From: Candidatus Peregrinibacteria bacterium
GTDB lineage: Bacteria > Patescibacteriota > Gracilibacteria > UBA1369 > LOWO2-01-FULL-3
Reading direction: 5' to 3'
Length of the DNA stretch: 64,000 bases
Assembly: GCA_016206505.1 (NCBI GenBank)
Contig: JACQRJ010000036.1
Location: 365 to 64,364, forward strand
Shown here: piece after piece, positions 1-64,000 of the stretch
Numbering within the stretch: position 1 is the first letter of the stretch
Layout of the letters: each line of letters starts with the position of its first letter
Made by a program: the position numbers and the translations under genes
The notes under the pieces: model-generated
What the model was told of the DNA's origin: nothing
Database searches by the model: none
The model's input: only the letters and a program-made list of their open reading frames with translations

Positions 1-405
1 AATATTACCGCTACCTGTTCCCAAATCCAAAATCCGCAATTTTTTTGATGGATTGGCAGCTGAAAACTTCAGAGCTGCTTCTACCAGCATTTCCGTCTCA
101 GGCCTGGGAATTAAAACCCGCTGGTCTACAAAAAAATCCAGTCCGTAAAATTCCTTTTTCTTAATTATATATGCGATAGGTTCTCCTGACGCCAGGCGTT
201 TTATATAATGCCAAAACATATACACGCTCCCGGGATCGGCATCCCCATTGGCGTTTGCAAACAAGAACTCCCGACTTTCATCAAGGCTATAAGCCAAAAG
301 AAGCTCGGCATTTAGCGCCGACAACGCAGTATCCGACAGTTTTTCAGTGCCACCACAGTCAACCAAAAACAGGATCCCTTCATTTAGTAAATCCCTGATA
401 GTCAA
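1..405 (-). CDS. prmC: Release-factor glutamine N5-methyltransferase PrmC/HemK, N-terminal part; the gene runs off the left edge of the window
   Basis: My reverse-strand translation gives LTIRDLLNEG...SGEPIAYIIKKKEFYGLDFFVDQRVLIPRPETEMLVE...KLRILDLGTGSGNI. This is the HemK pattern up to the SAM-binding GxGxG motif. The candidate start is TTG at 405, directly after the rpsU stop and in the same frame. This ORF is not in the supplied track because it is truncated. Confidence 0.8.
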   Translation of the reverse strand, partial: MTIRDLLNEGILFLVDCGGTEKLSDTALSALNAELLLAYSLDESREFLFANANGDADPGSVYMFWHYIKRLASGEPIAYIIKKKEFYGLDFFVDQRVLIPRPETEMLVEAALKFSAANPSKKLRILDLGTGSGNI

Positions 406-414
406 AATATCTGC

Positions 415-621
415 CTAATAAAATCTGCTCTTTTCACGCTTTGAACGATAAAATTCACGCTTAATCGCTGCATCGCGAACATACTTTTTCTTTGGTACCT
501 TCAAATTGTAACGTTCGGTGCGTATCTTAAGCAATTTACGACTGGCTTGCACAGCCTTGTTAAAACGGCTTATTGCACGCTCATTTGACTCTTTTTCCTT
601 TACTATTACTGTTACTCTCAT
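415..621 (-). CDS. rpsU: 30S ribosomal protein S21
   Basis: A 68-aa, very basic protein (MRVTVIVKEKESNERAISRFNKAVQ...REFYRSKREK) with the typical S21 size and motifs. Confidence 0.9.
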   Translation of the reverse strand: MRVTVIVKEKESNERAISRFNKAVQASRKLLKIRTERYNLKVPKKKYVRDAAIKREFYRSKREKSRFY

Positions 622-637
622 GACTAAATTAATTTTA

Positions 638-696
638 AAGCCTGCGCATTATAAATAATCAGGGCTTAAATGCAAGCAATTTATCAAGTAGCTTGC
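638..696 (-). terminator. Two stem-loops between the lipoprotein gene stop and the rpsU start; possible terminator or processing structure
   Basis: AAGCCTG (638-644) pairs with CAGGGCTT (660-667) with one bulge. GCAAGC (672-677) pairs with GCTTGC (691-696). There is no strong U-tract. Confidence 0.3.
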
Positions 697-702
697 TCCA
701 AA

Positions 703-1878
703 TTATTGGCCGGCATAAAACTCAGCTTCTCCCACCACTTTGCCGTTTTTCAAAAATACAACCTTATATCCTCCCCCAAACATACCGCCAAAATTGTTCG
801 ACAAAATCTGCTCATCCAGAGTGGCATAAGCATAAAGCTCACCATTACAAGCTTCTTCAACTTTTATGCCCTTTTCGGAAGCCATTAAAACCCATTCCTG
901 GCGCTCGATTACGTTTAAATTAAAATCATCGGTTCCTTCTCCTTCGTAATCAATTTCTTCATGCATCCATTTCACATCCAGCACATCTCCTGCAATTCCA
1001 TACTGATTTATCTTTGCAAAAGCATGAAGAACACGGCCAAAATTTACATACCAACGTCCCGGATCGGATTGAGGTACTTTTGAAGCTGTTGGCGGATAAA
1101 ATGAAGTCTCGCAACGATTTGGCACATATTCTGATTTTCTTGCCTCATATCCCAAAGCATAGACAAAATCAGTCACAATAATATCTGAAACAATATCATT
1201 TGGCTTGAGCGCATTACCGGCTTTATTGTCCAGATAATATTTTTCAGCGGCAGCCGCATCACGATTTTCCACATAATCACTCCAAAAATCGATCTCCGCT
1301 ATACACAAATCCTCATATTTTGAACCGGCATAAACATCTTCAATAACAAATTTCACCGCTTTTGTTTCCTCGCCTTCAAAGTCAAAAAATTGCATTCCGT
1401 ATTTATCCGGTAAATCATAAGAAGCGAAATCCTGAAATTTACCTTCTTCATCTTGAAACTGCACTTTCAGCTTTTTTACGCGCTTGTTTTGATTGTAAAT
1501 CTCAGCATCACGAGCAAATCCTGGAACAATTCCCATTTTGCCTACTTTCACATAATCGGCAAAATTCATCACAAGCTCGGCTCCGGTTTTGCCGTCAGCC
1601 GCACACCATGCAGTTGAAAAATCACGATCAAAAGCCATTTCAGGCGCATAATTAAAGCCGATTTTTGATTTATCCTTCAAAACTGAACTGGCGGAAACTT
1701 GATAATCTTCAACTTCAACAAGCTCCGGTGCAGGAAATCTCACTTCTTTAACTTTTTCAACTTCTTCAGTACGATCAACTTCTTTTGATTTTTCTACCGG
1801 CTTCACAAGCGGATCTTTTGGAGCACAAGAAGTCAGTACAAAAACAAGAAGAAGCAAACTCAAAGACTTTTTCAACAT
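703..1878 (-). CDS. Secreted lipoprotein with a discoidin / F5-8 type C (galactose-binding-like) domain
   Basis: The signal peptide has a lipobox (MLKKSLSLLLLVFVLTSC). The central segment AFDRDFSTAWCAADGKTGAELVMNF...KVQFQDEEG...EDLCIAEIDFW matches the usual discoidin-domain pattern (D..STAW...ISE+.F). Confidence 0.65.
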   Translation of the reverse strand: MLKKSLSLLLLVFVLTSCAPKDPLVKPVEKSKEVDRTEEVEKVKEVRFPAPELVEVEDYQVSASSVLKDKSKIGFNYAPEMAFDRDFSTAWCAADGKTGAELVMNFADYVKVGKMGIVPGFARDAEIYNQNKRVKKLKVQFQDEEGKFQDFASYDLPDKYGMQFFDFEGEETKAVKFVIEDVYAGSKYEDLCIAEIDFWSDYVENRDAAAAEKYYLDNKAGNALKPNDIVSDIIVTDFVYALGYEARKSEYVPNRCETSFYPPTASKVPQSDPGRWYVNFGRVLHAFAKINQYGIAGDVLDVKWMHEEIDYEGEGTDDFNLNVIERQEWVLMASEKGIKVEEACNGELYAYATLDEQILSNNFGGMFGGGYKVVFLKNGKVVGEAEFYAGQ

Positions 1879-1899
1879 AGGAGAAAAGGTTAAAAAATT

Positions 1900-3831
<1,932 letters not shown>

Positions 3832-3896
3832 TTAGACTATGTGAAACAAACCACCGGAGAATCTAGCACAAATTATAGGGCTGTCCAAGAGGAATT

Positions 3897-3906
3897 GGGG
3901 GGGGGG
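3897..3906. repeat. G10 homopolymer tract (C10 on the minus strand) in the gyrB / HNH-gene divergent intergenic region
   Basis: Direct reading: ggaattGGGGGGGGGGaaat. Confidence 0.95.
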
Positions 3907-4107
3907 AAATTAGCTAAAAAGTCGCTTAGCGAATAGAAGATTTATCAAAATTTCATTCTCGCCGCGCCCACCACGGACATTCCCGGGAACGAAATTTGTG
4001 ATCCGGTGCAAACTTCGACTTGACGGCCTTTTCGGACAAAAAGCGAACTCGATTTGAGGGCTGTTTTGAGAGGATTTTTCGGGGTGATAAATTTGGCAGA
4101 AAGAATG

Positions 4108-4116
4108 TGTTATAAT
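4108..4116 (+). promoter_or_regulatory. Extended -10 promoter element (TGtTATAAT) upstream of the HNH-domain gene
   Basis: TG at 4108-4109 and TATAAT at 4111-4116, about 45 nt upstream of the GTG at 4159. No good -35 at canonical spacing. Confidence 0.35.
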
Positions 4117-4158
4117 CATACTTTACGGCTTGTTTAAGCTATTTTAAAGAGATGATTC

Positions 4159-5409
4159 GTGCTAGATTTTCAGCAACTTCTAACCAAAAAATCTATGGAA
4201 AAAATCACTGAAAATCAGGCGGGCAGCATTGATCTCCATCGTGAATTTCGCAAACTTACTTTCGACATTCACAAGATGAAAAATCGCCTGATGATGCTCC
4301 TTCTCGAAATTTATGAGCAGGAAATCTACAAAAAACATAATTGCACAACAATCTACGAATACGCTTTTAAATATGCAAAACTTTCAAAAGAAACAGTGCA
4401 GTTGGCGCTGCGAACTTTGAGAAACACCGAGGATAAACCGCTACTTCGAGCACAAATCGAAAGCAAAGGCATCTATAAAGTGGCGATTGTAGCCAAACTG
4501 GCAACGCCGGAAACTGAAAAATTCTACGCCGGACATGTGCAAAAAATGAGGAAAGAGGTACTTTTTGCATTTGCCAAGGAGGTGAGAAAAAGCGAAAACG
4601 AAGTGGGAAATGTGAAATTTGAGGCAAAATGCTATGCCGTTGTACCAAAAGTGAGCATCGAACTTGACGCCGAAATGCAAACAATTTTCAATCAATTGAA
4701 AAAAGAATATGGCAAAGATTTATCAAACAAGGAGGCGTTGAGAGTGATTTTGAAAAAGTTGAAAGAGAATGAAAATGCAAAATCAAAAAATGTTCCCAAA
4801 AACGTGCCGCCACAAGTAAACCCTAGGACAGAAATGCAATCAACAAGCCAAGAAATCGAAGTGGATTTCATTCCCGGGAACGGAATTTCAATCGAAAATC
4901 AAATTTCAAAAATCTCCTCTGCCAACACGACTCCACAAACTCAAAAAACAACACAATCATCAGACGCGCTCCTACCCGCTCAACCGCCAAAATTTCCATC
5001 CCACACCATTCCGCGTGAAACAAAACGCGAAATCGACATCAAACAAAATCACAAATGCGCATATCCCAATTGCGTAAAATCAATCGAAAATTATCATCAC
5101 AAAATCCCATTTTCCTTCAGCAGAAGCCACGAATCCCTGGTCGGCCTTTGCAAAACCCACCACGAGTTTTGTCACCACGGAATAATCCGCCACGAACTGG
5201 ACGAGCCAAATCACTGGCGACTCAACATCAAACCGGCAAGATCGCAATTTGACAATTTTTTTCTAAAATACAAAGCACATGAAAAAAACTCACCCGCCGC
5301 ACGCGTGCCATTCCCTAAAAAACCTCACTCCAAAAATCCTGCACATCCTGCCCCATTTGACCAACCCAACCTACAGCCTTACGCACAGGCTTTGGCACAA
5401 TTGCCCTAA
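4159..5409 (+). CDS. HNH endonuclease-domain protein (DUF222-like N-terminal region, C-terminal HNH)
   Basis: The C-terminal motif CAYPNCVKSIENYHHKIPFSFSRSHESLVGLCKTHHEFCHHG is an HNH/zinc-finger signature. The start is GTG at 4159 or ATG at 4195. The last ~95 nt overlap the convergent gene at 5315-5902. Confidence 0.75.
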   Translation: MLDFQQLLTKKSMEKITENQAGSIDLHREFRKLTFDIHKMKNRLMMLLLEIYEQEIYKKHNCTTIYEYAFKYAKLSKETVQLALRTLRNTEDKPLLRAQIESKGIYKVAIVAKLATPETEKFYAGHVQKMRKEVLFAFAKEVRKSENEVGNVKFEAKCYAVVPKVSIELDAEMQTIFNQLKKEYGKDLSNKEALRVILKKLKENENAKSKNVPKNVPPQVNPRTEMQSTSQEIEVDFIPGNGISIENQISKISSANTTPQTQKTTQSSDALLPAQPPKFPSHTIPRETKREIDIKQNHKCAYPNCVKSIENYHHKIPFSFSRSHESLVGLCKTHHEFCHHGIIRHELDEPNHWRLNIKPARSQFDNFFLKYKAHEKNSPAARVPFPKKPHSKNPAHPAPFDQPNLQPYAQALAQLP

Positions 5410-5902
5410 CAACACTTACAACACCTCGATCGACCATTCGCTTGCCCCTACCAAGCATCTTCCACCCCTTACCGGCAAAATCAATCCCTACATCTTTCAA
5501 ATCAGACAGCAAGCCAAAAGTTTTTGCTATCATCCCACCACCAACACGTCGCTTAACATAACTTTCATATTTTGTCTTAATCATCGAATTATTCAGATTT
5601 ACAATTCTTGTGACTCTCCAGAAATCTTCCAAAGCTCTATTCAATGACGCAATTTGTTCTTTATTGCCCTTAGCACGTATCGCAGCAGACTGATCAAAAG
5701 TTAATGCACAAGCGTTTGCAAAATCGCCATAAGCATCAGCATAACGCTGAGCAGCATCATAAATACGATGAGGATTTTCCTCATCCCGCAGAGCTCTAAA
5801 TTTTCTGACACACTCAGCGGCAGATCCATAGAAATATTTTGCAACTTCTATAAATTCCTGTGGCAGATCGGCCGAGGACTCATTTTTTGTTTCAATACTC
5901 AT
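5315..5902 (-). CDS. Hypothetical protein (196 aa from the internal ATG)
   Basis: The track ORF is 5315..6067. A near-consensus promoter lies inside its first 55 codons, so I place the start at MSIETKNESS (ATG 5902). No family recognised. Confidence 0.5.
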   Translation of the reverse strand: MSIETKNESSADLPQEFIEVAKYFYGSAAECVRKFRALRDEENPHRIYDAAQRYADAYGDFANACALTFDQSAAIRAKGNKEQIASLNRALEDFWRVTRIVNLNNSMIKTKYESYVKRRVGGGMIAKTFGLLSDLKDVGIDFAGKGWKMLGRGKRMVDRGVVSVVRAIVPKPVRKAVGWVGQMGQDVQDFWSEVF

Positions 5903-5933
5903 TTTTGTTTTAGTTAAAAAGAAACCTGGGAAT

Positions 5934-5962
5934 ATCATACAATAAATGACGGATGGCGTCAA
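5934..5962 (-). promoter_or_regulatory. Sigma70-like promoter, TTGACG-17-TATGAT
   Basis: The minus strand reads ccacTTGACGccatccgtcatttattgTATGATattccc. The -35 is at 5957-5962 and the -10 at 5934-5939, with the -10 ending 31 nt upstream of ATG 5902. Confidence 0.45.
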
Positions 5963-6106
5963 GTGGCCAACCTGACATTCCAGGAAAATTCCATATTCAA
6001 AGTGTGAATATTGTTTAGTACTAGCCGAACAACGGTTTCGTAAATCCTCTAACGATTTGCGTTTCACAGGTTCTTTCGCTCGAAGCGATCAAAAAATAAA
6101 TTATAA

Positions 6107-6808
6107 TTAACTGTTCCCGGGAAAAGAAATCCAATATTTATACAATTTATTTTCTTTCGGTCCCGCAATTAAAATAGCCTCAGGCTTTTTTGGCGTTACT
6201 AATACAAGAGTGGGCGCCACAGGACTTTTAACACGAGAAAAAAATCGTATTCCTTGAGCCTTCAATTTATCTTCCACAGATTGTACTCCAGCATAATCTG
6301 TAATTTCATTATGAACAATAATGGCTTTAATTTCAGCAATGTCTTCGCCTTTATTTATCAATTGAGCCATAATATTATCAAGGGCGTAATTCCTTCCTGC
6401 TTCAGAGCTATAATCAAAGGTTTTTTTGCAATAATCCAAAGAACTTCCTGTTGGAGCAGGAGTCATATGAATAAGAACATTAAAATTTTTACCTTGTAAA
6501 ACGACTGCTATGCATCCCCTTAATTCTTCCGTCTCTAAAGCAATTGAATTTTTTGCAAGAACACTTGCCCCGGCAGGCACTTGAACTAAATCTAAATTTT
6601 CACATTCAGTGCAATCACCAAATTGACCATAGTCTACAAAATTGTGACCCAAAGAATGAGACAACCGTGGGTGAAGCCACATTCTGCCTCTATTATTCAT
6701 TAAATAACTCCACGATAACCGCGGATCAGAACCAACCATCTCAATATTTTCAACCGCTTCAATTGGGGGTTGAATTGGCTCTTTTTGTTCTTGCCCGCTT
6801 TCTGTCAT
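6107..6808 (-). CDS. Hypothetical protein, 233 aa, no signal peptide
   Basis: A clean ORF with coding-like composition. No recognisable family. It contains the segment LRGCIAVVLQGKNFNVLIHMTP. Confidence 0.55.
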   Translation of the reverse strand: MTESGQEQKEPIQPPIEAVENIEMVGSDPRLSWSYLMNNRGRMWLHPRLSHSLGHNFVDYGQFGDCTECENLDLVQVPAGASVLAKNSIALETEELRGCIAVVLQGKNFNVLIHMTPAPTGSSLDYCKKTFDYSSEAGRNYALDNIMAQLINKGEDIAEIKAIIVHNEITDYAGVQSVEDKLKAQGIRFFSRVKSPVAPTLVLVTPKKPEAILIAGPKENKLYKYWISFPGNS

Positions 6809-6862
6809 TTAGATTAACTTTTTTAATAAACATATAAATCTAATTAAATCCAACTGAAAAAT

Positions 6863-9223
6863 CTACCGCGAAACCCCGCCCGAAAAATCCCCTTCCGCCA
6901 AGGCAATGCCATAAAGCTCCTCCAAAGTGTATTTCCCCTCAATAACCAAAGGAGTTTTATCAACAGTCACATAAACATTTGTAGCCATTTCGCCATTCAT
7001 CAAAAAATCAAAAGTCAAAAGCACTTTGTCATTTTCTGAAATTTGCGCACCCTTGACACGATAAACCGCATTCAATTCATTCACGACTTCAACATTTTCC
7101 ATTTCCAGAATAAATCCGGCCTCCCCAACTCTCTTTGCCACGAAACTGCGAGCGAAACGCTGGGCATAAGTCTCAACACTTGGCTCTTCCTTGCCATCTT
7201 CAGCCGTAACTTCCGGCACAATATTCGCAAATTTATTGCTCAAAATACTGAAAAGACTGGAAAGCTTCACCGCACGATCGGAAATCAATTCATCATAAGC
7301 ATAAACCTCTTTTATCAGACCAGAGTCGCGATCATACATGCCGGTTATCGGATAGCCCTGCACCGTCGCGGCAATTTTCACAAAGCGCTGACTTAAATCG
7401 GTAATCGGATCTATTTTCAAATTATCGATCCCCGAAACTTCGGCAAAAGCCTGGGTAATTTCGACGACAATTGTGGCCTCCGTAATTTCTTTCGGACTGT
7501 CTCCCAAGACATCTTCCTGAACATTAACAAAATTCCAGATACGATCTTTTTCGCTTAAATATGATTCGTATCGTGCTTTTTGAGTCAAACCGTATGTTTT
7601 TGAAGTCTGATACTCGGGAGTATTCAAAAATCCCCAAAAATCGGCAATTTCAGCCAGTTCGGATTCAAAAATTTCCACCACCGCTACGCTTGAAGAAAAT
7701 TCCGGCATCAACGCGTTGATCTCTGCAACAAGCCTGGAAACAATTTTTTTCGCCGTTACAACATTCACTTTTTCTCCAAAAAAATAAGCCATCAGACGCT
7801 TCAAAAAAGTGATTTTTGCAGTAATCAGTGTCTGTTTCAGCTCGTTTTTCATCTGTCCATCCTGATAAAGCTTAAGTAAATGCTCTTCTAGCACATTTTT
7901 CATCGCAAAATACCCGTCCTTGTAGAACAAAGGCGAAGAAAGCAGAAGATTATCAAACAACTGATTATTGAACGTAATGTAATAAAACAAATAATCGTCC
8001 GAAGCGTTTTGAACCAGACTCGCATCAAAATATTTGTAATAACTGTTAAGAACATCTTCGGCAAGCACGCTATTTTGCTCAAGTCCTTTATAGACATTGA
8101 GCCATGCAAGATTTACCACTTCAAAAACATCGCGTCCGGAAGCAAACTTGCGACTCAAAAGCTCTTTGGAAATTTTATATTGTTCATCAGCAACATCGAA
8201 AATCGCCAAGCGCTGAAGGTAAGCATCATAGCGCTGATAAAAATCCTCGGATGTCTTAAGCTCAAGCGGCAAGCTACTCAAAGCGCCGTCAAATTTCTCC
8301 ATACTAACGCCAAAATTTGCGGTATCAGCTTCAGACAAATAAAAAATCGCGTCATCCAGATAGCCGAAAAGATGCTCAAATAAAATTTCCTTCTTTTTCT
8401 GCGGTACAAAAGTGAGATTTTCCTCCGACCAAAACAAAAAACGTCCCACAAAACCGTCATTCGCAGATTTACCGCCAAAAATAACCCTGGTGGCAAATTC
8501 ACGTTTCTTGGCTTCCAAAAGCGCATCATCATCGGCCATATTTGTTTTTACCCAATCCGAAGCAAAAACCGCACCTGCAATCGCAACGTACTTAAATTCT
8601 TTAACCAACTTAGTATAAAGCAACTTCTCATAGCGCTCATCCAATTTTTTCACATTGATACTGATGGATCTGCCGCGAGGCACAAGGAGCTTATTCACAA
8701 AAATACTGTCATAAGGATCTTTTGCATCCGTCAAGCCGACACCCTTTTGCAAAAATCCCACATAAACATCCCCATCAAAAACCATCAGATTCAAATGATC
8801 GCCATCAAATTCCAGATCAAAAACGGCATGATTCGGCACAATAACGACATTTTCACCTACAAGCAGGTTTTGCCATCGCGTACTCAATTTGAAATTTCCC
8901 CACAGCTTCACACTTTCGGAAATAGCTACAGCATCATCAAAGAGCTTTTTCAGAGGTTCATCGACTGATTTTTCTTCATCGAATCGCAAAATAATATCAT
9001 CGGAAAAAAATGGGGAAAAATTCTGTTCGGAAGCCGTAGGAGAGGCAAAAACGCCTTCAAAATAAAAAGTTCCGACGACCAAAAACAAGGTAACAAGGCC
9101 AAAAACGGCAAACTTTACAAAAACGGGCATTTTTGAGTCCCTTTTCAAGTTTTTTTCTTCCAAAGAAGTCATTTGTTTACATAAAGATAATCCCTCAATT
9201 ATAGCAGAAAAAAGCCAAAGCAT
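6863..9223 (-). CDS. Large membrane-anchored hypothetical protein (up to 786 aa)
   Basis: One N-terminal TM helix (FVKFAVFGLVTLFLVVGTFYF) followed by about 720 aa with no recognised domain. Alternative starts are ATG 9172 (MTSLEEK) or 9130 (MPVFVKF). Confidence 0.7.
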   Translation of the reverse strand: MLWLFSAIIEGLSLCKQMTSLEEKNLKRDSKMPVFVKFAVFGLVTLFLVVGTFYFEGVFASPTASEQNFSPFFSDDIILRFDEEKSVDEPLKKLFDDAVAISESVKLWGNFKLSTRWQNLLVGENVVIVPNHAVFDLEFDGDHLNLMVFDGDVYVGFLQKGVGLTDAKDPYDSIFVNKLLVPRGRSISINVKKLDERYEKLLYTKLVKEFKYVAIAGAVFASDWVKTNMADDDALLEAKKREFATRVIFGGKSANDGFVGRFLFWSEENLTFVPQKKKEILFEHLFGYLDDAIFYLSEADTANFGVSMEKFDGALSSLPLELKTSEDFYQRYDAYLQRLAIFDVADEQYKISKELLSRKFASGRDVFEVVNLAWLNVYKGLEQNSVLAEDVLNSYYKYFDASLVQNASDDYLFYYITFNNQLFDNLLLSSPLFYKDGYFAMKNVLEEHLLKLYQDGQMKNELKQTLITAKITFLKRLMAYFFGEKVNVVTAKKIVSRLVAEINALMPEFSSSVAVVEIFESELAEIADFWGFLNTPEYQTSKTYGLTQKARYESYLSEKDRIWNFVNVQEDVLGDSPKEITEATIVVEITQAFAEVSGIDNLKIDPITDLSQRFVKIAATVQGYPITGMYDRDSGLIKEVYAYDELISDRAVKLSSLFSILSNKFANIVPEVTAEDGKEEPSVETYAQRFARSFVAKRVGEAGFILEMENVEVVNELNAVYRVKGAQISENDKVLLTFDFLMNGEMATNVYVTVDKTPLVIEGKYTLEELYGIALAEGDFSGGVSR

Positions 9224-9321
9224 AAAGCCCGAGATATAGAAAATTCACACTTGAAAATAAAAGCTTGATAAAAGCGCAACATGTAGTAGCATTCATCCCC
9301 AGTATTGAATTACCGCACATC

Positions 9322-12300
9322 ATGAGTACAGAAAAAAAACAACTGGAAGATGCTCCAAAAGCCGCCGCTGAAGCACCAGACAGACAAGGGCAAAGAGAAG
9401 CGCAAGACACCGTTGATTTGGACAGCATAAGCGATGACCCCGGTAAACGCATGGCTGCCGTATGCCGATTAACCGGTGGACTGGAATCCAAGGAACTTCC
9501 TGGAGTGATTCTTGAAGTAGGCCTAAAAACAAAAAAGCCCAGCGAAGATTTTGCTACAATTACATCAATAGTGCACGCACTTTTTGGTCAAAAATTAACG
9601 CCAAAATGGTCACCAAAAGGCACAATTGTCTTCCAATTTTCATTTCCAAACAGCGACCAAGCGCAAACTGCAGTTTATAGGATAAATACAGCATTCAACG
9701 ATTGTGAAGAGGGAGCTACTCTGCGATTTGGAATGACTGACGAGCCAGCGGAAATTTCAACTCACGACGGACATGTCCTGCTTGCAGGACCTGGGAGTAA
9801 AGTCGCATCAATTAAACGCAAAAATGGAAGAGACCCAAGGATCAACAGCAAAATAGAAGGCAGGGATCAAATCGTTACGCCAAGCGAAATGAGAAGACTA
9901 TCCGTCCCATTCAGAAAGGACATAAGTCCCCGAGCCGCAGAACATGCAGAAACAATCACTCAATCGCCTACAGAAACAATCAGACAAGCTACAGAAGTAC
10001 TTATCTACCTGCCGAAAATCAGCGATCATGAAATAAGAGCCAGAATGACAGCATACGTCATTGAAGCATTGTCACGCCACAACGCCCGCATACTAGACAG
10101 CACAACAGACCCAATCAGAATTTTCATTGCTGAAGAACGCGCTGTAGGAAATCTTGGTCAACGATTGGCTCAAAGATTAAAAAATTACGAAAAATACCAA
10201 ATAGGGATTATAGCAAGACATGCAAACATAGAAACGGAAATTTTGGATGATGGAACTGTCATAATTCACACAGATACACCTGACCCTTTAGACATAGGAA
10301 GACCAAAAGCAGGTCTTTGGATGGACGAAGCAACCCTGGATCTCGCAGGAAATGCGCGCAATCGCTCACTGGCAACATTCACAACAGAACGCGAGAGCGA
10401 AAGAGGCTTTACAAAAGTCAAAGCAATTAAATCGGCAGAATATAGACTAATCACTGATGCAAGTCACTTAGTAGGCAGGGAAGCTGAATCTGGAGCAATC
10501 ACAGCACTGCTTCAATCAGTCAGAAACGAAAAACGACCACGATTTATTACAGTTCTGGGAGAACCCGGTATCGGCAAAACAGAACTGGTGGCTCAAGTAC
10601 TACAAAATGCGGAACGTACGGGCTTTCGTGTTGTTTCCTACAAAATACCGGAAGATGGCACATCACAACATAGAAGCACTGTAAGTAAACTCATCTCCGG
10701 CTTGCTACCGCTATTCAGCGCTCAAGGCGGCGACACGTACGAAATACTCAGGTCATTTGCTGAAGGCCGCACACCGAAAGGAAGCCCACTGGCCACGACA
10801 ATTGAAACTTACAAAAGCAATCCGGCAAGATTGGCAAAAATATTGGCAGAAGCACTGCAAGAAGCTGCAAAAGGAGGGCCAATTGCTCTTGCAATTGATG
10901 ATTTACAATGGACTGACGAATTCAGTAAAATAGCATTAAGCAAACTGGCAGGAGAATTAGCAAACGATCAAAATCCTCTTGCTTTAATTTTTCTCGGACG
11001 TATCGCAGAACAATCTACCACAAGAGAAATCACTGAAGCGGCAATAGAAAAAAATCACACAACGCAGGAAATCAGACTGGCGCCACTATTTAATGATGGA
11101 ACAGCAGAAGCTGAAAGAACACATTTGACTGAGGAATTAATCCGATCACATCTACCACGAAGAATGAGAAGTGCAGTCATACCTCAAACATTTGTACTTG
11201 AAATGATGGCATTTTCAAGAGGATTGCCAATCATCATAACTGAAACCTTGGCACTATTAAGCCAACGCAACCAGCTAAGCTCAAGAGCCGGAAGCCTGGT
11301 GGTACCAGCCACAGCAGCACTAGAGGAACTCTCAAGAAAAGAATCCAGCGCCACATTGGCCTCGATTCTCGAACGCCGACTGCAATTGTTACCACCGAAT
11401 GAAAAATTGGTTACAAATTTGATGGCAATAGTGGGAACAATTGATCTGGAAATTTTTTATCATTTACATGAGAAAATTTATGGAGATGAACATGACCTTG
11501 ATAAAACAATTGATGCACTGGTCGAAAAAGACATTGTTCGAAAATCACCACTGGCCTTTGCCAATGACAGCATGCTGGCAATTTGCAAATCACAAGGGGC
11601 AACAAGTGGCGCTCAATCTCAAATAGCCTACGACTCATATGGGGCTTTGCGAGTATTGCAAGCATCTCGACCAGCATTGGCACCCAAGATAACTCCAAAA
11701 CTGGTATATGAACTCCTTCAAAAAGCTGGCACAGGCGGACAGGAAATGCTCGATTCGGCAACCGGTGCAATAAGATATTGTCTGGATACAAGGCAGCACA
11801 GAGCCGCTATCCGAGCAACAGAAACCTTAATTACAACTTTGGAAATCCATACGGAAAGAACATTGCGCAAACAAGAAGCAGAAGCAGATGAGGATGAAAT
11901 GAAAAGACTATCAGAATTATTAGCAACAAGCTACCAGCAAGCAGCTGAAACCTATCTCCGGGTTGAGGACCATGCAAATGCCAAAGCTGCACTAGAAAAA
12001 CTTGATGAATTGCGGGACCAAATACCTGCACTCGCATCGTTATTTGATGGGAAAAACGGATTAGGTCTTTTTGTACTAAAACTGCGTGCAGCTCGCATCG
12101 CACCACGTAGCGAAGCTGATGGGGAAAAAACAGTGGCATTAACCGCATTGGAAACAGCAATCAATACACTCAGCCCTGGTGATTCAGAATCGGCAGAAGC
12201 AGAAAATCCCCAAATCACGCTAGCAAGAGGCGAAGTACTTGCCAGAAAAATGCAAATCTTAAGTGATAATCAGGATCGAGAGGGCATCGAAAAAATAGAT

Positions 12301-13332
12301 CATGATGGCTCTGTCAACGATCAAATCTTGAAACTTATGCGACTTGGAAGAGTGGGCAATGATCCTAAAACAAAAAACGCTGCCAAGGCGTTGGCTCAAG
12401 ATTTGGAATCAAAATTAGTCCAAATTCGCTTCCATCTCATCGATCGATTAGATATTGCAGGCCCTGTTGGAGAAGAAGCGTTATACCTTCAAGTACCAAC
12501 AGAAATACAACAAAGAATTTTACGGGAAAATAATAGGAGATTTAAAGAATTAATAGAGCTCTATGCCACAAAACCCGAACTGTTGAGAGATCCCGACACA
12601 TACGGATACCTACTTGAAGGCATGGCACGCATCAAAATTTTGCTCGCCAATACCGGCACAGACAGCGAAACCCATGCAGAAGCAGAAGCGGCAATCGAAA
12701 AAGCTCTTGAAGTGGCAACCAATTTCGATCTGCCCCACATTATCTGCCGCACGCGCACGACACGAGGCAACTGGCTCATCGCAAAATCACTATCTACCTA
12801 CAATCCAAACAGAGGTTTAAGAAATTCAAGGGTAAATAAAGACCAACTGGAAAATGCCATCAGAGAATTTAACCTTGGAATCGCTGAAATGGCACGTGGT
12901 CAACAATTGGATAACGACAACGCCAAAGAAGCAATGGCATACAAAGCCATGGCAACAGCAATCTTGATTATCAGTCACCCGCCTCAGACCCCAGCAGAAA
13001 AAGATCTCCGAACTCAACAATTGCTAGAAGCATGGGAAAGGCACCGCATTGTTTTGGAATATCTATATAATTTAAGAATGCAAAATTCTGCATTTGCAAA
13101 ATACTATTACAATGAACTCTCAAACACTGGGCTCTTGATTCAAGCGGGACAAATCCTTGGAATTGCGGCCACTCTAAATCTTCCGACAAACATCCGAAAT
13201 CTATCAGATGACTTTACAGCTGCATTAAGAGGCTCGACGAGGGACATTACCAGCATGAGAGATTTGTCACCCGGCAGCCAACGCCTTCTGCACCTAAGAA
13301 AAGAAGGCATAGCAAATTGCTCTACTGGATAA
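9322..13332 (+). CDS. Giant STAND/AAA_16-type NTPase (paralogue A): two degenerate cyclase-like alpha/beta modules, P-loop NTPase, long helical-repeat (TPR-like) tail
   Basis: LVGREAESGAITALLQSV...ITVLGEPGIGKTELV (Walker A, nt ~10558-10581). IALAIDDLQWTDEFS (Walker B, nt ~10891-10911). SRGLPIIITETLALL. About 650 aa of alpha-helical repeat sequence follow. The track ORF starts at TTG 9265; I prefer ATG 9322 (MSTEKKQ). Confidence 0.85.
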   Translation: MSTEKKQLEDAPKAAAEAPDRQGQREAQDTVDLDSISDDPGKRMAAVCRLTGGLESKELPGVILEVGLKTKKPSEDFATITSIVHALFGQKLTPKWSPKGTIVFQFSFPNSDQAQTAVYRINTAFNDCEEGATLRFGMTDEPAEISTHDGHVLLAGPGSKVASIKRKNGRDPRINSKIEGRDQIVTPSEMRRLSVPFRKDISPRAAEHAETITQSPTETIRQATEVLIYLPKISDHEIRARMTAYVIEALSRHNARILDSTTDPIRIFIAEERAVGNLGQRLAQRLKNYEKYQIGIIARHANIETEILDDGTVIIHTDTPDPLDIGRPKAGLWMDEATLDLAGNARNRSLATFTTERESERGFTKVKAIKSAEYRLITDASHLVGREAESGAITALLQSVRNEKRPRFITVLGEPGIGKTELVAQVLQNAERTGFRVVSYKIPEDGTSQHRSTVSKLISGLLPLFSAQGGDTYEILRSFAEGRTPKGSPLATTIETYKSNPARLAKILAEALQEAAKGGPIALAIDDLQWTDEFSKIALSKLAGELANDQNPLALIFLGRIAEQSTTREITEAAIEKNHTTQEIRLAPLFNDGTAEAERTHLTEELIRSHLPRRMRSAVIPQTFVLEMMAFSRGLPIIITETLALLSQRNQLSSRAGSLVVPATAALEELSRKESSATLASILERRLQLLPPNEKLVTNLMAIVGTIDLEIFYHLHEKIYGDEHDLDKTIDALVEKDIVRKSPLAFANDSMLAICKSQGATSGAQSQIAYDSYGALRVLQASRPALAPKITPKLVYELLQKAGTGGQEMLDSATGAIRYCLDTRQHRAAIRATETLITTLEIHTERTLRKQEAEADEDEMKRLSELLATSYQQAAETYLRVEDHANAKAALEKLDELRDQIPALASLFDGKNGLGLFVLKLRAARIAPRSEADGEKTVALTALETAINTLSPGDSESAEAENPQITLARGEVLARKMQILSDNQDREGIEKIDHDGSVNDQILKLMRLGRVGNDPKTKNAAKALAQDLESKLVQIRFHLIDRLDIAGPVGEEALYLQVPTEIQQRILRENNRRFKELIELYATKPELLRDPDTYGYLLEGMARIKILLANTGTDSETHAEAEAAIEKALEVATNFDLPHIICRTRTTRGNWLIAKSLSTYNPNRGLRNSRVNKDQLENAIREFNLGIAEMARGQQLDNDNAKEAMAYKAMATAILIISHPPQTPAEKDLRTQQLLEAWERHRIVLEYLYNLRMQNSAFAKYYYNELSNTGLLIQAGQILGIAATLNLPTNIRNLSDDFTAALRGSTRDITSMRDLSPGSQRLLHLRKEGIANCSTG

Positions 13333-13585
13333 TATTCGGTGTCGGGGAAGGGAATAACTGCTGCTCCAAATTAGGAGTAGGAGATGGAAATATTTGCTGC
13401 TCCAAAAATCTATTGTTATAAAGATTTTTTGGAACCTTTGGATTTCTTAAGATGGATGACTCAAAATCCACGGGAACCAAAATTCTATAGAGAAAAATCA
13501 AAGAAACAATCACCGCTCCGGTAAGAAGTCCAAGCCAAAATACAACCATTGGATGCACCTGTGCCATTGAAACTGTTTTGCTCAT
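13322..13585 (-). CDS. Small single-pass membrane protein with a C-terminal tandem 12-aa repeat (EQQ[IL]FPSPTPN[LI] x2)
   Basis: TM helix VVFWLGLLTGAVIVSLIFLY. The two 36-bp repeat copies (13331-13366 and 13367-13402) differ almost only at synonymous third positions (ttc cct tcc ccg aca ccg vs ttt cca tct cct act cct). That argues this frame is translated. The start is ATG 13585 or 13567 (track: 13633). The 3' end overlaps the paralogue A stop by 11 nt. Confidence 0.6.
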   Translation of the reverse strand: MSKTVSMAQVHPMVVFWLGLLTGAVIVSLIFLYRILVPVDFESSILRNPKVPKNLYNNRFLEQQIFPSPTPNLEQQLFPSPTPNIIQ

Positions 13586-13668
13586 TTTTATTTTTGTTAG
13601 TTTTCCATCTAAACTGATTAAATTATACAACAATCACTCATCACAGTCAACAAAAGCTTGCCAGCATT

Positions 13669-13696
13669 TTGACAAAAGTCAAAAATATATTAAGAT
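13669..13696 (+). promoter_or_regulatory. Promoter TTGACA-16-TAAGAT for paralogue B, with the palindrome TTGACaaaaGTCAA over the -35
   Basis: TTGACA at 13669-13674, GTCAA at 13678-13682 and TAAGAT at 13691-13696, about 35 nt upstream of ATG 13730. Confidence 0.4.
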
Positions 13697-13729
13697 CAAG
13701 ACTCGTAGAAGACTCTGTAATCACGAAAA

Positions 13730-16700
13730 ATGGCAACAACCGGAAATCCAGACGCTACTGATCCTGACATAGAAGATCCTCTAGCGGCACCAACAAGGCC
13801 ACTACCGCTCATCAAGCCCACACAAGCCTTACCACTCAACGAACCCACACAACTTTTAGTCAAAAAGCCTAAAAATCCAGACGAAAATCCGAAAGGAACT
13901 GCAGATACAAAATTTCAGAAGGAATACCTTGCATCAAGCCCCGAAGCAATTCGGGAACCCGCCGGTCAAAAAGCCGCTTCACAAGCGGGCATCGAAAGAG
14001 ACGGCGAGCTAAAAGAAATGCCCGGAGCAATCCTGGACATTGAATTACGCCTCTCCTCTCATTTCAAAACAGATCAGTACCCAAAAAAAGCATTTGCCAT
14101 AGTTAAAAGTGCAATTGCACATTTTCAGGGAGCGTTACTTCATTTTATCCCGACGCCAAAGGGCTATTTGAGATGCCAATGCATCTTCCCAAACAGAGCC
14201 CAAGCGCACAACGCAGCAGTTTACATTCACCAGAACACTGATAACGACCCTGATCATCATGCACCCATAAAAAAAGCCAAATTCGGTCTTGCTCAAGATC
14301 AAAGCCACTTAGCAACCTGCAACGGTCATCTGCTTGTATTCGGAAACGCCGCCAGAATGGCCATGAAACTTCAACATGCAAATCCGGAAACGGCCGAAGT
14401 TCCGGTAGTGGCAACCTACGAACATTCGGCAGATACAGAAAAAGAAACAATCCTGGGTAATTCACTTAGGGAAGAAAAAATAGAGGAAAAGAAACCATTA
14501 CATTCCCGCGAAACAGAAAGGTCCAGAAATCACGCCCACGAAGCCGTACGCCTGCCAAATCCTGATTTACCGCAAGTAGCTTCCCGCGTTGAAATCCGCT
14601 TTCCAAGAAACCTTGCACAAAATCCGGCGGAAACATTAAAAATCGCCACCGGATTTATCGATGCCATCGCGCCTCACCCCATGTCAAAAGGCTCAAAGTA
14701 CAGCCCGACTCACGCAATTCTCACCGGCCAAATTCTGACTATCTATCTCCCTGAAGAACGCGCTCCGGGCAATTTAGGTGAAAGACTCGAAAGCATGGAA
14801 CAGGAAATCCGGAAAAACGGCTTGATCATAATTCTTTCCCACAGCCGATATTCAGCCGTTGCACTCGATGAAGATAATCATACATTTCAGGGAGCACTGC
14901 CGCCATCCGCAACTCTGGGGGAAGATCTTGATCTGGATACAGAAAAAGGAAGTGCCGGTATTTACCTTGATGATCATTTTAAAGAAGCGGCCAGCCACGA
15001 ACGCAATGCCTCGATAGCAGTTTTTGTTACTGAGACTAAAGCAAGTCTACAAGTGCCTAAAGCTGTACGCTTAACAGCTACCCAAAGAAAAAAAACAGGA
15101 CGGGACAGCGAACTTCACCACGAAAATCTCTACAAAGTCCAAAGAATAGAAATTGCCAAAGAAGCCGTAGTCAAAGGTAGATTTACAGTGGGACGTGAAA
15201 AAGAAATAGCAGACCTTAATGCGACATTGGAAGCGGTACGAGACGGAAAAACCGCAAAATTCACCATTATCAATGGTGAAGCCGGCATCGGCAAAACCAG
15301 ACATGCGGTAGACGCAATCCGTCTGGCCGAAGAAAAAGGCTACTGTTCAGTTTATTACAAAACGCCGGAAAACGGCAAGACGTCTTCACTTACCGGCGTG
15401 AGAAGAATGACCAAAAGTCTCCTGGCAAAACTTGGCGGCGACGCCGGAGAAACTTTCCGCGATTTACAATTTTTCAGCCTCGGAATAGTGCCTCCCGGTG
15501 AAATAGACGCCTACGGAAAAAGAGTCGAAGCTCTCAATCAAAATCAGGTTCTGGCCGCCGAAAGACTCACCGCACTGATTGTTCAGTGCGCACAGACCCG
15601 GCCGCTTCAGCTGATTCTGGACGACCTTCAATGGTTCGACGAATTATCAATCGCGATTTTAACAAGGGTAATACAGGAAATCCCTCAGGAAACTCCTTTG
15701 CACCTTGCACTTTTGGGCAGAAGCGGCGAAGAACCGATTCCGCAGGATCTTACCGATGCCATGTCCGCAAGAGCTGGACACTATCACGAAACTTCACTCA
15801 GAAGAATCGGCAACGCGGCGCAAATCAGAGCAGAATTACTCGAGGAAGAGCCTGAAATGCATGACCCCCAACTCCAAGATCGCATTGATCAAAAACGCTT
15901 CAAATTAACCAAAGATTACATTTACTCCAATCTTCCTGAAAATTGCGCGGATGCAGAAATCGCCGACGGCTTTGTGTGGAAAATCCTGGAAATATCCGAA
16001 GGATTGCCGATAGTAATCTCCGAAACGGTCGCACTGCTTTTGGAAGAAGGCAAAATAGAATTGAGAGGTTCAAGCATCTCTACGCCCAGTAACGCAGAAT
16101 TGGATACGATGAAGAAAGACAGCACAAGCGAAACATTGAGCACAATTATCCAGGCAAAATTTGATCGCTTAAGCGAAGATGAAAAAACGATTATTGATTA
16201 CCTTGTCGTACTGAGAGAAACTGATTTAAGGCTTTTTGCCGGACTGCTCAAGTATTTGAGACTTTCAGAAGAAAGAATCCGGCAATCCCTCAGCGCTTTA
16301 AGTCAAAAAGGACTGATTAGAACCAATCCGGTTGGTTTCACACACGATCTGATTCAAAAACAAAGAAGAGATCAGCTAAAGGATATTGGATCTCTTTCAC
16401 GCAAAGCAGCAGCCTGTTACTTGCCACTGGCCGCAAATCGCAGCCGCTTTGCAAATCTCATTTCTCCAAGCCAACTTTTTGAACTTCTGGAAATTGCTCT
16501 GGAAAATCCCGAAGAACATAGAATAAAAGTACGCACAAAATTACTGGAAGCACAAGTACCGCTTGGACTGGAAGCAGCCGATCACAGCCTCCAGGTTCAA
16601 AATCAATACAGAGCGCTACAAATCGTGGAAACACTTGAGTCACAACTGACCAGCGAATTTGCTCCCTATCTCTATCCGCCAAAATCAGAAGAACCCGATG

Positions 16701-18229
16701 CGGAAGCAAAAAAAACAGCCCTGGCACTAAATCTCAGTGAAATTCACCTACGAGCTGCGGAAGCCCACATCCGTCTCGGCCACAAAACCGAACCGGAAAG
16801 TGCTCTCACAAAATACGCCCGGCTATCTGCAAAAGCACCCGAGGCAAAAGTCCAGGAAGGCGAAAGAGGCTTTCGTTACAAAGTTCTGCGTCTAAAAGCC
16901 GCTTTTGCACAAAGATCCCGGGAAAAACTCGGAGAAGCGCTTACAGAATTGGAAGGCGCGCCCGAACTTGTCGCTTTAAGAACTGCCCTTAAAGAAGCTA
17001 CCGTTGTTCAAGACACAGGATTACAACCCCATGTCATGATCGCCTATGGAGAACTCATTATCGCAAAATTAAGACTTGCGGGAGCCAGACAAAGTCAGGA
17101 AGCACAGGAAGCATTGGATGCGGTTCTTCCGGAAGCGGAAAATATCATCGCAATGCTAAAAACGGATACAACATCTGCCGAAATTAAAGCTCTGCGAATT
17201 GACATCGAAAGAACAATCGCTATCAACGAAGCTCATATTTTCCGCAAACAAATTCGTGGCAACGTCGAAGATGCCTTATACATGGAAGAATTCACTACTG
17301 AGCAGCAAGCAAAAGCGGCAGAACTGGAACAAACACTGATCGGAATTTTGCAAACCTATCTTACAGACACACAATTGGTCAGAGATCCCCAAACTCTGGG
17401 CTTTCTGTACGAAAGAATAGTTGAAATGCAAATTATTCAAGACCATCGCGACGAAGCCAGAAAAACAACAGAAAGAGGTCTTCGTTTAAGCCACAACTGG
17501 GGCATTCCGGAAGCAGTCAGCGCTTTAAACATGCTTGCTGGCGATGAAAAGACAACACAGCAAATTGCCAAAATCGACCTTACACATATGGAAACCATCG
17601 ATTCTGCAAAACATTTTGACGAAGCACTGCTCATAGAAGCTCTGGAAAACTATACCCAGGGAATTTTGGCAATGGAAAGAATGGGAGCCACAAATGCCGT
17701 GCACATCCAAACCAATGTCGTAAACAGAACAACTTGCATGGCACTATATGCATTTTCAAAGCTTGCAAAAAATCCGGAATTTGACACCAGCAAAAGCAAT
17801 ACAGCAATGATAATGCGCATGCCAACAATCGAAACCGTACAAGAAATGGAAGCGTTAAAGGCACAAATCCGGGAAACCTGGAATGTGATGATTAGAGTTC
17901 TGTTACAATTAAGAGACAACTACAACCCTGCAAAACCTGCAAACGAGCCGCAAAACCAAGCATACTTGCAGGAGTTAAGCGGATTGGGACTGCTTTATAA
18001 AGCCGCGCGAAGAATAGGAATAAGCGACATTGCCATCCCGGATTTCATCGACACTTCAGAAATTTTATCCGAACGTCAATACTTACAACAAATTGACGAA
18101 AAACCACAAAAACCGCTATCACAAGCCGACAAAAAGTATCTCAAATTAAGAAAAGAAGGCATAGTAGCTCTTATACCTGGCGGCGAAGATACAACAATTT
18201 CTCTGGCAGACCTTGATGAATTGCTGTAA
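13730..18229 (+). CDS. Giant STAND/AAA_16-type NTPase (paralogue B), same architecture as paralogue A
   Basis: TVGREKEIADLNATLEAV...FTIINGEAGIGKTRHA (nt ~15275-15298). LQLILDDLQWFDELS. SEGLPIVISETVALL. Long helical tail. It is collinear with paralogue A from the N-terminal modules to the C-terminal LRKEGI motif. Confidence 0.85.
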   Translation: MATTGNPDATDPDIEDPLAAPTRPLPLIKPTQALPLNEPTQLLVKKPKNPDENPKGTADTKFQKEYLASSPEAIREPAGQKAASQAGIERDGELKEMPGAILDIELRLSSHFKTDQYPKKAFAIVKSAIAHFQGALLHFIPTPKGYLRCQCIFPNRAQAHNAAVYIHQNTDNDPDHHAPIKKAKFGLAQDQSHLATCNGHLLVFGNAARMAMKLQHANPETAEVPVVATYEHSADTEKETILGNSLREEKIEEKKPLHSRETERSRNHAHEAVRLPNPDLPQVASRVEIRFPRNLAQNPAETLKIATGFIDAIAPHPMSKGSKYSPTHAILTGQILTIYLPEERAPGNLGERLESMEQEIRKNGLIIILSHSRYSAVALDEDNHTFQGALPPSATLGEDLDLDTEKGSAGIYLDDHFKEAASHERNASIAVFVTETKASLQVPKAVRLTATQRKKTGRDSELHHENLYKVQRIEIAKEAVVKGRFTVGREKEIADLNATLEAVRDGKTAKFTIINGEAGIGKTRHAVDAIRLAEEKGYCSVYYKTPENGKTSSLTGVRRMTKSLLAKLGGDAGETFRDLQFFSLGIVPPGEIDAYGKRVEALNQNQVLAAERLTALIVQCAQTRPLQLILDDLQWFDELSIAILTRVIQEIPQETPLHLALLGRSGEEPIPQDLTDAMSARAGHYHETSLRRIGNAAQIRAELLEEEPEMHDPQLQDRIDQKRFKLTKDYIYSNLPENCADAEIADGFVWKILEISEGLPIVISETVALLLEEGKIELRGSSISTPSNAELDTMKKDSTSETLSTIIQAKFDRLSEDEKTIIDYLVVLRETDLRLFAGLLKYLRLSEERIRQSLSALSQKGLIRTNPVGFTHDLIQKQRRDQLKDIGSLSRKAAACYLPLAANRSRFANLISPSQLFELLEIALENPEEHRIKVRTKLLEAQVPLGLEAADHSLQVQNQYRALQIVETLESQLTSEFAPYLYPPKSEEPDAEAKKTALALNLSEIHLRAAEAHIRLGHKTEPESALTKYARLSAKAPEAKVQEGERGFRYKVLRLKAAFAQRSREKLGEALTELEGAPELVALRTALKEATVVQDTGLQPHVMIAYGELIIAKLRLAGARQSQEAQEALDAVLPEAENIIAMLKTDTTSAEIKALRIDIERTIAINEAHIFRKQIRGNVEDALYMEEFTTEQQAKAAELEQTLIGILQTYLTDTQLVRDPQTLGFLYERIVEMQIIQDHRDEARKTTERGLRLSHNWGIPEAVSALNMLAGDEKTTQQIAKIDLTHMETIDSAKHFDEALLIEALENYTQGILAMERMGATNAVHIQTNVVNRTTCMALYAFSKLAKNPEFDTSKSNTAMIMRMPTIETVQEMEALKAQIRETWNVMIRVLLQLRDNYNPAKPANEPQNQAYLQELSGLGLLYKAARRIGISDIAIPDFIDTSEILSERQYLQQIDEKPQKPLSQADKKYLKLRKEGIVALIPGGEDTTISLADLDELL

Positions 18230-18239
18230 TTTGCGGCTC

Positions 18240-19859
18240 ATGAAAAAATTATTTCAATTAACAACAATCGGCCTTTTTATCTTCCTGATGCCATTTGAAG
18301 CGATGGCATTTTACGAAGATGTTGCAGAAAATCATCAATACTACAATCCCATCAAAGCATTGTACGAACTTCAAAAACTGCCTGAAGACACAAATTTCAA
18401 ACCGGACGACAAACTTACCAACTCAAATTTCTACAAGCTTCTAAGCACTTTTGGAGGCACGAAAATTGCAACCGATGAAAATCTGAATCCTGCAAATTTT
18501 CCGCCAAAACATCGCATCCTCTCCGAAATGTTTTACTACCTTGGCATCGGCACCAATTATCTCTTTGATAAAGAAAATTTCTATTTCCTGGATTTGGACA
18601 AAAATTCACCCCTCTCCCCCATCGCCCAAAAAGCTTCAGAAATCGGCATTGTCGAAGACAAAGAAGATCAGCAATTTTTCAAAATGGCCCAACGCCTTAC
18701 AAATGCGCAGGCCGCCGACTATTTATACAAAATTTACCTCTACAAAAACCCCGATGCTCTGGAAGAAAAGCCCAATGCCATCAATATAATCACCATCACA
18801 GAAACCACGGAAGATACGCGGGAACTTGGCACTTTTGTCGATGTCTGGAACGTCTTAAAAAACTATTATTTTTACAAGGAAGAACTCGATGAAGAAGCGA
18901 TGATTTACGATGCCATAGAGGGCTTGCTCAAGACCGTACCCGATGATTACACCGGATTTAGCGAACCTTCCGAAGCGGAAGAATTTTTTGACAGTCTGGA
19001 AAATGAATTTGAAGGCATCGGCATTATGATCGAAATGGTCAATGAACAGGTCACAATCATCAGCCCCCTTGCCGATTCCCCAGCTCAAAAAGCCGGACTT
19101 CTGCCCAATGACATTATTTCAAAAGTTGACAATGAAAGTATCACCGGCCTAAATCTCGATGCTGTAGCCAAAAAAATCAAAGGCCCCGCACAAACTGTCG
19201 TAAAAATCACGGTTTTGAGAAATGAAAAAGAGCTCATTTTTGAAGTCACCAGACAAAAAATAACCCAGGAAGCCGTAACCGGCAAAATTATCAAGGAAAA
19301 TGGCAAAAAAATCGCCTATATCAAATTGACCACTTTTGGCCAAGATACGGCAAAAGAATTGGAAAAAACGGGCAAAGAACTTTTGCTCGACAATCCCAAA
19401 GGATTCATTCTCGATCTGCGCAACAATCCCGGCGGCTACCTCAACTCCGCCATCGAGATGGTCGGCCTGTTTTTGAAAGAAGAAAAAACAGTAGTAAAAG
19501 TCAAATCGGCAAGCGGCCTAACGGAAGAATATAAAAGCGCCGTCGATGGAACTCTTGCCGGACAAAAAATCGTCATCATTATCAACAAAGGCTCCGCTTC
19601 CGCTTCGGAAATCCTAGCCGGCGCGCTGCAAGATCATGAAATCGCGACATTAATCGGCACAATTTCTTTTGGCAAAGGCACCGTTCAAAACATCAAAAGC
19701 TACAAAGACGGCTCGATTTTCAAATACACTATGGCCAAATGGCTCACCCCAAAAGACCGCGACATCGATAAAATCGGTCTGACTCCGGACAAAATCATCG
19801 AAAACGACACTGCAACAACAGAAGACGAACAGCTAAAAGCGGCTTTGGCGGAGTTCTAA
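18240..19859 (+). CDS. ctpA: Carboxy-terminal processing protease (S41 family) with a PDZ domain and signal peptide
   Basis: Signal peptide MKKLFQLTTIGLFIFLMPFEAMA. PDZ-like segment GIGIMIEMVNEQVTIISPLADSPAQKAGLLPNDII. S41 motifs LDLRNNPGGYL and GSASASEILAGALQD. The track ORF starts at 18213; ATG 18240 avoids overlapping the upstream gene. Confidence 0.85.
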   Translation: MKKLFQLTTIGLFIFLMPFEAMAFYEDVAENHQYYNPIKALYELQKLPEDTNFKPDDKLTNSNFYKLLSTFGGTKIATDENLNPANFPPKHRILSEMFYYLGIGTNYLFDKENFYFLDLDKNSPLSPIAQKASEIGIVEDKEDQQFFKMAQRLTNAQAADYLYKIYLYKNPDALEEKPNAINIITITETTEDTRELGTFVDVWNVLKNYYFYKEELDEEAMIYDAIEGLLKTVPDDYTGFSEPSEAEEFFDSLENEFEGIGIMIEMVNEQVTIISPLADSPAQKAGLLPNDIISKVDNESITGLNLDAVAKKIKGPAQTVVKITVLRNEKELIFEVTRQKITQEAVTGKIIKENGKKIAYIKLTTFGQDTAKELEKTGKELLLDNPKGFILDLRNNPGGYLNSAIEMVGLFLKEEKTVVKVKSASGLTEEYKSAVDGTLAGQKIVIIINKGSASASEILAGALQDHEIATLIGTISFGKGTVQNIKSYKDGSIFKYTMAKWLTPKDRDIDKIGLTPDKIIENDTATTEDEQLKAALAEF

Positions 19860-22800
19860 GCATAAGCCGTATCTTTTGCGTCTCGATAACGCTCATAGAC
19901 AAAATTATAGACCTCGATCCCTTTAATGTCGCATTCCTGCTGTGAATAGGTTGGTTCCGGTAACGAATTGTAGAGAATATCGATAATTGTCGTTTTAACG
20001 CCTGCCCTTGCCGATTCTTTTTCTCGCCAATCAAGCACTAACTTTTCTTTTTTGAGTTTTGCCAATAATTCGTGAGAAGCCTTTCTAACTTTTTCAACTT
20101 CGTCAGGGTTCAGATTTTCCTTTAAGAGCAGGTCGAAAATTGCCAGTTCCTCCTCGCTCAAATTTTCTTTAACTGCTCGCTGTTCTTCTTTATCCAAACT
20201 CTTTGCCAAATCAACCAGATCATTCAAGAGTTGGTCGACATCGTGTGCTCCGCTGTTGTAAACCTGAAGTATTGCATTTAAACGATCCATGAAGCGCCCT
20301 CGCTTTTTATTGCGTTCCATCATCTCTTCTATTTTTTCTTCAAGCTCAGTTTTCATGCTCTCAGCTTGCAAATTCTTATTTTCCAGACCAGCAAAGAATT
20401 CATGGAGAGCATTGGCATCGAGACTACTCAAATCTTTAACGCGTTTATGTTGCGGGATGACATATTCGCCTGCCTGAATGGATTTATCGAGCAGGTCTTC
20501 CAAATCCTTTTGCACCTGTGAAACATCGATGCTTTCTCCAGTAACAAGACGAATCCGTTGAGCAATCGTACGAATAGCTGCTACCTGATCGTAATAATCT
20601 TCTGCGTCAGGTGCCGGCAATACAGACTGGTAGGCGCTTTGTAAATCACTCGCAAGGTTCAAAAATGCCTTTTTCTTCTCCGGTTGGCCGACAATGGTGT
20701 TTGCATATTTCTCTATCAAAAGCAATTTTTGCTCATTTGGAACCTTCAAGAGAACATTTATATCAATCTGCTCACCCTGCAAAAATTCTTTCACCGATTC
20801 GAGCAGGTTTTTTAATTGGCTCACCAGTTCATCTTTGCTCCGAATAATGTCGTTTTCATCGGCACCGTTGGCAGCATAGAGTGCAAGAGCTCGCTCAATG
20901 TTCTTGAACACGCCTATATAATCGACAATCAGTCCATTTTTCTTGCCCTCAGCTACACGATTGGCACGAGCGATGGTCTGCATGAGGGTGTGATTTTTTA
21001 GCGGTTTATCGAGGTACAGTGTTGAAAGGTTTGGCACATCAAATCCCGTCATCCACATGGCGCACACAAAAACGATGCGAAGATCACTGTCGGATTTCTT
21101 GAATTCCTCTTCAAGGTTCTCTTTCTGCATACGTTCACGCAATGGGCGCATATCAATGTCGAACGGTTCCAGATCGGCAATTTCGTTCTGGCTCTGGCTC
21201 ACCACGACGGCCATATCAACATCTTCATGTCGCTCGAGTTGTGCCTCTACCTTCGCCTGTCCCCTCTCATTTTGCGTTCTGGATAGATCCATGCGGAGTT
21301 TGGCCAAATAACGCTCCCATTCGGCCTTTACTTTGGCATACATCCGCACGGCTGTTTTTTTGTCTACAGAAACCACCATCGCCTTGCCGTCGTATCCCCG
21401 TCCGACAAAATGCTCCACAATATCACGCGCAATCGCATTCAAGCGATCTTCACGTGTTACAAGATGGTAAAAAGTTGAAAACTCCTGCTCCAATTTTTCT
21501 TCCGCATCTTCATTCAGATCATAAAATTCCATGATGTTGTTCATCTCTTTCTCCAACGAGTCATTTACATTTTTAAGGCGCGGCACACGGTTTTCGTAAA
21601 ATAACGGCACGGTCGCACCATCAGCTACTGATTGGCCGAAATTATAGATCGATACATATTCACCGAAAGTCTCCCGCGTTTTTTCTTCACCGTTGGCCAA
21701 AAGTGGCGTGCCGGTAAAACCCATAAACGAAGCATTGGGCAGGGCTTTTCGCATATTTTGCGCCATGCGATCATACTGTGTGCGATGCGCTTCATCGGTC
21801 ATGAGAATAATGTCATTGCGTGTTGAAATAGCTCCTTCAATATCCTGAAATTTCTGAATGGTGGTAAAAATCTGGCGATGATCCTGCGCCAATAGCTCAT
21901 GCAAATGAACGATACTTTCTGCTTTTACCTCTTTTTCATAAACCGCACCTACACTGGCAAATTCCTTGTAGGCCTGACGATCCAAAGCTCCGCGATCAGT
22001 CACAATCACAAAAGTAAAATTGCCCGTCAGTTTACGCAGCACTTTTTGGGAGAGATAGACCATCGAGTACGATTTGCCAGACCCCTGCGTATGCCAAAAC
22101 ACACCGAGCTTTCCTTCGTTCTCTTTGCGATGAATCACTTTCTCAAAGGCTTTATTGACACCAAAATATTGGAAGTATCGTGGCACAATCTTTTTCGTTT
22201 CGCCTTTGGATTCATCGAACAAAATATAGTTTTCAAAAATATCCAACAGGCGCGATTTATCGCATATACCGCTGATCATTGTGGCAAGGTCGGTCTTTGC
22301 AGTATCTTCTTCACTCTCGGCCTTTTTCCACTCGTTAAAAAACTCATAGGGCGAAGTAAGTGAGCCAAATCTATTCTCTATACCGTTGGAAATCATAACT
22401 CCCATGTTGTACCAGAAGAGTTTTGGGATGGTGTCTTTGTAATCACGAAGATTATCTTTATAGGCATCCACAAGGCTTTTATGTGAAGCCTTCAGCTCCA
22501 AAAGCATCAGTGGAATGCCATTCACAAACAGCACTACATCAGGGCGACGTGTATGCATTTCACCAGTGATCCAGAGTTGGGATACACAAAGAAAGTGATT
22601 ATTTTCCGGATTTTTAAAATCAAAAAATCGCACCCTTTCAGTCTCGCTCACACCGCTTTCATTTGCCGAAATTACGCTTCCACCGTCGCGCAAAATCCTA
22701 TAAATCTCATGATTGGCATTCACAAGCGAAAGATGTGACCGATCGCGTGTAAGTTCGTCCATTGCCATGGTGAGCAATGGTTCCTGTAGTGTTGGATTGA

Positions 22801-22981
22801 GCTTTTGAAGCGCAGGCAACAAAAACTTTTTTAGTATCACTTCTCCTCGATGTTCACGGCCAAGCTTGGCATCATCTTCGTCTTTGTAGGCGTTGATATG
22901 GCATGTCTTATCATTCCACAGCTTTTTGATGAGGCTGATGACGGTTTGTTCGACGAGTTGGTCTTCTGTGAATTGGTTCAT
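19856..22981 (-). CDS. hsdR: Type I restriction enzyme R subunit
   Basis: 1041 aa. N-terminal nuclease region (RPDVVLFVNGIPLMLLELK), SF2 helicase motifs (HTQGSGKS, MTDEAHRTQ, GFTGTP, MQTIARANR) and a C-terminal HsdR-type helical domain. Confidence 0.95.
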   Translation of the reverse strand: MNQFTEDQLVEQTVISLIKKLWNDKTCHINAYKDEDDAKLGREHRGEVILKKFLLPALQKLNPTLQEPLLTMAMDELTRDRSHLSLVNANHEIYRILRDGGSVISANESGVSETERVRFFDFKNPENNHFLCVSQLWITGEMHTRRPDVVLFVNGIPLMLLELKASHKSLVDAYKDNLRDYKDTIPKLFWYNMGVMISNGIENRFGSLTSPYEFFNEWKKAESEEDTAKTDLATMISGICDKSRLLDIFENYILFDESKGETKKIVPRYFQYFGVNKAFEKVIHRKENEGKLGVFWHTQGSGKSYSMVYLSQKVLRKLTGNFTFVIVTDRGALDRQAYKEFASVGAVYEKEVKAESIVHLHELLAQDHRQIFTTIQKFQDIEGAISTRNDIILMTDEAHRTQYDRMAQNMRKALPNASFMGFTGTPLLANGEEKTRETFGEYVSIYNFGQSVADGATVPLFYENRVPRLKNVNDSLEKEMNNIMEFYDLNEDAEEKLEQEFSTFYHLVTREDRLNAIARDIVEHFVGRGYDGKAMVVSVDKKTAVRMYAKVKAEWERYLAKLRMDLSRTQNERGQAKVEAQLERHEDVDMAVVVSQSQNEIADLEPFDIDMRPLRERMQKENLEEEFKKSDSDLRIVFVCAMWMTGFDVPNLSTLYLDKPLKNHTLMQTIARANRVAEGKKNGLIVDYIGVFKNIERALALYAANGADENDIIRSKDELVSQLKNLLESVKEFLQGEQIDINVLLKVPNEQKLLLIEKYANTIVGQPEKKKAFLNLASDLQSAYQSVLPAPDAEDYYDQVAAIRTIAQRIRLVTGESIDVSQVQKDLEDLLDKSIQAGEYVIPQHKRVKDLSSLDANALHEFFAGLENKNLQAESMKTELEEKIEEMMERNKKRGRFMDRLNAILQVYNSGAHDVDQLLNDLVDLAKSLDKEEQRAVKENLSEEELAIFDLLLKENLNPDEVEKVRKASHELLAKLKKEKLVLDWREKESARAGVKTTIIDILYNSLPEPTYSQQECDIKGIEVYNFVYERYRDAKDTAYA

Positions 22982-22985
22982 AGAT

Positions 22986-24485
22986 TTATTGAGTTATTTC
23001 GGGCAAATATAACTTTAAAATTTCTATCAAGCTTTGCCTTTTATCAGAAGACAAAAAACTGAGCACTAAATTTTTGTACCCATTTTTCGAGAACTCTATT
23101 TTACCCTGTATTTCATTAACAAGGCCTTTATGTGGATATGCCTTCAGTATTTCTGTAATTTCAGCATCATGCTCTGGTAAGATTACTGTTGCCAGTGCGT
23201 CTAATTCAGAGAAAATAGCATTTTTAAAATTATCATAGTCTTCGGTACTTTTTACCGCTCCAAATTTTTCACCTAAATGCCTGTGCATGCGATTTTTTGA
23301 GGCAGCAAAAACTACTTTTTCTTTATTTGCTGCATAAATTTTCTTTATTTCTGCGATGATTTCGTCTTTTTTATCTGTCTTCGACAAATGGGTACAAACC
23401 ATTTCAACTATTTCTGGTACAAGGAATAGATTCTCAACTTCATTGAGTGTGATGCTGAAAACTCCTGCTTCCTTTAACGCCGCTAGCTGTTCATCGATAC
23501 GAAAATCTTTATCCATGAGTCCATAAACTTTTTTATCATGCAGGTGATTATGGGTTTTAAGACCCTTCACTGCCTCAATAACTTTTTCGCAAGAACCGCA
23601 GGGTATAACTGTAAAGTTTTCGTAGTATGCCTGATAGATTTGAATATCGAGAGAGCCCTTATTTCCTTCAACAAATAATATTGGCTTTCTACTACCTAAC
23701 ATTTCAAGAAAAAGATTTTCTGGCACTACTTCATTAGGATCAATCTCTTTCCAATCCCATAAATTATTCTTGAAACTCTGAATCCAGATGAGCTTGCTTG
23801 AAGGCTTACTGACGGCAAAATCAAGGTCGTGAGTTATGTAAATAAAAGTACAATCATTCCTATGTTCTTCTAACTTATTCCATAAGCGCACCATTAAAGC
23901 TTTGTGTAAGTGCAACTCCGGCTCGTCGATAATGAAAATGCAATTTTTCTCAGCAAGGAGAATTTGAGAGATCAAATATAATCCAACTTTTTCACCATCA
24001 CTCATCTGCGTGCCCGAAAAATCATCAGCCCGAACTTTGTCTTTTTCAAGCTTCAGGGAGCGATAAGGAAAAATTAAATTCCACACTTCTATGACTTTCT
24101 CTTTTGTTGAGGTAGGAGTTTCCGCTTTTGTTATTTGCCCTTTCGTATTAATAGTGTTAATAACGTCTTCATTCCTTTTCGACTCTTCGGCAAACAAAGA
24201 AATTAGCACTTGCGGATAATCATTTTGAGGCTGGATGGACTCTTGATTCTTATAACTGCCTTTCAATTGGCTGCTGGCTGTCTCATAATCCTGTTTTTGC
24301 ACTACTTCATTCAGTTGCAAATATCTTTGTGCTGAAATTCTTTTGGTAGGAGTATTTATCTGCTCAAGTTTAGAACCAAGACGTGATTTACCGGCTCCGT
24401 TAGCTCCAACGAGGACTAAATTTTTCTCTATCTTGAGAGCTTCATTCCCACTCTTTCCTGATGATGGAATCTGTATGTCTTTCAT
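22986..24485 (-). CDS. Fused ABC-type ATPase + Toprim (DUF4435-like) protein, OLD/PARIS(AriA-AriB)-like, embedded in the Type I R-M operon
   Basis: Walker A LVGANGAGKS, signature-like QMSDGEK, Walker B IFIIDEPELHLH and H-loop ITHD. The C-terminal half has PILFVEGNKGSLD (Toprim Glu) and GLMDKDF (DxD). Confidence 0.8.
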   Translation of the reverse strand: MKDIQIPSSGKSGNEALKIEKNLVLVGANGAGKSRLGSKLEQINTPTKRISAQRYLQLNEVVQKQDYETASSQLKGSYKNQESIQPQNDYPQVLISLFAEESKRNEDVINTINTKGQITKAETPTSTKEKVIEVWNLIFPYRSLKLEKDKVRADDFSGTQMSDGEKVGLYLISQILLAEKNCIFIIDEPELHLHKALMVRLWNKLEEHRNDCTFIYITHDLDFAVSKPSSKLIWIQSFKNNLWDWKEIDPNEVVPENLFLEMLGSRKPILFVEGNKGSLDIQIYQAYYENFTVIPCGSCEKVIEAVKGLKTHNHLHDKKVYGLMDKDFRIDEQLAALKEAGVFSITLNEVENLFLVPEIVEMVCTHLSKTDKKDEIIAEIKKIYAANKEKVVFAASKNRMHRHLGEKFGAVKSTEDYDNFKNAIFSELDALATVILPEHDAEITEILKAYPHKGLVNEIQGKIEFSKNGYKNLVLSFLSSDKRQSLIEILKLYLPEITQ

Positions 24486-24487
24486 GG

Positions 24488-25720
24488 TTATGCTTTTAAA
24501 GTTCGTTTGCCAGTGACCAATTGGGGAACAAGAAGGTCGCGCATCTTACAGAGATTTTGATTTTCCTTTTGTAAGATCGCTATCTGCTGAAGTAAATTTG
24601 CTGCCAGCTTTTCATACCGTTCCAACACGTATTCAGTTGGTAGAATCATTTTTGCATCAACAACAGTGTCTCTGCGCAAATGTTGCATAGTGGCACCAAC
24701 GGCTTGTTTGCTCAATTTTTCAACCAGTCTTGTCAGTGCATAAAAAACAAATGATCTATAAAGATCTAACTTTGGAGAGACTAAAAATAAGTGCTGATTG
24801 AGAAGTGCATGACCAGAATTCCAGATATTTACGAGCAATGTAGCTGACCAAGAAAAAATGATATCTCCATTTTTAATACGATATTTTTCAGGGATATTTT
24901 CACCATCATTCCTTGGTGTCTTCTCGAGTATTCCTGACCGCAATTCCGGTATCTTTATTATTGGCAAACCACTATCCCCTAAGTCCTTAGGTTTGAATGG
25001 ATATCCGTTAACAAAACTAGCCATTGTCCCAATTGGAACAATCTGCCATCCCTCTGGAATCATGCCGTACTCAGTGCCACTGTCGACCATTTTTGTTGCC
25101 TCATGGCCAGGGAATTTGAATTTCACAAACCACTCTATATAGAGAAGTTGCGCCATTCCTTCCAATCCCTTGATGCGTTTTTGGTTGTTTTCGATGAGGT
25201 CGTCGTAGGCAGAAAGAACTGAGGAAATATGTTTTTGCATTTCAATATCTGGCAGTTTAATTTCAAAATTTTCAATATCACTTTTTGTTAGAGCCTCCCG
25301 TGTAGCCCCAGTTGTTGCTAAACCATATAATGCTCGTTTATACAGAGGGCTTACCAAAGCGTATTTAAGGTATTTTCCAGAAAGGTTTTTTCTATCTGCC
25401 CGAATTATTGAAACATGCTGATTAACCCGAGCAGGAATAAGATTGTCAGGGACGGAAGTGCACCTGCATACAGAAGCTCCTGTGATATTTAGCAGAACAT
25501 CATCTTTTTCAACTATAACATTGGCTAATTGTTTAGCCTGAGAATCATCGATAAAGGCCAAATTATCGTAAATAAAATTCAAATCATATATATTCAAGCT
25601 TCTGATCAAAGGTGTTCCTTCGTGATGATAAGCACCTTTTCCGCCACGCGGAGTAGCGCCACTGCCAATTTTAGTGGTTACATCCTTCAGTTTTTTTATA
25701 TTCCAAGTTGCCATAAACAT
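24488..25720 (-). CDS. hsdS: Type I restriction-modification specificity subunit
   Basis: 410 aa with two target-recognition halves. These are separated by the conserved helical spacer LIENNQKRIKGLEGMAQLLYIEWFVKF and end with LQKENQNLCKMRDLLVPQLVTGK. Confidence 0.9.
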   Translation of the reverse strand: MFMATWNIKKLKDVTTKIGSGATPRGGKGAYHHEGTPLIRSLNIYDLNFIYDNLAFIDDSQAKQLANVIVEKDDVLLNITGASVCRCTSVPDNLIPARVNQHVSIIRADRKNLSGKYLKYALVSPLYKRALYGLATTGATREALTKSDIENFEIKLPDIEMQKHISSVLSAYDDLIENNQKRIKGLEGMAQLLYIEWFVKFKFPGHEATKMVDSGTEYGMIPEGWQIVPIGTMASFVNGYPFKPKDLGDSGLPIIKIPELRSGILEKTPRNDGENIPEKYRIKNGDIIFSWSATLLVNIWNSGHALLNQHLFLVSPKLDLYRSFVFYALTRLVEKLSKQAVGATMQHLRRDTVVDAKMILPTEYVLERYEKLAANLLQQIAILQKENQNLCKMRDLLVPQLVTGKRTLKA

Positions 25721-25727
25721 ATAAAAA

Positions 25728-26009
25728 TTATTTCTTCATTCCCTTAAGCACCTTCTTAATCCTCTTCACATACTCCTCATTTTCACCAGTCTCCGTATAC
25801 CGATTCACCGGATCGCTACAAACAGCGCACTTGCCCCTAAGAATAACGTCGTTCAAATCATTCACAGTAGTCTTAAAATCAACAATCGTCACGACTTCAT
25901 TGCAGGTATGACAAAGGCAATTTGGTACGATTTTCTCCACAAAAAAATCCCAGTCTTTCCCCCAGATGGTTTTGAGTTGCGGTAACGTGAGTGGCATTTC
26001 TTTTTTCAT
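25728..26009 (-). CDS. Small zinc-ribbon protein (93 aa) inside the R-M operon
   Basis: Cys pattern CLCHTC...x25...CAVC. It is tightly packed, 3 nt after the rhuM stop and 7 nt before the hsdS start. Confidence 0.6.
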   Translation of the reverse strand: MKKEMPLTLPQLKTIWGKDWDFFVEKIVPNCLCHTCNEVVTIVDFKTTVNDLNDVILRGKCAVCSDPVNRYTETGENEEYVKRIKKVLKGMKK

Positions 26010-26012
26010 AGG

Positions 26013-27071
26013 TTATTTTTTCTTAGGCTGTTTTAAAGATTTCTTTGCTTCCGTTTCCAACTTCTTCACCTCCCGATCAAAGTCGGAAAGATAATTTTCA
26101 TCCTGAATAACACGATATTTTTCATATTCCTTTAACGCAAGCGACTCCGCGACCTCATGACTGATTTTCCCTAAGTCTCCCAATATTTGTCGCTCGTTAA
26201 ATTTTAAAAACGCATCCAGCTTTGATACCCAGTCTTTCATATACATAATAATCCCGCGTTTAGCCTGCATCTCTGCAAAATCAAGATACATGGTCACGAT
26301 CCTATTGAGGTGATCGAGTTCTTTTTCATTGAGATAGTTTTTAGCAATCACAACATCGGACTCCCTGATGCTGCCCTTTGGAGAATTTTTCCAAACAGTC
26401 AGTCCCATGTGCATCTTCGTGCTATCCGCTCTTTCATATATAATTTCAGCGGCAGTTTTGCCCGTCATGGCAAAATGAAGTTTATTTTGCACCGTTGCGA
26501 AAAATTGTTTGGTAATGTCGTTGTCGGGAGAATAGTCTGCACTGCATTGCGCGTATATGTCAGTTATCTTCTGATACATACGCCTTTCGCTTGATCTTAT
26601 GTCCCTTATTCGAGCCAGTTGCTCTTCAAAATAGTCATGCCCAAAAATAGTGTTTGGATTTTTGAGCCGCTCATCATCCATGGTAAACCCTTTGATGATG
26701 TACTCCTTGAGTCTTTCCGTTGCCCAAATACGAAACTGCGTAGCCTGCCCTGAATTTACGCGGTATCCAACGGAAATAATGGCATCCAGATTATAAAATT
26801 TCGTTTTATATTGCTTCCCGTCTTCCGCAGTTATTTCCAAAATGGAAATAACTGAATCTTCCTGCAGCTCTCCACTTTCAAAAATATTTGAGAGATGCTT
26901 GTTGATAGCAGGAATTCCGACGTCAAAAAGTTCGGCCATTCTTTTTTGCGTAAGCCAAATATTTTCATCTTTCAAGAAAATCTCGACTTTTACTTTTCCA
27001 TTTGGACTGGTGTAAAGCAAAAACTCAGTAAAGCTGTTATTTGGGACTATTTGTTGATTCTTCTTTTTCAT
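26013..27071 (-). CDS. rhuM: RhuM-family protein (Virulence_RhuM)
   Basis: 352 aa. FLLYTSPNGKVKVEIFLKDENIWLTQKRMAELFDVGIPAINKHLSNIF...YNLDAIISVGYRVNSGQATQFRIWAT...RSSERRMYQKITDIY is the characteristic RhuM pattern. Confidence 0.85.
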   Translation of the reverse strand: MKKKNQQIVPNNSFTEFLLYTSPNGKVKVEIFLKDENIWLTQKRMAELFDVGIPAINKHLSNIFESGELQEDSVISILEITAEDGKQYKTKFYNLDAIISVGYRVNSGQATQFRIWATERLKEYIIKGFTMDDERLKNPNTIFGHDYFEEQLARIRDIRSSERRMYQKITDIYAQCSADYSPDNDITKQFFATVQNKLHFAMTGKTAAEIIYERADSTKMHMGLTVWKNSPKGSIRESDVVIAKNYLNEKELDHLNRIVTMYLDFAEMQAKRGIIMYMKDWVSKLDAFLKFNERQILGDLGKISHEVAESLALKEYEKYRVIQDENYLSDFDREVKKLETEAKKSLKQPKKK

Positions 27072-27089
27072 AATAAATTACGTTAAATA

Positions 27090-27266
27090 TTATTTTTTAT
27101 TTACCGTGGTGGCATCAATAAATTCAAAGCTGTTCATTAAAAACCACTCGCATGGATCAAGCAATTTTTCACACAACGGACACTGGTAGTCAACGTTGCC
27201 AACCTGAATTGCATTTTTATAATCATGTCGGCAAATTTTTTTCTTATTTTTGAGGCGTTTAGTCAT
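27090..27266 (-). CDS. Small Cys-rich (putative zinc-finger) protein, 58 aa, inside the R-M operon
   Basis: MTKRLKNKKKICRHDYKNAIQVGNVDYQCPLCEKLLDPCEW... The track ORF (27090..27326) overlaps the hsdM 3' end; the internal ATG at 27266 lies 13 nt after the hsdM stop. Confidence 0.45.
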   Translation of the reverse strand: MTKRLKNKKKICRHDYKNAIQVGNVDYQCPLCEKLLDPCEWFLMNSFEFIDATTVNKK

Positions 27267-27279
27267 AATTTTAGATAAG

Positions 27280-28857
27280 CTATATAATCTTCTTCCAATC
27301 CTCCATGATCTTTTGTTCAAGCCCATGAGCCTCTTTTGTAAGGGAGGTGAATTCGCCCATAAGCTCTTTCATGCGTGCGTCAAAATCCACATCGCTTAAC
27401 TCTTTTTCGACAATCTCCACATAACGGCCAGGATTGAGAGAATAGTCGTTTGCACGCACATCATCGAGCGTCACAACTTTGCATCGACCTTTGATGTCTT
27501 CGTATTTTTCATAGCCTTCTTCACTTCGATAACGCCGTACAATGGCTGCAATTTCTTGTATCTGCGCATCCGTCCATGTGCTGTGTGCTCGGTCAATTTC
27601 CGTGAAAATATCTTGCGCATTAATGAAGAGGATTTTATTTTGCCTATCAGTACCATGTTTTCGCTTATCAAAAAACCAGAGCGTGCATGAAAGCGTAGCG
27701 TTTAAAAACATGTTTGTACCAACCGAGACAATGACGTCCACCGTGCCAGCCTCAATCATTTTTTTGCGGATTTCTTTCTCGGCATTTCCTGCATCACTGG
27801 CTGAATTGGCCATAACAAAGCCCGCGCGCCCTTGCTTCGAAAGTGCGCTCGCGAACATCTGCATCCAGAGATAGTTGGCGTTGCTGATTTCATTTTTGCC
27901 CGTAAGCGGCAGTCCAAGGTAATAACGCGGATCACCGTGCAAACGCGCGGGATCAATGGTCATTTGCCCGTTTTTATCTTTTCCTTTCACGTTAAAAGGC
28001 GGATTTGCCAGTACAAAATCAAATTTCCCCACACTCTCAAACGGGTCTTCATAAAAACTGTTCACCAGTTGAATTTTTCCGGAAAGGCCGTGAATTGCGA
28101 GGTTCATCTTGGCAACACGCATTGTTGAGTCTGTTTTTTCTTGGCCATAAATAGCCACTTCTTCCATAACCTGTTTTGAATTTTTCAAATGTTCGGCAAC
28201 AAAGCGAGCTGACTGGACAAACATGCCTCCACTACCGCAAGCAGGATCGAAAATACGGCCATGGTAAGGCTCAATAACCTCTACAAGAAGCTTTACGATT
28301 GATTGCGGCGTAAAGAACTCCCCACCTTTGGAACCTTCGGCTCGTGCAAAGTTACCAAGAAAATATTCGTAAATTTCTCCAAAAGCATCCCCCTCGATAT
28401 CGTCGGGAATTTGGTTAAAGTTTTTGAGCAGAGTTATGAGGATTCTGCTGTTTTCGTCTGCCTTTTTGGAGAGTTCGGTGTAATCCTGTGGCAATACGCC
28501 TGCAAGGTCTCGATTTTCGGCTTCAATCGCTTTCATGGCCTCATTAATAGCTTTTCCGATGTTTTCAGCCTCAGAAAGGCTCATAAGGTGCGAATACGTC
28601 GCGGTCTCCGGAATGTAGAGCACGCCCTTTGATTTATAGTCATCGGGCATTACGAAACGCACACGGGTCGACTGCGTTTGATTTCTCTCTTTTTCTATTT
28701 GTACTTTTGCTCTTTTAAAACGGACATCGGCAAACTTAAGGAAAATAAGTCCCAAAATCGGTTCACTAATTTCATTAAGCTTGAGGCTTCCATTGGCGCG
28801 AAGTTGCTCAGCTGCAGCCCAGAGTTTTTCTTCAAGTTGTTTGCGATGAATTGGCAT
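27280..28857 (-). CDS. hsdM: Type I restriction-modification N6-adenine DNA methyltransferase subunit
   Basis: 525 aa. HsdM N-terminal helix bundle (LWAAAEQLRANGSLK...ILGLIFLKF), SAM motif IFDPACGSGGMF and catalytic FDFVLANPPFN. Confidence 0.95.
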   Translation of the reverse strand: MPIHRKQLEEKLWAAAEQLRANGSLKLNEISEPILGLIFLKFADVRFKRAKVQIEKERNQTQSTRVRFVMPDDYKSKGVLYIPETATYSHLMSLSEAENIGKAINEAMKAIEAENRDLAGVLPQDYTELSKKADENSRILITLLKNFNQIPDDIEGDAFGEIYEYFLGNFARAEGSKGGEFFTPQSIVKLLVEVIEPYHGRIFDPACGSGGMFVQSARFVAEHLKNSKQVMEEVAIYGQEKTDSTMRVAKMNLAIHGLSGKIQLVNSFYEDPFESVGKFDFVLANPPFNVKGKDKNGQMTIDPARLHGDPRYYLGLPLTGKNEISNANYLWMQMFASALSKQGRAGFVMANSASDAGNAEKEIRKKMIEAGTVDVIVSVGTNMFLNATLSCTLWFFDKRKHGTDRQNKILFINAQDIFTEIDRAHSTWTDAQIQEIAAIVRRYRSEEGYEKYEDIKGRCKVVTLDDVRANDYSLNPGRYVEIVEKELSDVDFDARMKELMGEFTSLTKEAHGLEQKIMEDWKKII

Positions 28858-28865
28858 TTTTGCCT

Positions 28866-28894
28866 ACAATAAAATACAGGCGCATCTTAGCCAA
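28866..28894 (-). promoter_or_regulatory. Candidate hsdM promoter TTGGCT-17-TATTGT, ending 8 nt before the ATG (near-leaderless transcript)
   Basis: The minus strand reads TTGGCTaagatgcgcctgtatttTATTGTaggcaaaaATG. Confidence 0.3.
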
Positions 28895-28910
28895 AGCACG
28901 CCATCTTCAC

Positions 28911-28932
28911 AACGCCAAAACCCTTTGGCGCC
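28911..28932 (-). terminator. Stem-loop immediately after the VirB4-like stop
   Basis: The minus strand reads GGCGCCAAAgggtTTTGGCGTT: 7 Watson-Crick pairs plus 2 G-U pairs. The U-tract is weak. Confidence 0.35.
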
Positions 28933-31434
28933 CTACACCTTCTTCTCCACCGCCACCTGTTTCTGCGCCAAAAGCTCTTCGGGATTTGTGGTGACGATTT
29001 TGTCTTCCGTATAAGAAGCGATTACCTGAATCGCCACATGCTTCAAGCCGGCAAAGAAAAGCCCCTGCCCCACTCCGCTATTCAACAAAACATACTTTTC
29101 ACCTTCCGTCAGATTGAAAATCTTGGCCAAAGTATCCACGGAAGAAGGCGCCTGCTTCAGCAGCAATTGAATCGAAGAATTGGTCACAATCGGCTTACCA
29201 TAGTCACTTTTCACGAAATCTTCCACGTCTTGAGTGATGGTAGAAACGCCCAAATAATACTTTCTTGCCCTTTTCACCAAACCAAACAAAAACTTCGCAC
29301 TATCCTCATGCTGCATCATCGTCCAGGCCTCATCTATGACCAGTATGCGCTTTTTAAGCTCGCTTCTCACCCTGTTCCAGATATAATTCAAAACGATATG
29401 CATGGCAATCGGCCTCAATTCATCTTCCAAATCCCTGATACAAAAAACCATCATGCCGCTTGATAGATCGACATTGGTCGGCTTGTTGAAAATTCCGGCA
29501 TAAGAACCGGTGGTAAATTTCGAAATGCGCTGCACCAAAGAAGCCGCACCATCCATGGAATTCAAAATTTGATGCAAATCTTCCATCGTCGGCGGCGCAA
29601 ATTTGGTCGGATCAACAATATCCATTGTAATGCCCTTCATCGCATACACATCAATCAAAGCTTTGTCCATCAAAGCTTCCTCTTCAGGACTCATGCCCTT
29701 CACCATCAACTTCAAAAGCCCCTGCAAAGTTATGACATTCGATCGCAAAATATCACCCGCCTGATACTCCTCACCCTCCACAGGTTTCGGCAGATCAAAA
29801 GGATTGATACGACGATCACTGTTCAAACTCAAACGCAGATAACTTCCTCCCACAGTCGTAGCCAAGGCTTCATATTCGTTTTCCGGATCGATCACAATCA
29901 CATCGGTTCCCATCATCATCAGGCGCAAAATTTCCAATTTCACCGCATAAGATTTACCTGCACCGGATTTGGCAAAAACCACACTATTGGCATTTTCCAG
30001 CGCAAAACGATCAAAAATAATCAAACTGTCATTATGCCTGTTCAATCCATACAAAATTCCACGATCCGAAGTCAGATCCGAAGAAGTAAACGGAAAAGTT
30101 GTGGAAAGCGGCCCTGTATTCATATTGCGAATGACATAAAGCTCATCCAGACATTGCGGAATTGTCGCATTGAATCCATGTTCCGCCTGCAATTGACATC
30201 TCTTTGTCATTACAAGTTTTCCAGCCAATAAACTTTCCAGCTGCTTGGCAACACGTTCGAGTTTTTTCTCACCATCCGCATAAACCGTAAAATAAAGTGC
30301 AAATTGGAAAAATTTTTCCTGGCCTCTCTGAATCTGCGTTCGCAACCTTTCAGCATCCTCCAAAGCAGTCTCCAGTCCCGGATCCCTCACCTGTCCCTTA
30401 TCGGCCATAATATGCAAACTGGATTGCATCTGCGCGACCTTTTTCTTCAGCGTCTTCATGATCTTTTCGGAATCAATCGGATAGATAAATTGGGAAATAT
30501 CCATCGTCACATCAAAATTAATAATCGGCGCCAGCCAGTTTGTATCCAGATAGCGCGGATAAGCGTAAACATAAAAAGATCTGGCATATTTGCCATCCAT
30601 TTTCAGACTGTCATAACGAACATCCAGCGAAGACGGCGCAATCATATCTTTCACAGTCGCCAAGCCTTCATGATAAATTTTTTCCGCTTCAATAAATTCC
30701 TTGCGTTCCTGTGGGGTCAAAAGAGATTCTTTACCTGCTTTTGCAGATCCCTTGGCATCAGTAAGTTCACCAGCCTTGCCAGCAGCCTCTGCCAAAGCCA
30801 GGTCGCCAGTCGGAATGGCGCCATCCAAAACCACCGTTTTTTTCTTCCCAAAAGGCAAAAGCGCTTTCAATTTATCGAAAAAAGACATTTTAGCGGTAGC
30901 ACCCTGTGTAGCACTTTTTGCTTCGGGAACGGGCGTCGAAGAAAAAATATTCTCGCCTTTGGCAAGTTTTTTGCCGGTTTTTGGATCATATCCCGCTTTC
31001 ATCAATTTTTCCGCAGCCTCAAGATCGACTTTATGCACAACTTCCAGAGAAGGAGTGATTTCAATATAAGAATTCGGATCAATTCCCAGCTCGGTCGAAG
31101 TAGGCTTATCGGCTTTCAGATTCACCACAGGAGCACTTGCAGACACAGCGTCCACAAGAGCTGCGGGCACAGCCTCTGCAAGACCTGCCGATGCAGCTTT
31201 CAAATCTACAATTTGATCTTTACCGCCTACCTCAGCATTTGTGGCAAGCTCACTTGAAGCATCCGCAAGCCATCCCGGAGTTGCAATTTCTTCATCTTTC
31301 GGCTTGGCAAAAATTCGCCCCGTCCCAACGATACCCTGCACCGCCTCAGTAGCCTGCACGGCCGCAGGAGCTTGCACATTAGCTACAACCTGCCCTGCGC
31401 CTAACTGCGTATTTTGATTTTGATCTTCCGCCAT
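28933..31434 (-). CDS. VirB4/TraC-like type IV secretion ATPase with a ~250-aa low-complexity N-terminal extension
   Basis: SVVFAKSGAGKSYAVKLEILR (Walker A), ILVIDEAWTMMQHEDSAKFLF (Walker B), YYLGVSTITQDVEDF, and upstream YARSFYVYAYPRYLDTNWLAPII, which is typical of Gram-positive-type VirB4. Confidence 0.85.
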   Translation of the reverse strand: MAEDQNQNTQLGAGQVVANVQAPAAVQATEAVQGIVGTGRIFAKPKDEEIATPGWLADASSELATNAEVGGKDQIVDLKAASAGLAEAVPAALVDAVSASAPVVNLKADKPTSTELGIDPNSYIEITPSLEVVHKVDLEAAEKLMKAGYDPKTGKKLAKGENIFSSTPVPEAKSATQGATAKMSFFDKLKALLPFGKKKTVVLDGAIPTGDLALAEAAGKAGELTDAKGSAKAGKESLLTPQERKEFIEAEKIYHEGLATVKDMIAPSSLDVRYDSLKMDGKYARSFYVYAYPRYLDTNWLAPIINFDVTMDISQFIYPIDSEKIMKTLKKKVAQMQSSLHIMADKGQVRDPGLETALEDAERLRTQIQRGQEKFFQFALYFTVYADGEKKLERVAKQLESLLAGKLVMTKRCQLQAEHGFNATIPQCLDELYVIRNMNTGPLSTTFPFTSSDLTSDRGILYGLNRHNDSLIIFDRFALENANSVVFAKSGAGKSYAVKLEILRLMMMGTDVIVIDPENEYEALATTVGGSYLRLSLNSDRRINPFDLPKPVEGEEYQAGDILRSNVITLQGLLKLMVKGMSPEEEALMDKALIDVYAMKGITMDIVDPTKFAPPTMEDLHQILNSMDGAASLVQRISKFTTGSYAGIFNKPTNVDLSSGMMVFCIRDLEDELRPIAMHIVLNYIWNRVRSELKKRILVIDEAWTMMQHEDSAKFLFGLVKRARKYYLGVSTITQDVEDFVKSDYGKPIVTNSSIQLLLKQAPSSVDTLAKIFNLTEGEKYVLLNSGVGQGLFFAGLKHVAIQVIASYTEDKIVTTNPEELLAQKQVAVEKKV

Positions 31435-31463
31435 TTAAACTTTTAGCTCAAATATATCCTGAT

Positions 31464-31492
31464 ATTTTAGCAGAAAATCACTTTTTTTTCAA
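31464..31492 (-). promoter_or_regulatory. Promoter TTGAAA-17-TAAAAT upstream of the VirB4-like gene
   Basis: The minus strand reads cTTGAAAaaaaagtgattttctgcTAAAATatc. The -10 ends 29 nt upstream of ATG 31434. Confidence 0.45.
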
Positions 31493-31505
31493 GAAGCCGA
31501 AACGC

Positions 31506-31555
31506 AAAAAGCGGTCCAGCCGCACCCCCGCCACGGCGGGTGGAGAACGCTTTTT
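31506..31555. terminator. Bidirectional rho-independent terminator-like structure
   Basis: AAAAAGCG (31506-31513) pairs with CGCTTTTT (31548-31555). Inside are the TCCA/TGGA and CCCGCC/GGCGGG stems. A-tract on one side, T-tract on the other. Confidence 0.5.
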
Positions 31556-31598
31556 CAACTTTCTCACCTTCGCAAGAACACTTTTAAAAATCCCGAAT

Positions 31599-31620
31599 TT
31601 GTCCGTACATTGTCCGTACA
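31599..31620. repeat. Exact tandem direct repeat, 2 x TTGTCCGTACA, followed by a partial inverted copy (GGACA at 31626-31630)
   Basis: Direct reading: aatTTGTCCGTACATTGTCCGTACAaatttGGACAtt. Confidence 0.9.
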
Positions 31621-31689
31621 AATTTGGACATTACAAAAAGCTTTCCCACCGCATATAACAAATTAAAAACAGCGTTTTCCAGAGGTTCT

Positions 31690-31893
31690 TTATTGTTGTA
31701 GCGCCGCATCAAACCTCTGACGCGCCTGCTGTCTAAGCTTACCAGGATCAGGCTCCTGCCCTTGCCGAGTTTCAATACCACCAGTCTGATCCATAGAGGG
31801 AACAGCATATAAATCCTCCACTGCAACAACACCACCTTCAAAAGGATAATAACTACCTTCATCATATCCCCCTTCAATTGAACCTCCAGCCAT
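31690..31893 (-). CDS. Possible small acidic protein (67 aa), unknown function
   Basis: The ORF is visibly GC-richer than the flanking AT-rich spacer and is followed by the terminator at 31506-31555. No family recognised and no RBS. Confidence 0.3.
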   Translation of the reverse strand: MAGGSIEGGYDEGSYYPFEGGVVAVEDLYAVPSMDQTGGIETRQGQEPDPGKLRQQARQRFDAALQQ

Positions 31894-32042
31894 AAATTTT
31901 TAATTAAATAATAAAACAAACAACAAATAAAGCATCGCACCAAAAATCTCAAAAAAATCCCGACTGAACTTCCTAAAAAGAAAACTGGCAGCTTGTTTAA
32001 AAGGAAAAAAGACCATCACAAAACTTCGCCTCCAATGCTATG

Positions 32043-32063
32043 GAGGACTTTTGCAGAGTCCTC
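32043..32063 (-). terminator. Stem-loop GAGGACT-7nt-AGTCCTC overlapping the stop of the 129-aa ORF
   Basis: A perfect 7-bp stem. On the minus strand a second short CCTCC/GGAGG hairpin and TTTT follow it. Confidence 0.35.
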
Positions 32064-32452
32064 TATGAAATTCGATTTTTCTCTGTATCAATAATCCCTT
32101 TTGCCCACCAAGGCACAGGTGGATATTCATCTGAAATTCCAATATTTTGAATACCAGCCCTCACTGCCTCACTTTGTGCAGCACATTTATGCGCGGACGT
32201 GTCATCAACAGGCAAGGGCTCTGCAGAGCCCTCAGGCACATTGGAAGTATCTAAATGACCATCCTGAGCTCCAGCTTCAGATGAAATAGCAGCAGCTTTT
32301 TTTATACGACTGCGCCACAATTTTACACACCAATCAATAAATGAAACGAAAATATCGTCCTCAACATGCCGCATCTCTAAACCATCAGGTCTAGCCGTCG
32401 GCCTCATAACTCGCTCAGCCACATCATCCCCCCGAACATCTGCATTACCCAT
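32063..32452 (-). CDS. Possible hypothetical protein (129 aa)
   Basis: An ORF with coding-like composition and its own downstream hairpin. No family recognised. Confidence 0.4.
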   Translation of the reverse strand: MGNADVRGDDVAERVMRPTARPDGLEMRHVEDDIFVSFIDWCVKLWRSRIKKAAAISSEAGAQDGHLDTSNVPEGSAEPLPVDDTSAHKCAAQSEAVRAGIQNIGISDEYPPVPWWAKGIIDTEKNRIS

Positions 32453-32695
32453 AAATATTGAATTAAGAAATAAATAATTTTTCCCGCCATATCATCCGTC
32501 AATCAATTGACACAGGATTTGGCAGGACAAAAACTCTTGCAGGTCTGAAGAGAAAAGTCAAGGGTGAAAAGACAACAAAATGCAAGCAATCGACCACTAA
32601 GGAACCTCTGAAAAAATCCTCTTTCTCAAAAAAGACCTCTTGTGCTACCATTCCCGCAGTAAAATCCAGAAATTTAAAATTAACCTCCATAAACC

Positions 32696-35335
32696 GTGCC
32701 GAAAAAAGACAAGGACTCTGAAAATTCAGAAAAGCCGGAAAAAAAGAAAAAAGCCGCCAAACAAAGCGAAGAGGAACAAAACGCCTCGGACGAAAGCAAA
32801 GAAGAATCTCAAACGGCCCTTTTCGCAAACATCGGCAACGTCGAAAAAGCCAATATTTCGGACGAAATGGAAAGTTCCTATCTGGAATACGCCATGAGCG
32901 TAATCGTTTCACGTGCCTTGCCGGATGTACGCGATGGACTGAAACCCGTACATCGTCGCATCCTTTATGCCATGAATGACATGGGACTGAAATCAAGCGC
33001 ATCTTTCCGCAAATCAGCAGCCGTTGTCGGTGAAGTTTTGGCCAAATATCATCCACACGGTGATGTGGCCGTTTATGACTCAATGGTGCGTATGGCCCAG
33101 GATTTCTCGATGCGCTATGAACTTGTGCGCGGCCAGGGGAACTTTGGTTCCATCGACGGAGACAGCGCAGCCGCTATGCGTTATACGGAAGCCAAAATGG
33201 AAAAAATCAGCGACGAAATGCTCAACGACATCGAAAAAGAAACCATAAATTGGCGCGAAAACTATGACGGACGCTACAAAGAACCAAGCGTTTTGCCTAC
33301 AAAACTCCCTCAACTATTATTAAACGGAACCACTGGTATCGCCGTTGGTATGGCGACCTCCATCCCTCCGCATAATCTCGGCGAAGTTATCGATGGCATT
33401 TTGCATCTTTCAAAAAATCCCGACTGCACCATCGATGATCTGATGCAATTTATCAAAGCTCCCGATTTCCCCACCGGTGGGATTATTTACAACGAAGAAG
33501 ATATAAAAACCGCTTATGTAACAGGTCGCGGCGGCATGGTAGTGAGAGCAAAAACCGAAATTATCGAAAAAAAGGGCGGAAGAAGTGCAATTATCGTTAG
33601 TGAAATCCCCTATCAGGTAAATAAAGCCAATCTCGTCACCAAAATGGCGGAATTGGTACGCGACAAAAAAGTTGTGGGCATCGCCGACATCCGCGATGAA
33701 TCAAACAAAGAAGGCATTCGCGTCGTTATTGATCTGAAAAAAGACAGCTTCCCAAACAAAATCTTGAATCAGCTTTTCAAATACACACAGCTGCAAAATG
33801 CGTTTAACATGAATATGATCGCGCTGGTCGATGAAATTCAACCGCACCTGCTCGATTTGAAACAAGTTTTGGAATACTTCATCAAACACCGCAAAGAAGT
33901 CATCACAAGACGTACGGAATACGATCTCAAAGTCGCAAAAGCCCGCGCCCACATCCTCGAAGGTTTAAAAATCGCCATCGACAATATCGACAAAGTAATT
34001 GCCACAATCAAAAAATCCAAAACCAAAGAGGAAGCCCAGGAATCCCTTATTAAACAATACAAACTTACAGACTTGCAGTCCAAAGCCATTCTCGAAATGA
34101 GACTGCAAACTTTGGCAGGTCTTGAAAGACAAAAAATCGAAGACGAATTCAAGGAAAAATTATTGCTCATCAAAGAATTGGAAGGCATTTTGGCCGATGT
34201 CGCAAAAATTCTGAAAATCATGCAGGATGAACTCGCTGAAATCAGAGCAAAATACGCCGATGAAAGAAGAACCCAGATTGTACCTCACGGCATCAACAGC
34301 TTCTCACGCAAAGAATTGATCCCGAACGAAAGAGTGATCGTGATGCTAAGCCAGCAAAATTATATCAAACGCATTCCGGCCTCAACTTTCAAAGCCCAAA
34401 GACGCGGAGGCAAAGGCATAATCGGCGGAACTACAAAAGAAGAAGACGAAATCAAATTAATTCGCTACGCTTCGAATCATGACGAGCTTTTGTATTTCAC
34501 AAACAAAGGACGCGTGTTTAATCTTCCGGTTTACGAAATTCCCGCAACTTCCAGACAGGCAAAAGGTCAGGCAATCGTAAACTTGCTACAGCTCCAGGAA
34601 AGCGAAGTCGTGACCGCTATTCTCAACGCCAATGAAAAATTTACCGGACAATATCTCACAATGGCCACTAAAAAAGGCACCATCAAAAAAACCGCAGTCA
34701 AGGACTTCATGAATGTCAGAAAAAGTGGCTTGATAGCAATAAAACTCCGCGCCGACGACTCTCTTGAATGGGTTAAGGAAACTTCCACCGGCGATGAAGT
34801 AATGATTATTACCAAAAATGGCAAATCCATACGCTTCAACGAAGAAGAAATGCATGAAATCGGGCGCGCCTCAATAGGCGTCCGCGGTATCAGAGTCAAA
34901 CCGGATGATGAAGCCGTACAAATGGAAGTTATAAAAGACAAAGAAACTGCCGAACTTTTGGTTATAATGGAAAACGGCCTTGGCAAAATGACAAAAGTCC
35001 AGGATTATCGCTTGCAGTCACGAGGAGGCACGGGCGTAAAAACCGCTCAAATTACATCAAAAACCGGCAAAATTGTAGGCGCGGCAGTAATAGATAAACA
35101 CACCGACGCTGATCTGATTATTATTTCCAAAGCCGGTCAGGTTATTCGCCTTAACATCAAGCACATTCCAACACAGGGACGAGCAACACAGGGTGTTTAC
35201 CTTATGCGCATGAGGCCCAGCGACAAAGTAGCCTCAATGTCCTTCGTTGAAAATATTCCGGAAGAAGCAGGTCAGACCAAAAGTGAAACAGAAGAGATCG
35301 CAGAAGAACAGCAAACGCTTTCAGAAGCTAATTAA
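32696..35335 (+). CDS. gyrA: DNA gyrase subunit A, with a ~50-aa Lys/Glu-rich N-terminal extension
   Basis: [45 protein letters not shown], catalytic-Tyr region [10 protein letters not shown] and C-terminal beta-pinwheel repeats. The start appears to be GTG at 32696; the conserved E preceding the internal MESSYL excludes the first ATG as start. Confidence 0.95.
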
Positions 35336-35342
35336 AAAAATC

Positions 35343-36590
35343 ATGAAGAAAATCCTCTCATTCTTCACAAGTTGCTCAATATTGTTAGGATTAAGCCTAA
35401 CCGCTTACGCATATACCGGTGATATTTCCATCAATCAGGCAAATATCCGTTTTTCCAATTATGACTTTATGGAAGGCAAGACAGTGCGCATTTACGCAAC
35501 AGTAACTAATCACAGCGCTCAGGACCTGCTCGGAGTTGTAAGGTTTTACGACAATGATGGCCAGATTAACGGCGACCAGGCCATTTCCATCTTCGACGGC
35601 AAAACAGACGACGTTTTTATTGATTGGACGCCGAGTTTCGGCAGCCATAGAATTGGCGTCCGTATATACCCATGGCAACCGGAAATTGACGATCCGAACA
35701 ATAATTCGATAGTAACAACAGTTTTTGCAATCCAGGACACGGATCATGACGGTATTCCCAATGAAAAAGACGATGATGACGACGGAGACGGTGTCAAAGA
35801 TTCCAATGACGATTTTCCTCTAAACTCAAAGGAACAATACGATACGGATGGCGATGGGGTGGGAAATAACAAAGATGATGATGATGACAACGATGGAGTG
35901 CCTGATAAATTTGATGATCTGCCGCTTGACCCAAATGAAACTATGGATACCGATAAAGACGGCGTCGGAGATATTAATGATACTGATGACGATGACGACG
36001 GACTGCCTGACAATGAAGAGGAAAACATGAAAACCGATCCAAAAAATCCCGACACAGATGGTGATGATTACGATGATAAAACCGACGCATTTCCGTTAAA
36101 TCCGAACGAATGGCTGGATACCGACAAAGATGATATTGGAAATAACACGGACACCGATGACGACAATGATGGAATCAAAGACGAAGCAGATGAATTTCCA
36201 CTAAACAAAGGCGCAGTGATAAAACTCAAGGAAACTCCTGCAACTCTGGATGTGATGGAAAGGTACACATTTGACGCCACTCCTTCCTATGATGAAGATG
36301 GCAAAATAGTCACTTATTTATGGGAAATAGATGGCAAAACAATTGAAGGCAATGCCATAAATCATATCTTCAGAAAAACCGGCCGTTACATGATAAATTT
36401 AAGCCTGATCGATAACGCGGGACAAATCAGCAATAAAAATTTTGAAATCAACGTCACAAACATTCGTCTTTACACACAAATCTTAGCCACTTTGATCACA
36501 ATTTTGCTTGCAATACTGATATACCTCAAGTATATTTCCTCAGCCAAAAAAGCTAAAGAATCAATTAAACAAGCCGAAAATGAAAACTGA
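35343..36590 (+). CDS. Cell-surface protein: signal peptide, CARDB-like domain, thrombospondin type-3-like Ca-binding Asp repeats, PKD-like domain, C-terminal TM anchor
   Basis: Signal peptide [23 protein letters not shown]. Repeated DTDxDGxxDxxDDDDDxDG units (nt ~35740-36200). [24 protein letters not shown] (PKD-like). C-terminal helix [16 protein letters not shown]. The track ORF start (35247) overlaps gyrA, so I trimmed it to ATG 35343. Confidence 0.8.
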
Positions 36591-36891
36591 CATTCATCCT
36601 GAATATAAACAAGTGGTATTCAGCTGCGCTTGCGGCGCCAAATACACCGCAGGTTCAACTATCAAAAACGATGAATTTCACACTGAGATCTGCTCAAATT
36701 GCCATCCTTTCTACACCGGCAAACAAAAACTTTTGGATACTTCCGGGCGCGTTGACAAATTTATGGCTAAGATGAAAAAAGCTCAGGAAATAAAAGAAAA
36801 GGCTGTAAAAAAAGTAAGCAAAGGCAAAGGCGAAGGCGAAAAAGAAGCCCGGGAAACTGCGGAAGCCGAAGAAGAAAATGTGCAAAACTGA
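36580..36891 (+). CDS. rpmE: 50S ribosomal protein L31 with a Lys/Glu-rich C-terminal tail
   Basis: [27 protein letters not shown]...[13 protein letters not shown]. Confidence 0.9.
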
Positions 36892-36925
36892 ATATGTTCA
36901 AAAAATTGGCAAATACAAGGCGGCA

Positions 36926-36979
36926 GAAAAATTTTGACCGCAATGTACTTTACCTTGTACATGAGGATCAAAATTTTTC
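36926..36979 (+). terminator. Nested stem-loop downstream of rpmE (12-bp outer stem, 6-bp inner stem)
   Basis: GAAAAATTTTGA (36926-36937) pairs perfectly with TCAAAATTTTTC (36968-36979). The inner stem is ATGTAC (36943-36948) with GTACAT (36957-36962). Confidence 0.4.
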
Positions 36980-37018
36980 GACAACGCAGGATTTGTCAAT
37001 TTTTTAACATATTCTCAC

Positions 37019-38083
37019 ATGAGCGGTAATTCTTTTGGCACCAACTTCAAAATAACCACCTGGGGAGAATCCCATGGGCCGGCTGTTGGCGTAGTTATAG
37101 ATGGCTGCCCGCCAGGGATTTTTATCAAAGAAAGCGAGATACAAAAAGAAGTTGACCGCAGAAAACCGGCACGAAATTCAAAAATCAGCACAACCAGAAG
37201 GGAAGAAGACAAAGTGGAAATTCTTTCCGGTGTTTTTGAAGGCAAAACTACGGGAATGCCAATAAGCCTGATGGTCAAAAACAAAGATACAAGATCGCAG
37301 GATTATTCAGCCATCAAAGACCTTTATCGCCCGGGACATGCGGATTTCACTTATGACTTAAAATACGGCTTCCGCGATTATAGAGGGGGTGGCAGAGCTT
37401 CCGGACGCGAAACTATCGCTCGAGTCATGGCCGGAGCTTTGGCTAAAAAAATCCTGCGCCTGAAAAACAAAACCGAAATTTTCGGCCACACCTTGCAAAT
37501 CGGCGAAATCAAAGCTCAAAAATTCAACAAAAAATTTATTGAACAAAACAAACTGCGCTGTGCGGACATTAATGCTTACAAAAAAATGTCCAAATTGATC
37601 GAAAAAATCCGTTTCACCGAAGGTGATAGTATCGGCGCCATCATTGAAATAATTGTAAAAAATCCGCCAAAAGGTCTTGGCGATCCTATTTTTGACAAGC
37701 TTGAAGCGGATCTGGCCAAGGCCATGATGTCCATAGGCGCAATTAAAGGCGTGGAAATCGGCGCAGGATTTAATTGCGTAAACTTAAGAGGCAGCCAAAA
37801 CAACGACCAAATGCGCATCGAAAAAGGCAAAGTGAAATTTTTAAGTAACAATGCAGGAGGAATTTTGGGAGGAATCTCAACCGGTGAAGACATAATCATA
37901 AGGCTGGCGGTAAAACCTGTTCCATCAATCAGCAAAGAACTCAAAACAGTCACAGTAAAAGGCAAAAATTCAATCATAAAAACCCTCGGACGCCACGACT
38001 GCTGCCTGGCTCCCCGCATCATTCCGGTAGCCGAAGCGATGGCTGCCTTAGTGCTTGTAGACAAATCTTCGCAAATAGTGTAG
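37019..38083 (+). CDS. aroC: Chorismate synthase
   Basis: MSGNSFGTNFKITTWGESHGPAVGVVIDGCPPG, RPGHADFTY..., GRHDCCLAPR. Confidence 0.95.
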   Translation: MSGNSFGTNFKITTWGESHGPAVGVVIDGCPPGIFIKESEIQKEVDRRKPARNSKISTTRREEDKVEILSGVFEGKTTGMPISLMVKNKDTRSQDYSAIKDLYRPGHADFTYDLKYGFRDYRGGGRASGRETIARVMAGALAKKILRLKNKTEIFGHTLQIGEIKAQKFNKKFIEQNKLRCADINAYKKMSKLIEKIRFTEGDSIGAIIEIIVKNPPKGLGDPIFDKLEADLAKAMMSIGAIKGVEIGAGFNCVNLRGSQNNDQMRIEKGKVKFLSNNAGGILGGISTGEDIIIRLAVKPVPSISKELKTVTVKGKNSIIKTLGRHDCCLAPRIIPVAEAMAALVLVDKSSQIV

Positions 38084-38122
38084 AATAAAACACTAAAGCG
38101 AAGATTTTAAATACAAACAAGC

Positions 38123-38719
38123 ATGCCGGAAGCCGCACCAGCGCCAGCACCAGGGCCATCGGGAGCACCCATAGTCGACGTAGCCAAAAAAGCAGCTGCA
38201 TCTTTTAATGCCGGAAAAGAAAAAGTCGGTGGACATCTCGACGCAGCAGCAAAAAAAATCGCCGACAGTATGGAAGTGGACCTCGGTGAATTTGAAAAAA
38301 TGTCCGGATGGGGAATTTTATACAATGTATTTTTAAAAAGACCGGCAGTTAATATTTACAAAAGTGTTGCACCAATGATCGGCGGAGTTATGGCCAGCAC
38401 CAGAATGGCACTCAACATGCTCCTAAGTCCATTCAAAAGCATGAGGAGCCCAATAAAAAAAGTTGCCGCACCCGCAGCAGCAGCTCATACCGGCAATACC
38501 GCCGGCCTGACCAATGCAGCAGCCACACCATTTCGCACCGTAGACGATATTGCCGAAGGAACAAAAGAATTAACTTCCCGCTGGGGCCCTACCAAAATCA
38601 TTTCCTGGATTTTCGGCAAAGTTGCAAAAGTCACAGGATTCATCAAATGGACTCCGGACAAAGTAGCCGACCTCACACACAGAGCATACAAAGCTACTTC
38701 AAATTACGCTTTCGCATAA
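38123..38719 (+). CDS. Hypothetical protein (198 aa), Ala/Pro-rich N-terminus
   Basis: A clean ORF with no family recognised. Confidence 0.5.
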   Translation: MPEAAPAPAPGPSGAPIVDVAKKAAASFNAGKEKVGGHLDAAAKKIADSMEVDLGEFEKMSGWGILYNVFLKRPAVNIYKSVAPMIGGVMASTRMALNMLLSPFKSMRSPIKKVAAPAAAAHTGNTAGLTNAAATPFRTVDDIAEGTKELTSRWGPTKIISWIFGKVAKVTGFIKWTPDKVADLTHRAYKATSNYAFA

Positions 38720-38838
38720 GGAAACTATGCCCTTAGTGATCAAGCAGAAGAGGAAGTATATTTTACATATTTGCGCATCAAAGAGCAGCTTAAGCAAAGA
38801 AATAAAATATCCTTCCCCTTCTTAAGCACAAATGCTAA

Positions 38839-40077
<1,239 letters not shown>

Positions 40078-40157
40078 AGACAAAAAAAAGGAGCCGAAAA
40101 TGCGTCAATCCGGCAAACAGGTCTTCAAACTTCAAAACCTCATAATCAAAAAAAAGC

Positions 40158-40724
40158 ATGATCGCCTATCTTCAAGGAAAAATTCTTAAAAAAGAGCCAA
40201 AAGGTATCATTTTGCAAAGTGGCGATATCGGCTATTTTGTGCATCAAACAGCACTTTCACTATCGGAACTTGAAGAAAATCAGGAAATCGCACTATTTAT
40301 TCATCATAATATCAAAGAGGAACATTGGGATTTTTTCGGTTTCCAAAAATACGAAGATCTGCATTTTTTCAAATTGCTTATAACCATCTCAGGCATTGGC
40401 CCGAAACTCGCTCTGGATATTTTATCCGCACCGCAACATCAAGTCAAAGCCGCGATTCTCAATCAGGACGATTTATTTTTAAGCAAAATTCCCGGCATCG
40501 GCAAAAAAACGGCAGCCCGTATTATCATTGAACTCAAAGACAAAATCACTCTGGATAACGAAAGAGCGCCATATAAAAAATTAAACGAAGCGCATCCGGA
40601 CGCACTCGATGCCTTGCAAAAACTCGGCTATCACAGAAGAGATATCGAGAAAATTTTACATAATCTGCCTCAAGAAATATCAGAAATCGAGGACATCATC
40701 ACCTATTTCCTCAAAAACGCTTAA
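40158..40724 (+). CDS. ruvA: Holliday junction DNA helicase subunit RuvA
   Basis: MIAYLQGKI..., and the HhH motifs ISGIGPKLALDILS and IPGIGKKTAARIIIELKDK. Confidence 0.9.
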   Translation: MIAYLQGKILKKEPKGIILQSGDIGYFVHQTALSLSELEENQEIALFIHHNIKEEHWDFFGFQKYEDLHFFKLLITISGIGPKLALDILSAPQHQVKAAILNQDDLFLSKIPGIGKKTAARIIIELKDKITLDNERAPYKKLNEAHPDALDALQKLGYHRRDIEKILHNLPQEISEIEDIITYFLKNA

Positions 40725-40735
40725 ATTAAACAAAA

Positions 40736-41800
40736 ATGAAGCATCACTCCTTCCTCATCACCGACAAATCAAACATTCGCTATCTTTCAAATTTCACGGG
40801 CTCAAGCGGATTTATGCTTATCATAAATGGCAAATCCGGAAAATCTGGCAAAAAATACCTTTTCACGGACTTCCGCTATATCGAGCACGCCCAAAAAACC
40901 ATCAAAAAAGGCATAGAAATAGTAGACATCGCCAAAATGTGGCGCAACAAAGCCGACTTGAAAAAGAACTGGCAAAATCTTCTGAAATCACACAGCATCA
41001 AAAATCTTGGAGTTGAAGAAGGAGAATTGACAGTTTCACGATACAAAAGATTCAAAAAAATCAGCCCGAAAGTGAAATTTAAAGACATCTCGGGACATTT
41101 CGAAGAAATCCGTGAAATAAAAACCAAAGAAGAAATCGCTCTGATCACAAAATCGCAGCGCATAAACGAAAAAGTCTTCCTGGAAATCGAAAAAATCATC
41201 AAAAATCACAATTTTAGCCGCCCTTTAACCGAAATCGAAATCGCCTGGAAAATCAAAGAACTTGGCTTTAAAGAAAGCTCGGAGGAAGTTTCATTCGATC
41301 CCATTGTAAGCTTCGGCAAAAACTCCAGCATCGTCCATCACAGCCCCACAAAGGCAAAATTGCAAAAAAACGACATCGTACTAATCGACATGGGCATGAA
41401 ATATCACGGCTACTGCTCGGATATGACCCGCATGATTTTGCCAAAAAATGCGCCTCCCTTTATGCGGGAAATCTACGACCTCGTCTTAAAAGCGCAAATG
41501 GCCGGAATAAACGCCATAAAAGCGGGAACAACCGGCGCAAAAGCCGACAGCTTAAGCCGCAAAATCATAGAAAAATCCGGCTACGGAGAGCAATACGGTC
41601 ACAGCGGCGGCCACGGCATCGGCCTGGACATTCACGAAATCCCCTCTTTGGCCGAAAGCTACAAAAAACCCCTGCGCGAAAACTCCATCATCACCGTCGA
41701 ACCCGGCATCTACCTCCCGGGAAAGTTTGGCGTGCGCATCGAAGATATGGTTTTGGTTACGAAAAAAGGAAATATCTGTCTCACTCGGGTTGACAAATAG
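40736..41800 (+). CDS. M24-family Xaa-Pro aminopeptidase/dipeptidase
   Basis: Metal-ligand pattern DIVLIDMG...YHGYCSDMTR...GHGIGLDIHE...VEPGIY...VRIEDMV. Confidence 0.85.
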   Translation: MKHHSFLITDKSNIRYLSNFTGSSGFMLIINGKSGKSGKKYLFTDFRYIEHAQKTIKKGIEIVDIAKMWRNKADLKKNWQNLLKSHSIKNLGVEEGELTVSRYKRFKKISPKVKFKDISGHFEEIREIKTKEEIALITKSQRINEKVFLEIEKIIKNHNFSRPLTEIEIAWKIKELGFKESSEEVSFDPIVSFGKNSSIVHHSPTKAKLQKNDIVLIDMGMKYHGYCSDMTRMILPKNAPPFMREIYDLVLKAQMAGINAIKAGTTGAKADSLSRKIIEKSGYGEQYGHSGGHGIGLDIHEIPSLAESYKKPLRENSIITVEPGIYLPGKFGVRIEDMVLVTKKGNICLTRVDK

Positions 41801-41818
41801 CGAGTGGTGTTGTAATAT
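41790..41818 (+). promoter_or_regulatory. Near-consensus promoter TTGACA-17-TAATAT
   Basis: TTGACA at 41790-41795 (inside the last codons of the peptidase gene) and TAATAT at 41813-41818, 27 nt upstream of ATG 41845. Confidence 0.45.
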
Positions 41819-41844
41819 ACAAGCAATACAACTAACAAAGTCAT

Positions 41845-42582
41845 ATGGCAGATCCAAACGAAGGAAGCACGGCTCACGATCTCCCTTCTGAACCGGAAAG
41901 AAGTAAACTTAACGCAGAAGGCTGGACAGATGCGGTCGATGGAAAAAGAATGGGCGCTGCAATGATTTTGCAGCAAAACGAAAGCACTTCCGCAAGAGTG
42001 GATGCCCTAATGGCTCAAGGCAAAGATGAAGAAGAGGCCAAAGCACAAGCAATCGCAGAATTGGAACAAACAATCGAAGGCAAAACCGCAGATGTGGAAA
42101 CATACATCAGACTTTTCGCTAAAGTTGCATTAACTCCCGAAGAAGTAAAATCAGCAGAACTTAGTGATCCTACTAAAGTAGGCTCCAAACTGCCATTTGT
42201 GGCACGAGCCATGCTCTATCAAACTAGTAGCGACGGTGAGACACTGCTTCGATACGGTGCAAAAGATGGCAGCATCAAGGAAGTTACACTCAGCAATAAT
42301 GACATTGCAAGCGTAAGACAAGCCATAGCAGACTACGCTAATGAACAAACCATAGCAGGCTACGCTCATGATCCTCATAGATCGGCTAGAGAAGCCATCG
42401 CGACCTACAGACATATCAAGGCAAGCCTAAAGAAATTAGGCTTTCGCTTTGAACATCCCCCTTACAAAGAAGAACATGAACCCACAGGTTACGACATGGA
42501 TATAACTGATGCTATACATCAAAAAAGACTGAAAATGCAGCGACAAGAAGCAGATCAAAAAAGAGCAGGATTCGACTTCTAA
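41845..42582 (+). CDS. Hypothetical protein (245 aa)
   Basis: A clean ORF with its own promoter. No family recognised. Confidence 0.6.
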   Translation: MADPNEGSTAHDLPSEPERSKLNAEGWTDAVDGKRMGAAMILQQNESTSARVDALMAQGKDEEEAKAQAIAELEQTIEGKTADVETYIRLFAKVALTPEEVKSAELSDPTKVGSKLPFVARAMLYQTSSDGETLLRYGAKDGSIKEVTLSNNDIASVRQAIADYANEQTIAGYAHDPHRSAREAIATYRHIKASLKKLGFRFEHPPYKEEHEPTGYDMDITDAIHQKRLKMQRQEADQKRAGFDF

Positions 42583-42687
42583 ATCGCGCTGACCACGCAA
42601 CGCCTTTTTGTCAACCAAACCTCCTCCCCAAAATCTCCCTTTTGCACTAAACTACCGGCACAAAAAAATAGCGAAAATCTATCATAT

Positions 42688-44487
42688 ATGTGCGGAATTT
42701 GTGCTTATCAGGGTCCGGAAACCAAAGCCGTGGAAATTGTTATTGAGGCTTTAAAAAGGCTGGAATACCGTGGCTATGACTCCTGGGGCATCGCCTATAA
42801 ACCGGCCCACCTCGACCAAAACAAACCACAGGAAATCGAAATCTACAAAGAAGTCGGCAAAATCGGCGATTTCAAAAGCTCCTACGACCAATTTGGCAAA
42901 TCCAGCTTTGCCATAGGCCATTCCAGATGGGCCACGCACGGCGGAGTGACAAAAAGAAACGCTCATCCGCACATCTCTGAAAACAAAGAAATCGTTCTTG
43001 TTCACAACGGCATTTTCGAAAATTATCTGAACTTCAAAAAATATCTCGAAAAAAAAGCCCACACCTTCAAAACCGAAACCGATACCGAAGTGATCGCGCA
43101 CCTGATCGAGGAACATTACAAAACTCATTCCTTTGAAGACAGCGTCAAACTGGCCGTCAAAGAAATCGAAGGCAGATACGCAATCCTCGTCATCAACAAT
43201 AAAGACAATACCATGATCGCCGCCCGCAAAGGTTCGCCGCTGATTATCGGCGTCGGCAAAAGCAAAGGAGAATATTTTATCGCCTCCGATATTCCTGCCT
43301 TCCTGCCCTATACGAACAAAGTTGTCTACCTGGACGACAATCAAATGGTGATAGTGGAAAATCAAAAAATCCGCTTCTTCGACAATTCAACGCAGCAAGC
43401 CATCGAAAAACGCATTATTGAAATCGATTGGGATATCGAAAGTGCGGAAAAAGGCGATTTCGACCATTTTATGCTCAAGGAAATCATGGAGCAAAAAGAC
43501 ACGCTTTCACGCTCGATCAATCAGGACCCAATAACCATAAATAAAGTCGCCAGAGCGATTGAAAACGCACATGGAACATACCTCGTTGGCTGCGGCACGG
43601 CCGGAAAGGTTTGCATGGTCGCAGAATATCTCTTTGCCAAAATCGCCCACAAACATATCAATTTTTCCTTTGGTTCCGAATTTCCCTATCATCAACAATT
43701 TATAAACAACAAAACCCTGCTGATCGCAGTTTCTCAATCCGGTGAAACCGCAGATACCCTGGAAGCGCTTGAAGTAGCTCAAAAGAAAGGCGCAAAAATC
43801 ATTTCCATCGTCAATGTCGAAGGCTCCACCATGGCCAGAATGTCCGACATAGTTATTCCCATCAAAGCCGGCCCGGAAAAGGCCGTAGCCTCGACAAAAG
43901 CCACCACTTCGCAACTTGCTATCCTCACCATGCTGGCCTACGCCTGCGACGGAGGTGTGGAAAAAGGCAAACAATTACTAATCGCAACAGCAGGACAGAT
44001 CAATGACATGCTAAATCCCCGCTACGAAAACCACATCAGAAAACTGGCCAGAAAAATCCGCAAAATAGAATCCATGTACATCATCGGACGCGGCGCAAAT
44101 TTCCCCATGGCTCTGGAAGCGGCAATAAAACTGCAGGAAGTCTCATATATCCATGCCGAAGGCTTTGCCGGCGGCGAATTGAAACACGGACCGATTGCCT
44201 TAATATCCGAAGGCACACCCGTAATAGCCCTTGTCCCAAACGATGAAACCACCAAAGAAATCATCTCAAACGCCACCGAAATCAAAGCCCGTGGCGGCTA
44301 TATCATCGGCGTTTCCTCGGAAAATCACCCTGTCTTTGATTACTGGATCAGAGTACCGGATACCGGAGCTACTTCTCCCATCATCAACATCATTCCAATT
44401 CAGATTTTGGCTTACCAACTGGCAGTTCTCCGCAAAAACAACCCCGATATGCCGAGAAATCTGGCAAAAAGCGTCACTGTAAAATAG
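42688..44487 (+). CDS. glmS: Glutamine--fructose-6-phosphate aminotransferase
   Basis: MCGICAY start (Ntn Cys), two SIS domains and the C-terminal NLAKSVTVK. Confidence 0.97.
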   Translation: MCGICAYQGPETKAVEIVIEALKRLEYRGYDSWGIAYKPAHLDQNKPQEIEIYKEVGKIGDFKSSYDQFGKSSFAIGHSRWATHGGVTKRNAHPHISENKEIVLVHNGIFENYLNFKKYLEKKAHTFKTETDTEVIAHLIEEHYKTHSFEDSVKLAVKEIEGRYAILVINNKDNTMIAARKGSPLIIGVGKSKGEYFIASDIPAFLPYTNKVVYLDDNQMVIVENQKIRFFDNSTQQAIEKRIIEIDWDIESAEKGDFDHFMLKEIMEQKDTLSRSINQDPITINKVARAIENAHGTYLVGCGTAGKVCMVAEYLFAKIAHKHINFSFGSEFPYHQQFINNKTLLIAVSQSGETADTLEALEVAQKKGAKIISIVNVEGSTMARMSDIVIPIKAGPEKAVASTKATTSQLAILTMLAYACDGGVEKGKQLLIATAGQINDMLNPRYENHIRKLARKIRKIESMYIIGRGANFPMALEAAIKLQEVSYIHAEGFAGGELKHGPIALISEGTPVIALVPNDETTKEIISNATEIKARGGYIIGVSSENHPVFDYWIRVPDTGATSPIINIIPIQILAYQLAVLRKNNPDMPRNLAKSVTVK

Positions 44488-44556
44488 TCGGCGTTGCTGG
44501 TTTTTCAGCCTCCCTTTTGCTATAATAAACGGGAATTATCCTCAAAATTCCTATTC

Positions 44557-45933
44557 TTGAAATCGTTAAATCGGAAAAAAACGAAAATCGTTTGTACACT
44601 TGGACCTTCCTCTGATTCTGTCAGCGAAATCGTTTCTTTGATTCAGTCCGGAATGAATGTGGCGAGGCTGAATTTTTCACATGGCACTTATGACCATCAC
44701 AAAAAAATCATTGAAAATATTCACAAAGCCGAAAAATTAACGGGCAAAACCATTGCCATACTTCAGGATCTTCAGGGGCCAAAAATCCGCATCGGCAAGC
44801 TGCCGGATGAAGGTATCAAAGTTGTAAAAAATCAATTCATCAAACTTACGGGAGAAAAAATCATCGGTTATAAAGGAAAAAAAGAAACGGTCATTTCGCT
44901 CCAGCACAAAGGCATTATCAAAGCGGTAAAAAAAGGCGACACCGTACTTTTCAAGGATGGCCTGATCGAGAGCAAAGTAGTTCGAAAAAGTGCCGATCAT
45001 ATCATTTGCAAAGTGGTTTTTGGCGGACTGCTGACCAGTAACAACGGTGTCAATCTGCCAAATTCATACTTAAGAATCCCTACGATCACGGAAAAAGACA
45101 GACAAGATTTAAAATTTGGCCTGAAAATGGACGTAGATTTTGTGGCTTTGTCATTTGTAAAAAATGCGAAAGATATTGAAAATCTGCGCAAACTGATTGA
45201 AAAATCAGGAAAAAATCCCGATATCGTTGCAAAAATTGAGCGACATGAAGCCGTCAAAAATCTGCAATCGATTATCAAGGCAACCGATGCGGTCATGGTG
45301 GCCCGCGGAGATTTGGGCACGGATATCCCACCGGAACATGTTCCGATTGTTCAAAAAAGAATCATCGCTTTAAGCAACAAATATGGAAAACCGGTAATCA
45401 CCGCAACTCAAGTTTTACAATCAATGATTACGGAATCCATAGCAACTCGGGCCGAAATTTCCGATGCTGCCAATGCGGTTTTTGATCATACAGATGCCAT
45501 AATGCTCTCCAATGAAACAGCGGTCGGACGCTACGCGGCAAAAGCTGCAAAAACTTTAACAAAAGTGGCTTTAACGATCGAAGAAGCATTACAAGAGGAC
45601 TCTGCAAAAGCGCTGCAATTTCCTCAATATGAGGATACGGATTTAATCGTCGTGTGTACAGAAAGTGGACTGAAAGCCAAAAACATTGCCAAACACAGAC
45701 CTATAAAACCCATAATTGTTGTGACACCGAATCAAAAAACTATCAGAAAACTTCAACTGGTCTGGGGAATAAATCAAATATATAAAGCCAAATGTCCCAA
45801 TGACAACGAAAAAAGAAATGCCGTAATTTTGAAATTGCTCAAAAAAGAAAAAATCTTAAAAAAAGGCATAAAAATCACAATTATTGCAAACAACAGCCAA
45901 AAAGAAAGCCTTATTTCCACAATTAAAATTTAG
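44557..45933 (+). CDS. pyk: Pyruvate kinase
   Basis: KTKIVCTLGPSS, MNVARLNFSHG, DFVALSFV, MVARGDLG, ATQVLQSM. The track ORF starts at TTG 44494, but its first ~20 residues look non-native. The in-frame TTG at 44557 gives the usual short N-terminus. The start is uncertain. Confidence 0.9.
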   Translation: MKSLNRKKTKIVCTLGPSSDSVSEIVSLIQSGMNVARLNFSHGTYDHHKKIIENIHKAEKLTGKTIAILQDLQGPKIRIGKLPDEGIKVVKNQFIKLTGEKIIGYKGKKETVISLQHKGIIKAVKKGDTVLFKDGLIESKVVRKSADHIICKVVFGGLLTSNNGVNLPNSYLRIPTITEKDRQDLKFGLKMDVDFVALSFVKNAKDIENLRKLIEKSGKNPDIVAKIERHEAVKNLQSIIKATDAVMVARGDLGTDIPPEHVPIVQKRIIALSNKYGKPVITATQVLQSMITESIATRAEISDAANAVFDHTDAIMLSNETAVGRYAAKAAKTLTKVALTIEEALQEDSAKALQFPQYEDTDLIVVCTESGLKAKNIAKHRPIKPIIVVTPNQKTIRKLQLVWGINQIYKAKCPNDNEKRNAVILKLLKKEKILKKGIKITIIANNSQKESLISTIKI

Positions 45934-45937
45934 AGAC

Positions 45938-46426
45938 ATGAGAATTATCGGCATCGATCCCGGCACCGCAATTGTTGGCTACGCTATCCTCGAAGAGAAC
46001 GGCGGCAAAACTAGTTTGATTGATTTTGGCACAATCAGAACGCAAAAAGGTCTGCAAAATAGCTTGAGATTAAACCAAATCAGACAGGATATCGAAACAT
46101 TGATTGTAAAATTCAAACCGCAAATGGCCTCAGTCGAAAAACTTTTCTTTCAAAAAAATATTAAAACGGCGATGTCGGTTTCGGAAGCAAGAGGCGTCAT
46201 AATTGAAAAACTATCAGAAAAAGGCATAGATTTAAGCGAATATACCCCGTTGGAGATAAAAACGGCGGTCTGCGGAAACGGCAAAGCCGACAAAAAAATG
46301 GTCCAGCAAATGATAAAAATTATTTTCGGCTTAAGAGAAGTTCCAAAACCCGACGACGCCGCCGATGCAATCGCAGCGGCACTCTGCCTCAGCAATTCCT
46401 ACAAACTACAAAGTAAAACAAGATGA
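45938..46426 (+). CDS. ruvC: Crossover junction endodeoxyribonuclease RuvC
   Basis: MRIIGIDPGTAIVGYAIL..., ASVEKLFF..., PDDAADAIAAALC. The track start (45884) overlaps pyk, so I trimmed it to ATG 45938. Confidence 0.9.
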   Translation: MRIIGIDPGTAIVGYAILEENGGKTSLIDFGTIRTQKGLQNSLRLNQIRQDIETLIVKFKPQMASVEKLFFQKNIKTAMSVSEARGVIIEKLSEKGIDLSEYTPLEIKTAVCGNGKADKKMVQQMIKIIFGLREVPKPDDAADAIAAALCLSNSYKLQSKTR

Positions 46427-47895
46427 ATAAGAAAATTTTAACCTTTCTTTGGCTGATAATTGCCGGCGGATCAATCTTCATTTTCAGTCATTACTACAAA
46501 CCAAAAGCGGAAAAAGAGACGAGTTTGCCCGTGATTTCAACCGCAACGGAACTGCAAACAAAAACAGCAACTGAAACATTGGAAATTGAAAACAAAACTT
46601 ATACCAATTCCATCAATCAGGGAGATAAATTTTTAAACAATGGCGACATAAAAAATGCCATTATACATTACAAAAATGCCGTCAGACTAAATCCGCAAAG
46701 TGCTGAGCCCTTAAATCGACTCGGAGAGGCTTATATCTTGAACAATGAACCAAAAGAAGCAGAAGAAATTTTTACCCAGTCTCTAAAGTTTTCCCCGCCG
46801 GAAAATTTCACAAATCTAAAATTACGCATCATCCAAAGCAAACTCGATCAACGCCAAATTGAGCAGGCCAAAGCGCTTTTAACCGAGCTTGATGCCAAAA
46901 ATCTAGAAGTAAAATACTATAATGGCCTTCTCGAAATTCTTTACAAAAATTTTGATAAATCCAAGGAAATTTTTGAGGAAATCGCAAAAACCGAGGAACC
47001 GAAGGACAAAATCTTGGAAGAAAATGTACAAAAATTTCTAAAAAACTATCAGGTTTTCTCATATTATCAGGAAGGAGAAAAGATTTTTCTGGAAACCATG
47101 CTGGCAAAATCTTTTACTGACACGGGACAATATCAGGCTGCGATTCCTTTGCTTTTTGACGTCATAAATCAAAAAAACAATTACGCGGACGCCTGGCTGA
47201 TTTTGGGCTACTCCTACCTCAACATTAATAAAATCCCCGATGCAATCGATGCGCTTACAAAAGCCCAAAATTTAAATGATCAAAAATCCGAAATTTTTTT
47301 CTTTTTGGGTCTAGCCTACTTTGCAAATAACGATCTTGACCAGGCAATCGCCTCGATAAAAAAAGCCGATGAATTGGGATTTGAGCCCAAAGAGCAAATC
47401 AAACTCAAACTTGGCGATATGTATTTGCTGAAGGAAGATTACAAAAATGCCGAAAAACTTTATGATGAATTGATCTCATTGAACACCGACAATATCGATT
47501 TATTTGTCCGCAATGCCTGGCTAAACATTGATAAACTAAAAAGCCCTTTCAAGGCCGTAGATGTAGCTTTCAAAGCGGTCGAAAATCATCCTGACAATGC
47601 CATGAGTTACAATCTCGTCGGCTGGGCGCTTACTGCAAACGGCAACTATGACGAAGCGAAAGGCTACTTTCAAAAAGCGTTAACAATGAACCCAAGACTG
47701 GATGCCGCTTATTTGAACTTCGGCTGGCTTTATGAAAAACAGGGCGCGGAAATTTTGGCAAAAGAGTACTATAAAAAAGCTTTTGAAATCGGTTCCGGCA
47801 ATTCCGTGGCCAATCTTGCAGCCATCCGCTACAATAATCTTTCAAAACCTGAACTCAAAAGTTACTATTCAAAAGTAAATATTTCAGAGCCATGA
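46423..47895 (+). CDS. Membrane-anchored TPR-repeat protein
   Basis: N-terminal TM helix (ILTFLWLIIAGGSIFIF) followed by multiple 34-aa TPR-like units (A..Y..A+.++P....A...LG). Confidence 0.8.
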   Translation: MNKKILTFLWLIIAGGSIFIFSHYYKPKAEKETSLPVISTATELQTKTATETLEIENKTYTNSINQGDKFLNNGDIKNAIIHYKNAVRLNPQSAEPLNRLGEAYILNNEPKEAEEIFTQSLKFSPPENFTNLKLRIIQSKLDQRQIEQAKALLTELDAKNLEVKYYNGLLEILYKNFDKSKEIFEEIAKTEEPKDKILEENVQKFLKNYQVFSYYQEGEKIFLETMLAKSFTDTGQYQAAIPLLFDVINQKNNYADAWLILGYSYLNINKIPDAIDALTKAQNLNDQKSEIFFFLGLAYFANNDLDQAIASIKKADELGFEPKEQIKLKLGDMYLLKEDYKNAEKLYDELISLNTDNIDLFVRNAWLNIDKLKSPFKAVDVAFKAVENHPDNAMSYNLVGWALTANGNYDEAKGYFQKALTMNPRLDAAYLNFGWLYEKQGAEILAKEYYKKAFEIGSGNSVANLAAIRYNNLSKPELKSYYSKVNISEP

Positions 47896-48695
47896 GTCCA
47901 ACAACCATCATTTTATCTTTCTTTTTTGGAGCCATCATCGGCAGTTTTTTAAGCGTCGTGGTTTATCGTACTCACAAAAAGCAAAAAATCGGATTCAAAA
48001 GCCGCTCAATCTGCCCTTATTGCAAACAAAAACTCAAAGCGAGATATTTGGTGCCTTTTTTTTCTTATCTGCTTCTGGGTGGAAAATGCGGATATTGCAA
48101 AACCAAAATCTCACCAAATTATTTTCTGATCGAACTTTTTACCGCAACAATCTTTCTTCTAAGCTTTATGAAATGGACTTTTATTGAGATCAAGCCGGAA
48201 CTGAATTTTCATCTGGATCCACTTCTGCTTTTTCTTTTCCATATCACTGTTTTCAGCTTCCTGATCGCAATCTTTTTCTATGATCTCACGTACAAACTTA
48301 TTCCCGACCGTTTTTCGCTTCCGGCCATCGTCATAGCATTAATAGGCAGTTTGCTTTTAAAAACTATGCCGCCGCTCGAAATCCTGCTCGGCGGATTTGG
48401 CATCTTTTTGTTTTTCGCAGCACAATTCTACTTTTCAAACGGCAAATGGATCGGCGGCGGCGATCTGCGCCTGGGCGCCATCATTGGCTTTCTGCTAGGA
48501 TGGAAATTGGGAATCGTAGCGCTACTTTTGGCTTATGTACTTGGCTCTCTATTTAGCATTCCGCTTCTTTTAACCAAGAAAATAAATCGCAAAACCCAAA
48601 TAGCTTTTGGCCCGTTTTTAATTACCGGAACTTTCATCAGCGTATTTCTTGGCGAAAAAATACTCAACTTTTATCTGATGAATCTGGCGATATAA
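47892..48695 (+). CDS. pilD: Prepilin peptidase (A24 family, PilD-like)
   Basis: CPYCKQKL...GKCGYCKTKI zinc-binding pairs, a polytopic membrane profile, and the active-site regions FFYDLTYKLIPD and GGGDLRLG. Confidence 0.85.
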   Translation: MSPTTIILSFFFGAIIGSFLSVVVYRTHKKQKIGFKSRSICPYCKQKLKARYLVPFFSYLLLGGKCGYCKTKISPNYFLIELFTATIFLLSFMKWTFIEIKPELNFHLDPLLLFLFHITVFSFLIAIFFYDLTYKLIPDRFSLPAIVIALIGSLLLKTMPPLEILLGGFGIFLFFAAQFYFSNGKWIGGGDLRLGAIIGFLLGWKLGIVALLLAYVLGSLFSIPLLLTKKINRKTQIAFGPFLITGTFISVFLGEKILNFYLMNLAI

Positions 48696-48718
48696 AAAAT
48701 CCCTTATCTTAGGAAACA

Positions 48719-48740
48719 CCCCATGCATAAAAACATGGGG
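48719..48740. terminator. Bidirectional terminator hairpin between convergent genes
   Basis: CCCCATG-cataaaaa-CATGGGG, a perfect 7-bp stem. Confidence 0.5.
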
Positions 48741-48758
48741 AGTTTCATTATCTTCCGA

Positions 48759-49475
48759 CTAAAATTTGATGGACTCGATACCAGGTTCCACTGCATCGAG
48801 CAACTCGACACTACCAGGTTCCACCTCATTTTTTAACTTTATATCATCTGTTCCTACCCTTTGCTTTTCGGTAAGAGATAGATTTTCACAATACACATCT
48901 CCCTTCTTTGCTGTTCCGTCCTCGAAAATTGTAAAAACAAACGATGCCTTATTATTGTCTTCGTTAGATTCAGGATATTCATTTTGAGGATCTATTACAG
49001 CAACAAATTCATGTGGCTTACATGCCGTATCTAAGCCGGTTCCTGATAATTCATCAATACGAAATGAATTATAATCCGCACCGTTGCTCCCACTTATACC
49101 ACTATTTTTGAACTTTATAGGAATTTTTACGGTTTTTATAAATTTATTATCAACAAAAAAATCGACTTTTGTCCAAATACTGTAATTATATTTTTTAAAT
49201 TCTTCCCAATTGACATTTTCAGCCGTTAAAACGACGCCAAAACGGGGATTAATATACGTATATTTGGGCTCAGTTAGATTCCCTGAAAAGTGGATAGGGA
49301 TTGTTTCTTTGAATTTCAAATCCAACAATACTGTTGTTGGCGCTTCCAATTCATTCACACCCTTATCATTTAACTTCAGTCTTCCCTGAAAAAGAGAGCT
49401 ATCACTAAAATAAAAAACTGCTGCTAAACCAAACAAAACAAGTAAACCGACTATTACAAATATTTTTGTTTTCAT
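48759..49475 (-). CDS. Secreted hypothetical protein with a CARDB-like domain
   Basis: N-terminal signal/anchor (MKTKIFVIVGLLVLFGLAAV). C-terminal segment EFVAVIDPQNEYPESNEDNNKASFVFTI, which resembles the CARDB E.NE.NN motif. Confidence 0.6.
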   Translation of the reverse strand: MKTKIFVIVGLLVLFGLAAVFYFSDSSLFQGRLKLNDKGVNELEAPTTVLLDLKFKETIPIHFSGNLTEPKYTYINPRFGVVLTAENVNWEEFKKYNYSIWTKVDFFVDNKFIKTVKIPIKFKNSGISGSNGADYNSFRIDELSGTGLDTACKPHEFVAVIDPQNEYPESNEDNNKASFVFTIFEDGTAKKGDVYCENLSLTEKQRVGTDDIKLKNEVEPGSVELLDAVEPGIESIKF

Positions 49476-49560
49476 AGTTTTATAGATTAAATTTTATTTT
49501 TAGAAAACATTATAATTATTCCACATAATCACTTTTTCGTCAAGGGCGGGGCGCATCATC

Positions 49561-50274
49561 TTACACCCTGCCCTGATTTCTCACCTGCTCGGAAGCCTGT
49601 GCAACTTTTTCCTCATCGCCAAGATAATAATGCTTAATAGGTTTCAAATCCTCATCAAGCTCATAAATCAAAGGAATCCCAGTGGGAATATTTAATTCCG
49701 GAATATCCGCATCCGAAACATTATCCAAATATTTCACCAAAGCGCGCAAACTATTACCATGCGCCACAACAATCACCCTCCTGCCCTCTTTCAGATCTAC
49801 AGCAATTTCCTCATCCCAATAAGGCAAAAATCGCTCAACCGTATCCTTAAGACATTCAGCAACCGGCAAATTTTCCCCGGGATACCTCGGATCCAATTTA
49901 TCCAAAGCCGGAGGCCTCACATCATAACTCCTTCGCCAAATCATTACCTGCTCAGACGAACAATATTTTGCCATATCAGACTTGTTAAAACCTTGCAACG
50001 CGCCATAGTGCCTTTCATTCAGCCTCCAGGAACTTTTCACCGGCAAATCATGCACATCCATTTCCTCCAAAATCAAATCGAGCGTACGCGTAGCACGAAG
50101 CAAAACCGAAGTATACGCCATATCAAATTCAAACCCTTCATCCTTTAGCAAACGACCCGCCTCTTTGGCTTCATCCTCGCCCTTATCGGTCAGGCCAACA
50201 TCAGTCCAGCCGGTAAACAAATTATCCCTGTTCCATACACTCTCTCCATGGCGAACCAAAACAAGCTTAATCAT
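49561..50274 (-). CDS. gpmA: 2,3-bisphosphoglycerate-dependent phosphoglycerate mutase
   Basis: [32 protein letters not shown], ...[11 protein letters not shown]. The track start (50283) is a TTG three codons upstream. Confidence 0.9.
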
Positions 50275-50353
50275 GTAAAGCAATATAAAGACTCTGAAAA
50301 AACTTGCAACTTTCTTTTTGAAAGAAGCCGCTCAAAATGCTAACATACCGCCT

Positions 50354-51379
50354 ATGAAAGCAGTAATTTTGGCAGGCGGATGCGGAACAAGACTTTGGCC
50401 GCTCTCCACAAAAGAAAAACCCAAACAGTTCCACAAACTTTGTTCAGACAAAACAATGCTTGAAGAAGCTGTTTTACGCGTAAACTTTTTGAAAAATGAA
50501 GATATCTACATTGCCATAAACAGAGATCATCTGGAATTGACAAAAAAACTCTGTCCGCAAATCCCCCGGGAAAACATCATTATTGAACCGGTCCTTCGTG
50601 ACACTGCTGCGGCAATCGGCTACAGCACAAAAATCATCGAAGACAAATTTCCCGAAAGCGTTATGGCCATCATCTACGCCGATCAATGGATTAAAAATAC
50701 CGAAAATTTTCAGAAATATCTGAAAATCGCGGCAAAAATCGCCGAAAAACAAAACACTCTAAACATTATCGAAGTGCCAGCAACTTCGCCACACACAGGC
50801 TACGGCTACGTCAAACTTAGCCAAAAAACCGACACGATAGATGGCACCGAAATTTATCAAATCGACTCTTTCAAAGAAAAACCCGATGAAGAAACGGCAA
50901 AAAAATTCGTCAAAGAAGAAAATTACCTCTGGAATACGGGAATTTATGTCTGGAAAAGCAGCGTACTTCTTGAATATTTCAAAAAATATCAGCCGAAAAC
51001 GCATGAAGCACTGATGCAAATGACTTCTGAAGAAAAAGTGGAAGCGATATATCCCACTCTTGAAAAAATCTCTCTGGATTATGCGATCATGGAAAAAGTA
51101 CCGATGGAAAGCATCAGAATCATAAAAGCGGAAAATCTAGGCTGGTCGGATATAGGCGATTTCGAAGCGCTGCACGAAGAACTGCCAAAAAATGATGATG
51201 GCAATATTCTTCGCGGCAATATCAAGTCACACGAGCTCAAAAATTCCCTGGTAATCGACGAAGAAAATAAAGAAATAAAAATTCTCGGATTAAGCGACAT
51301 TGTAATCATAAATACCAAAGACGGCCTGCTTGTGAGTAAAAAATCTCTAACCAAACAGCTCAAGATTCTCGACAAATAA
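50354..51379 (+). CDS. manC: Mannose-1-phosphate guanylyltransferase (nucleotidyltransferase domain only)
   Basis: MKAVILAGGCGTRLWPLSTKEKPKQF, ...GYGYVK..., FKEKPD, WNTGIYVW. Confidence 0.85.
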   Translation: MKAVILAGGCGTRLWPLSTKEKPKQFHKLCSDKTMLEEAVLRVNFLKNEDIYIAINRDHLELTKKLCPQIPRENIIIEPVLRDTAAAIGYSTKIIEDKFPESVMAIIYADQWIKNTENFQKYLKIAAKIAEKQNTLNIIEVPATSPHTGYGYVKLSQKTDTIDGTEIYQIDSFKEKPDEETAKKFVKEENYLWNTGIYVWKSSVLLEYFKKYQPKTHEALMQMTSEEKVEAIYPTLEKISLDYAIMEKVPMESIRIIKAENLGWSDIGDFEALHEELPKNDDGNILRGNIKSHELKNSLVIDEENKEIKILGLSDIVIINTKDGLLVSKKSLTKQLKILDK

Positions 51380-51438
51380 ACCCCTTCCATAATCAAAAAT
51401 TATCGCGTATATTTGCGCCGGTTTAATTTTGAAAAACA

Positions 51439-51846
51439 ATGTTTGACGAAAAACCGGTTCAGATCAAAAACAAGCCATGGGGACGCGAGATCTGGTTTGC
51501 ACATACCGATAAATACGCCGGCAAAATCCTAGAAATCAAAAAAGGTCACCGCTATAGTCTTCAATATCACGAGAGAAAACATGAAACTCAATATGTTCAA
51601 AGCGGACAGGTAAAGCTGATTTACGGTACGGAAAAAGACAATTTGCAGGAAAAAATCCTAAATCCCGGTGACAAAGTGGAAGTCAGTCCTTATACTATCC
51701 ACCGTTTGGAAGCTATGAAAGACAGCCAGGTTTTTGAAGTATCCACTCCCGAGCTCGATGATGTCGTAAAACTTGACGACGACTACGGTCGCAGCGGCAA
51801 AGGAAACGACGAACAGCTCGATCATCAATTACATAAACAATCCTAA
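51439..51846 (+). CDS. Cupin-domain protein (type II mannose-6-phosphate isomerase C-terminal-like)
   Basis: KPWGREIWF...KKGHRYSLQYHERKHETQYV..G......PGDKVEVSPYTIHRLEA...DDVVKLDDDYGR. Confidence 0.75.
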   Translation: MFDEKPVQIKNKPWGREIWFAHTDKYAGKILEIKKGHRYSLQYHERKHETQYVQSGQVKLIYGTEKDNLQEKILNPGDKVEVSPYTIHRLEAMKDSQVFEVSTPELDDVVKLDDDYGRSGKGNDEQLDHQLHKQS

Positions 51847-51857
51847 CACCCTAAAAC

Positions 51858-54800
51858 ATGAAAAGATTTCTTTCCTGGAAAATTTTAGCAGTTTTGATCG
51901 TAACAGTTCTTCTCGGTTTTTTTGATCTCTCCCCCGCTTTACAGGAAAAACTACTCCCATTCCTGCCAAAAGAAGGAGATATCACGGCGGATGGAGAAGT
52001 GGTCACGAAGACGAAAATTCTGCTTGGACTGGACTTGCAGGGAGGCTCACAACTTGATTACAAAATTGACCTTAGAAAAGTTCCTCCGGAAGATCAAAAA
52101 GAAATCATCAATGGTGTAAAAGAAGTTATCGAGCGTCGCGTCAACGGCCTGGGTGTCAGCGAACCAAATATATATACTTCGGAATTGGCCGGAGAAACGC
52201 ATCTGATAGTGGAATTGGCGCAAAATACTAATTTAACGCAAGAAGATGCTGAAAATTATTTTGGCAAAGATAAAAAACTCGAAGAATTGACAGAAGATGA
52301 ACGCAAAACAGCCAGTCTAGAAAAAGCTAAAGCAACAGTCGGAAAAACCATTCAACTCGAATTCAAAGAAAAAAAAGATCAATTGGATCCTCAGGAATTG
52401 GATACGGTGAGACAAAACGCCGAAGCGGCATTGCAAAAGATAAAAAGTGGCGCAGATTACAGCATTATCGGCCAGGAAGAAATGCAGGCTTTCCCGGGAA
52501 AAGTAAAATATGACAAACCGGAATATCAATTCCTGGACAACATTCCTTCAAAAATTCAGGAAGTTATAAAAAGCCTTGAAATAGGAGAAATTCGCAAGGA
52601 GCTGATTGAAACAGGCGGCAATTTCACTATCGACACAAACGGACAAGCCGTAGAAGACACGGGACTTTCCATTATAAGACTCATAGATAAAAAGGAAGAA
52701 AAGAAAACCGATCTGCAGGTTTCTGTAAGCCATATTTTAATCAGCTACAAAGGAGCCGATAAAGCCGATGCCGCGGTTACCAGAAGCGATGAAGAAGCAT
52801 ATGCGCTGGCAAAAGAATTGAAAGTAAAACTCCAAGCCGGAGAAGATTTCGGCACCTTGGCCGAGGGCTATTCCGATGATGCCGGCTCAAAAACCGCAAA
52901 AGGCGTTTTGCCCGCCCCCGTAACCGGAAAAGGAGATTATGTTTATGACTTTGAACAGGCGGCGCTTGCACTGAAAAATGCGGGAGATGTAAGCGAAATA
53001 GTCAAAACGCAATTTGGTTATCACATCATTAAAGCAGATAAAGTCGATAAAGATGTCAAGGACATTAAGTATAAGTATGAAGCAATTACTTTTTCGACAG
53101 TTCCAGATCCCTGGCAAGAAACCGGCCTAACAGGTAAACAATTTATTCATGCCGATGTCCAGGTGGACAATCTTTATCAGCCATACATTCAGATTCAATT
53201 CGACGAAGAAGGCGCCAAGCTTTTTGAACAGATTACGGAACGCAATGTAAACAAACCTGTCGCTATTTTTGTTGGCGGACAGCTTATTTCTTCACCAAAT
53301 GTTCAGGAAAAAATCCCCGGAGGCATCGCCAGAATCACCGGACAATTCACGCAGGAAGAAGCGCAAGCTCTTGCCAGAGATCTAAATACAGGTGCAATCC
53401 CCGCCCCCATCGTTCTAACCGGCGAATACACCATCGGAGCCACCCTCGGCCAGGAAGCATTAAATCAGAGCTTAAAAGCCGGCCTGCTTGGACTGGTTTT
53501 GGTGATTGTCTTCATGATTCTTTATTACAGATTATCAGGCGCAATCGCCGCTTTGGCACTTTTGATTTACACAATTATTTTCATTTTCTTAATTAAAGCA
53601 CAATTACACCTTGGCCTGGCGATTTTGGTCTCGCTTGGAGGCTTCAGCTTTATGATCAGTAAAACACTGCAAAATCAGGATTCGGGATGGGAAAAATTCA
53701 TTACATTCATCTTGAGTTGTATCGCCTTCTTCTTTCTGGCATTCCTGCTCAAAACAGGAGTTGTCATCAGTCTTGCGGGTATTGCCGGTATCGTTCTCTC
53801 AATCGGTATGGCCGTGGATGCAAACGTCCTGATCTTTGAAAGATTCAAAGAAGAACTGAGAAACGGTAAAACTTTCGCCCAAGCCGTTGATATTGGTTTC
53901 AATCGTGCCTGGACAGCTATCCGGGATTCAAATTTTTCAACACTGATAACATGCGCGATTTTATTCTACTTTGGCAGCTCAATCATACGCGGTTTCGCCT
54001 TCAATCTGGCCACGGGTATCATGGTTTCCATGTTCACGGCGATCACAATTACCAGAATGCTACTGCAGAGTTTTGTCGGCAAAAAAATATCCGAAAACCT
54101 CTATCTCTTCGGCATGCCGAAGAAGGAAAAACAAGAAAGTAAATTCTCTTTCACCAAAAGAGCAAATCTTTTTCTGGGCACATCGGGAGTGGCATTTATC
54201 ATCGCCATGATCGCGATTTTCACTTTTGGCCTAAATCTTGGTATCGACTTCAAGGGTGGCACTTTGATGGAATTTAAATTCACAGATAAAGTAACCAAAG
54301 AACAACTTCAGGAGGAAATAACAAAGGCCACTGGGGAAATTAATGAAGCAACTCCGGAAGTAACTCCGGCAGCAGCTCCTGAGGCTCCAACAGAATCTGC
54401 AGCTATAGCAACACCGCAAATCCAACCGGTCCCGATCGAAGGCCTTAGCGCAGAAGAAAACAGCAAAATAAATCTCAAAGGAATGCAGATTTTGCCTGTA
54501 ACCGAAACAAATTACATCGTCAAAACCAAATATCTCACCGCGGAAAATCATGGCAAACTTGTTGCCAGACTAAAAACAACACTCCCGGCATTCACAGAAC
54601 CACGCTTCACAACAATCGGACCGATCATAGGCGAAACATTGCTGCAGAAAGCCATAGTAGCTGTCATCTTCGCTTTGATTATGATTATCGTTTATATCGG
54701 TTTCGCTTTCCGCAAAATGCCAAAATCCGTCAGTCCATGGCGTTTTGGAGCAACAGCGATTATCGCGCTTGTACATGATGTTGGAATTGTCACGGGAATA

Positions 54801-55169
54801 TTTGCAATACTCGGATATTTCTTAAATGTGGAAATCGACGCGCTTTTTATCACAGCAATGCTCACAGTCTTCGGCTATTCCGTAAATGATACCATCGTCA
54901 TCTTCGATCGTTTGAGAGAAAATCTGCTAAGACATGCGGAAAGTAAAGATTTCGGTGAAATTACCGATCAGTCCCTAAATCAAACCATTGCACGCTCAAT
55001 CAATACTTCATTATCTACAATCATTGCTTTGCTTGCTGTACTGATCTGGGGAGCTTCTTCGATTTTCTATTTCGTGCTGGCGCTTACCCTGGGCACTTTT
55101 ATCGGTACCTATTCATCAATTTTCGTTGCCGGCCCGCTTCTGGTAAAATGGAAAGAGTGGCGCTCATAA
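51858..55169 (+). CDS. secDF: Protein translocase SecD-SecF fusion carrying an inserted parvulin-type PPIase domain in the first periplasmic domain
   Basis: LGLDLQGGSQL (SecD N-terminus). Parvulin segment VSHILISYKGA...EDFGTLAEGYSDDAGSKTAKGVL...FGYHIIKADK (nt ~52720-53045). SecD TM bundle (GMAVDANVLIFERFKEE). SecF start (GIDFKGGT) and SecF TM bundle (GYSVNDTIVIFDRLREN). Confidence 0.9.
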   Translation: MKRFLSWKILAVLIVTVLLGFFDLSPALQEKLLPFLPKEGDITADGEVVTKTKILLGLDLQGGSQLDYKIDLRKVPPEDQKEIINGVKEVIERRVNGLGVSEPNIYTSELAGETHLIVELAQNTNLTQEDAENYFGKDKKLEELTEDERKTASLEKAKATVGKTIQLEFKEKKDQLDPQELDTVRQNAEAALQKIKSGADYSIIGQEEMQAFPGKVKYDKPEYQFLDNIPSKIQEVIKSLEIGEIRKELIETGGNFTIDTNGQAVEDTGLSIIRLIDKKEEKKTDLQVSVSHILISYKGADKADAAVTRSDEEAYALAKELKVKLQAGEDFGTLAEGYSDDAGSKTAKGVLPAPVTGKGDYVYDFEQAALALKNAGDVSEIVKTQFGYHIIKADKVDKDVKDIKYKYEAITFSTVPDPWQETGLTGKQFIHADVQVDNLYQPYIQIQFDEEGAKLFEQITERNVNKPVAIFVGGQLISSPNVQEKIPGGIARITGQFTQEEAQALARDLNTGAIPAPIVLTGEYTIGATLGQEALNQSLKAGLLGLVLVIVFMILYYRLSGAIAALALLIYTIIFIFLIKAQLHLGLAILVSLGGFSFMISKTLQNQDSGWEKFITFILSCIAFFFLAFLLKTGVVISLAGIAGIVLSIGMAVDANVLIFERFKEELRNGKTFAQAVDIGFNRAWTAIRDSNFSTLITCAILFYFGSSIIRGFAFNLATGIMVSMFTAITITRMLLQSFVGKKISENLYLFGMPKKEKQESKFSFTKRANLFLGTSGVAFIIAMIAIFTFGLNLGIDFKGGTLMEFKFTDKVTKEQLQEEITKATGEINEATPEVTPAAAPEAPTESAAIATPQIQPVPIEGLSAEENSKINLKGMQILPVTETNYIVKTKYLTAENHGKLVARLKTTLPAFTEPRFTTIGPIIGETLLQKAIVAVIFALIMIIVYIGFAFRKMPKSVSPWRFGATAIIALVHDVGIVTGIFAILGYFLNVEIDALFITAMLTVFGYSVNDTIVIFDRLRENLLRHAESKDFGEITDQSLNQTIARSINTSLSTIIALLAVLIWGASSIFYFVLALTLGTFIGTYSSIFVAGPLLVKWKEWRS

Positions 55170-55182
55170 AAAGCACAGAAAT

Positions 55183-55259
55183 GCGCCCTTAGCTCAATTG
55201 GATAGAGCGCCTGGCTTCGGACCAGGAGGCTGAAGGTTCGATTCCTTCAGGGCGCACCA
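55183..55259 (+). tRNA. tRNA-Arg, anticodon TCG, with genomically encoded CCA
   Basis: A hand-folded cloverleaf. Acceptor GCGCCCT/AGGGCGC. D arm GCTC-AATTGGATA-GAGC. Anticodon arm CCTGG-CTTCGGA-CCAGG. Variable loop AGGCT. T arm GAAGG-TTCGATT-CCTTC. Discriminator A, then CCA. Confidence 0.9.
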
Positions 55260-55293
55260 TTAAGTAGCGAGATTTGCGATCCGTAGCCGAAAC

Positions 55294-55379
55294 GTCACGC
55301 GAATTTAGCGTGACTGAAGGCGCAGGAGAACTTTCGAGAAATCTGCAAACGAACGTGAAGCAAATTTCGACGAAAGTTC
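55294..55379. terminator. Two strong stem-loops between tRNA-Arg and the convergent 195-aa gene
   Basis: GTCACGC (55294-55300) pairs with GCGTGAC (55308-55314). GAACTTTCG (55328-55336) pairs with CGAAAGTTC (55371-55379), and the stem extends inward by 5+3 more pairs. Confidence 0.4.
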
Positions 55380-55398
55380 AGCAAATCCCTATTGAATA

Positions 55399-55986
55399 TT
55401 ATATCAACCCCTGCTCATTGATCCTCCTCTGCACTCTTCCCGCATTTATTATTTGTGCAAAAGCCCTCAGTCCGTGATCATAGGTGTTCTCTGAAAATAT
55501 ATCATCGCAAACCGCATGCAAAAGAAAGTCCAAAGTTTCCCTCCAATGCTCCTCATATTTTGGCTGGGCTATACCGATCACCTTCCTCACAAAATCACTG
55601 CCGCGTTCACGCAAAGCCTTCACATATTTTTGACGATGCAAAGTCACATGGAGCCTCAAGCCTTCACTGCAAATTGCCAAATAATCAAAAGTAAGGCTCC
55701 AAATCCTGTCATATTTTTCATCATCAACATCAAAAATCTCCCTCAAATGAGCCATTCCATGCTTTATATACAAATCTACGAAAAAATCACAATTGGCAGT
55801 CACGCACTTCTGCAATAAATTATGTTCAAAAACCAGATAATCAAAGATCACAAGCCATTCTTCATCGGATAAATTCATACTTTCCTGCAAATGCGTAGGC
55901 CCATCCTGAATATACTTTTCGACCAGGCCGCTCTCGCGCCCAAAAGCATATCTTTCAATCGTCAAATTTTGATCTGTTGGATTCAT
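55399..55986 (-). CDS. Hypothetical all-helical protein (195 aa), divergent from the efflux operon
   Basis: A clean ORF with its own promoter. No family or HTH recognised. Confidence 0.6.
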   Translation of the reverse strand: MNPTDQNLTIERYAFGRESGLVEKYIQDGPTHLQESMNLSDEEWLVIFDYLVFEHNLLQKCVTANCDFFVDLYIKHGMAHLREIFDVDDEKYDRIWSLTFDYLAICSEGLRLHVTLHRQKYVKALRERGSDFVRKVIGIAQPKYEEHWRETLDFLLHAVCDDIFSENTYDHGLRAFAQIINAGRVQRRINEQGLI

Positions 55987-56010
55987 GGGATTTTTTAAGT
56001 CAAGCAGGGA

Positions 56011-56076
56011 ATTATATATAAAAACCGCGATTTGTCAATATATAATGTTGACAAGAGCCATCTTTCTCACAATAAT
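56011..56076. promoter_or_regulatory. Divergent promoter pair whose two TTGACA -35 boxes form an inverted repeat (TTGTCAA-N9-TTGACAA)
   Basis: Plus strand: TTGACA 56048-56053, 17 nt, AATAAT 56071-56076. Minus strand: TTGACA (complement of 56033-56038), 16 nt, TATAAT (complement of 56011-56016). Confidence 0.4.
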
Positions 56077-56105
56077 TGCACCTTATCCAATCGAAGGGAA
56101 AAATC

Positions 56106-57461
56106 ATGAAAAAAACCTTTATTTTAAGCCTAATAATTAGCATCACCTTTTCCGGATGCAGTCTTTGGAGTACAAAAGATTCGGACACAGACCTTATTGA
56201 CCGAGGCATTCCAGACAAGCTCAAAGAGATAGAAATTTACGATTTAGGCACAGAAAAACCCGAAATTACGATTACTTCCAGTGGATTTATCGCCTCCGAC
56301 ACCGAAGTGAACATTGCACCCCAAATCGTCGGCAAAATAAGCGAAATTCACGCACAGGTTGGCGATTTTGTGCAAAAAGATGACTTACTGGTCACACTTG
56401 GCGACTCCTTAAGTACAGATTTGCTCCAATTACAATACGAAACAGCTTCACAAAGCCTGGATTTAAGTGATTATGCGACTTATCTGACGGATTTTTCCAG
56501 CGAACAAAGTCTCGATCAGGCAGACCTCAGTGTTCAAATTGCTGAAGAAAACTATTACAACGCCATTCAGGCACGAAACAACGCGGAAGAACAGTATGAA
56601 ACGCAACTGGAAAGCCTCGAGCTGCAACTGGAAAATGCCGAGGATCTAGCTGAAAAAGCCATAAATCAGACAGATTATCCAGTAGATCAAGCCGATGTCG
56701 CCATTGAAATTTTGGAAGCCAGTCATCAAGCCCAGATCGACCAACTGAATTACGCAATCGAAATCGCTTATCTTCAATGTCTCGCCGCTTTAAACCAATT
56801 GGAAATGCAAAGCGCCACCACGGAACTTCAAAAACTCCAGGCACAAACGCAACTTTTGCAAGCTGACTCAAGCCAAAACGCAGCTGAAAAAAATTATCAA
56901 CAAAGATATATCCGTGCCCCTCAAAACGGCACTTTGACCGCCATCACAGTCAAAAAAGGCAATCTGGTAGCGCCAGGACAGATAATAATCCAAATACAGG
57001 ACACCGATTCTATTAACGCCAAAACCGCAATTTCAAAGGAAGAAAGCAGATTTATTGATCTATCAACGAAAGTATATGTAGACACTGACGAAGGCGAACA
57101 AGAAGGAAAAATCACATTTTTAAGCCCAAGCCTGAATCCGCTAAGCAAAAAAATCGATCTAGAAATCGCGCTGCAAGAAGAAAGTGAAACTTTGCCCGGA
57201 TCATTTACAAAAATTTATTTCAAACCAAAAGCAGATGATTTAATCATCATTCCGCTCAATACAATTTTCATCGAAAAAGGCGATAAATTTGTAAAAATAG
57301 TCAATGGAGAAAACAAAATCGAACACAGAAAAATCCGCATCAAAGAAGTCATCGGCGATTTCGCCATAGTCAAATCAGGGCTAAACGGCAACGAAAAAGT
57401 GGTTTCAAACGTAGAAATTTTCACTCAGGAAGGAGAAGAAGTTAGCATAAAAAATTCATGA
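56106..57461 (+). CDS. Efflux RND periplasmic adaptor (HlyD/MFP family) lipoprotein
   Basis: Lipobox MKKTFILSLIISITFSGC. Lipoyl-like half-motifs (VGKISEIHAQVGDFVQKDDLLVTL; IRAPQNGTLTAITVKKGNLVAPGQIIIQI) flank a long coiled coil. The track start (56076) was trimmed to ATG 56106. Confidence 0.8.
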   Translation: MKKTFILSLIISITFSGCSLWSTKDSDTDLIDRGIPDKLKEIEIYDLGTEKPEITITSSGFIASDTEVNIAPQIVGKISEIHAQVGDFVQKDDLLVTLGDSLSTDLLQLQYETASQSLDLSDYATYLTDFSSEQSLDQADLSVQIAEENYYNAIQARNNAEEQYETQLESLELQLENAEDLAEKAINQTDYPVDQADVAIEILEASHQAQIDQLNYAIEIAYLQCLAALNQLEMQSATTELQKLQAQTQLLQADSSQNAAEKNYQQRYIRAPQNGTLTAITVKKGNLVAPGQIIIQIQDTDSINAKTAISKEESRFIDLSTKVYVDTDEGEQEGKITFLSPSLNPLSKKIDLEIALQEESETLPGSFTKIYFKPKADDLIIIPLNTIFIEKGDKFVKIVNGENKIEHRKIRIKEVIGDFAIVKSGLNGNEKVVSNVEIFTQEGEEVSIKNS

Positions 57462-60400
57462 AAAATTCTTTTTTCATCAATAAAAGAGCCATTTCCTGGC
57501 TGATGATCCTCACCATCATTTTTTTGGGATATTTCGGCTTAAAAGAAATTCCTCTTGAACTGCAGCCGGAGATCACAATCCCAATCGCTTCAGTCACCAC
57601 TTTCCTGCCCGGCGCAAATCCCGAAGATATCGAAACACTCATCACAAAACCCCTGGAAAAAGAAGTCGCCAATATTTCCGATATCAAAGAGCTTTCATCC
57701 ATCTCGGGTCTTGGACTTTCACTACTTATTGTCGAATTTGAAGCGGAAAGCGACCTTGACGAAGCAGTATCGGAACTGAAAGACAAAATCGATATCGCAA
57801 AAACGGATTTGCCCGAAGATGCCACAGAGCCGCTTGTAACAAAAGTACAATCAAATGCTCTTCCAATAATCAGCTTTTCAATTACAGGCGACTTTGTGCT
57901 CAAAGATCTCACAAAAATCGCCGAAGACATGGAAGAGGAATTGAAAAAAATTCCCGAAATTTCAAATATCACCATCATCGGCAATTTAAAAAAAGAAATC
58001 CTGATCGCAGTTGATCGTGAAAAAGCCGCAAATTACGGCTTAAGCTTAAGCCAAATAGCCCAGATCATCAAAGCCTCGTATTTAAACTTTCCCATCGGCA
58101 TCATCACTACCGATCGCATAAATTATTCCATCACCTTCGATAACCGCTTCAAGGAACTCAAAGAAATCGAAAATTTACCGCTTTTCACCGCAAACGACAC
58201 GCAGAATACGCTCATATTACTCAAAGACTTTGCAACGGTAAAAGAAAATCTACGCGACACAGGTAAAATTTCAAAACTATCCATCAAAGGCGAAACTTCA
58301 AAAGAAACAGTCACATTAAAAATTTTCAAAAAAGATAACGCGAACATTATCGATCTGGTCGAAAAATCAAAAGCCAAAATCGAAGAGTTGAAAGGCACAA
58401 AAATCCCTTCAAATGTTGAAATCGCCATCACCAACGACAATGCACAGTTTATCCGCGACGACCTTGGACTACTAACTTCAAGCGGCATCCAGACAACAAT
58501 TTTAATCACTATTGCTCTATTTCTGGCTCTCGGACTGACAGAAGGCATTTTAGCCGGCTTAAGCATCCCTCTCACGCTTTTAAGCACAATCGCAATTTTA
58601 CAGGCCTTTGGTATGACCATAAACGGCCTTACGCTTTTTGCCATGGTCATTGCGGTCGGAATAATGGTAGATACCGCAATCGTAGTGATGGAAGGCATCC
58701 ATGAAAACATCAAAAAAGGTTTAAGCGCCAAAGAAGCGGCAATCGCTTCTATCGCAACTTACAAATGGCCGCTCATTGCCGGAACAGTGACCACTGTCTT
58801 TGCTTTTTTGCCAATGCTACTTGTCAGCGGCATTGTGGGACAATTTTTAAAAGCCTTACCAATTACAATTTCAGCGGCATTATTAAGTTCATTATTCATC
58901 TCTCTTACAATCATTCCCGCCATCACAGTCAAATTTCTTGAAAACAAAAATTCAGGGAACAAAAAAAGCCTGCTTGCAGGTGTCTTCAATTTTCTCGGCG
59001 TATTTTTTGAGAAAATTATCGGAAAAATAATTCATTACCGGCCTGGACGGGTTTTTGTCGTATCGGTTACACTTATATTTTTTGCCTTAAGCATGCTGCT
59101 GCCAATAACCGGCATCCTAAAAGCCGAACTTTTTCCAAAAACAAACATGCAGTTTTTTATTATCAATATCGAAACTTTAAACGGCTTAAATCTTGAAGAA
59201 ACCGAGAAAATAGTGGAACAAGTTGAAAATGAACTTTATCAGATCAAAGAAATCGACAATTTTTTGACAATCATCGGCGACCAACAATCGCTTGCAGCTA
59301 CAGATATTGTCCAATTCACTTCCGCCGGAAATTCCAATCAGGCCAACATCACAGTCAACCTTGTACCGAAAGAAGATCGCACAAAAACCAGTTATGAAAT
59401 CTCCTCTGAACTCAGAGAAAAATTGAAACCGATCAGCAATGCGAAAATCTTTGTCAGAGAAATCTCCGAAGGGCCGCCATCCGAATCACCTGTCACGGTG
59501 CGCATCACCGGAGAAGACCTGAAAATTCTTGAAAAAATCGCCGATGACATCGTTTCAGTAACCGAAAAAATTCCCAAAACGGAAAACGTCAGAAGCAGCT
59601 TAAAGCCAGGCTTAAATCAATTCAAATTCACTCTCGATCGTGAAAAACTGGCATTTCATGGCTTATCTCCTGTCAATGTCGCTGTTGAAATCCGAAATCT
59701 GATCCAGGGAACCAAAAGCACGGAAATCTTTCTCAGATCCGAGGATCTGGAGATAAACGTAAAATTCACCGAAACCGCAGCAAAAAATCCGCCGGAATTT
59801 AATATTGATGACTTGCAAAATACTGGAATTTTTTCTCCAAAAGGCTACAAAATAGCGCTCAAAGATATAGGTTCATATAGCTTTGAAGAAGCGGTTTCTG
59901 AAATCGAAAGAGAAGACCAGAAACGCATTATCAAAGTTCAAAGTGATATTACAAAAAATGCCAATGCGGTTGAAATCACAGCAGCAATCGAGAAAAAACT
60001 CAAAGACCATGATCTGCCTGAAGGATATGAAATCAGCTACGGCGGCGACCTCGAAGAAATCAATAAATCCTTTCAGGAGCTCTTCCGTTCCATGGGACTC
60101 GCGATCGTCCTGATCGGCTTCTGTCTTGTTTTAATGTTCAATTCGCTAAAACAACCCTTCATCATCCTTTTGACCTTGCCAATGGCTCTGATCGGCGTTT
60201 TGCCCGGACTGTTTCTAGTCAATCTGCAATTATCCTTTCCAGCCTTTCTCGGAATTGTTGCTTTAGCCGGAATCGTCGTAAACGACGCCATCGTCCTCAT
60301 CGACAGTATAAATGAGAATATCAAAAACGGCATAGAGTTCAACAAAGCGATCTGCGAATCCGCAAGCTCCAGACTACAACCAATCATCATGACTTCAATC

Positions 60401-60559
60401 ACAACAATCCTCGGCATTCTACCATTGGTATTCACAAACGAATTTTGGGCCGGCCTCGGATATGCTCTCATTTTCGGCCTGATGGCATCGACATTTCTTA
60501 CACTCTTAGTCGTGCCGGTGCTTTACTACATGTTTGAAAAGAAAAAAGCCACTTCATAG
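57458..60559 (+). CDS. RND-family efflux transporter permease (AcrB-like)
   Basis: 1033 aa with 12-TM/two-loop pseudo-symmetry. Conserved segments VIAVGIMVDTAIVVMEGI and LAGIVVNDAIVLIDSI. The start overlaps the adaptor stop (ATGA). Confidence 0.9.
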   Translation: MKNSFFINKRAISWLMILTIIFLGYFGLKEIPLELQPEITIPIASVTTFLPGANPEDIETLITKPLEKEVANISDIKELSSISGLGLSLLIVEFEAESDLDEAVSELKDKIDIAKTDLPEDATEPLVTKVQSNALPIISFSITGDFVLKDLTKIAEDMEEELKKIPEISNITIIGNLKKEILIAVDREKAANYGLSLSQIAQIIKASYLNFPIGIITTDRINYSITFDNRFKELKEIENLPLFTANDTQNTLILLKDFATVKENLRDTGKISKLSIKGETSKETVTLKIFKKDNANIIDLVEKSKAKIEELKGTKIPSNVEIAITNDNAQFIRDDLGLLTSSGIQTTILITIALFLALGLTEGILAGLSIPLTLLSTIAILQAFGMTINGLTLFAMVIAVGIMVDTAIVVMEGIHENIKKGLSAKEAAIASIATYKWPLIAGTVTTVFAFLPMLLVSGIVGQFLKALPITISAALLSSLFISLTIIPAITVKFLENKNSGNKKSLLAGVFNFLGVFFEKIIGKIIHYRPGRVFVVSVTLIFFALSMLLPITGILKAELFPKTNMQFFIINIETLNGLNLEETEKIVEQVENELYQIKEIDNFLTIIGDQQSLAATDIVQFTSAGNSNQANITVNLVPKEDRTKTSYEISSELREKLKPISNAKIFVREISEGPPSESPVTVRITGEDLKILEKIADDIVSVTEKIPKTENVRSSLKPGLNQFKFTLDREKLAFHGLSPVNVAVEIRNLIQGTKSTEIFLRSEDLEINVKFTETAAKNPPEFNIDDLQNTGIFSPKGYKIALKDIGSYSFEEAVSEIEREDQKRIIKVQSDITKNANAVEITAAIEKKLKDHDLPEGYEISYGGDLEEINKSFQELFRSMGLAIVLIGFCLVLMFNSLKQPFIILLTLPMALIGVLPGLFLVNLQLSFPAFLGIVALAGIVVNDAIVLIDSINENIKNGIEFNKAICESASSRLQPIIMTSITTILGILPLVFTNEFWAGLGYALIFGLMASTFLTLLVVPVLYYMFEKKKATS

Positions 60560-60627
60560 GCGACAAAGCATTGCGCGTCTTTCGGCATTTCCCTATCATC
60601 CATTGGCAAATTAATCCTGCCTTTCAG

Positions 60628-62613
60628 ATGAAGTACGCAGAAGTTCTATTCCAACAAAAAATCGGTACGAAGGAAACTCTTACATATGAAATTCCTGCTA
60701 ATTTTCAGACCGAAATAGGTCAGGCGGTAGAAGTCAAAATCCGCAACCGCATAAAACACGGAATGATCCTGAACATTCACGGAAATCGCCCCAATTTCAG
60801 GACATCTCCAATCACAAGCATCATTCAGCAAAAACCAATACTAAGCTCTTCACAAATTAAGCTTTTGAGATGGATCTCAGACTACTACTTTTGCCCTCTG
60901 TTTCAAACGTTCAAATTATTTATACCAAAGCGCATACTTGAGAACAAACCGATCAAAAATCGCGTCAAAGAAATCCCAAAAAAGAAAAAGGAGAAAGCCA
61001 GAAAACTTACAAATGAACAGCAAGATGCCACAGAAACAATCATCAATTCAAGTTTGAACACTTTTTTAATTCATGGCATCACGGGTTCAGGGAAAACGGA
61101 AATATATTCCCGCCTTGCAGAAAATATCATCAACAAAAACAAACAGGCATTGATACTGGTTCCGGAAATTTCGCTTACACCTCAAACAATTCAATATTTC
61201 GAAAAATCCATCGGCATCAAAGCCGCAGTCATTCATTCAAAGCTCTCCGAAGGACAGCGCCACAAGGCCTGGATGGACATTTACAACGAAGAAGCGAAAC
61301 TTATTATCGGATCGCGTTCATCAATTTTCGCCCCGTTTCAAAATTTAGGTCTGATAATTATCGACGAAGAGCATGAAAATTCCTACAAACAGGATTCTTC
61401 ACCGCGCTACAGCACTCACAAAGTCGCAGAAAAAATCCAGGAATTCAATCCCGACACCAAACTCATCTACGCCTCGGCAACACCTTCCATTGAAACCAAA
61501 GAAAAGCTCAAAAACAGCACAATTGAATTGAAAAACCGCATCGGCAAATCCACACTTCCGGAAATTGAAATCGTGGATTTACGTGAAGAATTCAAAAAAC
61601 AAAATTATTCCATTTTCTCAGAAATACTGACAGAAGCCATCACCGAAGCGCTGGGGAAAAAAGAGCAAATAATTCTCTTTCTAAACCGCCGTGGAAGCGC
61701 CTCCAGCATAGTCTGCCGTGATTGCGGCTATACCCAAACCTGCCAAAATTGCGAAATACCACTGACCTATCACGTAAAAACACTTAAAAAACCAACTCTT
61801 ATCTGTCACCACTGCGGCCTTCTTGAAACACCTCCCCAAAATTGCCCACAATGCAAAGGCATAAACATCCGCTATCTCGGCATCGGCACTCAAAAAATCG
61901 AGGAAGAAGTGCATAAAGCCTTTCCACAGGCAAAAACTCTTCGCGCAGACAAAGACACAACTTCAAACAAAAATAGCTTCAAAGAAATCTACGAAACTTT
62001 CAAAAAGCACGAAGCCGACATCCTTATCGGCACTCAGATGATTGCAAAAGGATTGCATCTGCCAAAAGTAAATCTTGTAGGAGTTATCCTTGCGGATATC
62101 GGACTCAATATGCCGGATTTCCGCAGCCAGGAACGCAATCTGCAAATCCTGATGCAGGTCGCAGGACGTGCGGGCAGAAGCGGCAACACGGGAAAAGTCA
62201 TCATTCAAAGTTACAATCCGGAAAATATTTCTCTAGTCCACAGTAAAAATCATGATTACATCGGATTTTTCAATTACGAACGTAATCAAAGAACTCTCCT
62301 GCAAAATCCTCCTTTCAGCCATCTCGCCAAAATAATCATCGAAGACGACACCCTGCAAAAAGCCGAGTCACGTTCAAAAGAAGCAGAAAATCTGCTTTGG
62401 CGATTTGCCAGAGAAAATTCACTTACCGAAAACTTGGAAATTTCGATCTACCCCGCCTTCCTTACACGTCTTCGAAAAAAATATCGCTACATCATTTTAA
62501 TCAAAGACAAAAGCCAAAATCAGATCATTCACCAGCTACTCAAAAAGCTGCCTGAAAAAATTCTCCAGGACGCTTCCTTCAAAATAGACATCGATCCCTT
62601 AAGCGTTGTATAA
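60628..62613 (+). CDS. priA: Primosomal protein N' (replication restart helicase PriA)
   Basis: MKYAEVLF...; FLIHGITGSGKTEIY; IIIDEEHE; Cys-rich zinc region CRDCGYTQTCQNCEIPLTYH...CHHCG...CPQCK; QVAGRAGR. The track start (60571) was trimmed to ATG 60628. Confidence 0.9.
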   Translation: MKYAEVLFQQKIGTKETLTYEIPANFQTEIGQAVEVKIRNRIKHGMILNIHGNRPNFRTSPITSIIQQKPILSSSQIKLLRWISDYYFCPLFQTFKLFIPKRILENKPIKNRVKEIPKKKKEKARKLTNEQQDATETIINSSLNTFLIHGITGSGKTEIYSRLAENIINKNKQALILVPEISLTPQTIQYFEKSIGIKAAVIHSKLSEGQRHKAWMDIYNEEAKLIIGSRSSIFAPFQNLGLIIIDEEHENSYKQDSSPRYSTHKVAEKIQEFNPDTKLIYASATPSIETKEKLKNSTIELKNRIGKSTLPEIEIVDLREEFKKQNYSIFSEILTEAITEALGKKEQIILFLNRRGSASSIVCRDCGYTQTCQNCEIPLTYHVKTLKKPTLICHHCGLLETPPQNCPQCKGINIRYLGIGTQKIEEEVHKAFPQAKTLRADKDTTSNKNSFKEIYETFKKHEADILIGTQMIAKGLHLPKVNLVGVILADIGLNMPDFRSQERNLQILMQVAGRAGRSGNTGKVIIQSYNPENISLVHSKNHDYIGFFNYERNQRTLLQNPPFSHLAKIIIEDDTLQKAESRSKEAENLLWRFARENSLTENLEISIYPAFLTRLRKKYRYIILIKDKSQNQIIHQLLKKLPEKILQDASFKIDIDPLSVV

Positions 62614-62621
62614 TCCACATC

Positions 62622-63599
62622 ATGGAACGCAAACGTATCCTCTCCGGAGTTCAGCCCAGCGGCAAACCTCATCTTGGCAATTACTTTGGCGCCTTCCGCC
62701 AACACATCGCCCTCCAGCAGGAATATGAAACTTTTATCATGATCGCAGATCTACACGCGCTCACCACTATTCGCGACGCAGAACTTATGCGCTCACTGAC
62801 TTTTGAACTCGCTCTGACATATCTCGCCCTAGGGCTTGATCCTGAAAAAACGGTGCTATTCAAACAATCCGAAGTCCCAGAACATGCAGAACTATGTTGG
62901 ATTTTTGACTGTATCACCACAATGCCTTTTCTACAAAGAGCCCACGCTTGGAAAGATGCTCAGACAAAAGGCAAAAAAGAGATCACCGTCGGACTTTTCA
63001 ATTATCCCATTCTTCAAGCCTGCGACATCCTCCTATACAAACCCTCACTCGTACCGGTCGGCCAGGATCAGAAACAACACGTAGAAATGTGCAGAGATAT
63101 CGCACAGAACTTCAACAACATTTTCAAATGCAAGGTTTTCAAAATTCCAGACCCATACATCCCAAAAGAAGTAGCGATTGTCCCCGGAACCGACGGCCAA
63201 AAAATGAGCAAATCTTACGGCAACACCATTGATATTTTCGCGGATGAAGCGGACTTAAAAAAACAGGTTATGAGCATAGTAACAAGCTCTGTACCGCTTC
63301 AATATCCAAAAGATCCGAATTCCTGCAATGTATTCAACCTCTACAAACTTTTCGCAAATCCGGAAGAACTGAAAAAGATGGAAAACAATTATATCAAAGG
63401 CGGTTTCGGCTATGGTGATGCCAAGAAAGCACTACTTGCAAAAATCCTCGAGTATTTCAAAGAAGCCCGTGAAAAATATCTCAAACTGAAAAATCAAAAA
63501 GCTTTCATCTACGAAGTTCTTTCAGAAGGAGGGAAGAAAGCCAAAAAAGTTGCCTCAGCAACGCTAAACGAAGCCAAGAAAAAAATCGGCTACATATAA
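62622..63599 (+). CDS. trpS: Tryptophan--tRNA ligase
   Basis: SGVQPSGKPHLGNYFGA (HIGH-type), GQDQKQHVEMCRDIA, KMSKS. Confidence 0.95.
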   Translation: MERKRILSGVQPSGKPHLGNYFGAFRQHIALQQEYETFIMIADLHALTTIRDAELMRSLTFELALTYLALGLDPEKTVLFKQSEVPEHAELCWIFDCITTMPFLQRAHAWKDAQTKGKKEITVGLFNYPILQACDILLYKPSLVPVGQDQKQHVEMCRDIAQNFNNIFKCKVFKIPDPYIPKEVAIVPGTDGQKMSKSYGNTIDIFADEADLKKQVMSIVTSSVPLQYPKDPNSCNVFNLYKLFANPEELKKMENNYIKGGFGYGDAKKALLAKILEYFKEAREKYLKLKNQKAFIYEVLSEGGKKAKKVASATLNEAKKKIGYI

Positions 63600-63662
63600 A
63601 CTTGCACTTTAAACAGGCATAAATTAAATTGAATAAGTTAGGGAGATTTAATCTTTGAAAAT

Positions 63663-64000
63663 TTGTGTAAATATATCTTTGTCACCGGTGGTGTATGCAG
63701 TTCATTAGGTAAGGGAATAACTACGGCTTCGATCGGAGCATTACTAAAAGCTTCGGGCCTAAAAGTCTTCACACAGAAGCTTGATCCTTACCTTAATGTC
63801 GACCCCGGAACAATGAGCCCTTTTCAGCATGGAGAAGTCTTTGTCACCGAAGATGGAGGAGAAACCGATCTGGATCTCGGACATTACGAGCGCTTTATCG
63901 ATACAAATCTAACTCAACTTTCCTCAGTCACCACGGGAAAAGTCTACAGTGAAGTTCTTTCCAGAGAAAGAACCGGAAATTTTCTTGGACGCACAATTCA
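63663..64000 (+). CDS. pyrG: CTP synthase, N-terminal part; runs off the right edge of the window
   Basis: My translation gives (L/M)[79 protein letters not shown]. The only plausible start after the in-frame TAG at 63639 is TTG 63663. Confidence 0.85.

Follow-up and report, generated by a model that had tools for sequence, protein, structure and literature searches.

Two giant genes lying in tandem on the forward strand of the window (the whole stretch of 64,000 nucleotides of Candidatus Peregrinibacteria DNA analysed here) are diverged paralogues, collinear along their full length, and both encode AAA_16-type STAND NTPases with an intact core. The account that we somewhat favour is that they represent a STAND signalling switch specific to this lineage, with a head of pseudo-cyclase type and a tiny membrane-protein partner, which underwent duplication in the sub-lineage of the window and is not antiviral. 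The two genes, denoted A and B, are as follows.

9322..13332, forward strand: gene A, 1336 aa, from the ATG at 9322 to the stop at 13332 (open reading frame with translation, Pfam, AF2, Foldseek).
13730..18229, forward strand: gene B, 1499 aa, from the ATG at 13730 to the stop at 18229 (open reading frame with translation, BLASTP, Pfam).

NCBI places the start of gene A 61 residues further in (1275 aa); we prefer the start at 9322 because conservation in the family reaches upstream of the NCBI start. BLASTP joins A and B in a single collinear alignment of ~1440 columns (25% identity, E 3e-93). The layout of A comprises a tandem cyclase-homology-like head, a STAND (AAA_16) NTPase, a winged-helix region and a TPR-like solenoid, and B has the same domain order, except that its disordered N-terminus is longer and its head contains insertions. 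The NTPase cores were delimited by Pfam.

10468..10989, forward strand: NTPase core of A, residues 383-556 (Pfam AAA_16, E 9.7e-20).
15188..15700, forward strand: NTPase core of B, residues 487-657 (Pfam AAA_16, E 3e-16; motif columns).

Walker A and Walker B read GEPGIGKT and AIDD in A, with the sensor-1 LGR (G559-R560) just 3' of the core, and GEAGIGKT and ILDD in B. Across 20 family members the Walker A GxxGxGK[ST] and the Walker B DD are invariant, as expected of a STAND P-loop, and so are the sensor R560 and the GLP residues G634 and P636. The further STAND combination of a sensor-1 Arg, a GxP (GLPL-like) motif and a winged helix was likewise found, with beta-hairpins after the helical domain in both AF2 models of A (head side and tail). 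In a Foldseek search, the NTPase part of the head-side model matched structures of Orc1/Cdc6, TnsC and plant NLR NB-ARC, and dN/dS values of 0.11-0.16 indicate purifying selection. A preliminary description of this DNA had reported two reading frames of about 1336 and 1499 aa that are collinear throughout and strongly diverged, had listed landmark motifs common to them, and had assigned both to the AAA_16-type STAND ATPases with long helical tails. Our analysis bears this out: the frames lie where they were placed, the full-length alignment is highly significant, all of the motifs occur in A and B in unchanged order, Pfam AAA_16 is significant in both, and TPR-like tails are supported by the tail model of A and its Foldseek matches.

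We then consider the N-terminal head, in which two domains of A were delimited.

9487..9816, forward strand: cyclase-homology-like domain 1 of A, ~residues 56-165, boundaries approximate (DSSP of the model, Foldseek, motif columns).
9967..10446, forward strand: cyclase-homology-like domain 2 of A plus a beta linker, ~residues 216-375, boundaries approximate (model, Foldseek, motif columns).

The AF2 model of A residues 30-720, built from a 15-sequence alignment (pLDDT 82, pTM 0.70), contains two beta-alpha-beta-beta-alpha-beta units, of which the one in domain 1 bears an additional hairpin. Its best match in the PDB was the C1-C2 core of human soluble adenylyl cyclase, sAC (4usw; E 6.6e-8, 450 columns, TMt 0.47), where TMt is the target-normalised TM-score and the two-domain match of 0.41-0.48 is a moderate one; ten more sAC entries and the AC9 soluble domain were also among the top 20 Foldseek matches. 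The head is thus predicted to consist of two tandem class III cyclase-homology domains packed like sAC C1-C2. This pseudo-heterodimeric arrangement appears in the predicted structure only: Pfam Guanylate_cyc (PF00211) had no match at E <= 1 in A, B or 13 head sequences, hhalign of the head against a cyclase profile gave a probability of ~1%, and a search of the head profile against PDB sequences found no match. The head that the preliminary description had called non-canonical carries no cyclase signal at the sequence level, and its fold is predicted as a tandem cyclase-homology pair resembling sAC. That description had also stated that no such architecture was known, which our analysis does not support. 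Full-length sAC consists of two heterologous cyclase-homology domains (C1-C2) on a single chain, followed by a STAND P-loop region, whose role is still unexplained, and a helical-repeat C-terminus (PMC12802110). The predicted module order of A and B, cyclase-cyclase-STAND-TPR, is the same as that of the full-length mammalian protein.

The resemblance to sAC does not appear to extend to the canonical catalytic residues. Catalytic positions were mapped in 20 members by a manual alignment anchored on secondary structure, not on coordinate superposition, and in this provisional mapping the first metal-Asp position of domain 1 is D or E in 14 of the 20 (E in A, within ILEVGL), no member has the second metal-binding Asp expected behind the beta2-beta3 Gly, and domain 2 has neither a conserved Asn-x3-Arg transition-state pair nor a conserved substrate-specifying Lys. 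Domain 2 contains the family-conserved motifs EERAxGN and (H)ERN. E272, G331 and R346 are invariant, and G276 and N347 are near-invariant across the family. Because the canonical residues (the second metal Asp and the Asn/Arg pair) are missing, the heads are, judging from sequence, most likely non-catalytic pseudo-cyclase modules that would act by binding or scaffolding, and E272 and R346, which never vary in the family, would make up a site that is conserved yet non-canonical. sAC, in contrast, is an active, bicarbonate-regulated cyclase, whereas the A/B family lacks conserved canonical metal-binding and transition-state residues and its head has no detectable sequence similarity to cyclases. 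A different reading of the same residues is that the heads are catalytically active and that A and B are ligand-gated nucleotide cyclases, producing a second messenger as sAC does but from a non-canonical active site, and switched on by STAND oligomerization. The predicted fold, which matches the catalytic cores of both sAC and AC9, the acidic residue at the first metal position in most members and the functional site implied by E272, R346, G276 and N347 are all in keeping with such activity, and genuine PF00211 cyclase domains occur commonly in bacterial AAA_16 proteins; however, the second metal Asp is missing throughout, domain 2 lacks the residues named above, PF00211 similarity is absent at the sequence level and the ORFs that we annotated include no recognised cNMP-binding effector, and we consider active heads unlikely. 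Bacterial cyclase-AAA_16-TPR proteins (PF00211 plus PF13191; P0003, P0005, P0007, P0012 type) resemble A and B in that their N-terminal effector has a cyclase fold and a TPR tail is frequently present, and their AAA_16 core is ~25-31% identical to that of A and B over the NTPase. They differ in that theirs is a single, sequence-recognisable cyclase domain that must homodimerize, with Walker A at ~residues 210-260, and in that many of them carry a LuxR HTH, whereas the two tandem domains of A and B are degenerate and an HTH is lacking. The mycobacterial Rv0386 type is also a protein of this kind.

The C-terminal part of A follows the same STAND plan.

11017..13329, forward strand: helical domain with the GLP motif, winged-helix hairpins and TPR-like alpha-solenoid of A (AF2 tail model, Foldseek, invariant columns).

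In the AF2 tail model (pLDDT 83.5) this part forms an all-alpha solenoid, as is found in the C-terminal repeat sensors of STAND proteins, and it ends in a conserved LRKEGI-type motif; Pfam TPR_8 gave one match, under its cut-off. The best Foldseek match was the MalT-type STAND-TPR protein 6mfv, a weak match (E 4e-4, TM ~0.3) typical of generic solenoids, and APC5 and LGN TPRs were also among the best. MalT-type proteins share the NOD, the winged helix and the TPR sensor arm with A and B but have another N-terminal output domain. That A and B might be transcription regulators of the MalT/LAL type, in which ligand-driven oligomerization activates a DNA-binding output domain, is suggested by AAA_16 plus TPR being the MalT/LAL core and by the LuxR or wHTH domains carried by several weak AAA_16 matches in the homologue search. 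Yet Pfam, searched at E <= 1, found no HTH, LuxR or wHTH in either protein, the solenoid of the tail model continues without interruption past the STAND winged-helix region and the N-terminus is taken up by the cyclase-like head, so that this already disfavoured reading is very improbable.

Between and behind the two genes lie three further features.

13322..13585, reverse strand: gene of a small membrane protein with a single pass (87 aa when read from the first ATG), oriented convergently to A and divergently to B (homology across loci).
13622..13696, both strands: back-to-back promoter-like sites (consensus scan; consensus match only).
18240..19859, forward strand: S41 C-terminal processing protease gene (Pfam Peptidase_S41, E 2.3e-49, and PDZ; TIGR00225; synteny).

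The small gene had been overlooked in the preliminary description. Because it sits between A and B on the opposite strand, A and B are separate transcription units. A minus-strand promoter-like site, TTGACT-17-TATAAT (13650..13622), faces the small gene and a plus-strand site, TTGACA-16-TAAGAT (13669..13696), faces B, and both hexamer regions are conserved in a four-locus DNA alignment. The small protein has a TM helix, FWLGLLTGAVIV, and a proline-rich tail predicted to be cytoplasmic, which ends in GDPxPW in most lineages and has PSPTPN repeats in the copy of the window. Apart from the B copies, a family gene is nearly always followed by such a convergent gene for an ~80-aa single-pass membrane protein: its product is 66-67% identical in L003-L005, the distant family members in L088, L169, L172 and L173 have a homologue immediately downstream, and the small genes are homologous between loci with STAND genes that are only ~20-30% identical. 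The predicted cytoplasmic tail is most plausibly a candidate partner or membrane tether of the TPR arm. The S41 gene, which also went unnoticed earlier, begins 10 nt after B and fills the 1.6-kb gap behind it; it encodes a secreted protease with an N-terminal signal or anchor (signal-like MKKLFQLTTIGLFIFLMPFEAMA). At least three of the four closely related loci have the S41 gene as a neighbour; because distant family members do not, it probably stands outside the module.

The family is rare: at a cut-off of E <= 1e-10, a search of 1.84 billion representatives gave 16 proteins. About 16 of the matches listed in the homologue search span most of the query and all others cover the NTPase only; GTDB species genomes contained one true match and JGI contigs no true family match. 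Family proteins are 1250-1500 aa long, and all members with a named source organism belong to Patescibacteria or Peregrinibacteria. In the gene contexts, which were taken from short metagenomic contigs of few samples, the distant homologues are single-copy and stand in the gene order PFL-like glycyl-radical enzyme, STAND gene, small TM ORF, rpsT and maf, with purA also among the flanking genes. Only four loci, all closely related, have the A+B pair conserved, and the B orthologues in L003-L005 are 59-63% identical. One copy is the ancestral state, and the gene was duplicated in the sub-lineage of the window. The two-sensor module proposed in the preliminary description is confined to these four loci and does not go back to the ancestor of the family, and the single-copy homologues in a conserved housekeeping neighbourhood are what that description had itself named as counting against its proposal. 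The A slot shows 27% identity, compared with 73-95% for flanking genes, and divergence or replacement has gone much further in it than in the genes beside it; the divergence is even across domains and not concentrated in the sensor. A gene caught in an arms race would diverge just as strongly.

The remaining question of defence turns on the neighbouring block, which had been correctly located 1.6 kb after B: the end of hsdR is at 19856, and the block consists of a Type I R-M system and a fused PARIS AriAB (E 4.5e-111), with a RhuM-like gene also among the neighbours of A and B in the window. The defence association drawn from it is, however, not supported. The R-M/PARIS block is a clean strain-specific 9-kb insertion that is missing from the close relative L003, where the S41 gene directly abuts a VirB4/TraG-like gene whose product is 95% identical to that of the window and flanking genes are 79-95% identical. 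The adjacency stems from a recent insertion and is without functional meaning. PADLOC reported nothing significant in A or B (for A only weak P-loop-region matches, E ~1e-3), NCBIfam gave no Avs match for either, and neither contains a familiar effector domain (nuclease, protease, TIR, SIR2). A and B do share with Avs (AVAST) proteins the sensor logic of effector, STAND NTPase and TPR-like sensor; they differ in lacking a model match or known effector domain, and their relatives show no defence-island association, since the block is absent in L003 and distant members lie among PFL-like, rpsT, maf and purA genes. The preliminary description inferred a two-sensor NLR-like module; read in this way, A and B would be paired antiviral sensors of the Avs/NLR kind within a defence island, with TPR arms that recognise phage proteins and a head that triggers an abortive response. 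This proposal can draw on the STAND plus TPR architecture common to Avs-type sensors, on the R-M, PARIS and RhuM-like genes adjoining A and B in this genome, on the hypervariable A slot and on a site that evidently takes in accessory DNA; set against the missing model matches and effector domains, the absence of the block from L003, the housekeeping synteny of single-copy relatives, the uniform rather than sensor-focused divergence and a dN/dS of ~0.1-0.16, we judge it improbable.

For the signalling switch that we favour, other STAND proteins offer a working scheme: the TPR arm would keep the NTPase off until a ligand or partner binds, and ATP-dependent oligomerization might then gather the N-terminal heads as the output, with the cytoplasmic tail of the small TM protein possibly acting as that partner or as a membrane tether for the arm. 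A bolder version, which we offer as a long shot, is that Peregrinibacteria possess a membrane-coupled signalling device that has so far gone unrecognised. In it, the TPR arm would bind as its ligand the cytoplasmic C-terminal peptide of the TM protein (GDPxPW or PSPTPN), STAND oligomerization would be gated by the release or capture of this peptide, and the tandem cyclase-fold head would make a nucleotide-derived messenger at a non-canonical site around E272 and R346. If true, the protein would be an sAC-like enzyme of bacteria in which the active site has been rewired, and it would bear on the origin of the sAC C1-C2-STAND architecture. A and B, whose NTPase is intact and whose small partner gene is conserved, may offer a tractable minimal bacterial model of the sAC module order. 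They also illustrate that a giant STAND pair beside restriction genes need not be an immune system, the defence block being a recent insertion and the family behaving like a conserved chromosomal gene. To our knowledge, few regulatory systems have been described in CPR organisms, and A and B would add to CPR biology a lineage-specific cytoplasmic signalling protein tied to a membrane micro-protein.

Both long same-strand ORFs reported in the preliminary description are present where it placed them, and their collinear paralogy is borne out by a BLASTP alignment that runs from end to end (25% identity, E 3e-93), with all of the described landmark motifs found in A and B in the same order. The assignment to the STAND-type NTPases also holds, since Pfam AAA_16 is significant in A (residues 383-556, E 9.7e-20) and in B (residues 487-657, E 3e-16). 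NCBI labels each product "AAA family ATPase [Candidatus Peregrinibacteria bacterium]" on this contig of 90.8 kb; its start of A lies 61 residues downstream of the start at 9322, and the latter is preferred because conservation in the family reaches upstream of the NCBI start. The surrounding genes are as follows.

1900-3816, minus strand: gyrB
3817-6862, both strands: several unknown ORFs
6863-9223, minus strand: TM-anchored 786-aa protein, function unknown
9322-13332, plus strand: A (1336 aa counted from ATG)
13322-13585, minus strand: small ORF
13730-18229, plus strand: B (1499 aa)
18240-19859, plus strand: S41 C-terminal processing protease with signal/anchor peptide
19856-28857, minus strand: hsdR, fused PARIS AriAB (E 4.5e-111), hsdS, RhuM-like gene (PDC-S05), hsdM
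28933-31434, minus strand: VirB4/TraG-like ATPase
32696-35335, plus strand: gyrA, then housekeeping genes

gyrB and gyrA lie ~29 kb apart, with mostly lineage-specific genes between them; the interval includes the VirB4/TraG-like ATPase (28933-31434) and two small ORFs (31584-32452) and may be a remnant related to type IV secretion or a pilus. The 786-aa protein (6863-9223) carries a TM anchor at its N-terminus, matches no family and is transcribed divergently from A. A 391-aa protein (703-1878) carries an NAD glycohydrolase translocation F5/8 type C domain (PF25302, E 1.9e-20), and the nearby 5315-6067 weakly matches the Imm61 immunity protein (E 6e-4); together they may form a toxin/immunity-type accessory region. 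Further along, a 1103-aa ORF (51858-55169) is an unusual fusion of SecD/SecF domains with an inserted PPIC-type peptidyl-prolyl isomerase (rotamase, residues 271-394).

The preliminary description proposed that A and B form an NLR-like antiviral two-sensor module beside the R-M/PARIS block. Three B orthologues (59-63% identity) were found on Logan contigs, the close-relative loci L003-L005, where the gene order, as far as the contigs reach, is a 765/767-aa protein (minus strand), an A-like gene, the small ORF (minus strand), a B-like gene and the S41 protease; this five-gene order was pieced together, each contig spanning only part of it. In L003 the S41 gene has the VirB4/TraG-like gene (95% protein identity to the window copy) as its immediate next neighbour, and DNA alignment of the junctions against L003 showed the R-M/PARIS block to be a clean ~9.07 kb insertion between two convergent stop codons, with the 8-bp CTTTGGCG at both junctions (about 19860 and 28930). 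Because the block is missing from L003 in this way, the defence genes are strain-specific and not a conserved neighbour. PADLOC gave no significant match in A or B, and neither PADLOC nor NCBIfam provided a defence or equivalog assignment for them. Thus, the claimed defence association was not sustained, and the distant homologues, being single-copy, syntenic and free of defence association, give just the result that, by the preliminary description's own terms, would refute a role in defence. An Avs-like antiviral pair, the reading suggested by the position beside the block, is in our estimation very unlikely. Foldseek against viral structures retrieved generic AAA+ ATPases only.

The block itself (19856-28857) is a Type I R-M operon in which two further genes are embedded, in the order hsdR, fused PARIS AriAB, hsdS, RhuM-like PDC-S05 and hsdM, and no integrase or transposase is found among its annotated genes. 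The S41 protease was considered as a processor of the LRKEGI tails conserved at the C-termini of A and B, a role that is unlikely given its signal or anchor sequence and its lack of linkage to distant members; the 786-aa protein also shows no such linkage.

The family is small. An exhaustive HMMER search of 1.84 billion representative proteins, with A residues 137-1336 as query, returned 16 of them at E <= 1e-10; among the matches listed, about 16, some weaker than 1e-10, cover most of the query (mostly 1240-1500 aa, 23-29% identity), and the remaining ~1600 match the NTPase only. Pattern scans with an 8-sequence alignment identified one true relative, a Patescibacteria MAG, in 185,579 GTDB species genomes and none in JGI metagenome contigs, all other matches again being confined to the NTPase. 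Word-indexed homologue searches recovered itself and AAA_16-level matches only when A was the query, and nothing useful with the 20-sequence family alignment. Among the distant family proteins, P0021 (three contigs), P0026, P0029 (509-kb contig) and P0040 (GCA_018826445.1) are encoded by single copies, and their surroundings are of a housekeeping kind: P0026, P0029 and P0040 have in common a PFL-like glycyl-radical enzyme (minus strand), the family gene (plus strand) and a small 77-84-aa ORF (minus strand); ribosomal protein S20 (minus strand) and maf (plus strand) lie downstream in the P0021, P0026 and P0029 lineages; and P0024 adjoins adenylosuccinate synthase.

The small ORF that separates A from B is a genuine gene, with 66-67% protein identity in three related loci and a coding-type pattern of conservation. 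Back-to-back promoter-like sites separate it from B (TTGACT-17-TATAAT on the minus strand, TTGACA-16-TAAGAT on the plus strand), and both hexamer regions are kept in relatives; the opposite-strand ORF and the promoter-like sites before B therefore make A and B separate transcription units. Small ORFs beside distant family genes are homologous to it, with a common FWxGxLTGA...FLYR transmembrane helix; the distant proteins have a short tail with a GDPxPW end, where the window lineage has PSPTPN repeats instead. This homology was confirmed by sequence in 8 distinct loci, a count that leaves out the 80-aa ORF beside P0029, and L087 is the one clear exception to the linkage. Two distant lineages carry two tandem diverged copies downstream of the STAND gene (75 and 100 aa at L088 5228-5782; 78 and 104 aa at L169 7791-8384).

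Comparison with L003-L005 indicated that the genes of the region have diverged to very different extents.

Protein identity between the window and the close-relative loci L003-L005
VirB4-like: 95%
786-aa protein (L003 and L004): 73-79%
S41 protease: 71-78%
B: 59-63%
A: 27%

Among themselves, the A-like genes of L003-L005 share 44-56% identity, and in a neighbour-joining tree window A sits on a very long branch beside these other A-slot genes, with the A and B clades as sisters within the family. Hypervariability focused on the sensor arm was looked for, and divergence is uniform along the protein and across its domains. dN/dS values of 0.11-0.16 indicate purifying selection, with dS saturated for A and B. 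Between the window and L003/L004, the VirB4-like and S41 genes have a dS of ~0.9-1.0, the 786-aa gene has 1.4, B and the small gene have ~2.5, and A is saturated; these estimates are saturated and unreliable. The higher apparent dS of A, the small gene and B is, at such saturation, only suggestive of allelic replacement of the central segment by recombination.

An AlphaFold2 model of A residues 30-720, built on 15 aligned family members (mean pLDDT 82, pTM 0.70), has two beta-alpha-beta-beta-alpha-beta units, then a beta linker, ahead of the NTPase. The top Foldseek match of this head model in the PDB was the C1-C2 catalytic core of human soluble adenylyl cyclase (sAC; 4usw, E 6.6e-8, 450 aligned columns, target-normalised TM-score 0.47), and the top 20 also held ten further sAC entries and the soluble domain of the adenylyl cyclase AC9; other matches were to the NTPase domain (Orc1/Cdc6, ORC, TnsC, MuB and plant NLR resistosomes). 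The tail model (residues 600-1336, pLDDT 83.5) comprises a winged-helix region and then an all-alpha solenoid, with the STAND-TPR protein 6mfv as best match, followed by the APC5 and LGN TPR arrays. The models together therefore predict the order cyclase-like, cyclase-like, STAND NTPase, TPR, which is the layout described for full-length sAC, with its two heterologous catalytic domains and predicted STAND P-loop region (PMC12802110). In contrast, the AAA_16-linked cyclases that we recovered have a single, sequence-recognisable cyclase domain.

At the level of sequence the head escaped detection: Pfam at E <= 1 on A, B and 13 heads matched nothing in it, hhalign matched it neither to a profile of genuine AAA_16-linked cyclase domains nor the two head domains to each other, a head profile matched no PDB sequence, and single-sequence phmmer of A against the PDB failed as a route to the domain. 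Catalytic positions were mapped in 20 members by manual alignment anchored on predicted strands. In domain 1, the position of the first metal-binding Asp is D or E in 14 of them; the second Asp, which would follow the hairpin Gly, is missing in all 20. Neither the Asn-x3-Arg pair nor a conserved Lys is present in domain 2. By contrast, Walker A, Walker B and the sensor Arg of the NTPase are invariant, and so is the GLP motif. The head has invariant residues of its own, G150, E272, G331 and R346, which belong to the motifs EERAxGN and (H)ERN and show that it keeps a conserved site of some kind. An active non-canonical cyclase, which could draw on the predicted fold and this site, is unlikely in our view. 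On this manual mapping, the heads are unlikely to have canonical cyclase activity, and a role as pseudo-cyclases is more likely.

The best-supported reading is that A and B are a lineage-specific STAND signalling switch, ancestrally single-copy, duplicated in the sub-lineage of the window and genetically coupled to the small single-pass membrane protein. MalT, Apaf-1 and NLRs are characterised STAND proteins; by analogy, the TPR arm would restrain the NTPase, and binding of a ligand or partner would lift this restraint and let ATP-dependent oligomerisation bring the N-terminal heads together. A MalT-type transcription factor hardly seems credible for a protein with a cyclase-like predicted head at its N-terminus. 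Because peptide binding is a common role of TPR domains and the genes are linked, the tail of the membrane protein, predicted to be cytoplasmic, may serve as TPR partner or tether.

Precedents exist for STAND NTPases, for cyclase-AAA_16-TPR proteins and for the sAC layout. What is new is a tandem cyclase-fold head, sequence-unrecognisable and probably non-catalytic, predicted on a bacterial STAND protein; a family apparently confined to a few Patescibacteria/Peregrinibacteria; a conserved micro-membrane-protein partner; and a local duplication with a hypervariable first copy. This outcome is less exciting than the new immune system first proposed; the family nevertheless offers a useful starting point for work on CPR signalling and on the STAND region of sAC, which still lacks an explanation.

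Follow-up and report, generated by a model that had tools for sequence, protein, structure and literature searches.

Two paralogous proteins, A and B, are encoded in the window (the whole stretch of 64 000 nucleotides that was analysed), and structure prediction combined with fold search shows the predicted head of each to consist of two modules with a cyclase-homology fold of the class III type in tandem. In the predicted models these modules pack as a C1–C2-like pseudo-heterodimer. We infer that canonical two-metal cyclase chemistry has been lost, and we lean towards reading the head as a pseudo-cyclase that serves a STAND switch either as its regulated output or as an allosteric input, and is no canonical cAMP/cGMP synthase. 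Some 350 residues without any sequence-database match were resolved here by a 10-sequence alignment and a fold search.

The gene pair and the layout of the head

Paralogue A (positions 9322–13332, forward strand, 1336 residues, from ORF and translation) and paralogue B (13730–18229, forward strand, 1499 residues) are related over their full length with 25% identity (E = 3e-93) and have the same domain layout. In A, a disordered N-terminus is followed by the tandem cyclase-fold head, an AAA_16 STAND ATPase and a helical tail of about 780 residues. Translation from the ATG at 9322 gives the 1336-residue form of A, which was also called in Logan assemblies (P0013). The NCBI call (P0002) is shorter, at 1275 residues, and loses a conserved N-terminal motif. 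This lead-in motif (PG..A...GI..D.e.KELP; 9421–9504, forward strand) stands ahead of module 1, is conserved in nine of ten family members and has a helix and a short strand in the AlphaFold2 (AF2) model (pLDDT 84–91). The peptides quoted in the original prediction were all found in frame in the A and B ORFs.

The STAND ATPase core of A lies at 10468–10989 (Pfam AAA_16, residues 383–556, E = 9.7e-20) and that of B at 15188–15700 (Pfam AAA_16, residues 487–657, E = 3e-16), both on the forward strand. Walker A and Walker B are intact in both proteins and are followed by a helical tail, which places A and B among the STAND NTPases of the AAA_16/MalT-like clade. The motifs read GEPGIGKT (10558–10581) and LAIDDLQW (10888–10911) in A, and GEAGIGKT (15275–15298) and LILDDLQW (15611–15634) in B. 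A weak TPR_8 match was found in A with Pfam, and the C-terminal 954 residues of A had no match among PDB sequences.

The head of A comprises module 1, a predicted minimal C1-like cyclase-homology fold (9505–9876, residues 62–185), an inter-module linker (9877–9984) and module 2, a predicted fuller C2-like fold (9985–10434, residues 222–371), all on the forward strand. Module 1 was delimited by DSSP on the AF2 model, Foldseek and the family alignment, the linker by the alignment, and module 2 by DSSP, Foldseek and conservation. The linker contains the family-invariant histidine H208 (9943–9945) and, in the AF2 model, a helix at model residues 170–176. In B, the C1-like module 1 (14027–14374, residues 100–215) and the C2-like module 2 (14576–15154, residues 283–475, with two disordered insertions) were placed on the forward strand from the AF2 model and Foldseek. 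The modules had been described as about 110 residues each; those of A are about 125 and 150 residues long. The ends given for the two heads also had to be moved, as a boundary at 10350 in A leaves out an invariant RN pair and the final two strands of module 2, and one at 14890 in B is about 260 nucleotides short.

The secondary-structure order proposed for the two modules of each head (β-α-β-β-α-β) was recovered by DSSP on the AF2 models of A and B. Module 1 of A has a strand at model residues 29–36, a helix at 40–53, strands at 57–62 and 68–75, a helix at 78–93 and a strand at 100–106, followed by more strands. Module 2 has a strand at 189–196, a helix at 203–218, strands at 222–226 and 232–236, a helix at 241–258 and a strand at 262–274, and continues beyond. 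The order of elements in each module of B is identical. The phosphate-binding helix α1 is missing from module 1 in the model of A. When module 1 was compared with module 2 in an internal repeat test using hhalign, the probability was 0.3%, with no similarity.

Structure models, fold search and sequence searches

Family relatives were found by an exhaustive HMMER search, and the AF2 head models of A and B were built from the same 10-sequence family alignment; the two models are not independent, since they have this shallow alignment in common. The A head was modelled with pLDDT 82.5 and pTM 0.81 (the five models spanning 77.5–82.5) and the B head with pLDDT 75.1 and pTM 0.78.

In Foldseek searches against the PDB, the best match of the A head was the C1–C2 core of human soluble adenylyl cyclase (sAC; PDB entry 4clk, E = 1.3e-10, TMq 0.55, 468 columns). 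The B head also matched human sAC C1–C2 best (PDB entry 5d0r; E = 6.1e-10), and its matches ranked as those of A did. AC9 soluble domains came next, ahead of the single class III cyclase domains; the membrane cyclase cores 7pdd_A and 6r4p_A were matched at E of about 1e-8, and chains of soluble guanylyl cyclase (sGC) at about 1e-4. Both heads align with the tandem cores of sAC and AC9 over about 465 columns across both modules (TM 0.46–0.58), and these best matches, which are single-chain proteins, suggest that the tandem mimics a C1–C2 pseudo-heterodimer, as had been proposed. At E ≤ 1e-3 there were 52 matches for A and 45 for B, and the best 50 listed were almost all class III cyclases. The models of both paralogues thus support the palm, or cyclase-homology, fold of the original prediction, and neither an unrelated fold nor a confident match to another family appeared in structure prediction with Foldseek or in profile searches.

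Sequence-level support for the cyclase assignment was absent. Searches of the A and B proteins and heads with Pfam, NCBIfam and PADLOC returned nothing within the heads; Pfam Guanylate_cyc (PF00211) was absent from the A and B heads at E ≤ 1 and from all ten family heads at E ≤ 10. Alignment of each module with a small alignment of cyclase-homology domains (CHDs; the sAC domains C1 and C2 together with three CHDs from plasmid proteins) using hhalign in local mode gave a probability below 1%, in a register that was nevertheless topologically sensible; the global mode was meaningless. The head profile found no cyclase among PDB sequences, only a chance Piwi match (E = 2.2), and no profile signal of homology to ADCY10 or its orthologues was obtained. 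In a GTDB genome scan with full-length A only distant AAA_16 proteins came up, fused to kinase, BTAD or other heads; none had a homologue of the A head, and their loci offered no cyclase domain for comparison. Word-indexed searches returned no homologue with the A head or with the 10-sequence head profile, and one uninformative match with the B ATPase region; this index seems blind to the family. The exact sequence of B was absent from the contig index.

It is highly improbable that the cyclase assignment is an artefact in which generic ferredoxin-like domains (ACT, RRM, GGDEF or Cas10-palm) were arranged in a cyclase-like manner by AF2. Such an error would be in keeping with the ten sequences behind the models, the silence of the sequence searches, the moderate TM values, the rmsd of 7–9 Å over the two domains and a weak Cas10 match for B (8s9t_C, E = 1e-4, TM 0.23), but it fits poorly with the pTM values, the mutual closeness of the five models and the predominance of class III cyclases for both heads, with no GGDEF, ACT or RRM protein among the best 50 matches listed for A or B. 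Single CHDs are matched as well (Rv1900c and Ma1120 by A at TMt 0.55–0.56, and TMt up to 0.58 for single CHDs), and the BFVD viral fold library returned weak matches of which the meaningful ones were guanylate-cyclase-domain proteins. Further points against an artefact are the genuine CHDs that occur at the same position ahead of AAA_16, and the hairpin Gly and the Pro motif after strand 3, which echo canonical CHD motifs.

Catalytic positions and the role of the head

Catalytic positions were mapped by manual topology-anchored alignment, not by superposition, and the strand register may be off by two residues. The metal-binding Asp pair had been reported as missing. By this mapping the second Asp is indeed absent, but the acidic residue of strand 1 in module 1 is kept in eight of the ten members (Glu in A, Asp in B). 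As predicted, the first strand reads E-V-G-L in A (acidic residue E65) and D-I-E-L in B, and neither protein has a G-D hairpin in the 10-sequence alignment; the hairpin Gly of module 1 is kept and is followed by Thr in A (G-T), Tyr in B (G-Y), or K/E/N/T. Module 1 of A also has an FPN motif. In module 2 an invariant Pro (P231 in A) lies near the C-terminal end of strand 1, at about the canonical metal Asp position, and the hairpin is G-N or T-D-P.

In the 10-sequence alignment no conserved Lys for base recognition precedes the hairpin Gly, and the transition-state Asn-x-x-x-Arg is not conserved, the α4 regions of both modules being variable. The view that the catalytic motifs are degenerate was upheld in this respect, with the N..R pair absent across the family by the topology-anchored mapping. 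The GNAARM stretch in the α4 region of B module 1 has N-x-x-R spacing and is found in B orthologues only. In four members (B, P0003, P0004 and P0005) a Thr lies within a Y/H-T-I/F-Q-G stretch that resembles Y-T-V-I-G of sAC. According to its PDB sequence sAC keeps the full catalytic set of D47, D99, K334, T405, N412 and R416, of which no more than one is left in the A and B heads; D99, K334, N412 and R416 have no conserved counterparts in the family by the same mapping.

The head has seven invariant and about 12 near-invariant positions, although family members are just 20–28% identical. The stretch EERAxGNLGxRL had been singled out as the best conserved, which agrees with the alignment: in this ERxPGN or EERAxGN motif (EERAVGN at 10132–10152 in A; EERAPGN in B, with E343 and G347) Glu and Gly are invariant, and Arg and Asn are each present in eight of ten sequences. 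An RN pair in module 2 (10357–10362 in A, residues 425–426 in B) has an invariant Arg and an Asn in nine of ten. The linker His is invariant in 10/10 and 12/12 sequences, a Thr in the head is also family-invariant, and module 2 of A further contains an LD pair. Judged from sequence identity among B orthologues (78% in module 1, 75% in the ATPase core and 62% in the tail), purifying selection on the head is as strong as that on the ATPase core.

The head is most likely a pseudo-cyclase, because one metal-binding acidic residue is left and the second Asp, the conserved base-reading Lys and Asp/Thr, the Asn/Arg pair and α1 of module 1 are gone. The invariant Glu, Arg, Asn and His cut both ways, as a divergent active site would look alike. 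The original prediction had allowed for both a pseudo-enzyme sensor and an unconventional generator of a nucleotide signal.

STAND proteins usually carry an output domain at the N-terminal position. As a pseudo-cyclase-bearing protein, each paralogue would be a cytoplasmic STAND (AAA_16-type) switch ATPase with its output position taken by two diverged class III cyclase-homology domains. The minimal C1-like module 1 and the fuller C2-like module 2 would form an intramolecular pseudo-heterodimer as in sAC C1–C2, with a relic interdomain pocket or surface marked by the Glu and Gly of ERxPGN, the Arg of the RN pair, the linker His, the Thr and the strand-1 acidic residue. A nucleotide or an anion, as small ligand, or else a partner protein may bind in this pocket; such binding would be coupled to ATP-driven opening and oligomerization of the STAND core, for which the long helical tail may be the sensor.

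A possible but doubtful alternative is an active head that works as a nucleotide cyclase or nucleotidyltransferase of a non-canonical type. In place of the classical Asp-Asp/Lys-Asp/Asn-Arg constellation it would have a re-wired catalytic set, made up of the strand-1 Asp/Glu of module 1, the linker His, the RN pair and the Glu, Arg and Asn of ERxPGN, and it would make a nucleotide signal once the STAND switch turns on. Cyclase-fold enzymes of altered specificity exist, for example the Pycsar pyrimidine cyclases. A nucleotide-cyclase fold with a C1–C2-like interface, a metal-binding acidic residue retained in most members, several invariant charged or polar residues, selection equal to that on the ATPase core and an effector position like that of the active CHD in CHD-AAA_16-TPR proteins would all suit an enzyme, but the second metal ligand is missing in most members, as are α1 of module 1 and any conserved base-recognition or transition-state residue at the canonical positions, and the head has no PADLOC match. 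Nor was any nucleotide-receptor gene (cNMP-binding, CARF or SAVED) found in the window or among the neighbours in related loci, which argues against a second-messenger role and gives no positive support to a sensor role.

We consider it unlikely that the cyclase fold is a structural relic and the head an oligomerization or partner-docking platform that has no small-molecule pocket, in which the invariant residues would stabilize the fold or an interface and the partner could be the other paralogue or a conserved small membrane protein. Several of the invariant positions hold residues of a structural kind (Gly and Pro, with the Pro-Gly of ERxPGN at a strand–helix junction), the A and B pair is kept in three genomes, which is compatible with hetero-oligomers, and the small transmembrane protein accompanies the family gene in four of five distinct loci. 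The invariant Glu, Arg and His and the near-invariant Asn and Asp would, however, be unusual for a purely structural role, and the relic sites of cyclase pseudo-heterodimers are typically re-used for ligands. In membrane cyclases the relic site binds forskolin. In sAC the degenerate pseudo-symmetric site has been re-used for the regulator bicarbonate (PMC11006738).

Related systems and genomic setting

The combination of a cyclase with a STAND switch is already known, in bacteria with a single active CHD and in animal sAC with tandem C1–C2. The A and B heads probably represent a rare variant of this design in which the enzyme is dead. Full-length sAC (ADCY10) consists of C1–C2 and a predicted STAND P-loop domain and has been purified, the role of its STAND half being still unknown (PMC12802110). 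It shares its domain order with A and B, namely two unlike CHDs in one chain, a STAND P-loop module and a long helical region, and ranks first among the structural matches of the two heads (E of about 1e-10, both modules covered). In contrast, sequence identity to sAC in the Foldseek alignments is only 7–10%, its C1 is much larger than module 1 of the family and its host is an animal instead of a bacterium; the likeness is one of fold and domain order.

In the bacterial CHD-AAA_16-TPR proteins, including WP_008345339.1 (Caballeronia), WP_064253132.1 (Sinorhizobium americanum) and the mycobacterial Rv0386 type, a CHD immediately precedes the AAA_16 STAND core and its TPR tail, in the position taken by the heads of A and B. 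That a cyclase domain can occupy this position in AAA_16 proteins, as the original prediction stated, is illustrated by three plasmid proteins with the order SAM, Guanylate_cyc, AAA_16, TPR and by full-length sAC (PMC12802110). The ATPase cores of the CHD-AAA_16-TPR proteins weakly resemble the one in A (tblastn E of 1e-4 to 5e-4). They have one canonical CHD (Guanylate_cyc E of 1e-17 to 3e-27), which must homodimerize and keeps D..GD and N..R, whereas the A/B family has two non-identical degenerate modules that are undetectable by sequence and has no SAM or LuxR domains. The membrane AC C1–C2 cores (AC9 and AC5/AC2) and sGC, which were second-tier structural matches, are pseudo-heterodimers in which one site is catalytic and the other degenerate; unlike A and B they are eukaryotic and catalytically competent, and belong to membrane or heme-sensor architectures instead of STAND.

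The build of A and B also follows the logic of antiviral STAND (Avs) and bacterial NLR-like defence proteins, in which the STAND core is placed between an effector at the N-terminus and a helical sensor at the C-terminus. Among close genomes the A slot is hypervariable, with 26% identity where its flanks have 65–97%, and in this it resembles immune receptors in behaviour. The likeness is limited in that PADLOC gave B no match and A just three marginal ones (E of 9e-4 to 4e-3, confined to residues 364–506 of the ATPase region). Judged by matches to defence-system models and by linked receptor or effector genes, A and B do not fall among the known cyclase-fold anti-phage systems (Pycsar, CBASS and type III CRISPR Cas10). 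No cyclase is mentioned in the main text of a 2026 survey of STAND/Avs families in prokaryotes, and nothing specific was found in the literature on bacterial pseudo-cyclase domains or cyclase-headed Avs proteins. The family suggests that a tandem single-chain C1–C2-like head, diverged past sequence recognition, occurs on bacterial STAND proteins as well. It offers a natural case in which a cyclase fold is tied to a STAND switch but canonical cyclase chemistry is missing, and could thereby reveal what the fold does for the switch, be it ligand sensing, allostery or assembly.

Between A and B lies an antisense ORF for a small single-pass membrane protein (13322–13633, reverse strand), which is 65–67% identical and at the same position in the related loci L024, L025 and L026 and 44% identical beside the solo family member P0006 in L021; genes are also called at the corresponding positions. 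Because of this conserved antisense gene, the idea that A and B form one operon was rejected. Upstream of A, a divergently transcribed gene (6863–9223, reverse strand) encodes a conserved membrane-anchored protein of 786 residues with a TM-like segment at residues 30–61 and no Pfam, NCBIfam or PADLOC match; it is 79, 73 and 42% identical in L024, L025 and L027, respectively, with its position unchanged. Directly downstream of B is an S41 C-terminal-processing peptidase (18213–19859, forward strand; Pfam Peptidase_S41 E = 2.3e-49, plus PDZ) with an N-terminal signal/TM segment (TM-like at residues 13–34), which is 77, 77 and 43% identical in the same three loci, right after the STAND gene. The peptidase and the 786-residue protein appear to be extracytoplasmic and may be bystanders, linked to a cytoplasmic STAND protein by no more than conserved gene order. 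An adjacent block of type I R-M, DUF4435 and RhuM genes was rejected as part of the system, because it is a genome-specific insertion that L024 and L025 lack.

A bolder proposal gives these neighbours a part, and we rate it as quite unlikely. The head would be a re-invented cyclase-fold enzyme (ERxPGN, RN, linker His and strand-1 Asp/Glu) that makes a new nucleotide-derived signal on STAND oligomerization; the small membrane protein, whose gene is convergent with its STAND neighbour, and possibly the S41 protease and the 786-residue protein, would be the downstream effectors, and the hypervariable A and conserved B would be a sensor/helper pair as in paired NLRs. If true, this would be an unknown bacterial signalling or immune module and a bacterial counterpart of the unexplained STAND half of sAC.

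Only ten clusters of the family were found among 1.84 billion representative proteins; it is extremely rare, all ten are metagenomic, and the family is known from uncultivated bacteria in metagenomes only. B orthologues in L024 and L025 are 59–65% identical to B. The window sequence itself is present in groundwater runs.

Paralogues A and B and the rarity of their head region

Paralogue A is a 1336-residue open reading frame on the forward strand (nt 9322–13332) and carries the putative cyclase-like head in its N-terminal third; the frame is already open from a TTG at 9265. Paralogue B (nt 13730–18229, 1499 residues) lies downstream on the same strand, and the two proteins are paralogous over their full length (25% identity, E = 3e-93). 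The AAA_16 STAND ATPase domain was assigned by Pfam to residues 383–556 of A and 487–657 of B. All peptides quoted in the original prediction are present and in frame. In the database, A (P0002, 1275 residues, source NCBI) starts at a GTG at 9505, the Val of G-V-I-L-E-V, which removes a family-conserved N-terminal motif together with the lead-in helix and strand of the model described below; the ATG at 9322 agrees with the Logan gene call P0013.

No Pfam match at E ≤ 1 was obtained for the 380–490 residues preceding AAA_16 in A and B, and the head matched nothing among PDB sequences or Pfam, NCBIfam and PADLOC models. Querying a word index of 5.8 billion proteins with the A head also gave no match. 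The aligned A and B heads were then used as a profile in an exhaustive HMMER search of 1.84 billion representative proteins, which returned A, B and eight more proteins of 1242–1443 residues; one further match, a repeat protein, was rejected as spurious. All eight share the order head, G-x-G-K-T P-loop, long tail, and they belong to clusters of one to three sequences apiece, throughout from metagenome assemblies. The window sequence itself is carried by groundwater metagenome runs. The organism is of groundwater origin and is absent from the GTDB species representatives searched.

Predicted fold and sequence comparison with cyclases

Residues 34–384 of A were modelled in AlphaFold2 using the ten-sequence head alignment as input (mean pLDDT 82.5, pTM 0.81; pLDDT range over five models 77.5–82.5). 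Secondary structure was assigned with DSSP, and the predicted β-α-β-β-α-β order was recovered in both modules, which span model residues 29–152 and 189–338 (nt 9505–9876 and 9985–10434). In a Foldseek search of the PDB with the A model, 52 matches had E ≤ 1e-3. The first 21 matches are the two-domain catalytic core (C1–C2) of human soluble adenylyl cyclase (sAC), for example PDB entry 4clk (E = 1.3e-10, query TM 0.55, 468 alignment columns). These are followed by the soluble C1–C2 domains of AC9 and then by single class III cyclase domains of bacterial and animal origin, including Rv1900c and Ma1120 (target TM 0.55–0.56). With B placed first in the alignment, the model of the B head contains two disordered insertions (pLDDT 75.1, pTM 0.78) and gave the same ranking of matches, with PDB entry 5d0r at E = 6.1e-10. 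Searches of a viral structure library returned weak matches only, of which the meaningful ones were guanylate-cyclase-domain proteins.

The proposed cyclase fold and tandem pseudo-heterodimer are therefore supported for both paralogues, the two models being built on one shallow alignment and hence not separate evidence. On the predicted structures, it is close to established that the effector position of these STAND ATPases is taken by a tandem cyclase-homology fold. With sAC, AC9 and single cyclase domains at the head of the ranking, a generic ferredoxin-like fold mis-assigned as a cyclase is a very improbable alternative.

At the sequence level, modules 1 and 2 have no detectable similarity to each other. 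For comparison with cyclase homology domains, a small alignment was assembled from sAC C1–C2 (sequence of PDB entries 4oya and 4clf, identical over 469 residues) and three plasmid proteins annotated as adenylate/guanylate cyclase, in which the domains run SAM, Guanylate_cyc, AAA_16 and TPR. Comparison of either module with this alignment in hhalign gave a probability below 1%. The local alignments at this level follow the register that the topology predicts: the canonical G-D is matched by the G-N of the module 2 hairpin, and the junction of strand 3 and helix 3, canonically G-x-P.....N-D, by ERxPGN.

Catalytic positions, conservation and proposed function

Catalytic positions were inferred from the family alignment, anchored on the topology. 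The metal-binding Asp pair, which the original prediction had as missing, is indeed degenerate, but its first acidic residue mostly survives: in eight of ten members the first strand of module 1 has one, which is E65 in A and Asp in B. Five residues further on there is a near-invariant Thr, an echo of D-I-x-G-F-T. The module 1 hairpin retains its Gly, but where the second metal Asp would be expected the next residue is T, Y, K, E or N. A single helix lies between strands 1 and 2 of this module, and the short phosphate-binding helix α1 is therefore missing. In module 2 the first strand has an invariant Pro towards its end, at about the position of the canonical metal Asp, and the hairpin reads G-N. 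The Lys, Asp/Thr and Asn-x-x-x-Arg of a C2-type domain are not conserved in the head family; the GNAARM of B, earlier read as a faint echo of the Asn/Arg motif, is wrongly spaced and occurs only in B orthologues. An active enzyme whose site has been re-wired, the main rival explanation, is to be weighed against these substitutions and beside the surviving acidic residue; we consider it possible, though doubtful.

At 20–28% identity, seven positions are invariant (A numbering): T147, H208 in the linker, P231, E272 and G276 of the EERAVGN motif, G331 and R346. About a dozen more are near-invariant, among them L308, F338, N347 and A351; N277 of the EERAVGN motif is retained in eight of ten. Judged from the sequences of B orthologues in two related genomes, the head is under purifying selection and not decaying, because identity in module 1 (78%) compares with 75% in the ATPase core and 62% in the tail. 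A purely structural platform is in our view unlikely.

In full-length sAC, C1 and C2 precede a predicted P-loop STAND domain of still unknown function (PMC12802110). The window proteins share this domain order, and also that of bacterial cyclase–AAA_16–TPR proteins, in which, however, the cyclase part is not tandem. Unlike either, the window head is catalytically degenerate and unrecognizable by sequence. By sequence profile and catalytic residues the head falls outside the class III cyclases, although its predicted fold and dimer geometry place it within; for the former reason it is not filed as a cyclase, and we describe it as working like a cyclase–STAND protein, from which it is probably descended. 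The reading that we favour, with moderate confidence, is a pseudo-cyclase head in which a small ligand or a partner would bind to a relic pocket or surface between the domains, and this binding would be coupled to the ATP-dependent STAND switch.

Gene neighbourhood and other features of the window

The STAND genes lie in a cassette consisting of a divergent gene for a 786-residue membrane-anchored protein with no family match (nt 6863–9223, reverse strand), A, a small antisense membrane ORF, B and an S41 peptidase with a PDZ domain and an N-terminal signal/transmembrane segment (nt 18213–19859, forward strand). The likely start of the peptidase is an ATG at 18240 (MKKLFQ...), 10 nt past the B stop codon. 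The cassette is kept in two related metagenomic genomes (loci L024 and L025/L026), with identities of 73–79% for the 786-residue protein, 65–67% for the small ORF, 59–65% for B and 77% for S41. All three related genomes have the 786-residue protein and S41 on either side of the STAND genes; in the more distant L027 the two accompany a single STAND gene, at 42–43% identity. Both have N-terminal hydrophobic segments, which A and B lack, and from sequence both are probably extracytoplasmic.

The small single-pass membrane protein (about 85–100 residues; nt 13322–13633, reverse strand) combines an HPMV.FWLGLLTGAVIVSL core with a Pro/Thr-rich tail. Reverse-strand counterparts occur in L024 (8961–9260), L025 (6845–7084) and L021 (8070–8384); in L021 the protein adjoins the solo family member P0006 and is 44% identical to that of the window. 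It may act together with the STAND proteins as a partner.

With the first STAND gene of L024 (4856–8971) and L025 (2728–6861) A shares only 26–27% identity, against 79% and 73% for the 786-residue protein, 65% and 61% for B, 77% for S41 and 97% and 88% for a TraG-like ATPase. Two database members of the head family, P0003 and P0004, are 46% identical and the B genes of the same genomes 73%. This hypervariability at the A position may reflect diversifying selection or the replacement of alleles.

In the window S41 is followed by a type I restriction-modification block of about 9 kb (nt 19856–28857, reverse strand; hsdR, an AAA_21/DUF4435 OLD-like ATPase, hsdS, a RhuM-family protein and hsdM). 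Its absence from L024 and L025, where S41 directly adjoins the orthologue of the next window gene, makes it an insertion, and it was ruled out as a cassette member. This gene (nt 28933–31434, reverse strand) encodes an 833-residue protein with a TraG/VirD4-type P-loop domain (HerA/AAA_10-like), the identity of which between genomes (88–97%) is unusually high compared with its neighbours.

Upstream of the cassette are a gene whose product contains an NADase-translocation F5/8 type C domain (nt 703–1878, reverse strand), a 416-residue ORF with an HNH-like C-terminus (CxxC...HH...CxxHH; nt 4159–5409, forward strand), the C-terminal end of which recurs at the edges of L024 and L025, and a 250-residue ORF with a weak match to the Imm61 immunity protein (nt 5315–6067, reverse strand). 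Close to its N-terminus (residues 271–394), a fused SecD/SecF of 1103 residues (nt 51858–55169, forward strand) contains an inserted PpiC-type peptidyl-prolyl isomerase domain. The organism is a diderm-type bacterium, with AcrB, SecDF, gyrA/gyrB, chorismate synthase and TGT present. Coding regions on the forward strand have a strong excess of A over T (AT skew 0.2–0.28) at a GC content of 39–47%.

Follow-up and report, generated by a model that had tools for sequence, protein, structure and literature searches.

Defence genes embedded in Type I restriction-modification operons have been catalogued systematically, and that catalogue was the source of the PDC candidates; its supplement includes RhuM among the embedded families as well as another embedded cassette which was merged into the PARIS model, and 96.7% of the embedded genes run in the same direction as their host system (bioRxiv 10.1101/2024.01.29.577857). 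In a characterized Type I island of seven ORFs, DarTG2 lies between hsdS and hsdR, a junction regarded there as a likely hotspot of recombination (PMC12255303), and the classical example of a protein guarding a Type I enzyme is PrrC in EcoprrI (PMC12707154). PARIS occurs as two genes or as a fusion (PMC9122126); in E. coli the anti-restriction protein Ocr acts as its trigger (PMC9122126, PMC11464382) and the AriB component cleaves tRNA-Lys (PMC11464382; PMC12707154). As PARIS of E. coli responds to Ocr by direct sensing and works without a restriction system (PMC12707154), physical linkage of PARIS to such a system is no proof of dependence.

We analyzed a 64,000 nucleotide stretch of DNA (the window) from an uncultivated Candidatus Peregrinibacteria bacterium (GCA_016206505.1 JACQRJ010000036.1:365-64364) which contains a complete Type I restriction-modification operon with RhuM and a single-chain PARIS at its two gene junctions. 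The ORF listing revealed seven ORFs on the minus strand in the order hsdM, mini1, rhuM, mini2, hsdS, ariAB and hsdR, with gaps from hsdM to hsdR of 13, 18, 3, 7, 2 and 4 nt, and a motif check found the catalytic motifs intact throughout the operon. This confirmed, by coordinates, the spacing of 2-18 nt described in an initial sequence-only reading, and the gene identities proposed there were all correct when compared with Pfam and PADLOC domain matches. The features, in window coordinates, are as follows:

28933..31434, minus strand, upstream neighbour, VirB4-like conjugal-transfer ATPase, 833 aa (NCBIfam, Pfam)
28858..28932, minus strand, 75-nt spacer 5' of hsdM, weak promoter-like match and hairpin without T-run
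27280..28857, minus strand, hsdM, Type I m6A DNA methyltransferase subunit, 525 aa
27090..27266, minus strand, mini1, predicted zinc-binding mini-protein, 58 aa from the second ATG
26013..27071, minus strand, rhuM, RhuM-family protein / PADLOC candidate PDC-S05, 352 aa
25728..26009, minus strand, mini2, zinc-ribbon protein, 93 aa
24488..25720, minus strand, hsdS, Type I specificity subunit with two target-recognition domains, 410 aa
22986..24485, minus strand, ariAB, single-chain PARIS (ABC ATPase and DUF4435/Toprim), 499 aa
19856..22981, minus strand, hsdR, Type I restriction/translocase subunit, 1041 aa

HsdM matched Pfam N6_Mtase (PF02384, 4.8e-85) and HsdM_N (PF12161, 4.9e-21) and PADLOC MTase_I (1.2e-190), with DPACGSG (residue 204) and NPPF (residue 285) as methyltransferase motifs. 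Pfam Methylase_S (PF01420) was found in two stretches of HsdS, corresponding to a subunit with two target-recognition domains, and PADLOC Specificity_I matched residues 5-405 (4.5e-116). HsdR is composed of an N-terminal PD-(D/E)xK nuclease followed by an SF2 motor and, at the C-terminus, an assembly domain (Pfam HSDR_N, PF04313; SWI2_SNF2, PF18766; T1R_D3-like, PF22679; T1RH-like_C, PF11867; PADLOC REase_I, 3e-186) with the motifs D148…E162-L-K, GSGKS300 and DEAH396, and its nearest solved structure is EcoR124I HsdR (1.6e-36). The enzyme would cut unmethylated incoming DNA. Weak PADLOC Mad matches were also observed (mad2 to HsdM, 6.8e-39; mad5 to HsdS, 9e-35; mad3 to AriAB, 2.5e-14; mad8 to the upstream ATPase, 4.8e-20), which might suggest a MADS-type methylation-associated defence system (mad1-mad8) in place of a Type I system with passengers. 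However, the Type I and AriAB models were far stronger for the same proteins (1.2e-190, 4.5e-116 and 4.5e-111; 370-633 bits, compared with 50-130 bits for the Mad matches), a canonical HsdR is present in the operon, and the upstream ATPase, which also has a Pfam TraG P-loop match, scores above the curated cut-off of the VirB4-like CD1110 family (NCBIfam NF045971, 375 bits vs 325) and is not kept beside the sister operons, which carry other genes at this position. We consider a MADS assignment highly improbable.

The seven genes would share one transcript. The sequence-only reading had placed a candidate promoter upstream of hsdM, and this proved weaker than stated: an 8/12 match (TTGGCT-17-TATTGT) can be seen by eye in the 75-nt spacer, but a promoter scan of the same spacer returned no site at 9/12 matches. 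The spacer also contains a hairpin, CGCCAAA-GGGT-TTTGGCG, without a T-run. The nearest good promoter-like site on the minus strand (31492-31464, 10/12 with TG) lies upstream of the virB4-like gene, and this gene may be co-transcribed with the operon by readthrough into hsdM. That no internal terminators are visible holds as absence of evidence, with the 16 terminator-like sites in the region at shuffle expectation (13.3 ± 3.5) and a single weak terminator-like hairpin inside hsdS (25042-25023).

A PADLOC run on the locus, as proposed in that reading, assigned the fused gene to the AriAB model, RhuM to PDC-S05 and the core to Type I models. The match of AriAB to the fused model PDLC02982 was full length (4.5e-111, residues 7-498). 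Pfam DUF4435 (PF14491) was found at residues 266-479 (7.7e-16, 59 bits vs a cut-off of 27) and the ATPase part matched AAA_21 (3.3e-9), SMC_N (1.2e-9) and ABC_tran (1.7e-5). The protein has both parts of a fused PARIS, an ABC ATPase with Walker A, signature and Walker B motifs (GANGAGKS27, SDGE162, IFIIDE183, together with THD218) and a DUF4435/Toprim module with the acidic motifs VEG272 and DKD325, while no sequence match to the solved PARIS structures was detectable. RhuM was matched over nearly the whole length of both Pfam RhuM (PF13310, 2.7e-111, profile positions 1-249 of 252) and the PDC-S05 model PDLC04851 (2.8e-151, positions 4-339 of 342), confirming its membership of this family. 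One PDC-S05 representative, from a cold-seep genome, lowered T7 and T5 plating in E. coli approximately 1000-fold (PMC12881386), and RhuM would contribute a separate anti-phage activity to the operon.

Comparison by blastn with sister loci, a lineage encountered here in MAGs and metagenomes (from groundwater where a source is given), revealed that only hsdM, mini2, the conserved regions of hsdS and hsdR align, at 68-82% nucleotide identity, while the genes between them are replaced; homology restarts exactly at the hsdR ATG. Within hsdS the alignment was limited to the central and C-terminal conserved regions, indicating that the recognition domains differ between sister loci. In the present operon, slot A (hsdM|hsdS) contains mini1 and RhuM/PDC-S05, followed by mini2 abutting hsdS, and slot B (hsdS|hsdR) contains AriAB. 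The same slots in the sister loci are occupied as follows:

L001: slot A, Bro-N/PDC-S13; slot B, 242-aa protein
L005: slot B, 84-aa gene and SEC-C protein
L009: slot A, mini1 and RhuM, as in this operon; slot B, SocA_Panacea, 91-aa gene and DUF4143 ATPase of PDC-S01 type
L013: slot A, empty; slot B, 287-aa gene and PDC-S01 ATPase
L064 and L067: slot B, AriAB, as in this operon
L071: slot A, DUF4143 ATPase; slot B, three genes without assignment
L073: slot A, 106-aa gene and SLFN/AlbA_2 ATPase; slot B, PDC-S32 and AbiP2 reverse transcriptase

Several slot occupants had no match to any PADLOC model. The layout recurs in halves, with the left half of this operon as in L009 and the right half as in L064, and the cargo of the slots varies. 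In L009 a 70-nt duplication of the hsdR 5' end lies beside the inserted ATPase and looks like a recombination footprint.

Relatives of AriAB with 66-73% identity were found 4-5 nt after hsdS in four loci (L064-L067), and hsdR directly follows in L064 and L067; in a further locus, L068, the relative follows a C5-methylase cluster, so that close relatives adjoin restriction-modification genes in 5/5 informative loci. The Type I proteins of L066 share only 41% (M), 26% (S) and 32% (R) identity with those of the operon while its AriAB shares 68.5%, indicating that the AriAB gene moved between systems and retained its position after hsdS. This neighbourhood favours a functional link of AriAB to restriction, as far as gene order can indicate it, and it is plausible that a PARIS-type second-line module is wired into the first-line restriction system. 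When an Ocr-like phage anti-restriction protein blocks the enzyme, the AriAB ATPase would sense that protein and activate its own Toprim nuclease, which would then cut tRNA and stop growth as in two-gene PARIS. Ocr triggering and tRNA cleavage with growth arrest are established for the E. coli two-gene PARIS alone (PMC9122126, PMC11464382), and since the covalent fusion makes a literal release of AriB from the canonical AriA6:AriB3 complex impossible, the activation step cannot be transferred as described.

We consider it probable that the operon, whose HsdR is related to that of EcoR124I, belongs to a Type I lineage in which both inter-subunit junctions serve as slots for exchangeable defence cargo and PARIS backs up restriction. 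An alternative to such guarding is pure hitch-hiking, in which the junctions are recombination hotspots flanked by conserved genes, and the cargo acts independently of restriction and shares with it only transcription and joint transfer. The cargo genes differ widely and have no mechanism in common (AbiP2 reverse transcriptase, PDC-S01 ATPase, SocA_Panacea, Fic and SEC-C proteins), and many unrelated cargoes in the same slots are what would be expected of a neutral hotspot. The hsdR duplication in L009 is recombination-like, the same hsdS|hsdR site holds DarTG2 in E. coli, where it was named a probable recombination hotspot (PMC12255303), and E. coli PARIS and PDC-S05 are each protective when cloned alone (PMC9122126, PMC12881386). 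Set against this are the consistent position of the AriAB clade beside restriction-modification genes, its retention of the place after hsdS in a Type I system that is only distantly related, and the fact that the trigger known for PARIS inhibits Type I enzymes. On balance we regard hitch-hiking as a serious possibility but somewhat doubtful, and guarding of restriction by PARIS as the preferred reading. A single-chain PARIS clade that is found steadily after hsdS has the signature expected of a restriction guard.

The two mini-ORFs are short (58 and 93 aa), have no curated family match and are not preceded by an obvious Shine-Dalgarno sequence, as would be the case if they were chance ORFs or annotation noise in the spacers. 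This explanation is effectively refuted by their conservation. Homologues were found in 86 protein clusters for mini1 (55-86% identity) and at least 134 for mini2 (289 profile matches), the metal-ligand residues are invariant across sets of 47 and 17 sequences, and dN/dS against homologues was 0.06-0.24 for mini1 and 0.085-0.19 for mini2, with synonymous sites largely saturated. The AlphaFold2 model of mini2 was confident (pLDDT 91.9). Judged by these comparisons, mini1 and mini2 are genuine genes under purifying selection. For neither protein did we find a fold or family assignment pointing to a specific role.

For mini1 the longest ORF (27090-27326, 78 aa) would overlap hsdM, and homologues begin at the ATG of the 58-aa form. 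It contains an invariant C12-x-H14…C29-x2-C32 motif and had no match in Pfam, PADLOC or NCBIfam; its AlphaFold2 model (pLDDT 73.6) had no significant structural match. Its homologues occupy 43 genome loci over several phyla in variable defence contexts, adjoining RhuM, on either side, in approximately nine of the 43. It is a strongly conserved cross-phylum mini-protein, and most likely a small nucleic-acid- or protein-binding regulator or adaptor for variable defence cargo.

The mini2 protein has cysteines at positions 31, 33, 36, 61 and 64 and is modelled as a helix, a zinc-ribbon sheet and a second helix. No annotated family match was obtained in Pfam, NCBIfam or PADLOC, and its model gave no significant PDB or viral structural match, with just local similarity to the NrdR zinc ribbon. 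Membership of DUF5679 (PF18930) was considered and rejected as the score was below the Pfam gathering threshold (1.7e-4, 22.1 bits vs a cut-off of 27) and the zinc-ribbon core alone is in common. Among the retrieved contigs of five homologue clusters (62-89% identity), mini2 immediately precedes hsdS in L001-L015 and L071-L073 in all cases where the next gene downstream can be seen, with a gap of 2-23 nt (this operon included) whatever the other cargo; six other architectures show this arrangement, and in L013 mini2 is the sole gene between hsdM and hsdS. The earlier count of four passenger genes was inaccurate on this point: by its position mini2 is an hsdS-linked gene of this Type I lineage and not a free passenger, and it is most likely a small nucleic-acid- or protein-binding regulator or adaptor for the hsdS/hsdR part of the operon.

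A stronger form of this proposal is that mini2 is a dedicated fourth component which regulates hsdS-hsdR translation or transcription or binds the methyltransferase core, for example delaying restriction after transfer to a new host. Its fixed place 5' of hsdS regardless of cargo, a non-synonymous divergence which parallels that of hsdM and hsdR across loci, and a confident model with a ribbon locally like the DNA-binding ribbon of NrdR are consistent with this. However, the similarly diverged sister operon L064 (hsdM 77%, hsdR 73%) has no mini2, so that the protein is not essential to the enzyme; more distant homologues (38-55% identity) are found in settings other than Type I operons, and the lack of a significant structural or family match also counts against a dedicated role, which we consider unlikely. 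The mini2 domain is also found fused to PRiA4_ORF3 proteins, a further point against dedication to this enzyme. Still more speculative, and in our estimate quite improbable, is a scheme in which both mini-proteins function in a layered system, mini2 as a zinc-ribbon fourth Type I gene (a regulator or adaptor of hsdS/hsdR expression or assembly) and mini1 as a highly constrained cross-phylum zinc-binding switch accompanying RhuM, AntA/Bro-N-type and Cas3 effectors, so that the operon with PARIS would be a regulated three-layer unit. Com of phage Mu, a small zinc-finger regulator, activates mom translation. The mini-proteins resemble Com in size (approximately 60 aa), in the metal-ligand motif and in their place just upstream of a DNA-modification or restriction gene, while no sequence or structural similarity was detected and the comparison is an analogy only.

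The sequence-only reading had also presented the seven-gene composition as novel, which was too strong, as Type I operons with embedded defence genes are already catalogued, RhuM and a PARIS-like cassette included. The fixed mini2-hsdS pairing and the exact seven-gene combination were not found in the literature searched, and the only new element is the pair of conserved, unannotated zinc-binding mini-proteins; the overall layout is already catalogued. The operon, which comes from a candidate-phyla-radiation bacterium (Peregrinibacteria), is one more example of the documented rule that other defence genes lie at Type I gene junctions. The sister loci provide a clean, alignable two-slot picture whose content is combinatorial, and can serve for mining new defence candidates. 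The two zinc-binding families, being outside Pfam, NCBIfam and PADLOC, are candidates for a little-known regulatory layer of defence islands, and the AriAB operon offers a natural system for asking if PARIS-type sensors couple physically or regulatorily to the enzyme they back up.

Compared with PARIS of the AAA_21 and DUF4435 fusion class (Rousset et al. 2022, PMC9122126), AriAB has the same order of ABC ATPase then DUF4435/Toprim and agrees in every nucleotide-binding motif and acidic Toprim motif that we examined. PARIS as studied is a two-protein complex from a P4 satellite in which AriB is released from an AriA hexamer, whereas AriAB is covalently joined and lies between hsdS and hsdR. 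The 'guilt-by-embedding' genes of Type I, BREX, DISARM and Hma systems (Payne et al. 2024, bioRxiv 10.1101/2024.01.29.577857) are likewise same-strand passengers nested in a Type I operon, while mini1 and mini2 are outside all PADLOC v2 models, and in Vibrio cholerae TgvAB is another case of defence genes embedded in a Type I operon (PMC11411939). The RRDM island of enteropathogenic E. coli (rptR-hsdM-hsdS-darT-darG-hsdR and one ORF; PMC12255303) also has seven ORFs, a second defence at hsdS|hsdR and a small regulator gene within the operon. It differs in its cargo (DarTG2 in place of PARIS), in that its second slot is unoccupied, and in that RptR is an all-helical repressor encoded first while mini2 is a zinc ribbon before hsdS. 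PrrC of EcoprrI, a Type IC system, has unrelated effector domains (anticodon-nuclease vs Toprim/DUF4435 in AriAB), and we saw no sign in the sequence that AriAB is held latent by the restriction enzyme. PrrC is likewise an ABC-ATPase-type abortive-infection effector between hsdS and hsdR (PMC12707154), the HsdR of our operon is also closest to a Type IC enzyme, and the proposed logic, which for AriAB is a proposal, is the same: the effector fires once a phage disables restriction.

The ORF listing bore out the arrangement described in the sequence-only reading, seven same-strand ORFs at 19856-28857 in the order below with spacings of 2-18 nt (13, 18, 3, 7, 2 and 4 nt from hsdM to hsdR).

27280-28857, minus strand: hsdM
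27090-27266, minus strand: 58-aa ORF (mini1)
26013-27071, minus strand: rhuM
25728-26009, minus strand: 93-aa ORF (mini2)
24488-25720, minus strand: hsdS
22986-24485, minus strand: ATPase-Toprim gene (ariAB), 499 aa
19856-22981, minus strand: hsdR

A Type I enzyme methylates the cell's own DNA and cleaves DNA lacking that mark, and the gene identities proposed for this operon were all supported by Pfam and PADLOC. HsdM matched N6_Mtase (4.8e-85) with the NPPF and DPACGSG motifs present, HsdS contained two recognition domains, and HsdR combined a nuclease with an SF2 motor and a C-terminal domain (motifs D…ELK, GSGKS and DEAH), its closest solved structure being EcoR124I. RhuM matched PF13310 (2.7e-111) and the PADLOC candidate defence family PDC-S05 (2.8e-151). 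The ATPase-Toprim protein matched the fused AriAB (PARIS) model of PADLOC over its whole length (4.5e-111), scored above the Pfam DUF4435 threshold and retained its nucleotide-binding motifs (Walker A and B, ABC signature, H-loop) as well as the acidic motifs of Toprim. Searches of solved structures with the AriAB and RhuM sequences gave no significant match. The methylation-associated defence system (MADS) was considered as an identity for the locus and rejected. As an observation the operon was confirmed; its interpretation as a composite defence unit was partly supported.

Gene orders in six sister loci retrieved from metagenomes and metagenome-assembled genomes are presented below.

L013: hsdM, mini2, hsdS, 287 aa, DUF4143 ATPase, hsdR
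L001: hsdM, Bro-N, mini2, hsdS, 242 aa, hsdR
L005: (cut), mini2, hsdS, 84 aa, SEC-C protein, hsdR
L009: hsdM, mini1, RhuM, mini2, hsdS, SocA_Panacea, 91 aa, DUF4143 ATPase, hsdR
L071: hsdM, DUF4143 ATPase, mini2, hsdS, three unknown genes, hsdR
L073: hsdM, 106 aa, SLFN/AlbA_2 ATPase, mini2, hsdS, PDC-S32, AbiP2 reverse transcriptase, hsdR

When the window was compared with the sister loci by blastn, only hsdM, mini2, the conserved regions of hsdS, and hsdR aligned (68-82% identity), and the hsdR start codon was the exact point at which homology resumed. Because everything else differed, the alignments indicate that this lineage has two cargo slots, at the hsdM-hsdS and hsdS-hsdR junctions, and that mini2 goes with hsdS and is not cargo. 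Several slot occupants matched PADLOC defence or candidate models. Of the four genes originally counted as passengers, ariAB, rhuM and mini1 are thus among the variable genes while mini2 is not, being fixed 5' of hsdS in these six loci.

The left half of the operon was colinear with L009 (approximately 80% nucleotide identity over 3.1 kb) and the right half was arranged as in L064, a sister operon; none of the retrieved loci contained all seven genes together. The operon looks like a mosaic of an L009-type left half and an L064-type right half. Within L009 a 70-nt duplicate of the beginning of hsdR (6656-6725, 95.7% identical to window 22985-22916) remains 5' of the inserted DUF4143 (PDC-S01-type) ATPase gene, and the hsdR which follows that gene (8300-10393) is missing the stretch corresponding to window 22683-21622. 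Such an arrangement looks like the footprint of a recombination event that inserted cargo where hsdR begins. The RhuM gene (window and L009) and an unrelated Bro-N/PDC-S13 passenger (L001 and L005) were also found to have the same last ~45 nt before mini2 (window 26010-26053, L001 9957-10000, L005 467-510; coding …KKSLKQ.KKK*), which suggests that the two have a recombination junction or a C-terminal tail in common. At L009 1456-3068 hsdM was split into a 473-aa gene and a 63-aa ORF equal to the HsdM C-terminus, attributable to a frameshift or else to misassembly.

Relatives of AriAB were retrieved from seven metagenomic loci, five of which were informative. In four of these (L064-L067) ariAB, at 69-73% identity, began 4-5 nt past hsdS, and in L064 and L067 hsdR followed it directly; in the fifth (L068, 66% identity) it came after a C5-methylase cluster. 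Since the L066 AriAB is 68.5% identical to that of the window while identity falls to 26-41% for the Type I proteins around it, the gene has moved between systems and kept its position. Although the sample of five loci is small, nothing else argues as strongly that the gene is functionally tied to restriction-modification. The PARIS system responds to Ocr, an anti-restriction protein, and cleaves tRNA-Lys with its Toprim subunit (PMC9122126, PMC11464382, PMC12707154). AriAB would act as a back-up once restriction is inhibited, with the caveats that E. coli PARIS works without a restriction system (PMC12707154) and that a fused AriAB cannot release its nuclease as the two-protein PARIS complex does.

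The single promoter proposed upstream of hsdM was reduced on analysis to a weak promoter-like match, accompanied by a hairpin without a T-run, in the 75-nt spacer 5' of the gene; a stronger promoter-like site was found at 31492-31464, 5' of the preceding same-strand VirB4-like gene. As in the sequence-only reading, no clear internal terminator was found: promoter- and terminator-like matches inside the operon were at or below shuffle expectation. For these reasons a single seven-gene transcript is plausible, and the seven genes would then be co-transcribed. The stop codon of hsdR overlaps, at window 19856-19859, that of an S41 peptidase gene which runs towards it on the plus strand (18213-19859), so that no terminator could fit between the two. 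The repeat search found neither inverted repeats of the hsdS-shuffling type nor repeats on either side of the cargo, and an Rfam scan of 18000-33000 found no RNA family.

The VirB4-like gene (28933-31434, minus strand), directly 5' of hsdM and with a promoter-like site of its own, encodes a conjugal-transfer ATPase of the CD1110 family in NCBIfam (375 bits, cut-off 325) with a weak PADLOC match to mad8 of MADS. A conjugative element or a DNA-uptake apparatus may thus carry the restriction operon as cargo. Beyond the operon, at 9265-13332 and 13730-18229 (plus strand), two very large proteins of 1355 and 1499 aa contained AAA_16 ATPase domains, one with a TPR repeat in addition, and matched no PADLOC model. 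They look like STAND NTPases and could be uncatalogued defence sensors.

A profile search gave 134 clusters of mini2 homologues, and an exhaustive library 289 representatives; five cysteines are conserved and dN/dS is 0.085-0.19. The confident mini2 model (pLDDT 91.9) places a zinc-ribbon sheet between two helices; it matched nothing at E <= 0.001 in the PDB or among viral predicted structures, where it gave generic zinc-ribbon or zinc-finger overlaps, and locally resembled only the NrdR zinc ribbon. No family in Pfam, PADLOC, NCBIfam or PHROGs gave a useful match above threshold. Every contig encoding a homologue at 62-89% identity showed a related Type I operon in which, wherever the downstream gene was visible, mini2 lay 2-23 nt 5' of hsdS. 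Because mini2 is missing from L064, an operon of similar divergence, and its distant homologues (38-55% identity) occur in other contexts, it is accessory and not essential; one such context is the tail of a Type IIG-like methylase cluster (L061), and another lies 3' of a helicase/MmeI-type methylase cluster (L074). A mini2-like domain was fused, in either order, to PRiA4_ORF3 (PF07929) in three of ten long homologues, and giant proteins of 3251 and 1406 aa contained six to seven copies of it (fusion and repeat proteins: P0214, P0242, P0277, P0297, P0307). The fusion partner was unhelpful as a clue to role, PRiA4_ORF3 itself being of unknown function.

The longest reading of mini1 is 78 aa, overlapping hsdM, while its homologues begin at the 58-aa start. 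The protein was 100% identical to an annotated protein of a Candidatus Peregrinibacteria metagenome-assembled genome, and its homologues (86 protein clusters, 55-86% identity, dN/dS 0.06-0.24) have invariant C12, H14, C29 and C32. It was found in 43 species-level genomes from Patescibacteria, Omnitrophota, Planctomycetota, Gammaproteobacteria and others; identity across the four named groups was 60-86% (L016-L058), unusually strong conservation for a 58-aa protein without a fixed partner. In most of the 43 loci mini1 and its neighbours were closely spaced on one strand, and the neighbours varied: AntA (5), Cas3_HD (3), Fic, RadC, methylases, Bro-N and DUF1016 proteins. It lay directly 5' of the AntA-domain gene in five genomes and of the Cas3 HD-domain gene in three. 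A dedicated partnership with RhuM was rejected as a strict rule, as a RhuM/PDC-S05-type gene adjoined mini1, on either side, in only about nine of the 43. From these neighbourhoods the most fitting description of mini1 is a small gene of defence loci under strong constraint. It matched no family above threshold in Pfam, PADLOC or NCBIfam, and its sole PHROGs match was phrog_24073 (4.5e-4), a family of unknown function. Its model, of modest confidence (pLDDT 73.6), gave generic zinc-ribbon and zinc-finger overlaps and nothing in the PDB at E <= 0.001. Since a scan of viral contigs found no mini1 and one weak relative of mini2, a phage origin of the mini-proteins is not supported. Homologue clusters, conserved ligand residues and dN/dS show that both mini-genes are real; their roles are guesses.

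Both large passengers are catalogued. A single RhuM/PDC-S05 gene gave E. coli approximately 1000-fold protection against T7 and T5 (PMC12881386), and a "guilt-by-embedding" survey, the source of the PDC candidates that PADLOC now includes, names RhuM in its supplement as one of the embedded families, together with an embedded cassette folded into the PARIS model (bioRxiv 10.1101/2024.01.29.577857). The claim that this seven-gene composition with two mini-ORFs is undescribed stands for the exact combination, which our literature search did not find, nor did it find the fixed mini2-hsdS pairing or the mini1 family; it does not extend to the large passengers. What gives the locus its worth is mainly that two mini-protein families in it are unannotated and that single-chain PARIS genes of one clade consistently lie next to restriction genes. 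The nesting of defence genes in a Type I operon is not new, since in addition to the survey such embedding is well documented: PrrC is embedded in the Type I system EcoprrI (PMC12707154), TgvAB in a Type I operon of Vibrio cholerae (PMC11411939), and the RRDM island, also of seven ORFs, carries DarTG2, its hsdS-hsdR site having been termed a likely hotspot (PMC12255303).

Follow-up and report, generated by a model that had tools for sequence, protein, structure and literature searches.

The gene occupying positions 22986–24485 of the window (the whole 64,000-nt stretch of Candidatus Peregrinibacteria DNA that was analysed) belongs, judged by its sequence, to the single-chain form of the PARIS family (AriAB, AAA_21+DUF4435 class) and is lodged between hsdS and hsdR of a Type I restriction-modification (R-M) operon. 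The best explanation of the locus as a whole, to which we assign a probability of about 0.62, joins this identity and operon placement to a second-line abortive-infection mechanism. The features of the locus, given in the order in which they are read on the minus strand, are the following:

27280–28857, minus strand: hsdM, 525 aa, Type I methyltransferase gene that opens the operon (Pfam; PADLOC MTase_I, 1.2e-190)
26013–27071, minus strand: RhuM-family gene, PADLOC defence candidate PDC-S05 (Pfam Virulence_RhuM, 2.7e-111; PDC-S05, 2.8e-151)
25728–26009, minus strand: short ORF of 93 aa in the RhuM–hsdS interval (sub-threshold DUF5679, E = 1.7e-4, 22 bits, cut-off 27)
24488–25720, minus strand: hsdS, Type I specificity subunit, 410 aa (Methylase_S; PADLOC Specificity_I, 4.5e-116)
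22986–24485, minus strand: fused AriAB (single-gene PARIS, AAA_21+DUF4435 class), 499 aa (PADLOC AriAB PDLC02982; Pfam DUF4435, AAA_21, SMC_N, ABC_tran)
23721–24485, minus strand: ABC-type ATPase half of AriAB, about aa 1–255 (Pfam, PADLOC, PtuA profile alignment, Foldseek)
23049–23690, minus strand: DUF4435 / putative Toprim nuclease half of AriAB, aa 266–479 (Pfam, PADLOC, invariant columns, AF2 model)
19856–22981, minus strand: hsdR, Type I restriction subunit, 1041 aa (HSDR_N, SWI2_SNF2, T1RH-like_C; PADLOC REase_I, 3e-186)

Read on the minus strand, the interval 22986–24485 coincides exactly with one ORF that begins with ATG and encodes 499 aa; translated on the plus strand, the same interval is riddled with stops. 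The initial annotation, which did not give the strand, had described a single-polypeptide ABC-ATPase + Toprim (AriA-AriB/OLD-like) gene between hsdS and hsdR; the ORF and the Pfam and PADLOC matches bear out the fused AriA-AriB architecture and the placement, the latter being kept in relatives, and every motif quoted there is present in the 499-aa product. The ATPase half contains a Walker A motif (GANGAGKS, aa 27–34, G27–S34), a Q-loop (Q53), an ABC signature (MSDGEK, aa 161–166, S162–K166), a Walker B motif with its catalytic Glu (IIDEPELHLH, D187/E188) and an H-loop (ITHD, H219), together with a variable helical insert at aa 61–155, and it looks catalytically competent. Within the C-terminal half, E273 and D280 (FVEGNKGSLD), D325 and D327 (MDKDF) and E351 are the conserved acidic residues, and the helical region at aa 361–440 is the most variable part. 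Homologues were abundant (n = 4755), and in an alignment of 36 of these proteins, with identities down to 36%, residues K33, D187, E188, H219, E273, D280, D325, D327 and N352 were invariant and E351 was at least 90% conserved. When conservation was compared segment by segment, most of the divergence of AriAB fell in the insert of the ATPase half and in the helical region of the C-terminal half.

In the bioinformatic definitions of Rousset 2022, DefenseFinder and PADLOC, fused AriAB proteins combine an AAA_15- or AAA_21-type ATPase with DUF4435 in the same polypeptide, and the 499-aa protein has the ATPase domain, DUF4435 in the same chain and a match along the full-length fused HMM. The PADLOC AriAB model (PDLC02982) was matched with E = 4.5e-111 and 370 bits, aligning aa 7–498 to model positions 32–568 of 570. 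Pfam DUF4435 (PF14491) was found at E = 7.7e-16 (59 bits, cut-off 27), with aa 266–479 on model positions 1–230 of 238, and AAA_21 scored 37.7 bits against a cut-off of 27, which is also the threshold in Rousset 2022 (PMC9122126). Matches of this strength are well outside what chance would give. As the AriAB match runs from end to end and AAA_21 and DUF4435 both exceed their cut-offs, the gene is assigned to the single-gene PARIS form, the PARIS 'merge' classes of DefenseFinder, already described (Rousset 2022, PMC9122126; Burman 2024, PMC11464382); the earlier supposition that fused AriAB variants exist was therefore correct. Lower-scoring PADLOC matches were obtained with AriB (1.2e-11), with ATPase-Toprim_I-B (5.9e-11, across aa 162–398) and, on the ATPase half, with AbiLi (5.6e-7). 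When the literature was searched for experiments on fused PARIS ('PARIS_II_merge'), genome surveys were all that emerged. Membership in MADS was considered and rejected: MAD6, MAD7 and MAD8 are mandatory in that system (Maestri et al. preprint), mad6 and mad7 had no match in a scan of 18 proteins from the neighbourhood of the gene, and the operon has a canonical HsdR; the PADLOC matches to mad3 (2.5e-14), mad2, mad5 and mad8 were weak, partial and on generic domains.

The host operon, on a chromosome of Candidatus Peregrinibacteria, has the order hsdM-RhuM-orf-hsdS-ariAB-hsdR, all on the minus strand, and its hsdM, hsdS and hsdR genes make up a Type I R-M set that is full length, in one orientation and with all the expected Pfam domains. 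The spacers amount to 2 nt between the hsdS stop and the AriAB start and 4 nt between the AriAB stop and the hsdR start. The order hsdS-ariAB-hsdR recurs, with gaps of a few nucleotides or 4-nt overlaps, in relatives that are 67–78% identical and in one that is 41% identical. On the strength of these spacers and of the recurring order, ariAB is read as co-transcribed with hsdS and hsdR and is probably also coupled to them in translation. A promoter and terminator scan of the operon was uninformative, with fewer sites than in shuffled controls. The RhuM-family gene is a second embedded gene of the operon, located between hsdM and hsdS, and occupies the same slot in relatives L011, L014 and L018; this slot too is variable among relatives, where it holds RhuM, KilA-N or hypothetical genes. 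At the position of the 93-aa ORF, a gene is also called in Logan contig L005.

At the level of sequence, the similarity of fused AriAB to the characterised E. coli AriA and AriB is almost undetectable. A PDB sequence search with the 499-aa protein returned nothing at E ≤ 0.01, and the family profile reached ATPase heads only, including PtuA (1e-6) and E. coli AriA (8ux9_B, E = 0.048); E. coli AriB in the PDB was not reached by this profile, and the C-terminal profile likewise gave no relevant match. Foldseek with the full AriAB model also produced ATPase matches only, the best being PtuA (5e-6), retron ATPases and GajA (8x5i, E = 4.5e-5), with TM-scores of about 0.25, the similarity coming from the ATPase head. 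Among solved structures, the compact AAA_21-type ATPase half lies nearest, in profile as in fold, to PtuA (Septu / retron-associated) and not to E. coli AriA. PtuA pairs with a separate HNH nuclease, PtuB, and, unlike AriAB, has no DUF4435 domain.

The C-terminal half had been called a Toprim nuclease, and we retain it as a putative one on the basis of its DUF4435 membership, its motif pattern and its predicted topology. The AF2 model of this half (pLDDT 91) has a beta-alpha-beta-alpha-beta-alpha-beta core in which E273 directly follows strand 1 and D325-x-D327 directly follows strand 3. The acidic order E273/D280/D325/D327/E351 parallels that of the AriB active-site residues, which are E26/D30/D88/E90/E122 (Burman 2024, PMC11464382). 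The fold search left a Toprim fold unconfirmed: with the C-terminal model it gave no significant match to a Toprim or AriB fold in the PDB or BFVD, and the best matches, to CheY-like and Rossmann folds, had E of about 0.07. When the AriB-like protein of a two-gene system on a Paraburkholderia plasmid was compared with the C-terminal profile (hhalign), the alignment covered the DxD and E-N motif region only, with E = 0.058. Since this protein itself has no match to the solved AriB, DUF4435 is too divergent to be bridged in this way.

Fused AriAB is a recurrent component of R-M operons, whether of Type I, Type II or Type III. Gene context was assessed in 46 non-redundant relatives, each flanked on both sides by 1 kb or more; this sample is not random. 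Of these, 17 lie in or beside R-M systems (six of Type I, three of Type II and eight of Type III, the last with the order mod-AriAB-res), and about 60% do not adjoin R-M. In the family tree, the R-M-associated relatives are spread over several distinct branches. As regards the search itself, a contig scan of genomes with the single AriAB protein gave 4 loci, and a metagenome scan with the AriAB alignment gave far more. In relative L014, HsdM, RhuM and HsdR are 80%, 73% and 75% identical to their counterparts in the window, compared with 41% for AriAB. This divergence of AriAB beyond that of the flanking Hsd genes, centred on the insert and the C-terminal helices, may be the signature of an arms race.

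The closest characterised counterpart, the PARIS system of E. coli B185, likewise couples an ABC ATPase to a DUF4435 effector with the same order of acidic residues, a Toprim nuclease there and a putative one here. There, AriA and AriB are separate proteins, whereas here both functions lie in one polypeptide, so that effector release is impossible and the sequestration and release by an AriA hexamer that mark the E. coli system do not apply. E. coli AriA has 464 aa, compared with about 255 aa for the barely related AAA_21-type ATPase half of AriAB, which is thus too short for AriA's full set of insertions; the solved AriB has no detectable sequence match to the C-terminal half. PARIS of E. coli is triggered by Ocr, and its AriB cleaves tRNA-Lys (Burman 2024, PMC11464382). 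RloA/RloB of Campylobacter and AbiL (AbiLi/AbiLii) also combine an ABC ATPase with a Toprim-like protein, and RloAB is located within Type I R-M loci (Deep 2024), but both are two-gene systems, whereas AriAB is a single gene that has no Pfam RloB match. Embedding of defence genes in Type I R-M operons is already known for PrrC, RloAB and DarTG2.

Following the proposal that embedded PARIS is a back-up for an inhibited host system (Payne 2024), AriAB would act as a second-line abortive-infection module for its host restriction system. The ATPase half, by way of its variable insert, would keep the nuclease half inactive until a phage cue tied to restriction evasion (an Ocr/ArdA-like DNA mimic or another phage protein) altered the ATPase state. 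Pairing of the Toprim domains would follow, with cleavage of tRNA or some other nucleic acid that brings translation and phage growth to a stop. Sensing of anti-restriction proteins is a property that we infer from E. coli PARIS. As the two halves are covalently joined, activation would have to be a conformational or oligomeric change, and would resemble that of OLD/GajA or PrrC more than the E. coli mechanism, in which an AriA hexamer lets go of free AriB. E. coli PARIS is functional without any R-M system, so the co-location of AriAB and R-M need not mean functional coupling. A broader version of the proposal, which we put forward tentatively and regard as rather doubtful, is that the single-chain AriAB lineage is a general "restriction guardian", recruited repeatedly and independently into Type I, III and II operons, coupled functionally to the host R-M system, activated without effector release, and with sensor regions that are exchanged or change as rapidly as the specificity domains of HsdS.

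Among the competing explanations, the one that survives best, though we consider it unlikely, is that the Type I enzyme (HsdM2S or HsdR) physically holds AriAB latent, so that AriAB fires upon inhibition of the complex and not by sensing a phage protein itself. The model here is PrrC of the EcoprrI Type IC R-M locus, which shares with AriAB the embedding among Type I hsd genes, in the same slot between hsdS and hsdR, and a single chain with an ABC-type NTPase head and a C-terminal nuclease, a putative one in AriAB. PrrC cleaves tRNA-Lys, and its back-up firing when restriction is disabled is a concept that AriAB fits; the tight gene spacing and the conserved synteny also agree with such a lock. 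However, the C-terminal half of AriAB is DUF4435 and not the PrrC anticodon-nuclease domain, to which DUF4435/Toprim is unrelated, and neither PrrC nor RloC models appear in the Pfam matches or among the best 25 of the 46 PADLOC matches. The link between AriAB and the R-M enzyme is known here at the level of genes. Moreover, close relatives adjoin Type II systems (L002, L021), a sister clade resides in Type III and many relatives stand alone, a distribution that is hard to square with a specific protein-protein lock, and the independence of E. coli PARIS from R-M also speaks against one.

A smaller chance is given to AriAB being a DNA nuclease of the OLD/Gabija type, which would nick or degrade phage DNA or the ends left by restriction as an extra nuclease beside HsdR instead of acting as a tRNase. 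OLD nucleases and GajA are single-chain ATPase-Toprim proteins with the same domain order as AriAB, their activation is probably conformational, and both the Foldseek match to GajA and the PADLOC ATPase-Toprim_I-B match point in this direction. The likeness to OLD/GajA proposed in the initial annotation thus holds for the architecture but not for the family: the PADLOC GajA model matched at only 1.1e-6 over about 50 residues (aa 159–210), against 4.5e-111 for AriAB, the Toprim subfamily differs (DUF4435 here), and no Pfam match to an OLD-type Toprim was found in AriAB. The fold matches, as noted, are driven by the ATPase head at low TM-score, the operon has no GajB/UvrD-like helicase partner, and the sole characterised DUF4435 protein is a tRNase.

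Slightly less probable still is a passenger or addiction cassette, in which the hsdS-hsdR junction would be a permissive insertion hot spot and AriAB an independent toxin-antitoxin (TA)-like module that travels with or stabilises R-M cassettes without functional cross-talk. Many unrelated cassettes, including DarTG2 and a pair consisting of an ATPase and an RNA-binding protein, occupy the hsdS-hsdR slot, thousands of embedded gene families are reported in the literature, the hsdM-hsdS slot varies as described above, and Deep et al. call PARIS equivalent to a type II TA system. Against this, three R-M types that differ in mechanism acquired the family independently and the gene is kept across 67–78% identity with tight, partly overlapping junctions, which together suggest selection for co-expression. 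Finally, an ordinary ABC-transporter ATPase was rejected and has a negligible probability, as the weak matches to ABC_tran and transporter NCBIfam models (the latter all far below their cut-offs) and the JGI name 'ABC-type cobalamin/Fe3+-siderophores transport system ATPase subunit' borne by some homologues are outweighed by the lack of a permease or binding-protein partner, the DUF4435 half with its conserved acidic residues and the R-M gene context.

The arrangement is a known one, of which the locus adds a new example, and DefenseFinder or PADLOC would detect its ariAB gene automatically. The locus places a PARIS-class system in a genome of the Peregrinibacteria, which belong to the CPR, a group with few identified defence systems (PMC12366544). 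In the searchable literature, the idea of PARIS as a back-up of restriction has been raised only as a hypothesis for embedded PARIS (Payne 2024), and the repeated embedding of AriAB in R-M operons is the genomic pattern that a back-up role of PARIS-like sensors for restriction would predict. As a covalent fusion cannot use the AriB-release mechanism of E. coli, the AriAB family would be a natural test case for how ATPase-Toprim systems are switched on.

At 22986-24485, where the initial annotation had placed a single-polypeptide gene between hsdS and hsdR, ORF calling and translation of the window gave exactly one minus-strand ORF, which starts with ATG and encodes 499 aa; the plus-strand frame of this interval has many stops. 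The gene, ariAB, and its surroundings are as follows.

9265-13332, plus strand: very large protein (1355 aa) with AAA_16/STAND-like NTPase domains and a TPR match
13730-18229, plus strand: very large protein (1499 aa) with AAA_16/STAND-like NTPase domains
19856-22981, minus strand: hsdR (Pfam/PADLOC), flanking ariAB
22986-24485, minus strand: ariAB
24488-25720, minus strand: hsdS (Pfam/PADLOC), flanking ariAB
25728-26009, minus strand: small ORF (93 aa) between hsdM and hsdS
26013-27071, minus strand: RhuM-family gene between hsdM and hsdS, PADLOC defence candidate PDC-S05 (E=2.8e-151)
27090-27326, minus strand: small ORF (78 aa) inside the operon, overlapping the 3' end of hsdM
27280-28857, minus strand: hsdM (Pfam/PADLOC)
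28933-31434, minus strand: TraG/VirB4-like P-loop ATPase (833 aa; Pfam P-loop_TraG 2.8e-24, weak PADLOC mad8 match 4.8e-20)

As only 2 nt separate the hsdS stop from the ariAB ATG, and 4 nt the ariAB stop from the hsdR ATG, the genes from hsdM to hsdR, all on the minus strand, are packed as a single operon. Two accessory genes are embedded in it, since besides ariAB it has the RhuM gene between hsdM and hsdS. Neither small ORF had an above-threshold family match (the 93-aa one showed a sub-threshold match to DUF5679), and an identical Logan contig carries a 58-aa gene inside the span of the 78-aa ORF. In related loci the slot between hsdM and hsdS holds RhuM (L011, L014, L018) or KilA-N or hypothetical genes (L006, L009), and at locus L002 RhuM comes immediately after AriAB. 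Immediately upstream of hsdM, and likewise on the minus strand, comes the TraG/VirB4-like gene. Just past hsdR, the two very large proteins are adjacent to each other and may be NTPases of signalling or defence; their only PADLOC match was a marginal one to mad8 (E=9.5e-4) on the 1355-aa protein. The nearby gyrA, chorismate synthase and S41 peptidase genes point to a chromosomal location. The host is a Candidatus Peregrinibacteria bacterium; NCBI lists under that name a protein with 100% identity to the GyrA of the window.

The AriAB protein matched the PADLOC model of the fused AriA-AriB protein (PDLC02982) with E=4.5e-111, aa 7-498 aligning to model positions 32-568 of 570. The next best PADLOC family was mad3 (2.5e-14); AriB reached 1.2e-11 and the Gabija protein GajA just 1.1e-6. 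Of the proposed AriA-AriB/OLD-like ATPase-Toprim assignment the AriA-AriB part was upheld, the OLD-like part only for the domain architecture. In Pfam, DUF4435 covered aa 266-479 (E=7.7e-16; 59 bits, cut-off 27), and the N-terminal half matched AAA_21 (37.7 bits, cut-off 27) as well as SMC_N and ABC_tran. NCBIfam holds no model for AriAB, and every match there was far under its cut-off. A reading as an ABC transporter ATPase was rejected, as was a methylation-associated defence system (MADS), considered for the weak mad2, mad3, mad5 and mad8 matches, because the mandatory MAD6 and MAD7 were absent from 18 proteins scanned around the locus.

The family is large (4755 matches in a homologue search), and most of its nearest members (93-60% identity) derive from metagenome bins of Patescibacteria/CPR. 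All the motifs quoted initially were found: GANGAGKS (aa 27-34), MSDGEK (161-166), IIDEPELHLH (with D187/E188) and ITHD (with H219) in the ATPase half, and FVEGNKGSLD (with E273 and D280) and MDKDF (with D325/D327) in the C-terminal half. Across 36 aligned homologues, the most distant at 36% identity, the ATPase catalytic residues K33, D187, E188 and H219, the Toprim-type acidic residues E273, D280, D325 and D327, and N352 were invariant, with E351 at least 90% conserved. The acidic residues follow the same order as E26/D30/D88/E90/E122 of E. coli AriB, which are characteristic of two-metal-binding Toprim domains (Burman et al., PMC11464382). Profile matches and alignment together demonstrate family membership and intact predicted catalytic motifs in both halves. 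These data confirm the initial observation and support its interpretation, with ariAB as a PARIS gene of the fused type lying within a Type I R-M operon. Such genes are already known: the suspicion that fused forms exist is borne out by the original PARIS paper, in which HMMs were built for AAA_15+DUF4435 and AAA_21+DUF4435 single-gene fusions (Rousset 2022, PMC9122126), and by later mentions (Burman 2024, PMC11464382; PMC12409363).

An AlphaFold2 model of AriAB, built from a 36-sequence alignment, had a mean pLDDT of 85.5. Foldseek matched it in the PDB to PtuA (Septu/retron ATPases; best, 5e-6), GajA (4.5e-5) and the Rad50, UvrA and SMC heads, and the modelled N-terminal half is therefore an ABC/SMC-type ATPase. 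PtuA is also closest to this half by sequence profile (1e-6), whereas the family-profile score of E. coli AriA was only 0.048. Modelled separately (pLDDT 91), the C-terminal half has a beta-alpha-beta-alpha-beta-alpha-beta core followed by a helical bundle, with E273 just after strand 1 and D325-x-D327 just after strand 3, which in the prediction is the topology expected for Toprim. Foldseek of this model against PDB and BFVD gave nothing significant (top matches CheY-like and Rossmann folds, E ~0.07), and a profile search with the C-terminal half did not reach the solved AriB. Nor did an AriB-like protein of a two-gene system on a Paraburkholderia plasmid match solved AriB, and its alignment with the AriAB family was confined to the surroundings of the DxD and E-N motifs (E=0.058); DUF4435 sequences evidently diverge strongly. 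The proposed C-terminal Toprim fold is thus retained as putative, supported by family membership, acidic motifs and predicted topology and without confirmation from fold searches.

Relatives of 78%, 73% and 67% identity share the gene order hsdM-[variable gene(s)]-hsdS-ariAB-hsdR, with junctions of few-nt gaps or 4-nt overlaps, as do the further metagenome contigs L017-L020. Close relatives also lie outside Type I operons, after an NgoPII endonuclease and C5 methylase (L021) or an N6_N4 methylase and HNH endonuclease (L002); in a Bacteroides bin (L003) AriAB follows a C5 methylase and SacI endonuclease, and L063 places it in a different Type I system. A monophyletic clade, sharing 32-35% identity with the AriAB of the window, is embedded in Type III systems between mod (N6_N4_Mtase) and res (ResIII), in loci some of which come from gut metagenomes and a Ruminococcus bin (L058 6188-12226, L078 2619-8706, L004, L079, L082, L086, L093 and L094); we found no description of this mod-ariAB-res arrangement in the literature searched. 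Flanks of 1 kb or more on each side were available for 46 non-redundant relatives, and 17 of these lay within or next to R-M systems (6 Type I, 3 Type II, 8 Type III), in a non-random sample of the best 80 tblastn matches plus hand-chosen loci. In a neighbour-joining tree these loci spread over several separate branches: a Type I clade with the two Type II cases L002 and L021 nested inside, one Type III branch, and L063 and L003 each elsewhere. Embedding in R-M systems is recurrent. Other relatives stand alone, whether on integrase islands, in a prophage-like region, in 60 plasmid records or in a temperate Oenococcus phage. The position of ariAB would suit a guard of the PrrC kind that is physically locked to the R-M enzyme, but the solitary relatives and those linked to Type II and III systems would not.

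On the Paraburkholderia sabiae plasmid pPs24235_1 (L096, 3366-7641), a two-gene PARIS-like pair (AAA family ATPase and DUF4435 protein) directly precedes a 573-aa fused AriAB homologue, so two-gene and fused forms stand in tandem in one island. In Campylobacter jejuni and C. coli plasmids (~50-60 kb; matches H10-H24) the homologue covers only query aa 13-363 (~70%) at ~38% identity, and in NZ_CP017877.1 the annotation divides the matched stretch between an AAA family ATPase and a DUF4435 protein; the Campylobacter homologues may represent split or shorter variants of the family.

Within one such operon, L014, HsdM, RhuM and HsdR are 80%, 73% and 75% identical to those of the window, and AriAB (8001-9557 there) only 41%, about as diverged as HsdS (32%). 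The differences cluster in two regions, aa 61-155 (the ATPase insert) and aa 361-440, and suggest either exchange of cassettes (allele swapping) or rapidly evolving surfaces for sensing and recognition.

Type I R-M operons are well known to harbour defence genes (PrrC, RloAB, and DarTG2 between hsdS and hsdR); Payne et al. (2024) catalogued thousands of embedded genes, among their candidates PDC-S05, to which RhuM corresponds, and explicitly suggested that embedded PARIS could fire once Ocr inhibits the host system. In PARIS, Ocr is the trigger, upon which AriB leaves the AriA hexamer and cleaves tRNA-Lys (PMC11464382, PMC12409363). We infer that AriAB would be a second-line abortive-infection module. 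Its ATPase half would restrain the Toprim half as long as no phage cue is present; by analogy with PARIS the cue would be an anti-restriction protein, whereupon the Toprim domains would dimerise and cut tRNA. An OLD/Gabija-like DNase and a toxin-antitoxin-like cassette carried as a passenger in a permissive slot are the other alternatives. For the abortive-infection module, activation would differ from that of E. coli PARIS: AriB is freed there, whereas covalent fusion permits no release, and the protein would have to switch its conformation or its oligomeric state instead. Our literature search found no experimental study of any fused AriAB. The fusion poses the mechanistic question of how AriAB is activated, and the most useful lead is a single-chain AriAB family repeatedly recruited into R-M operons of three types.
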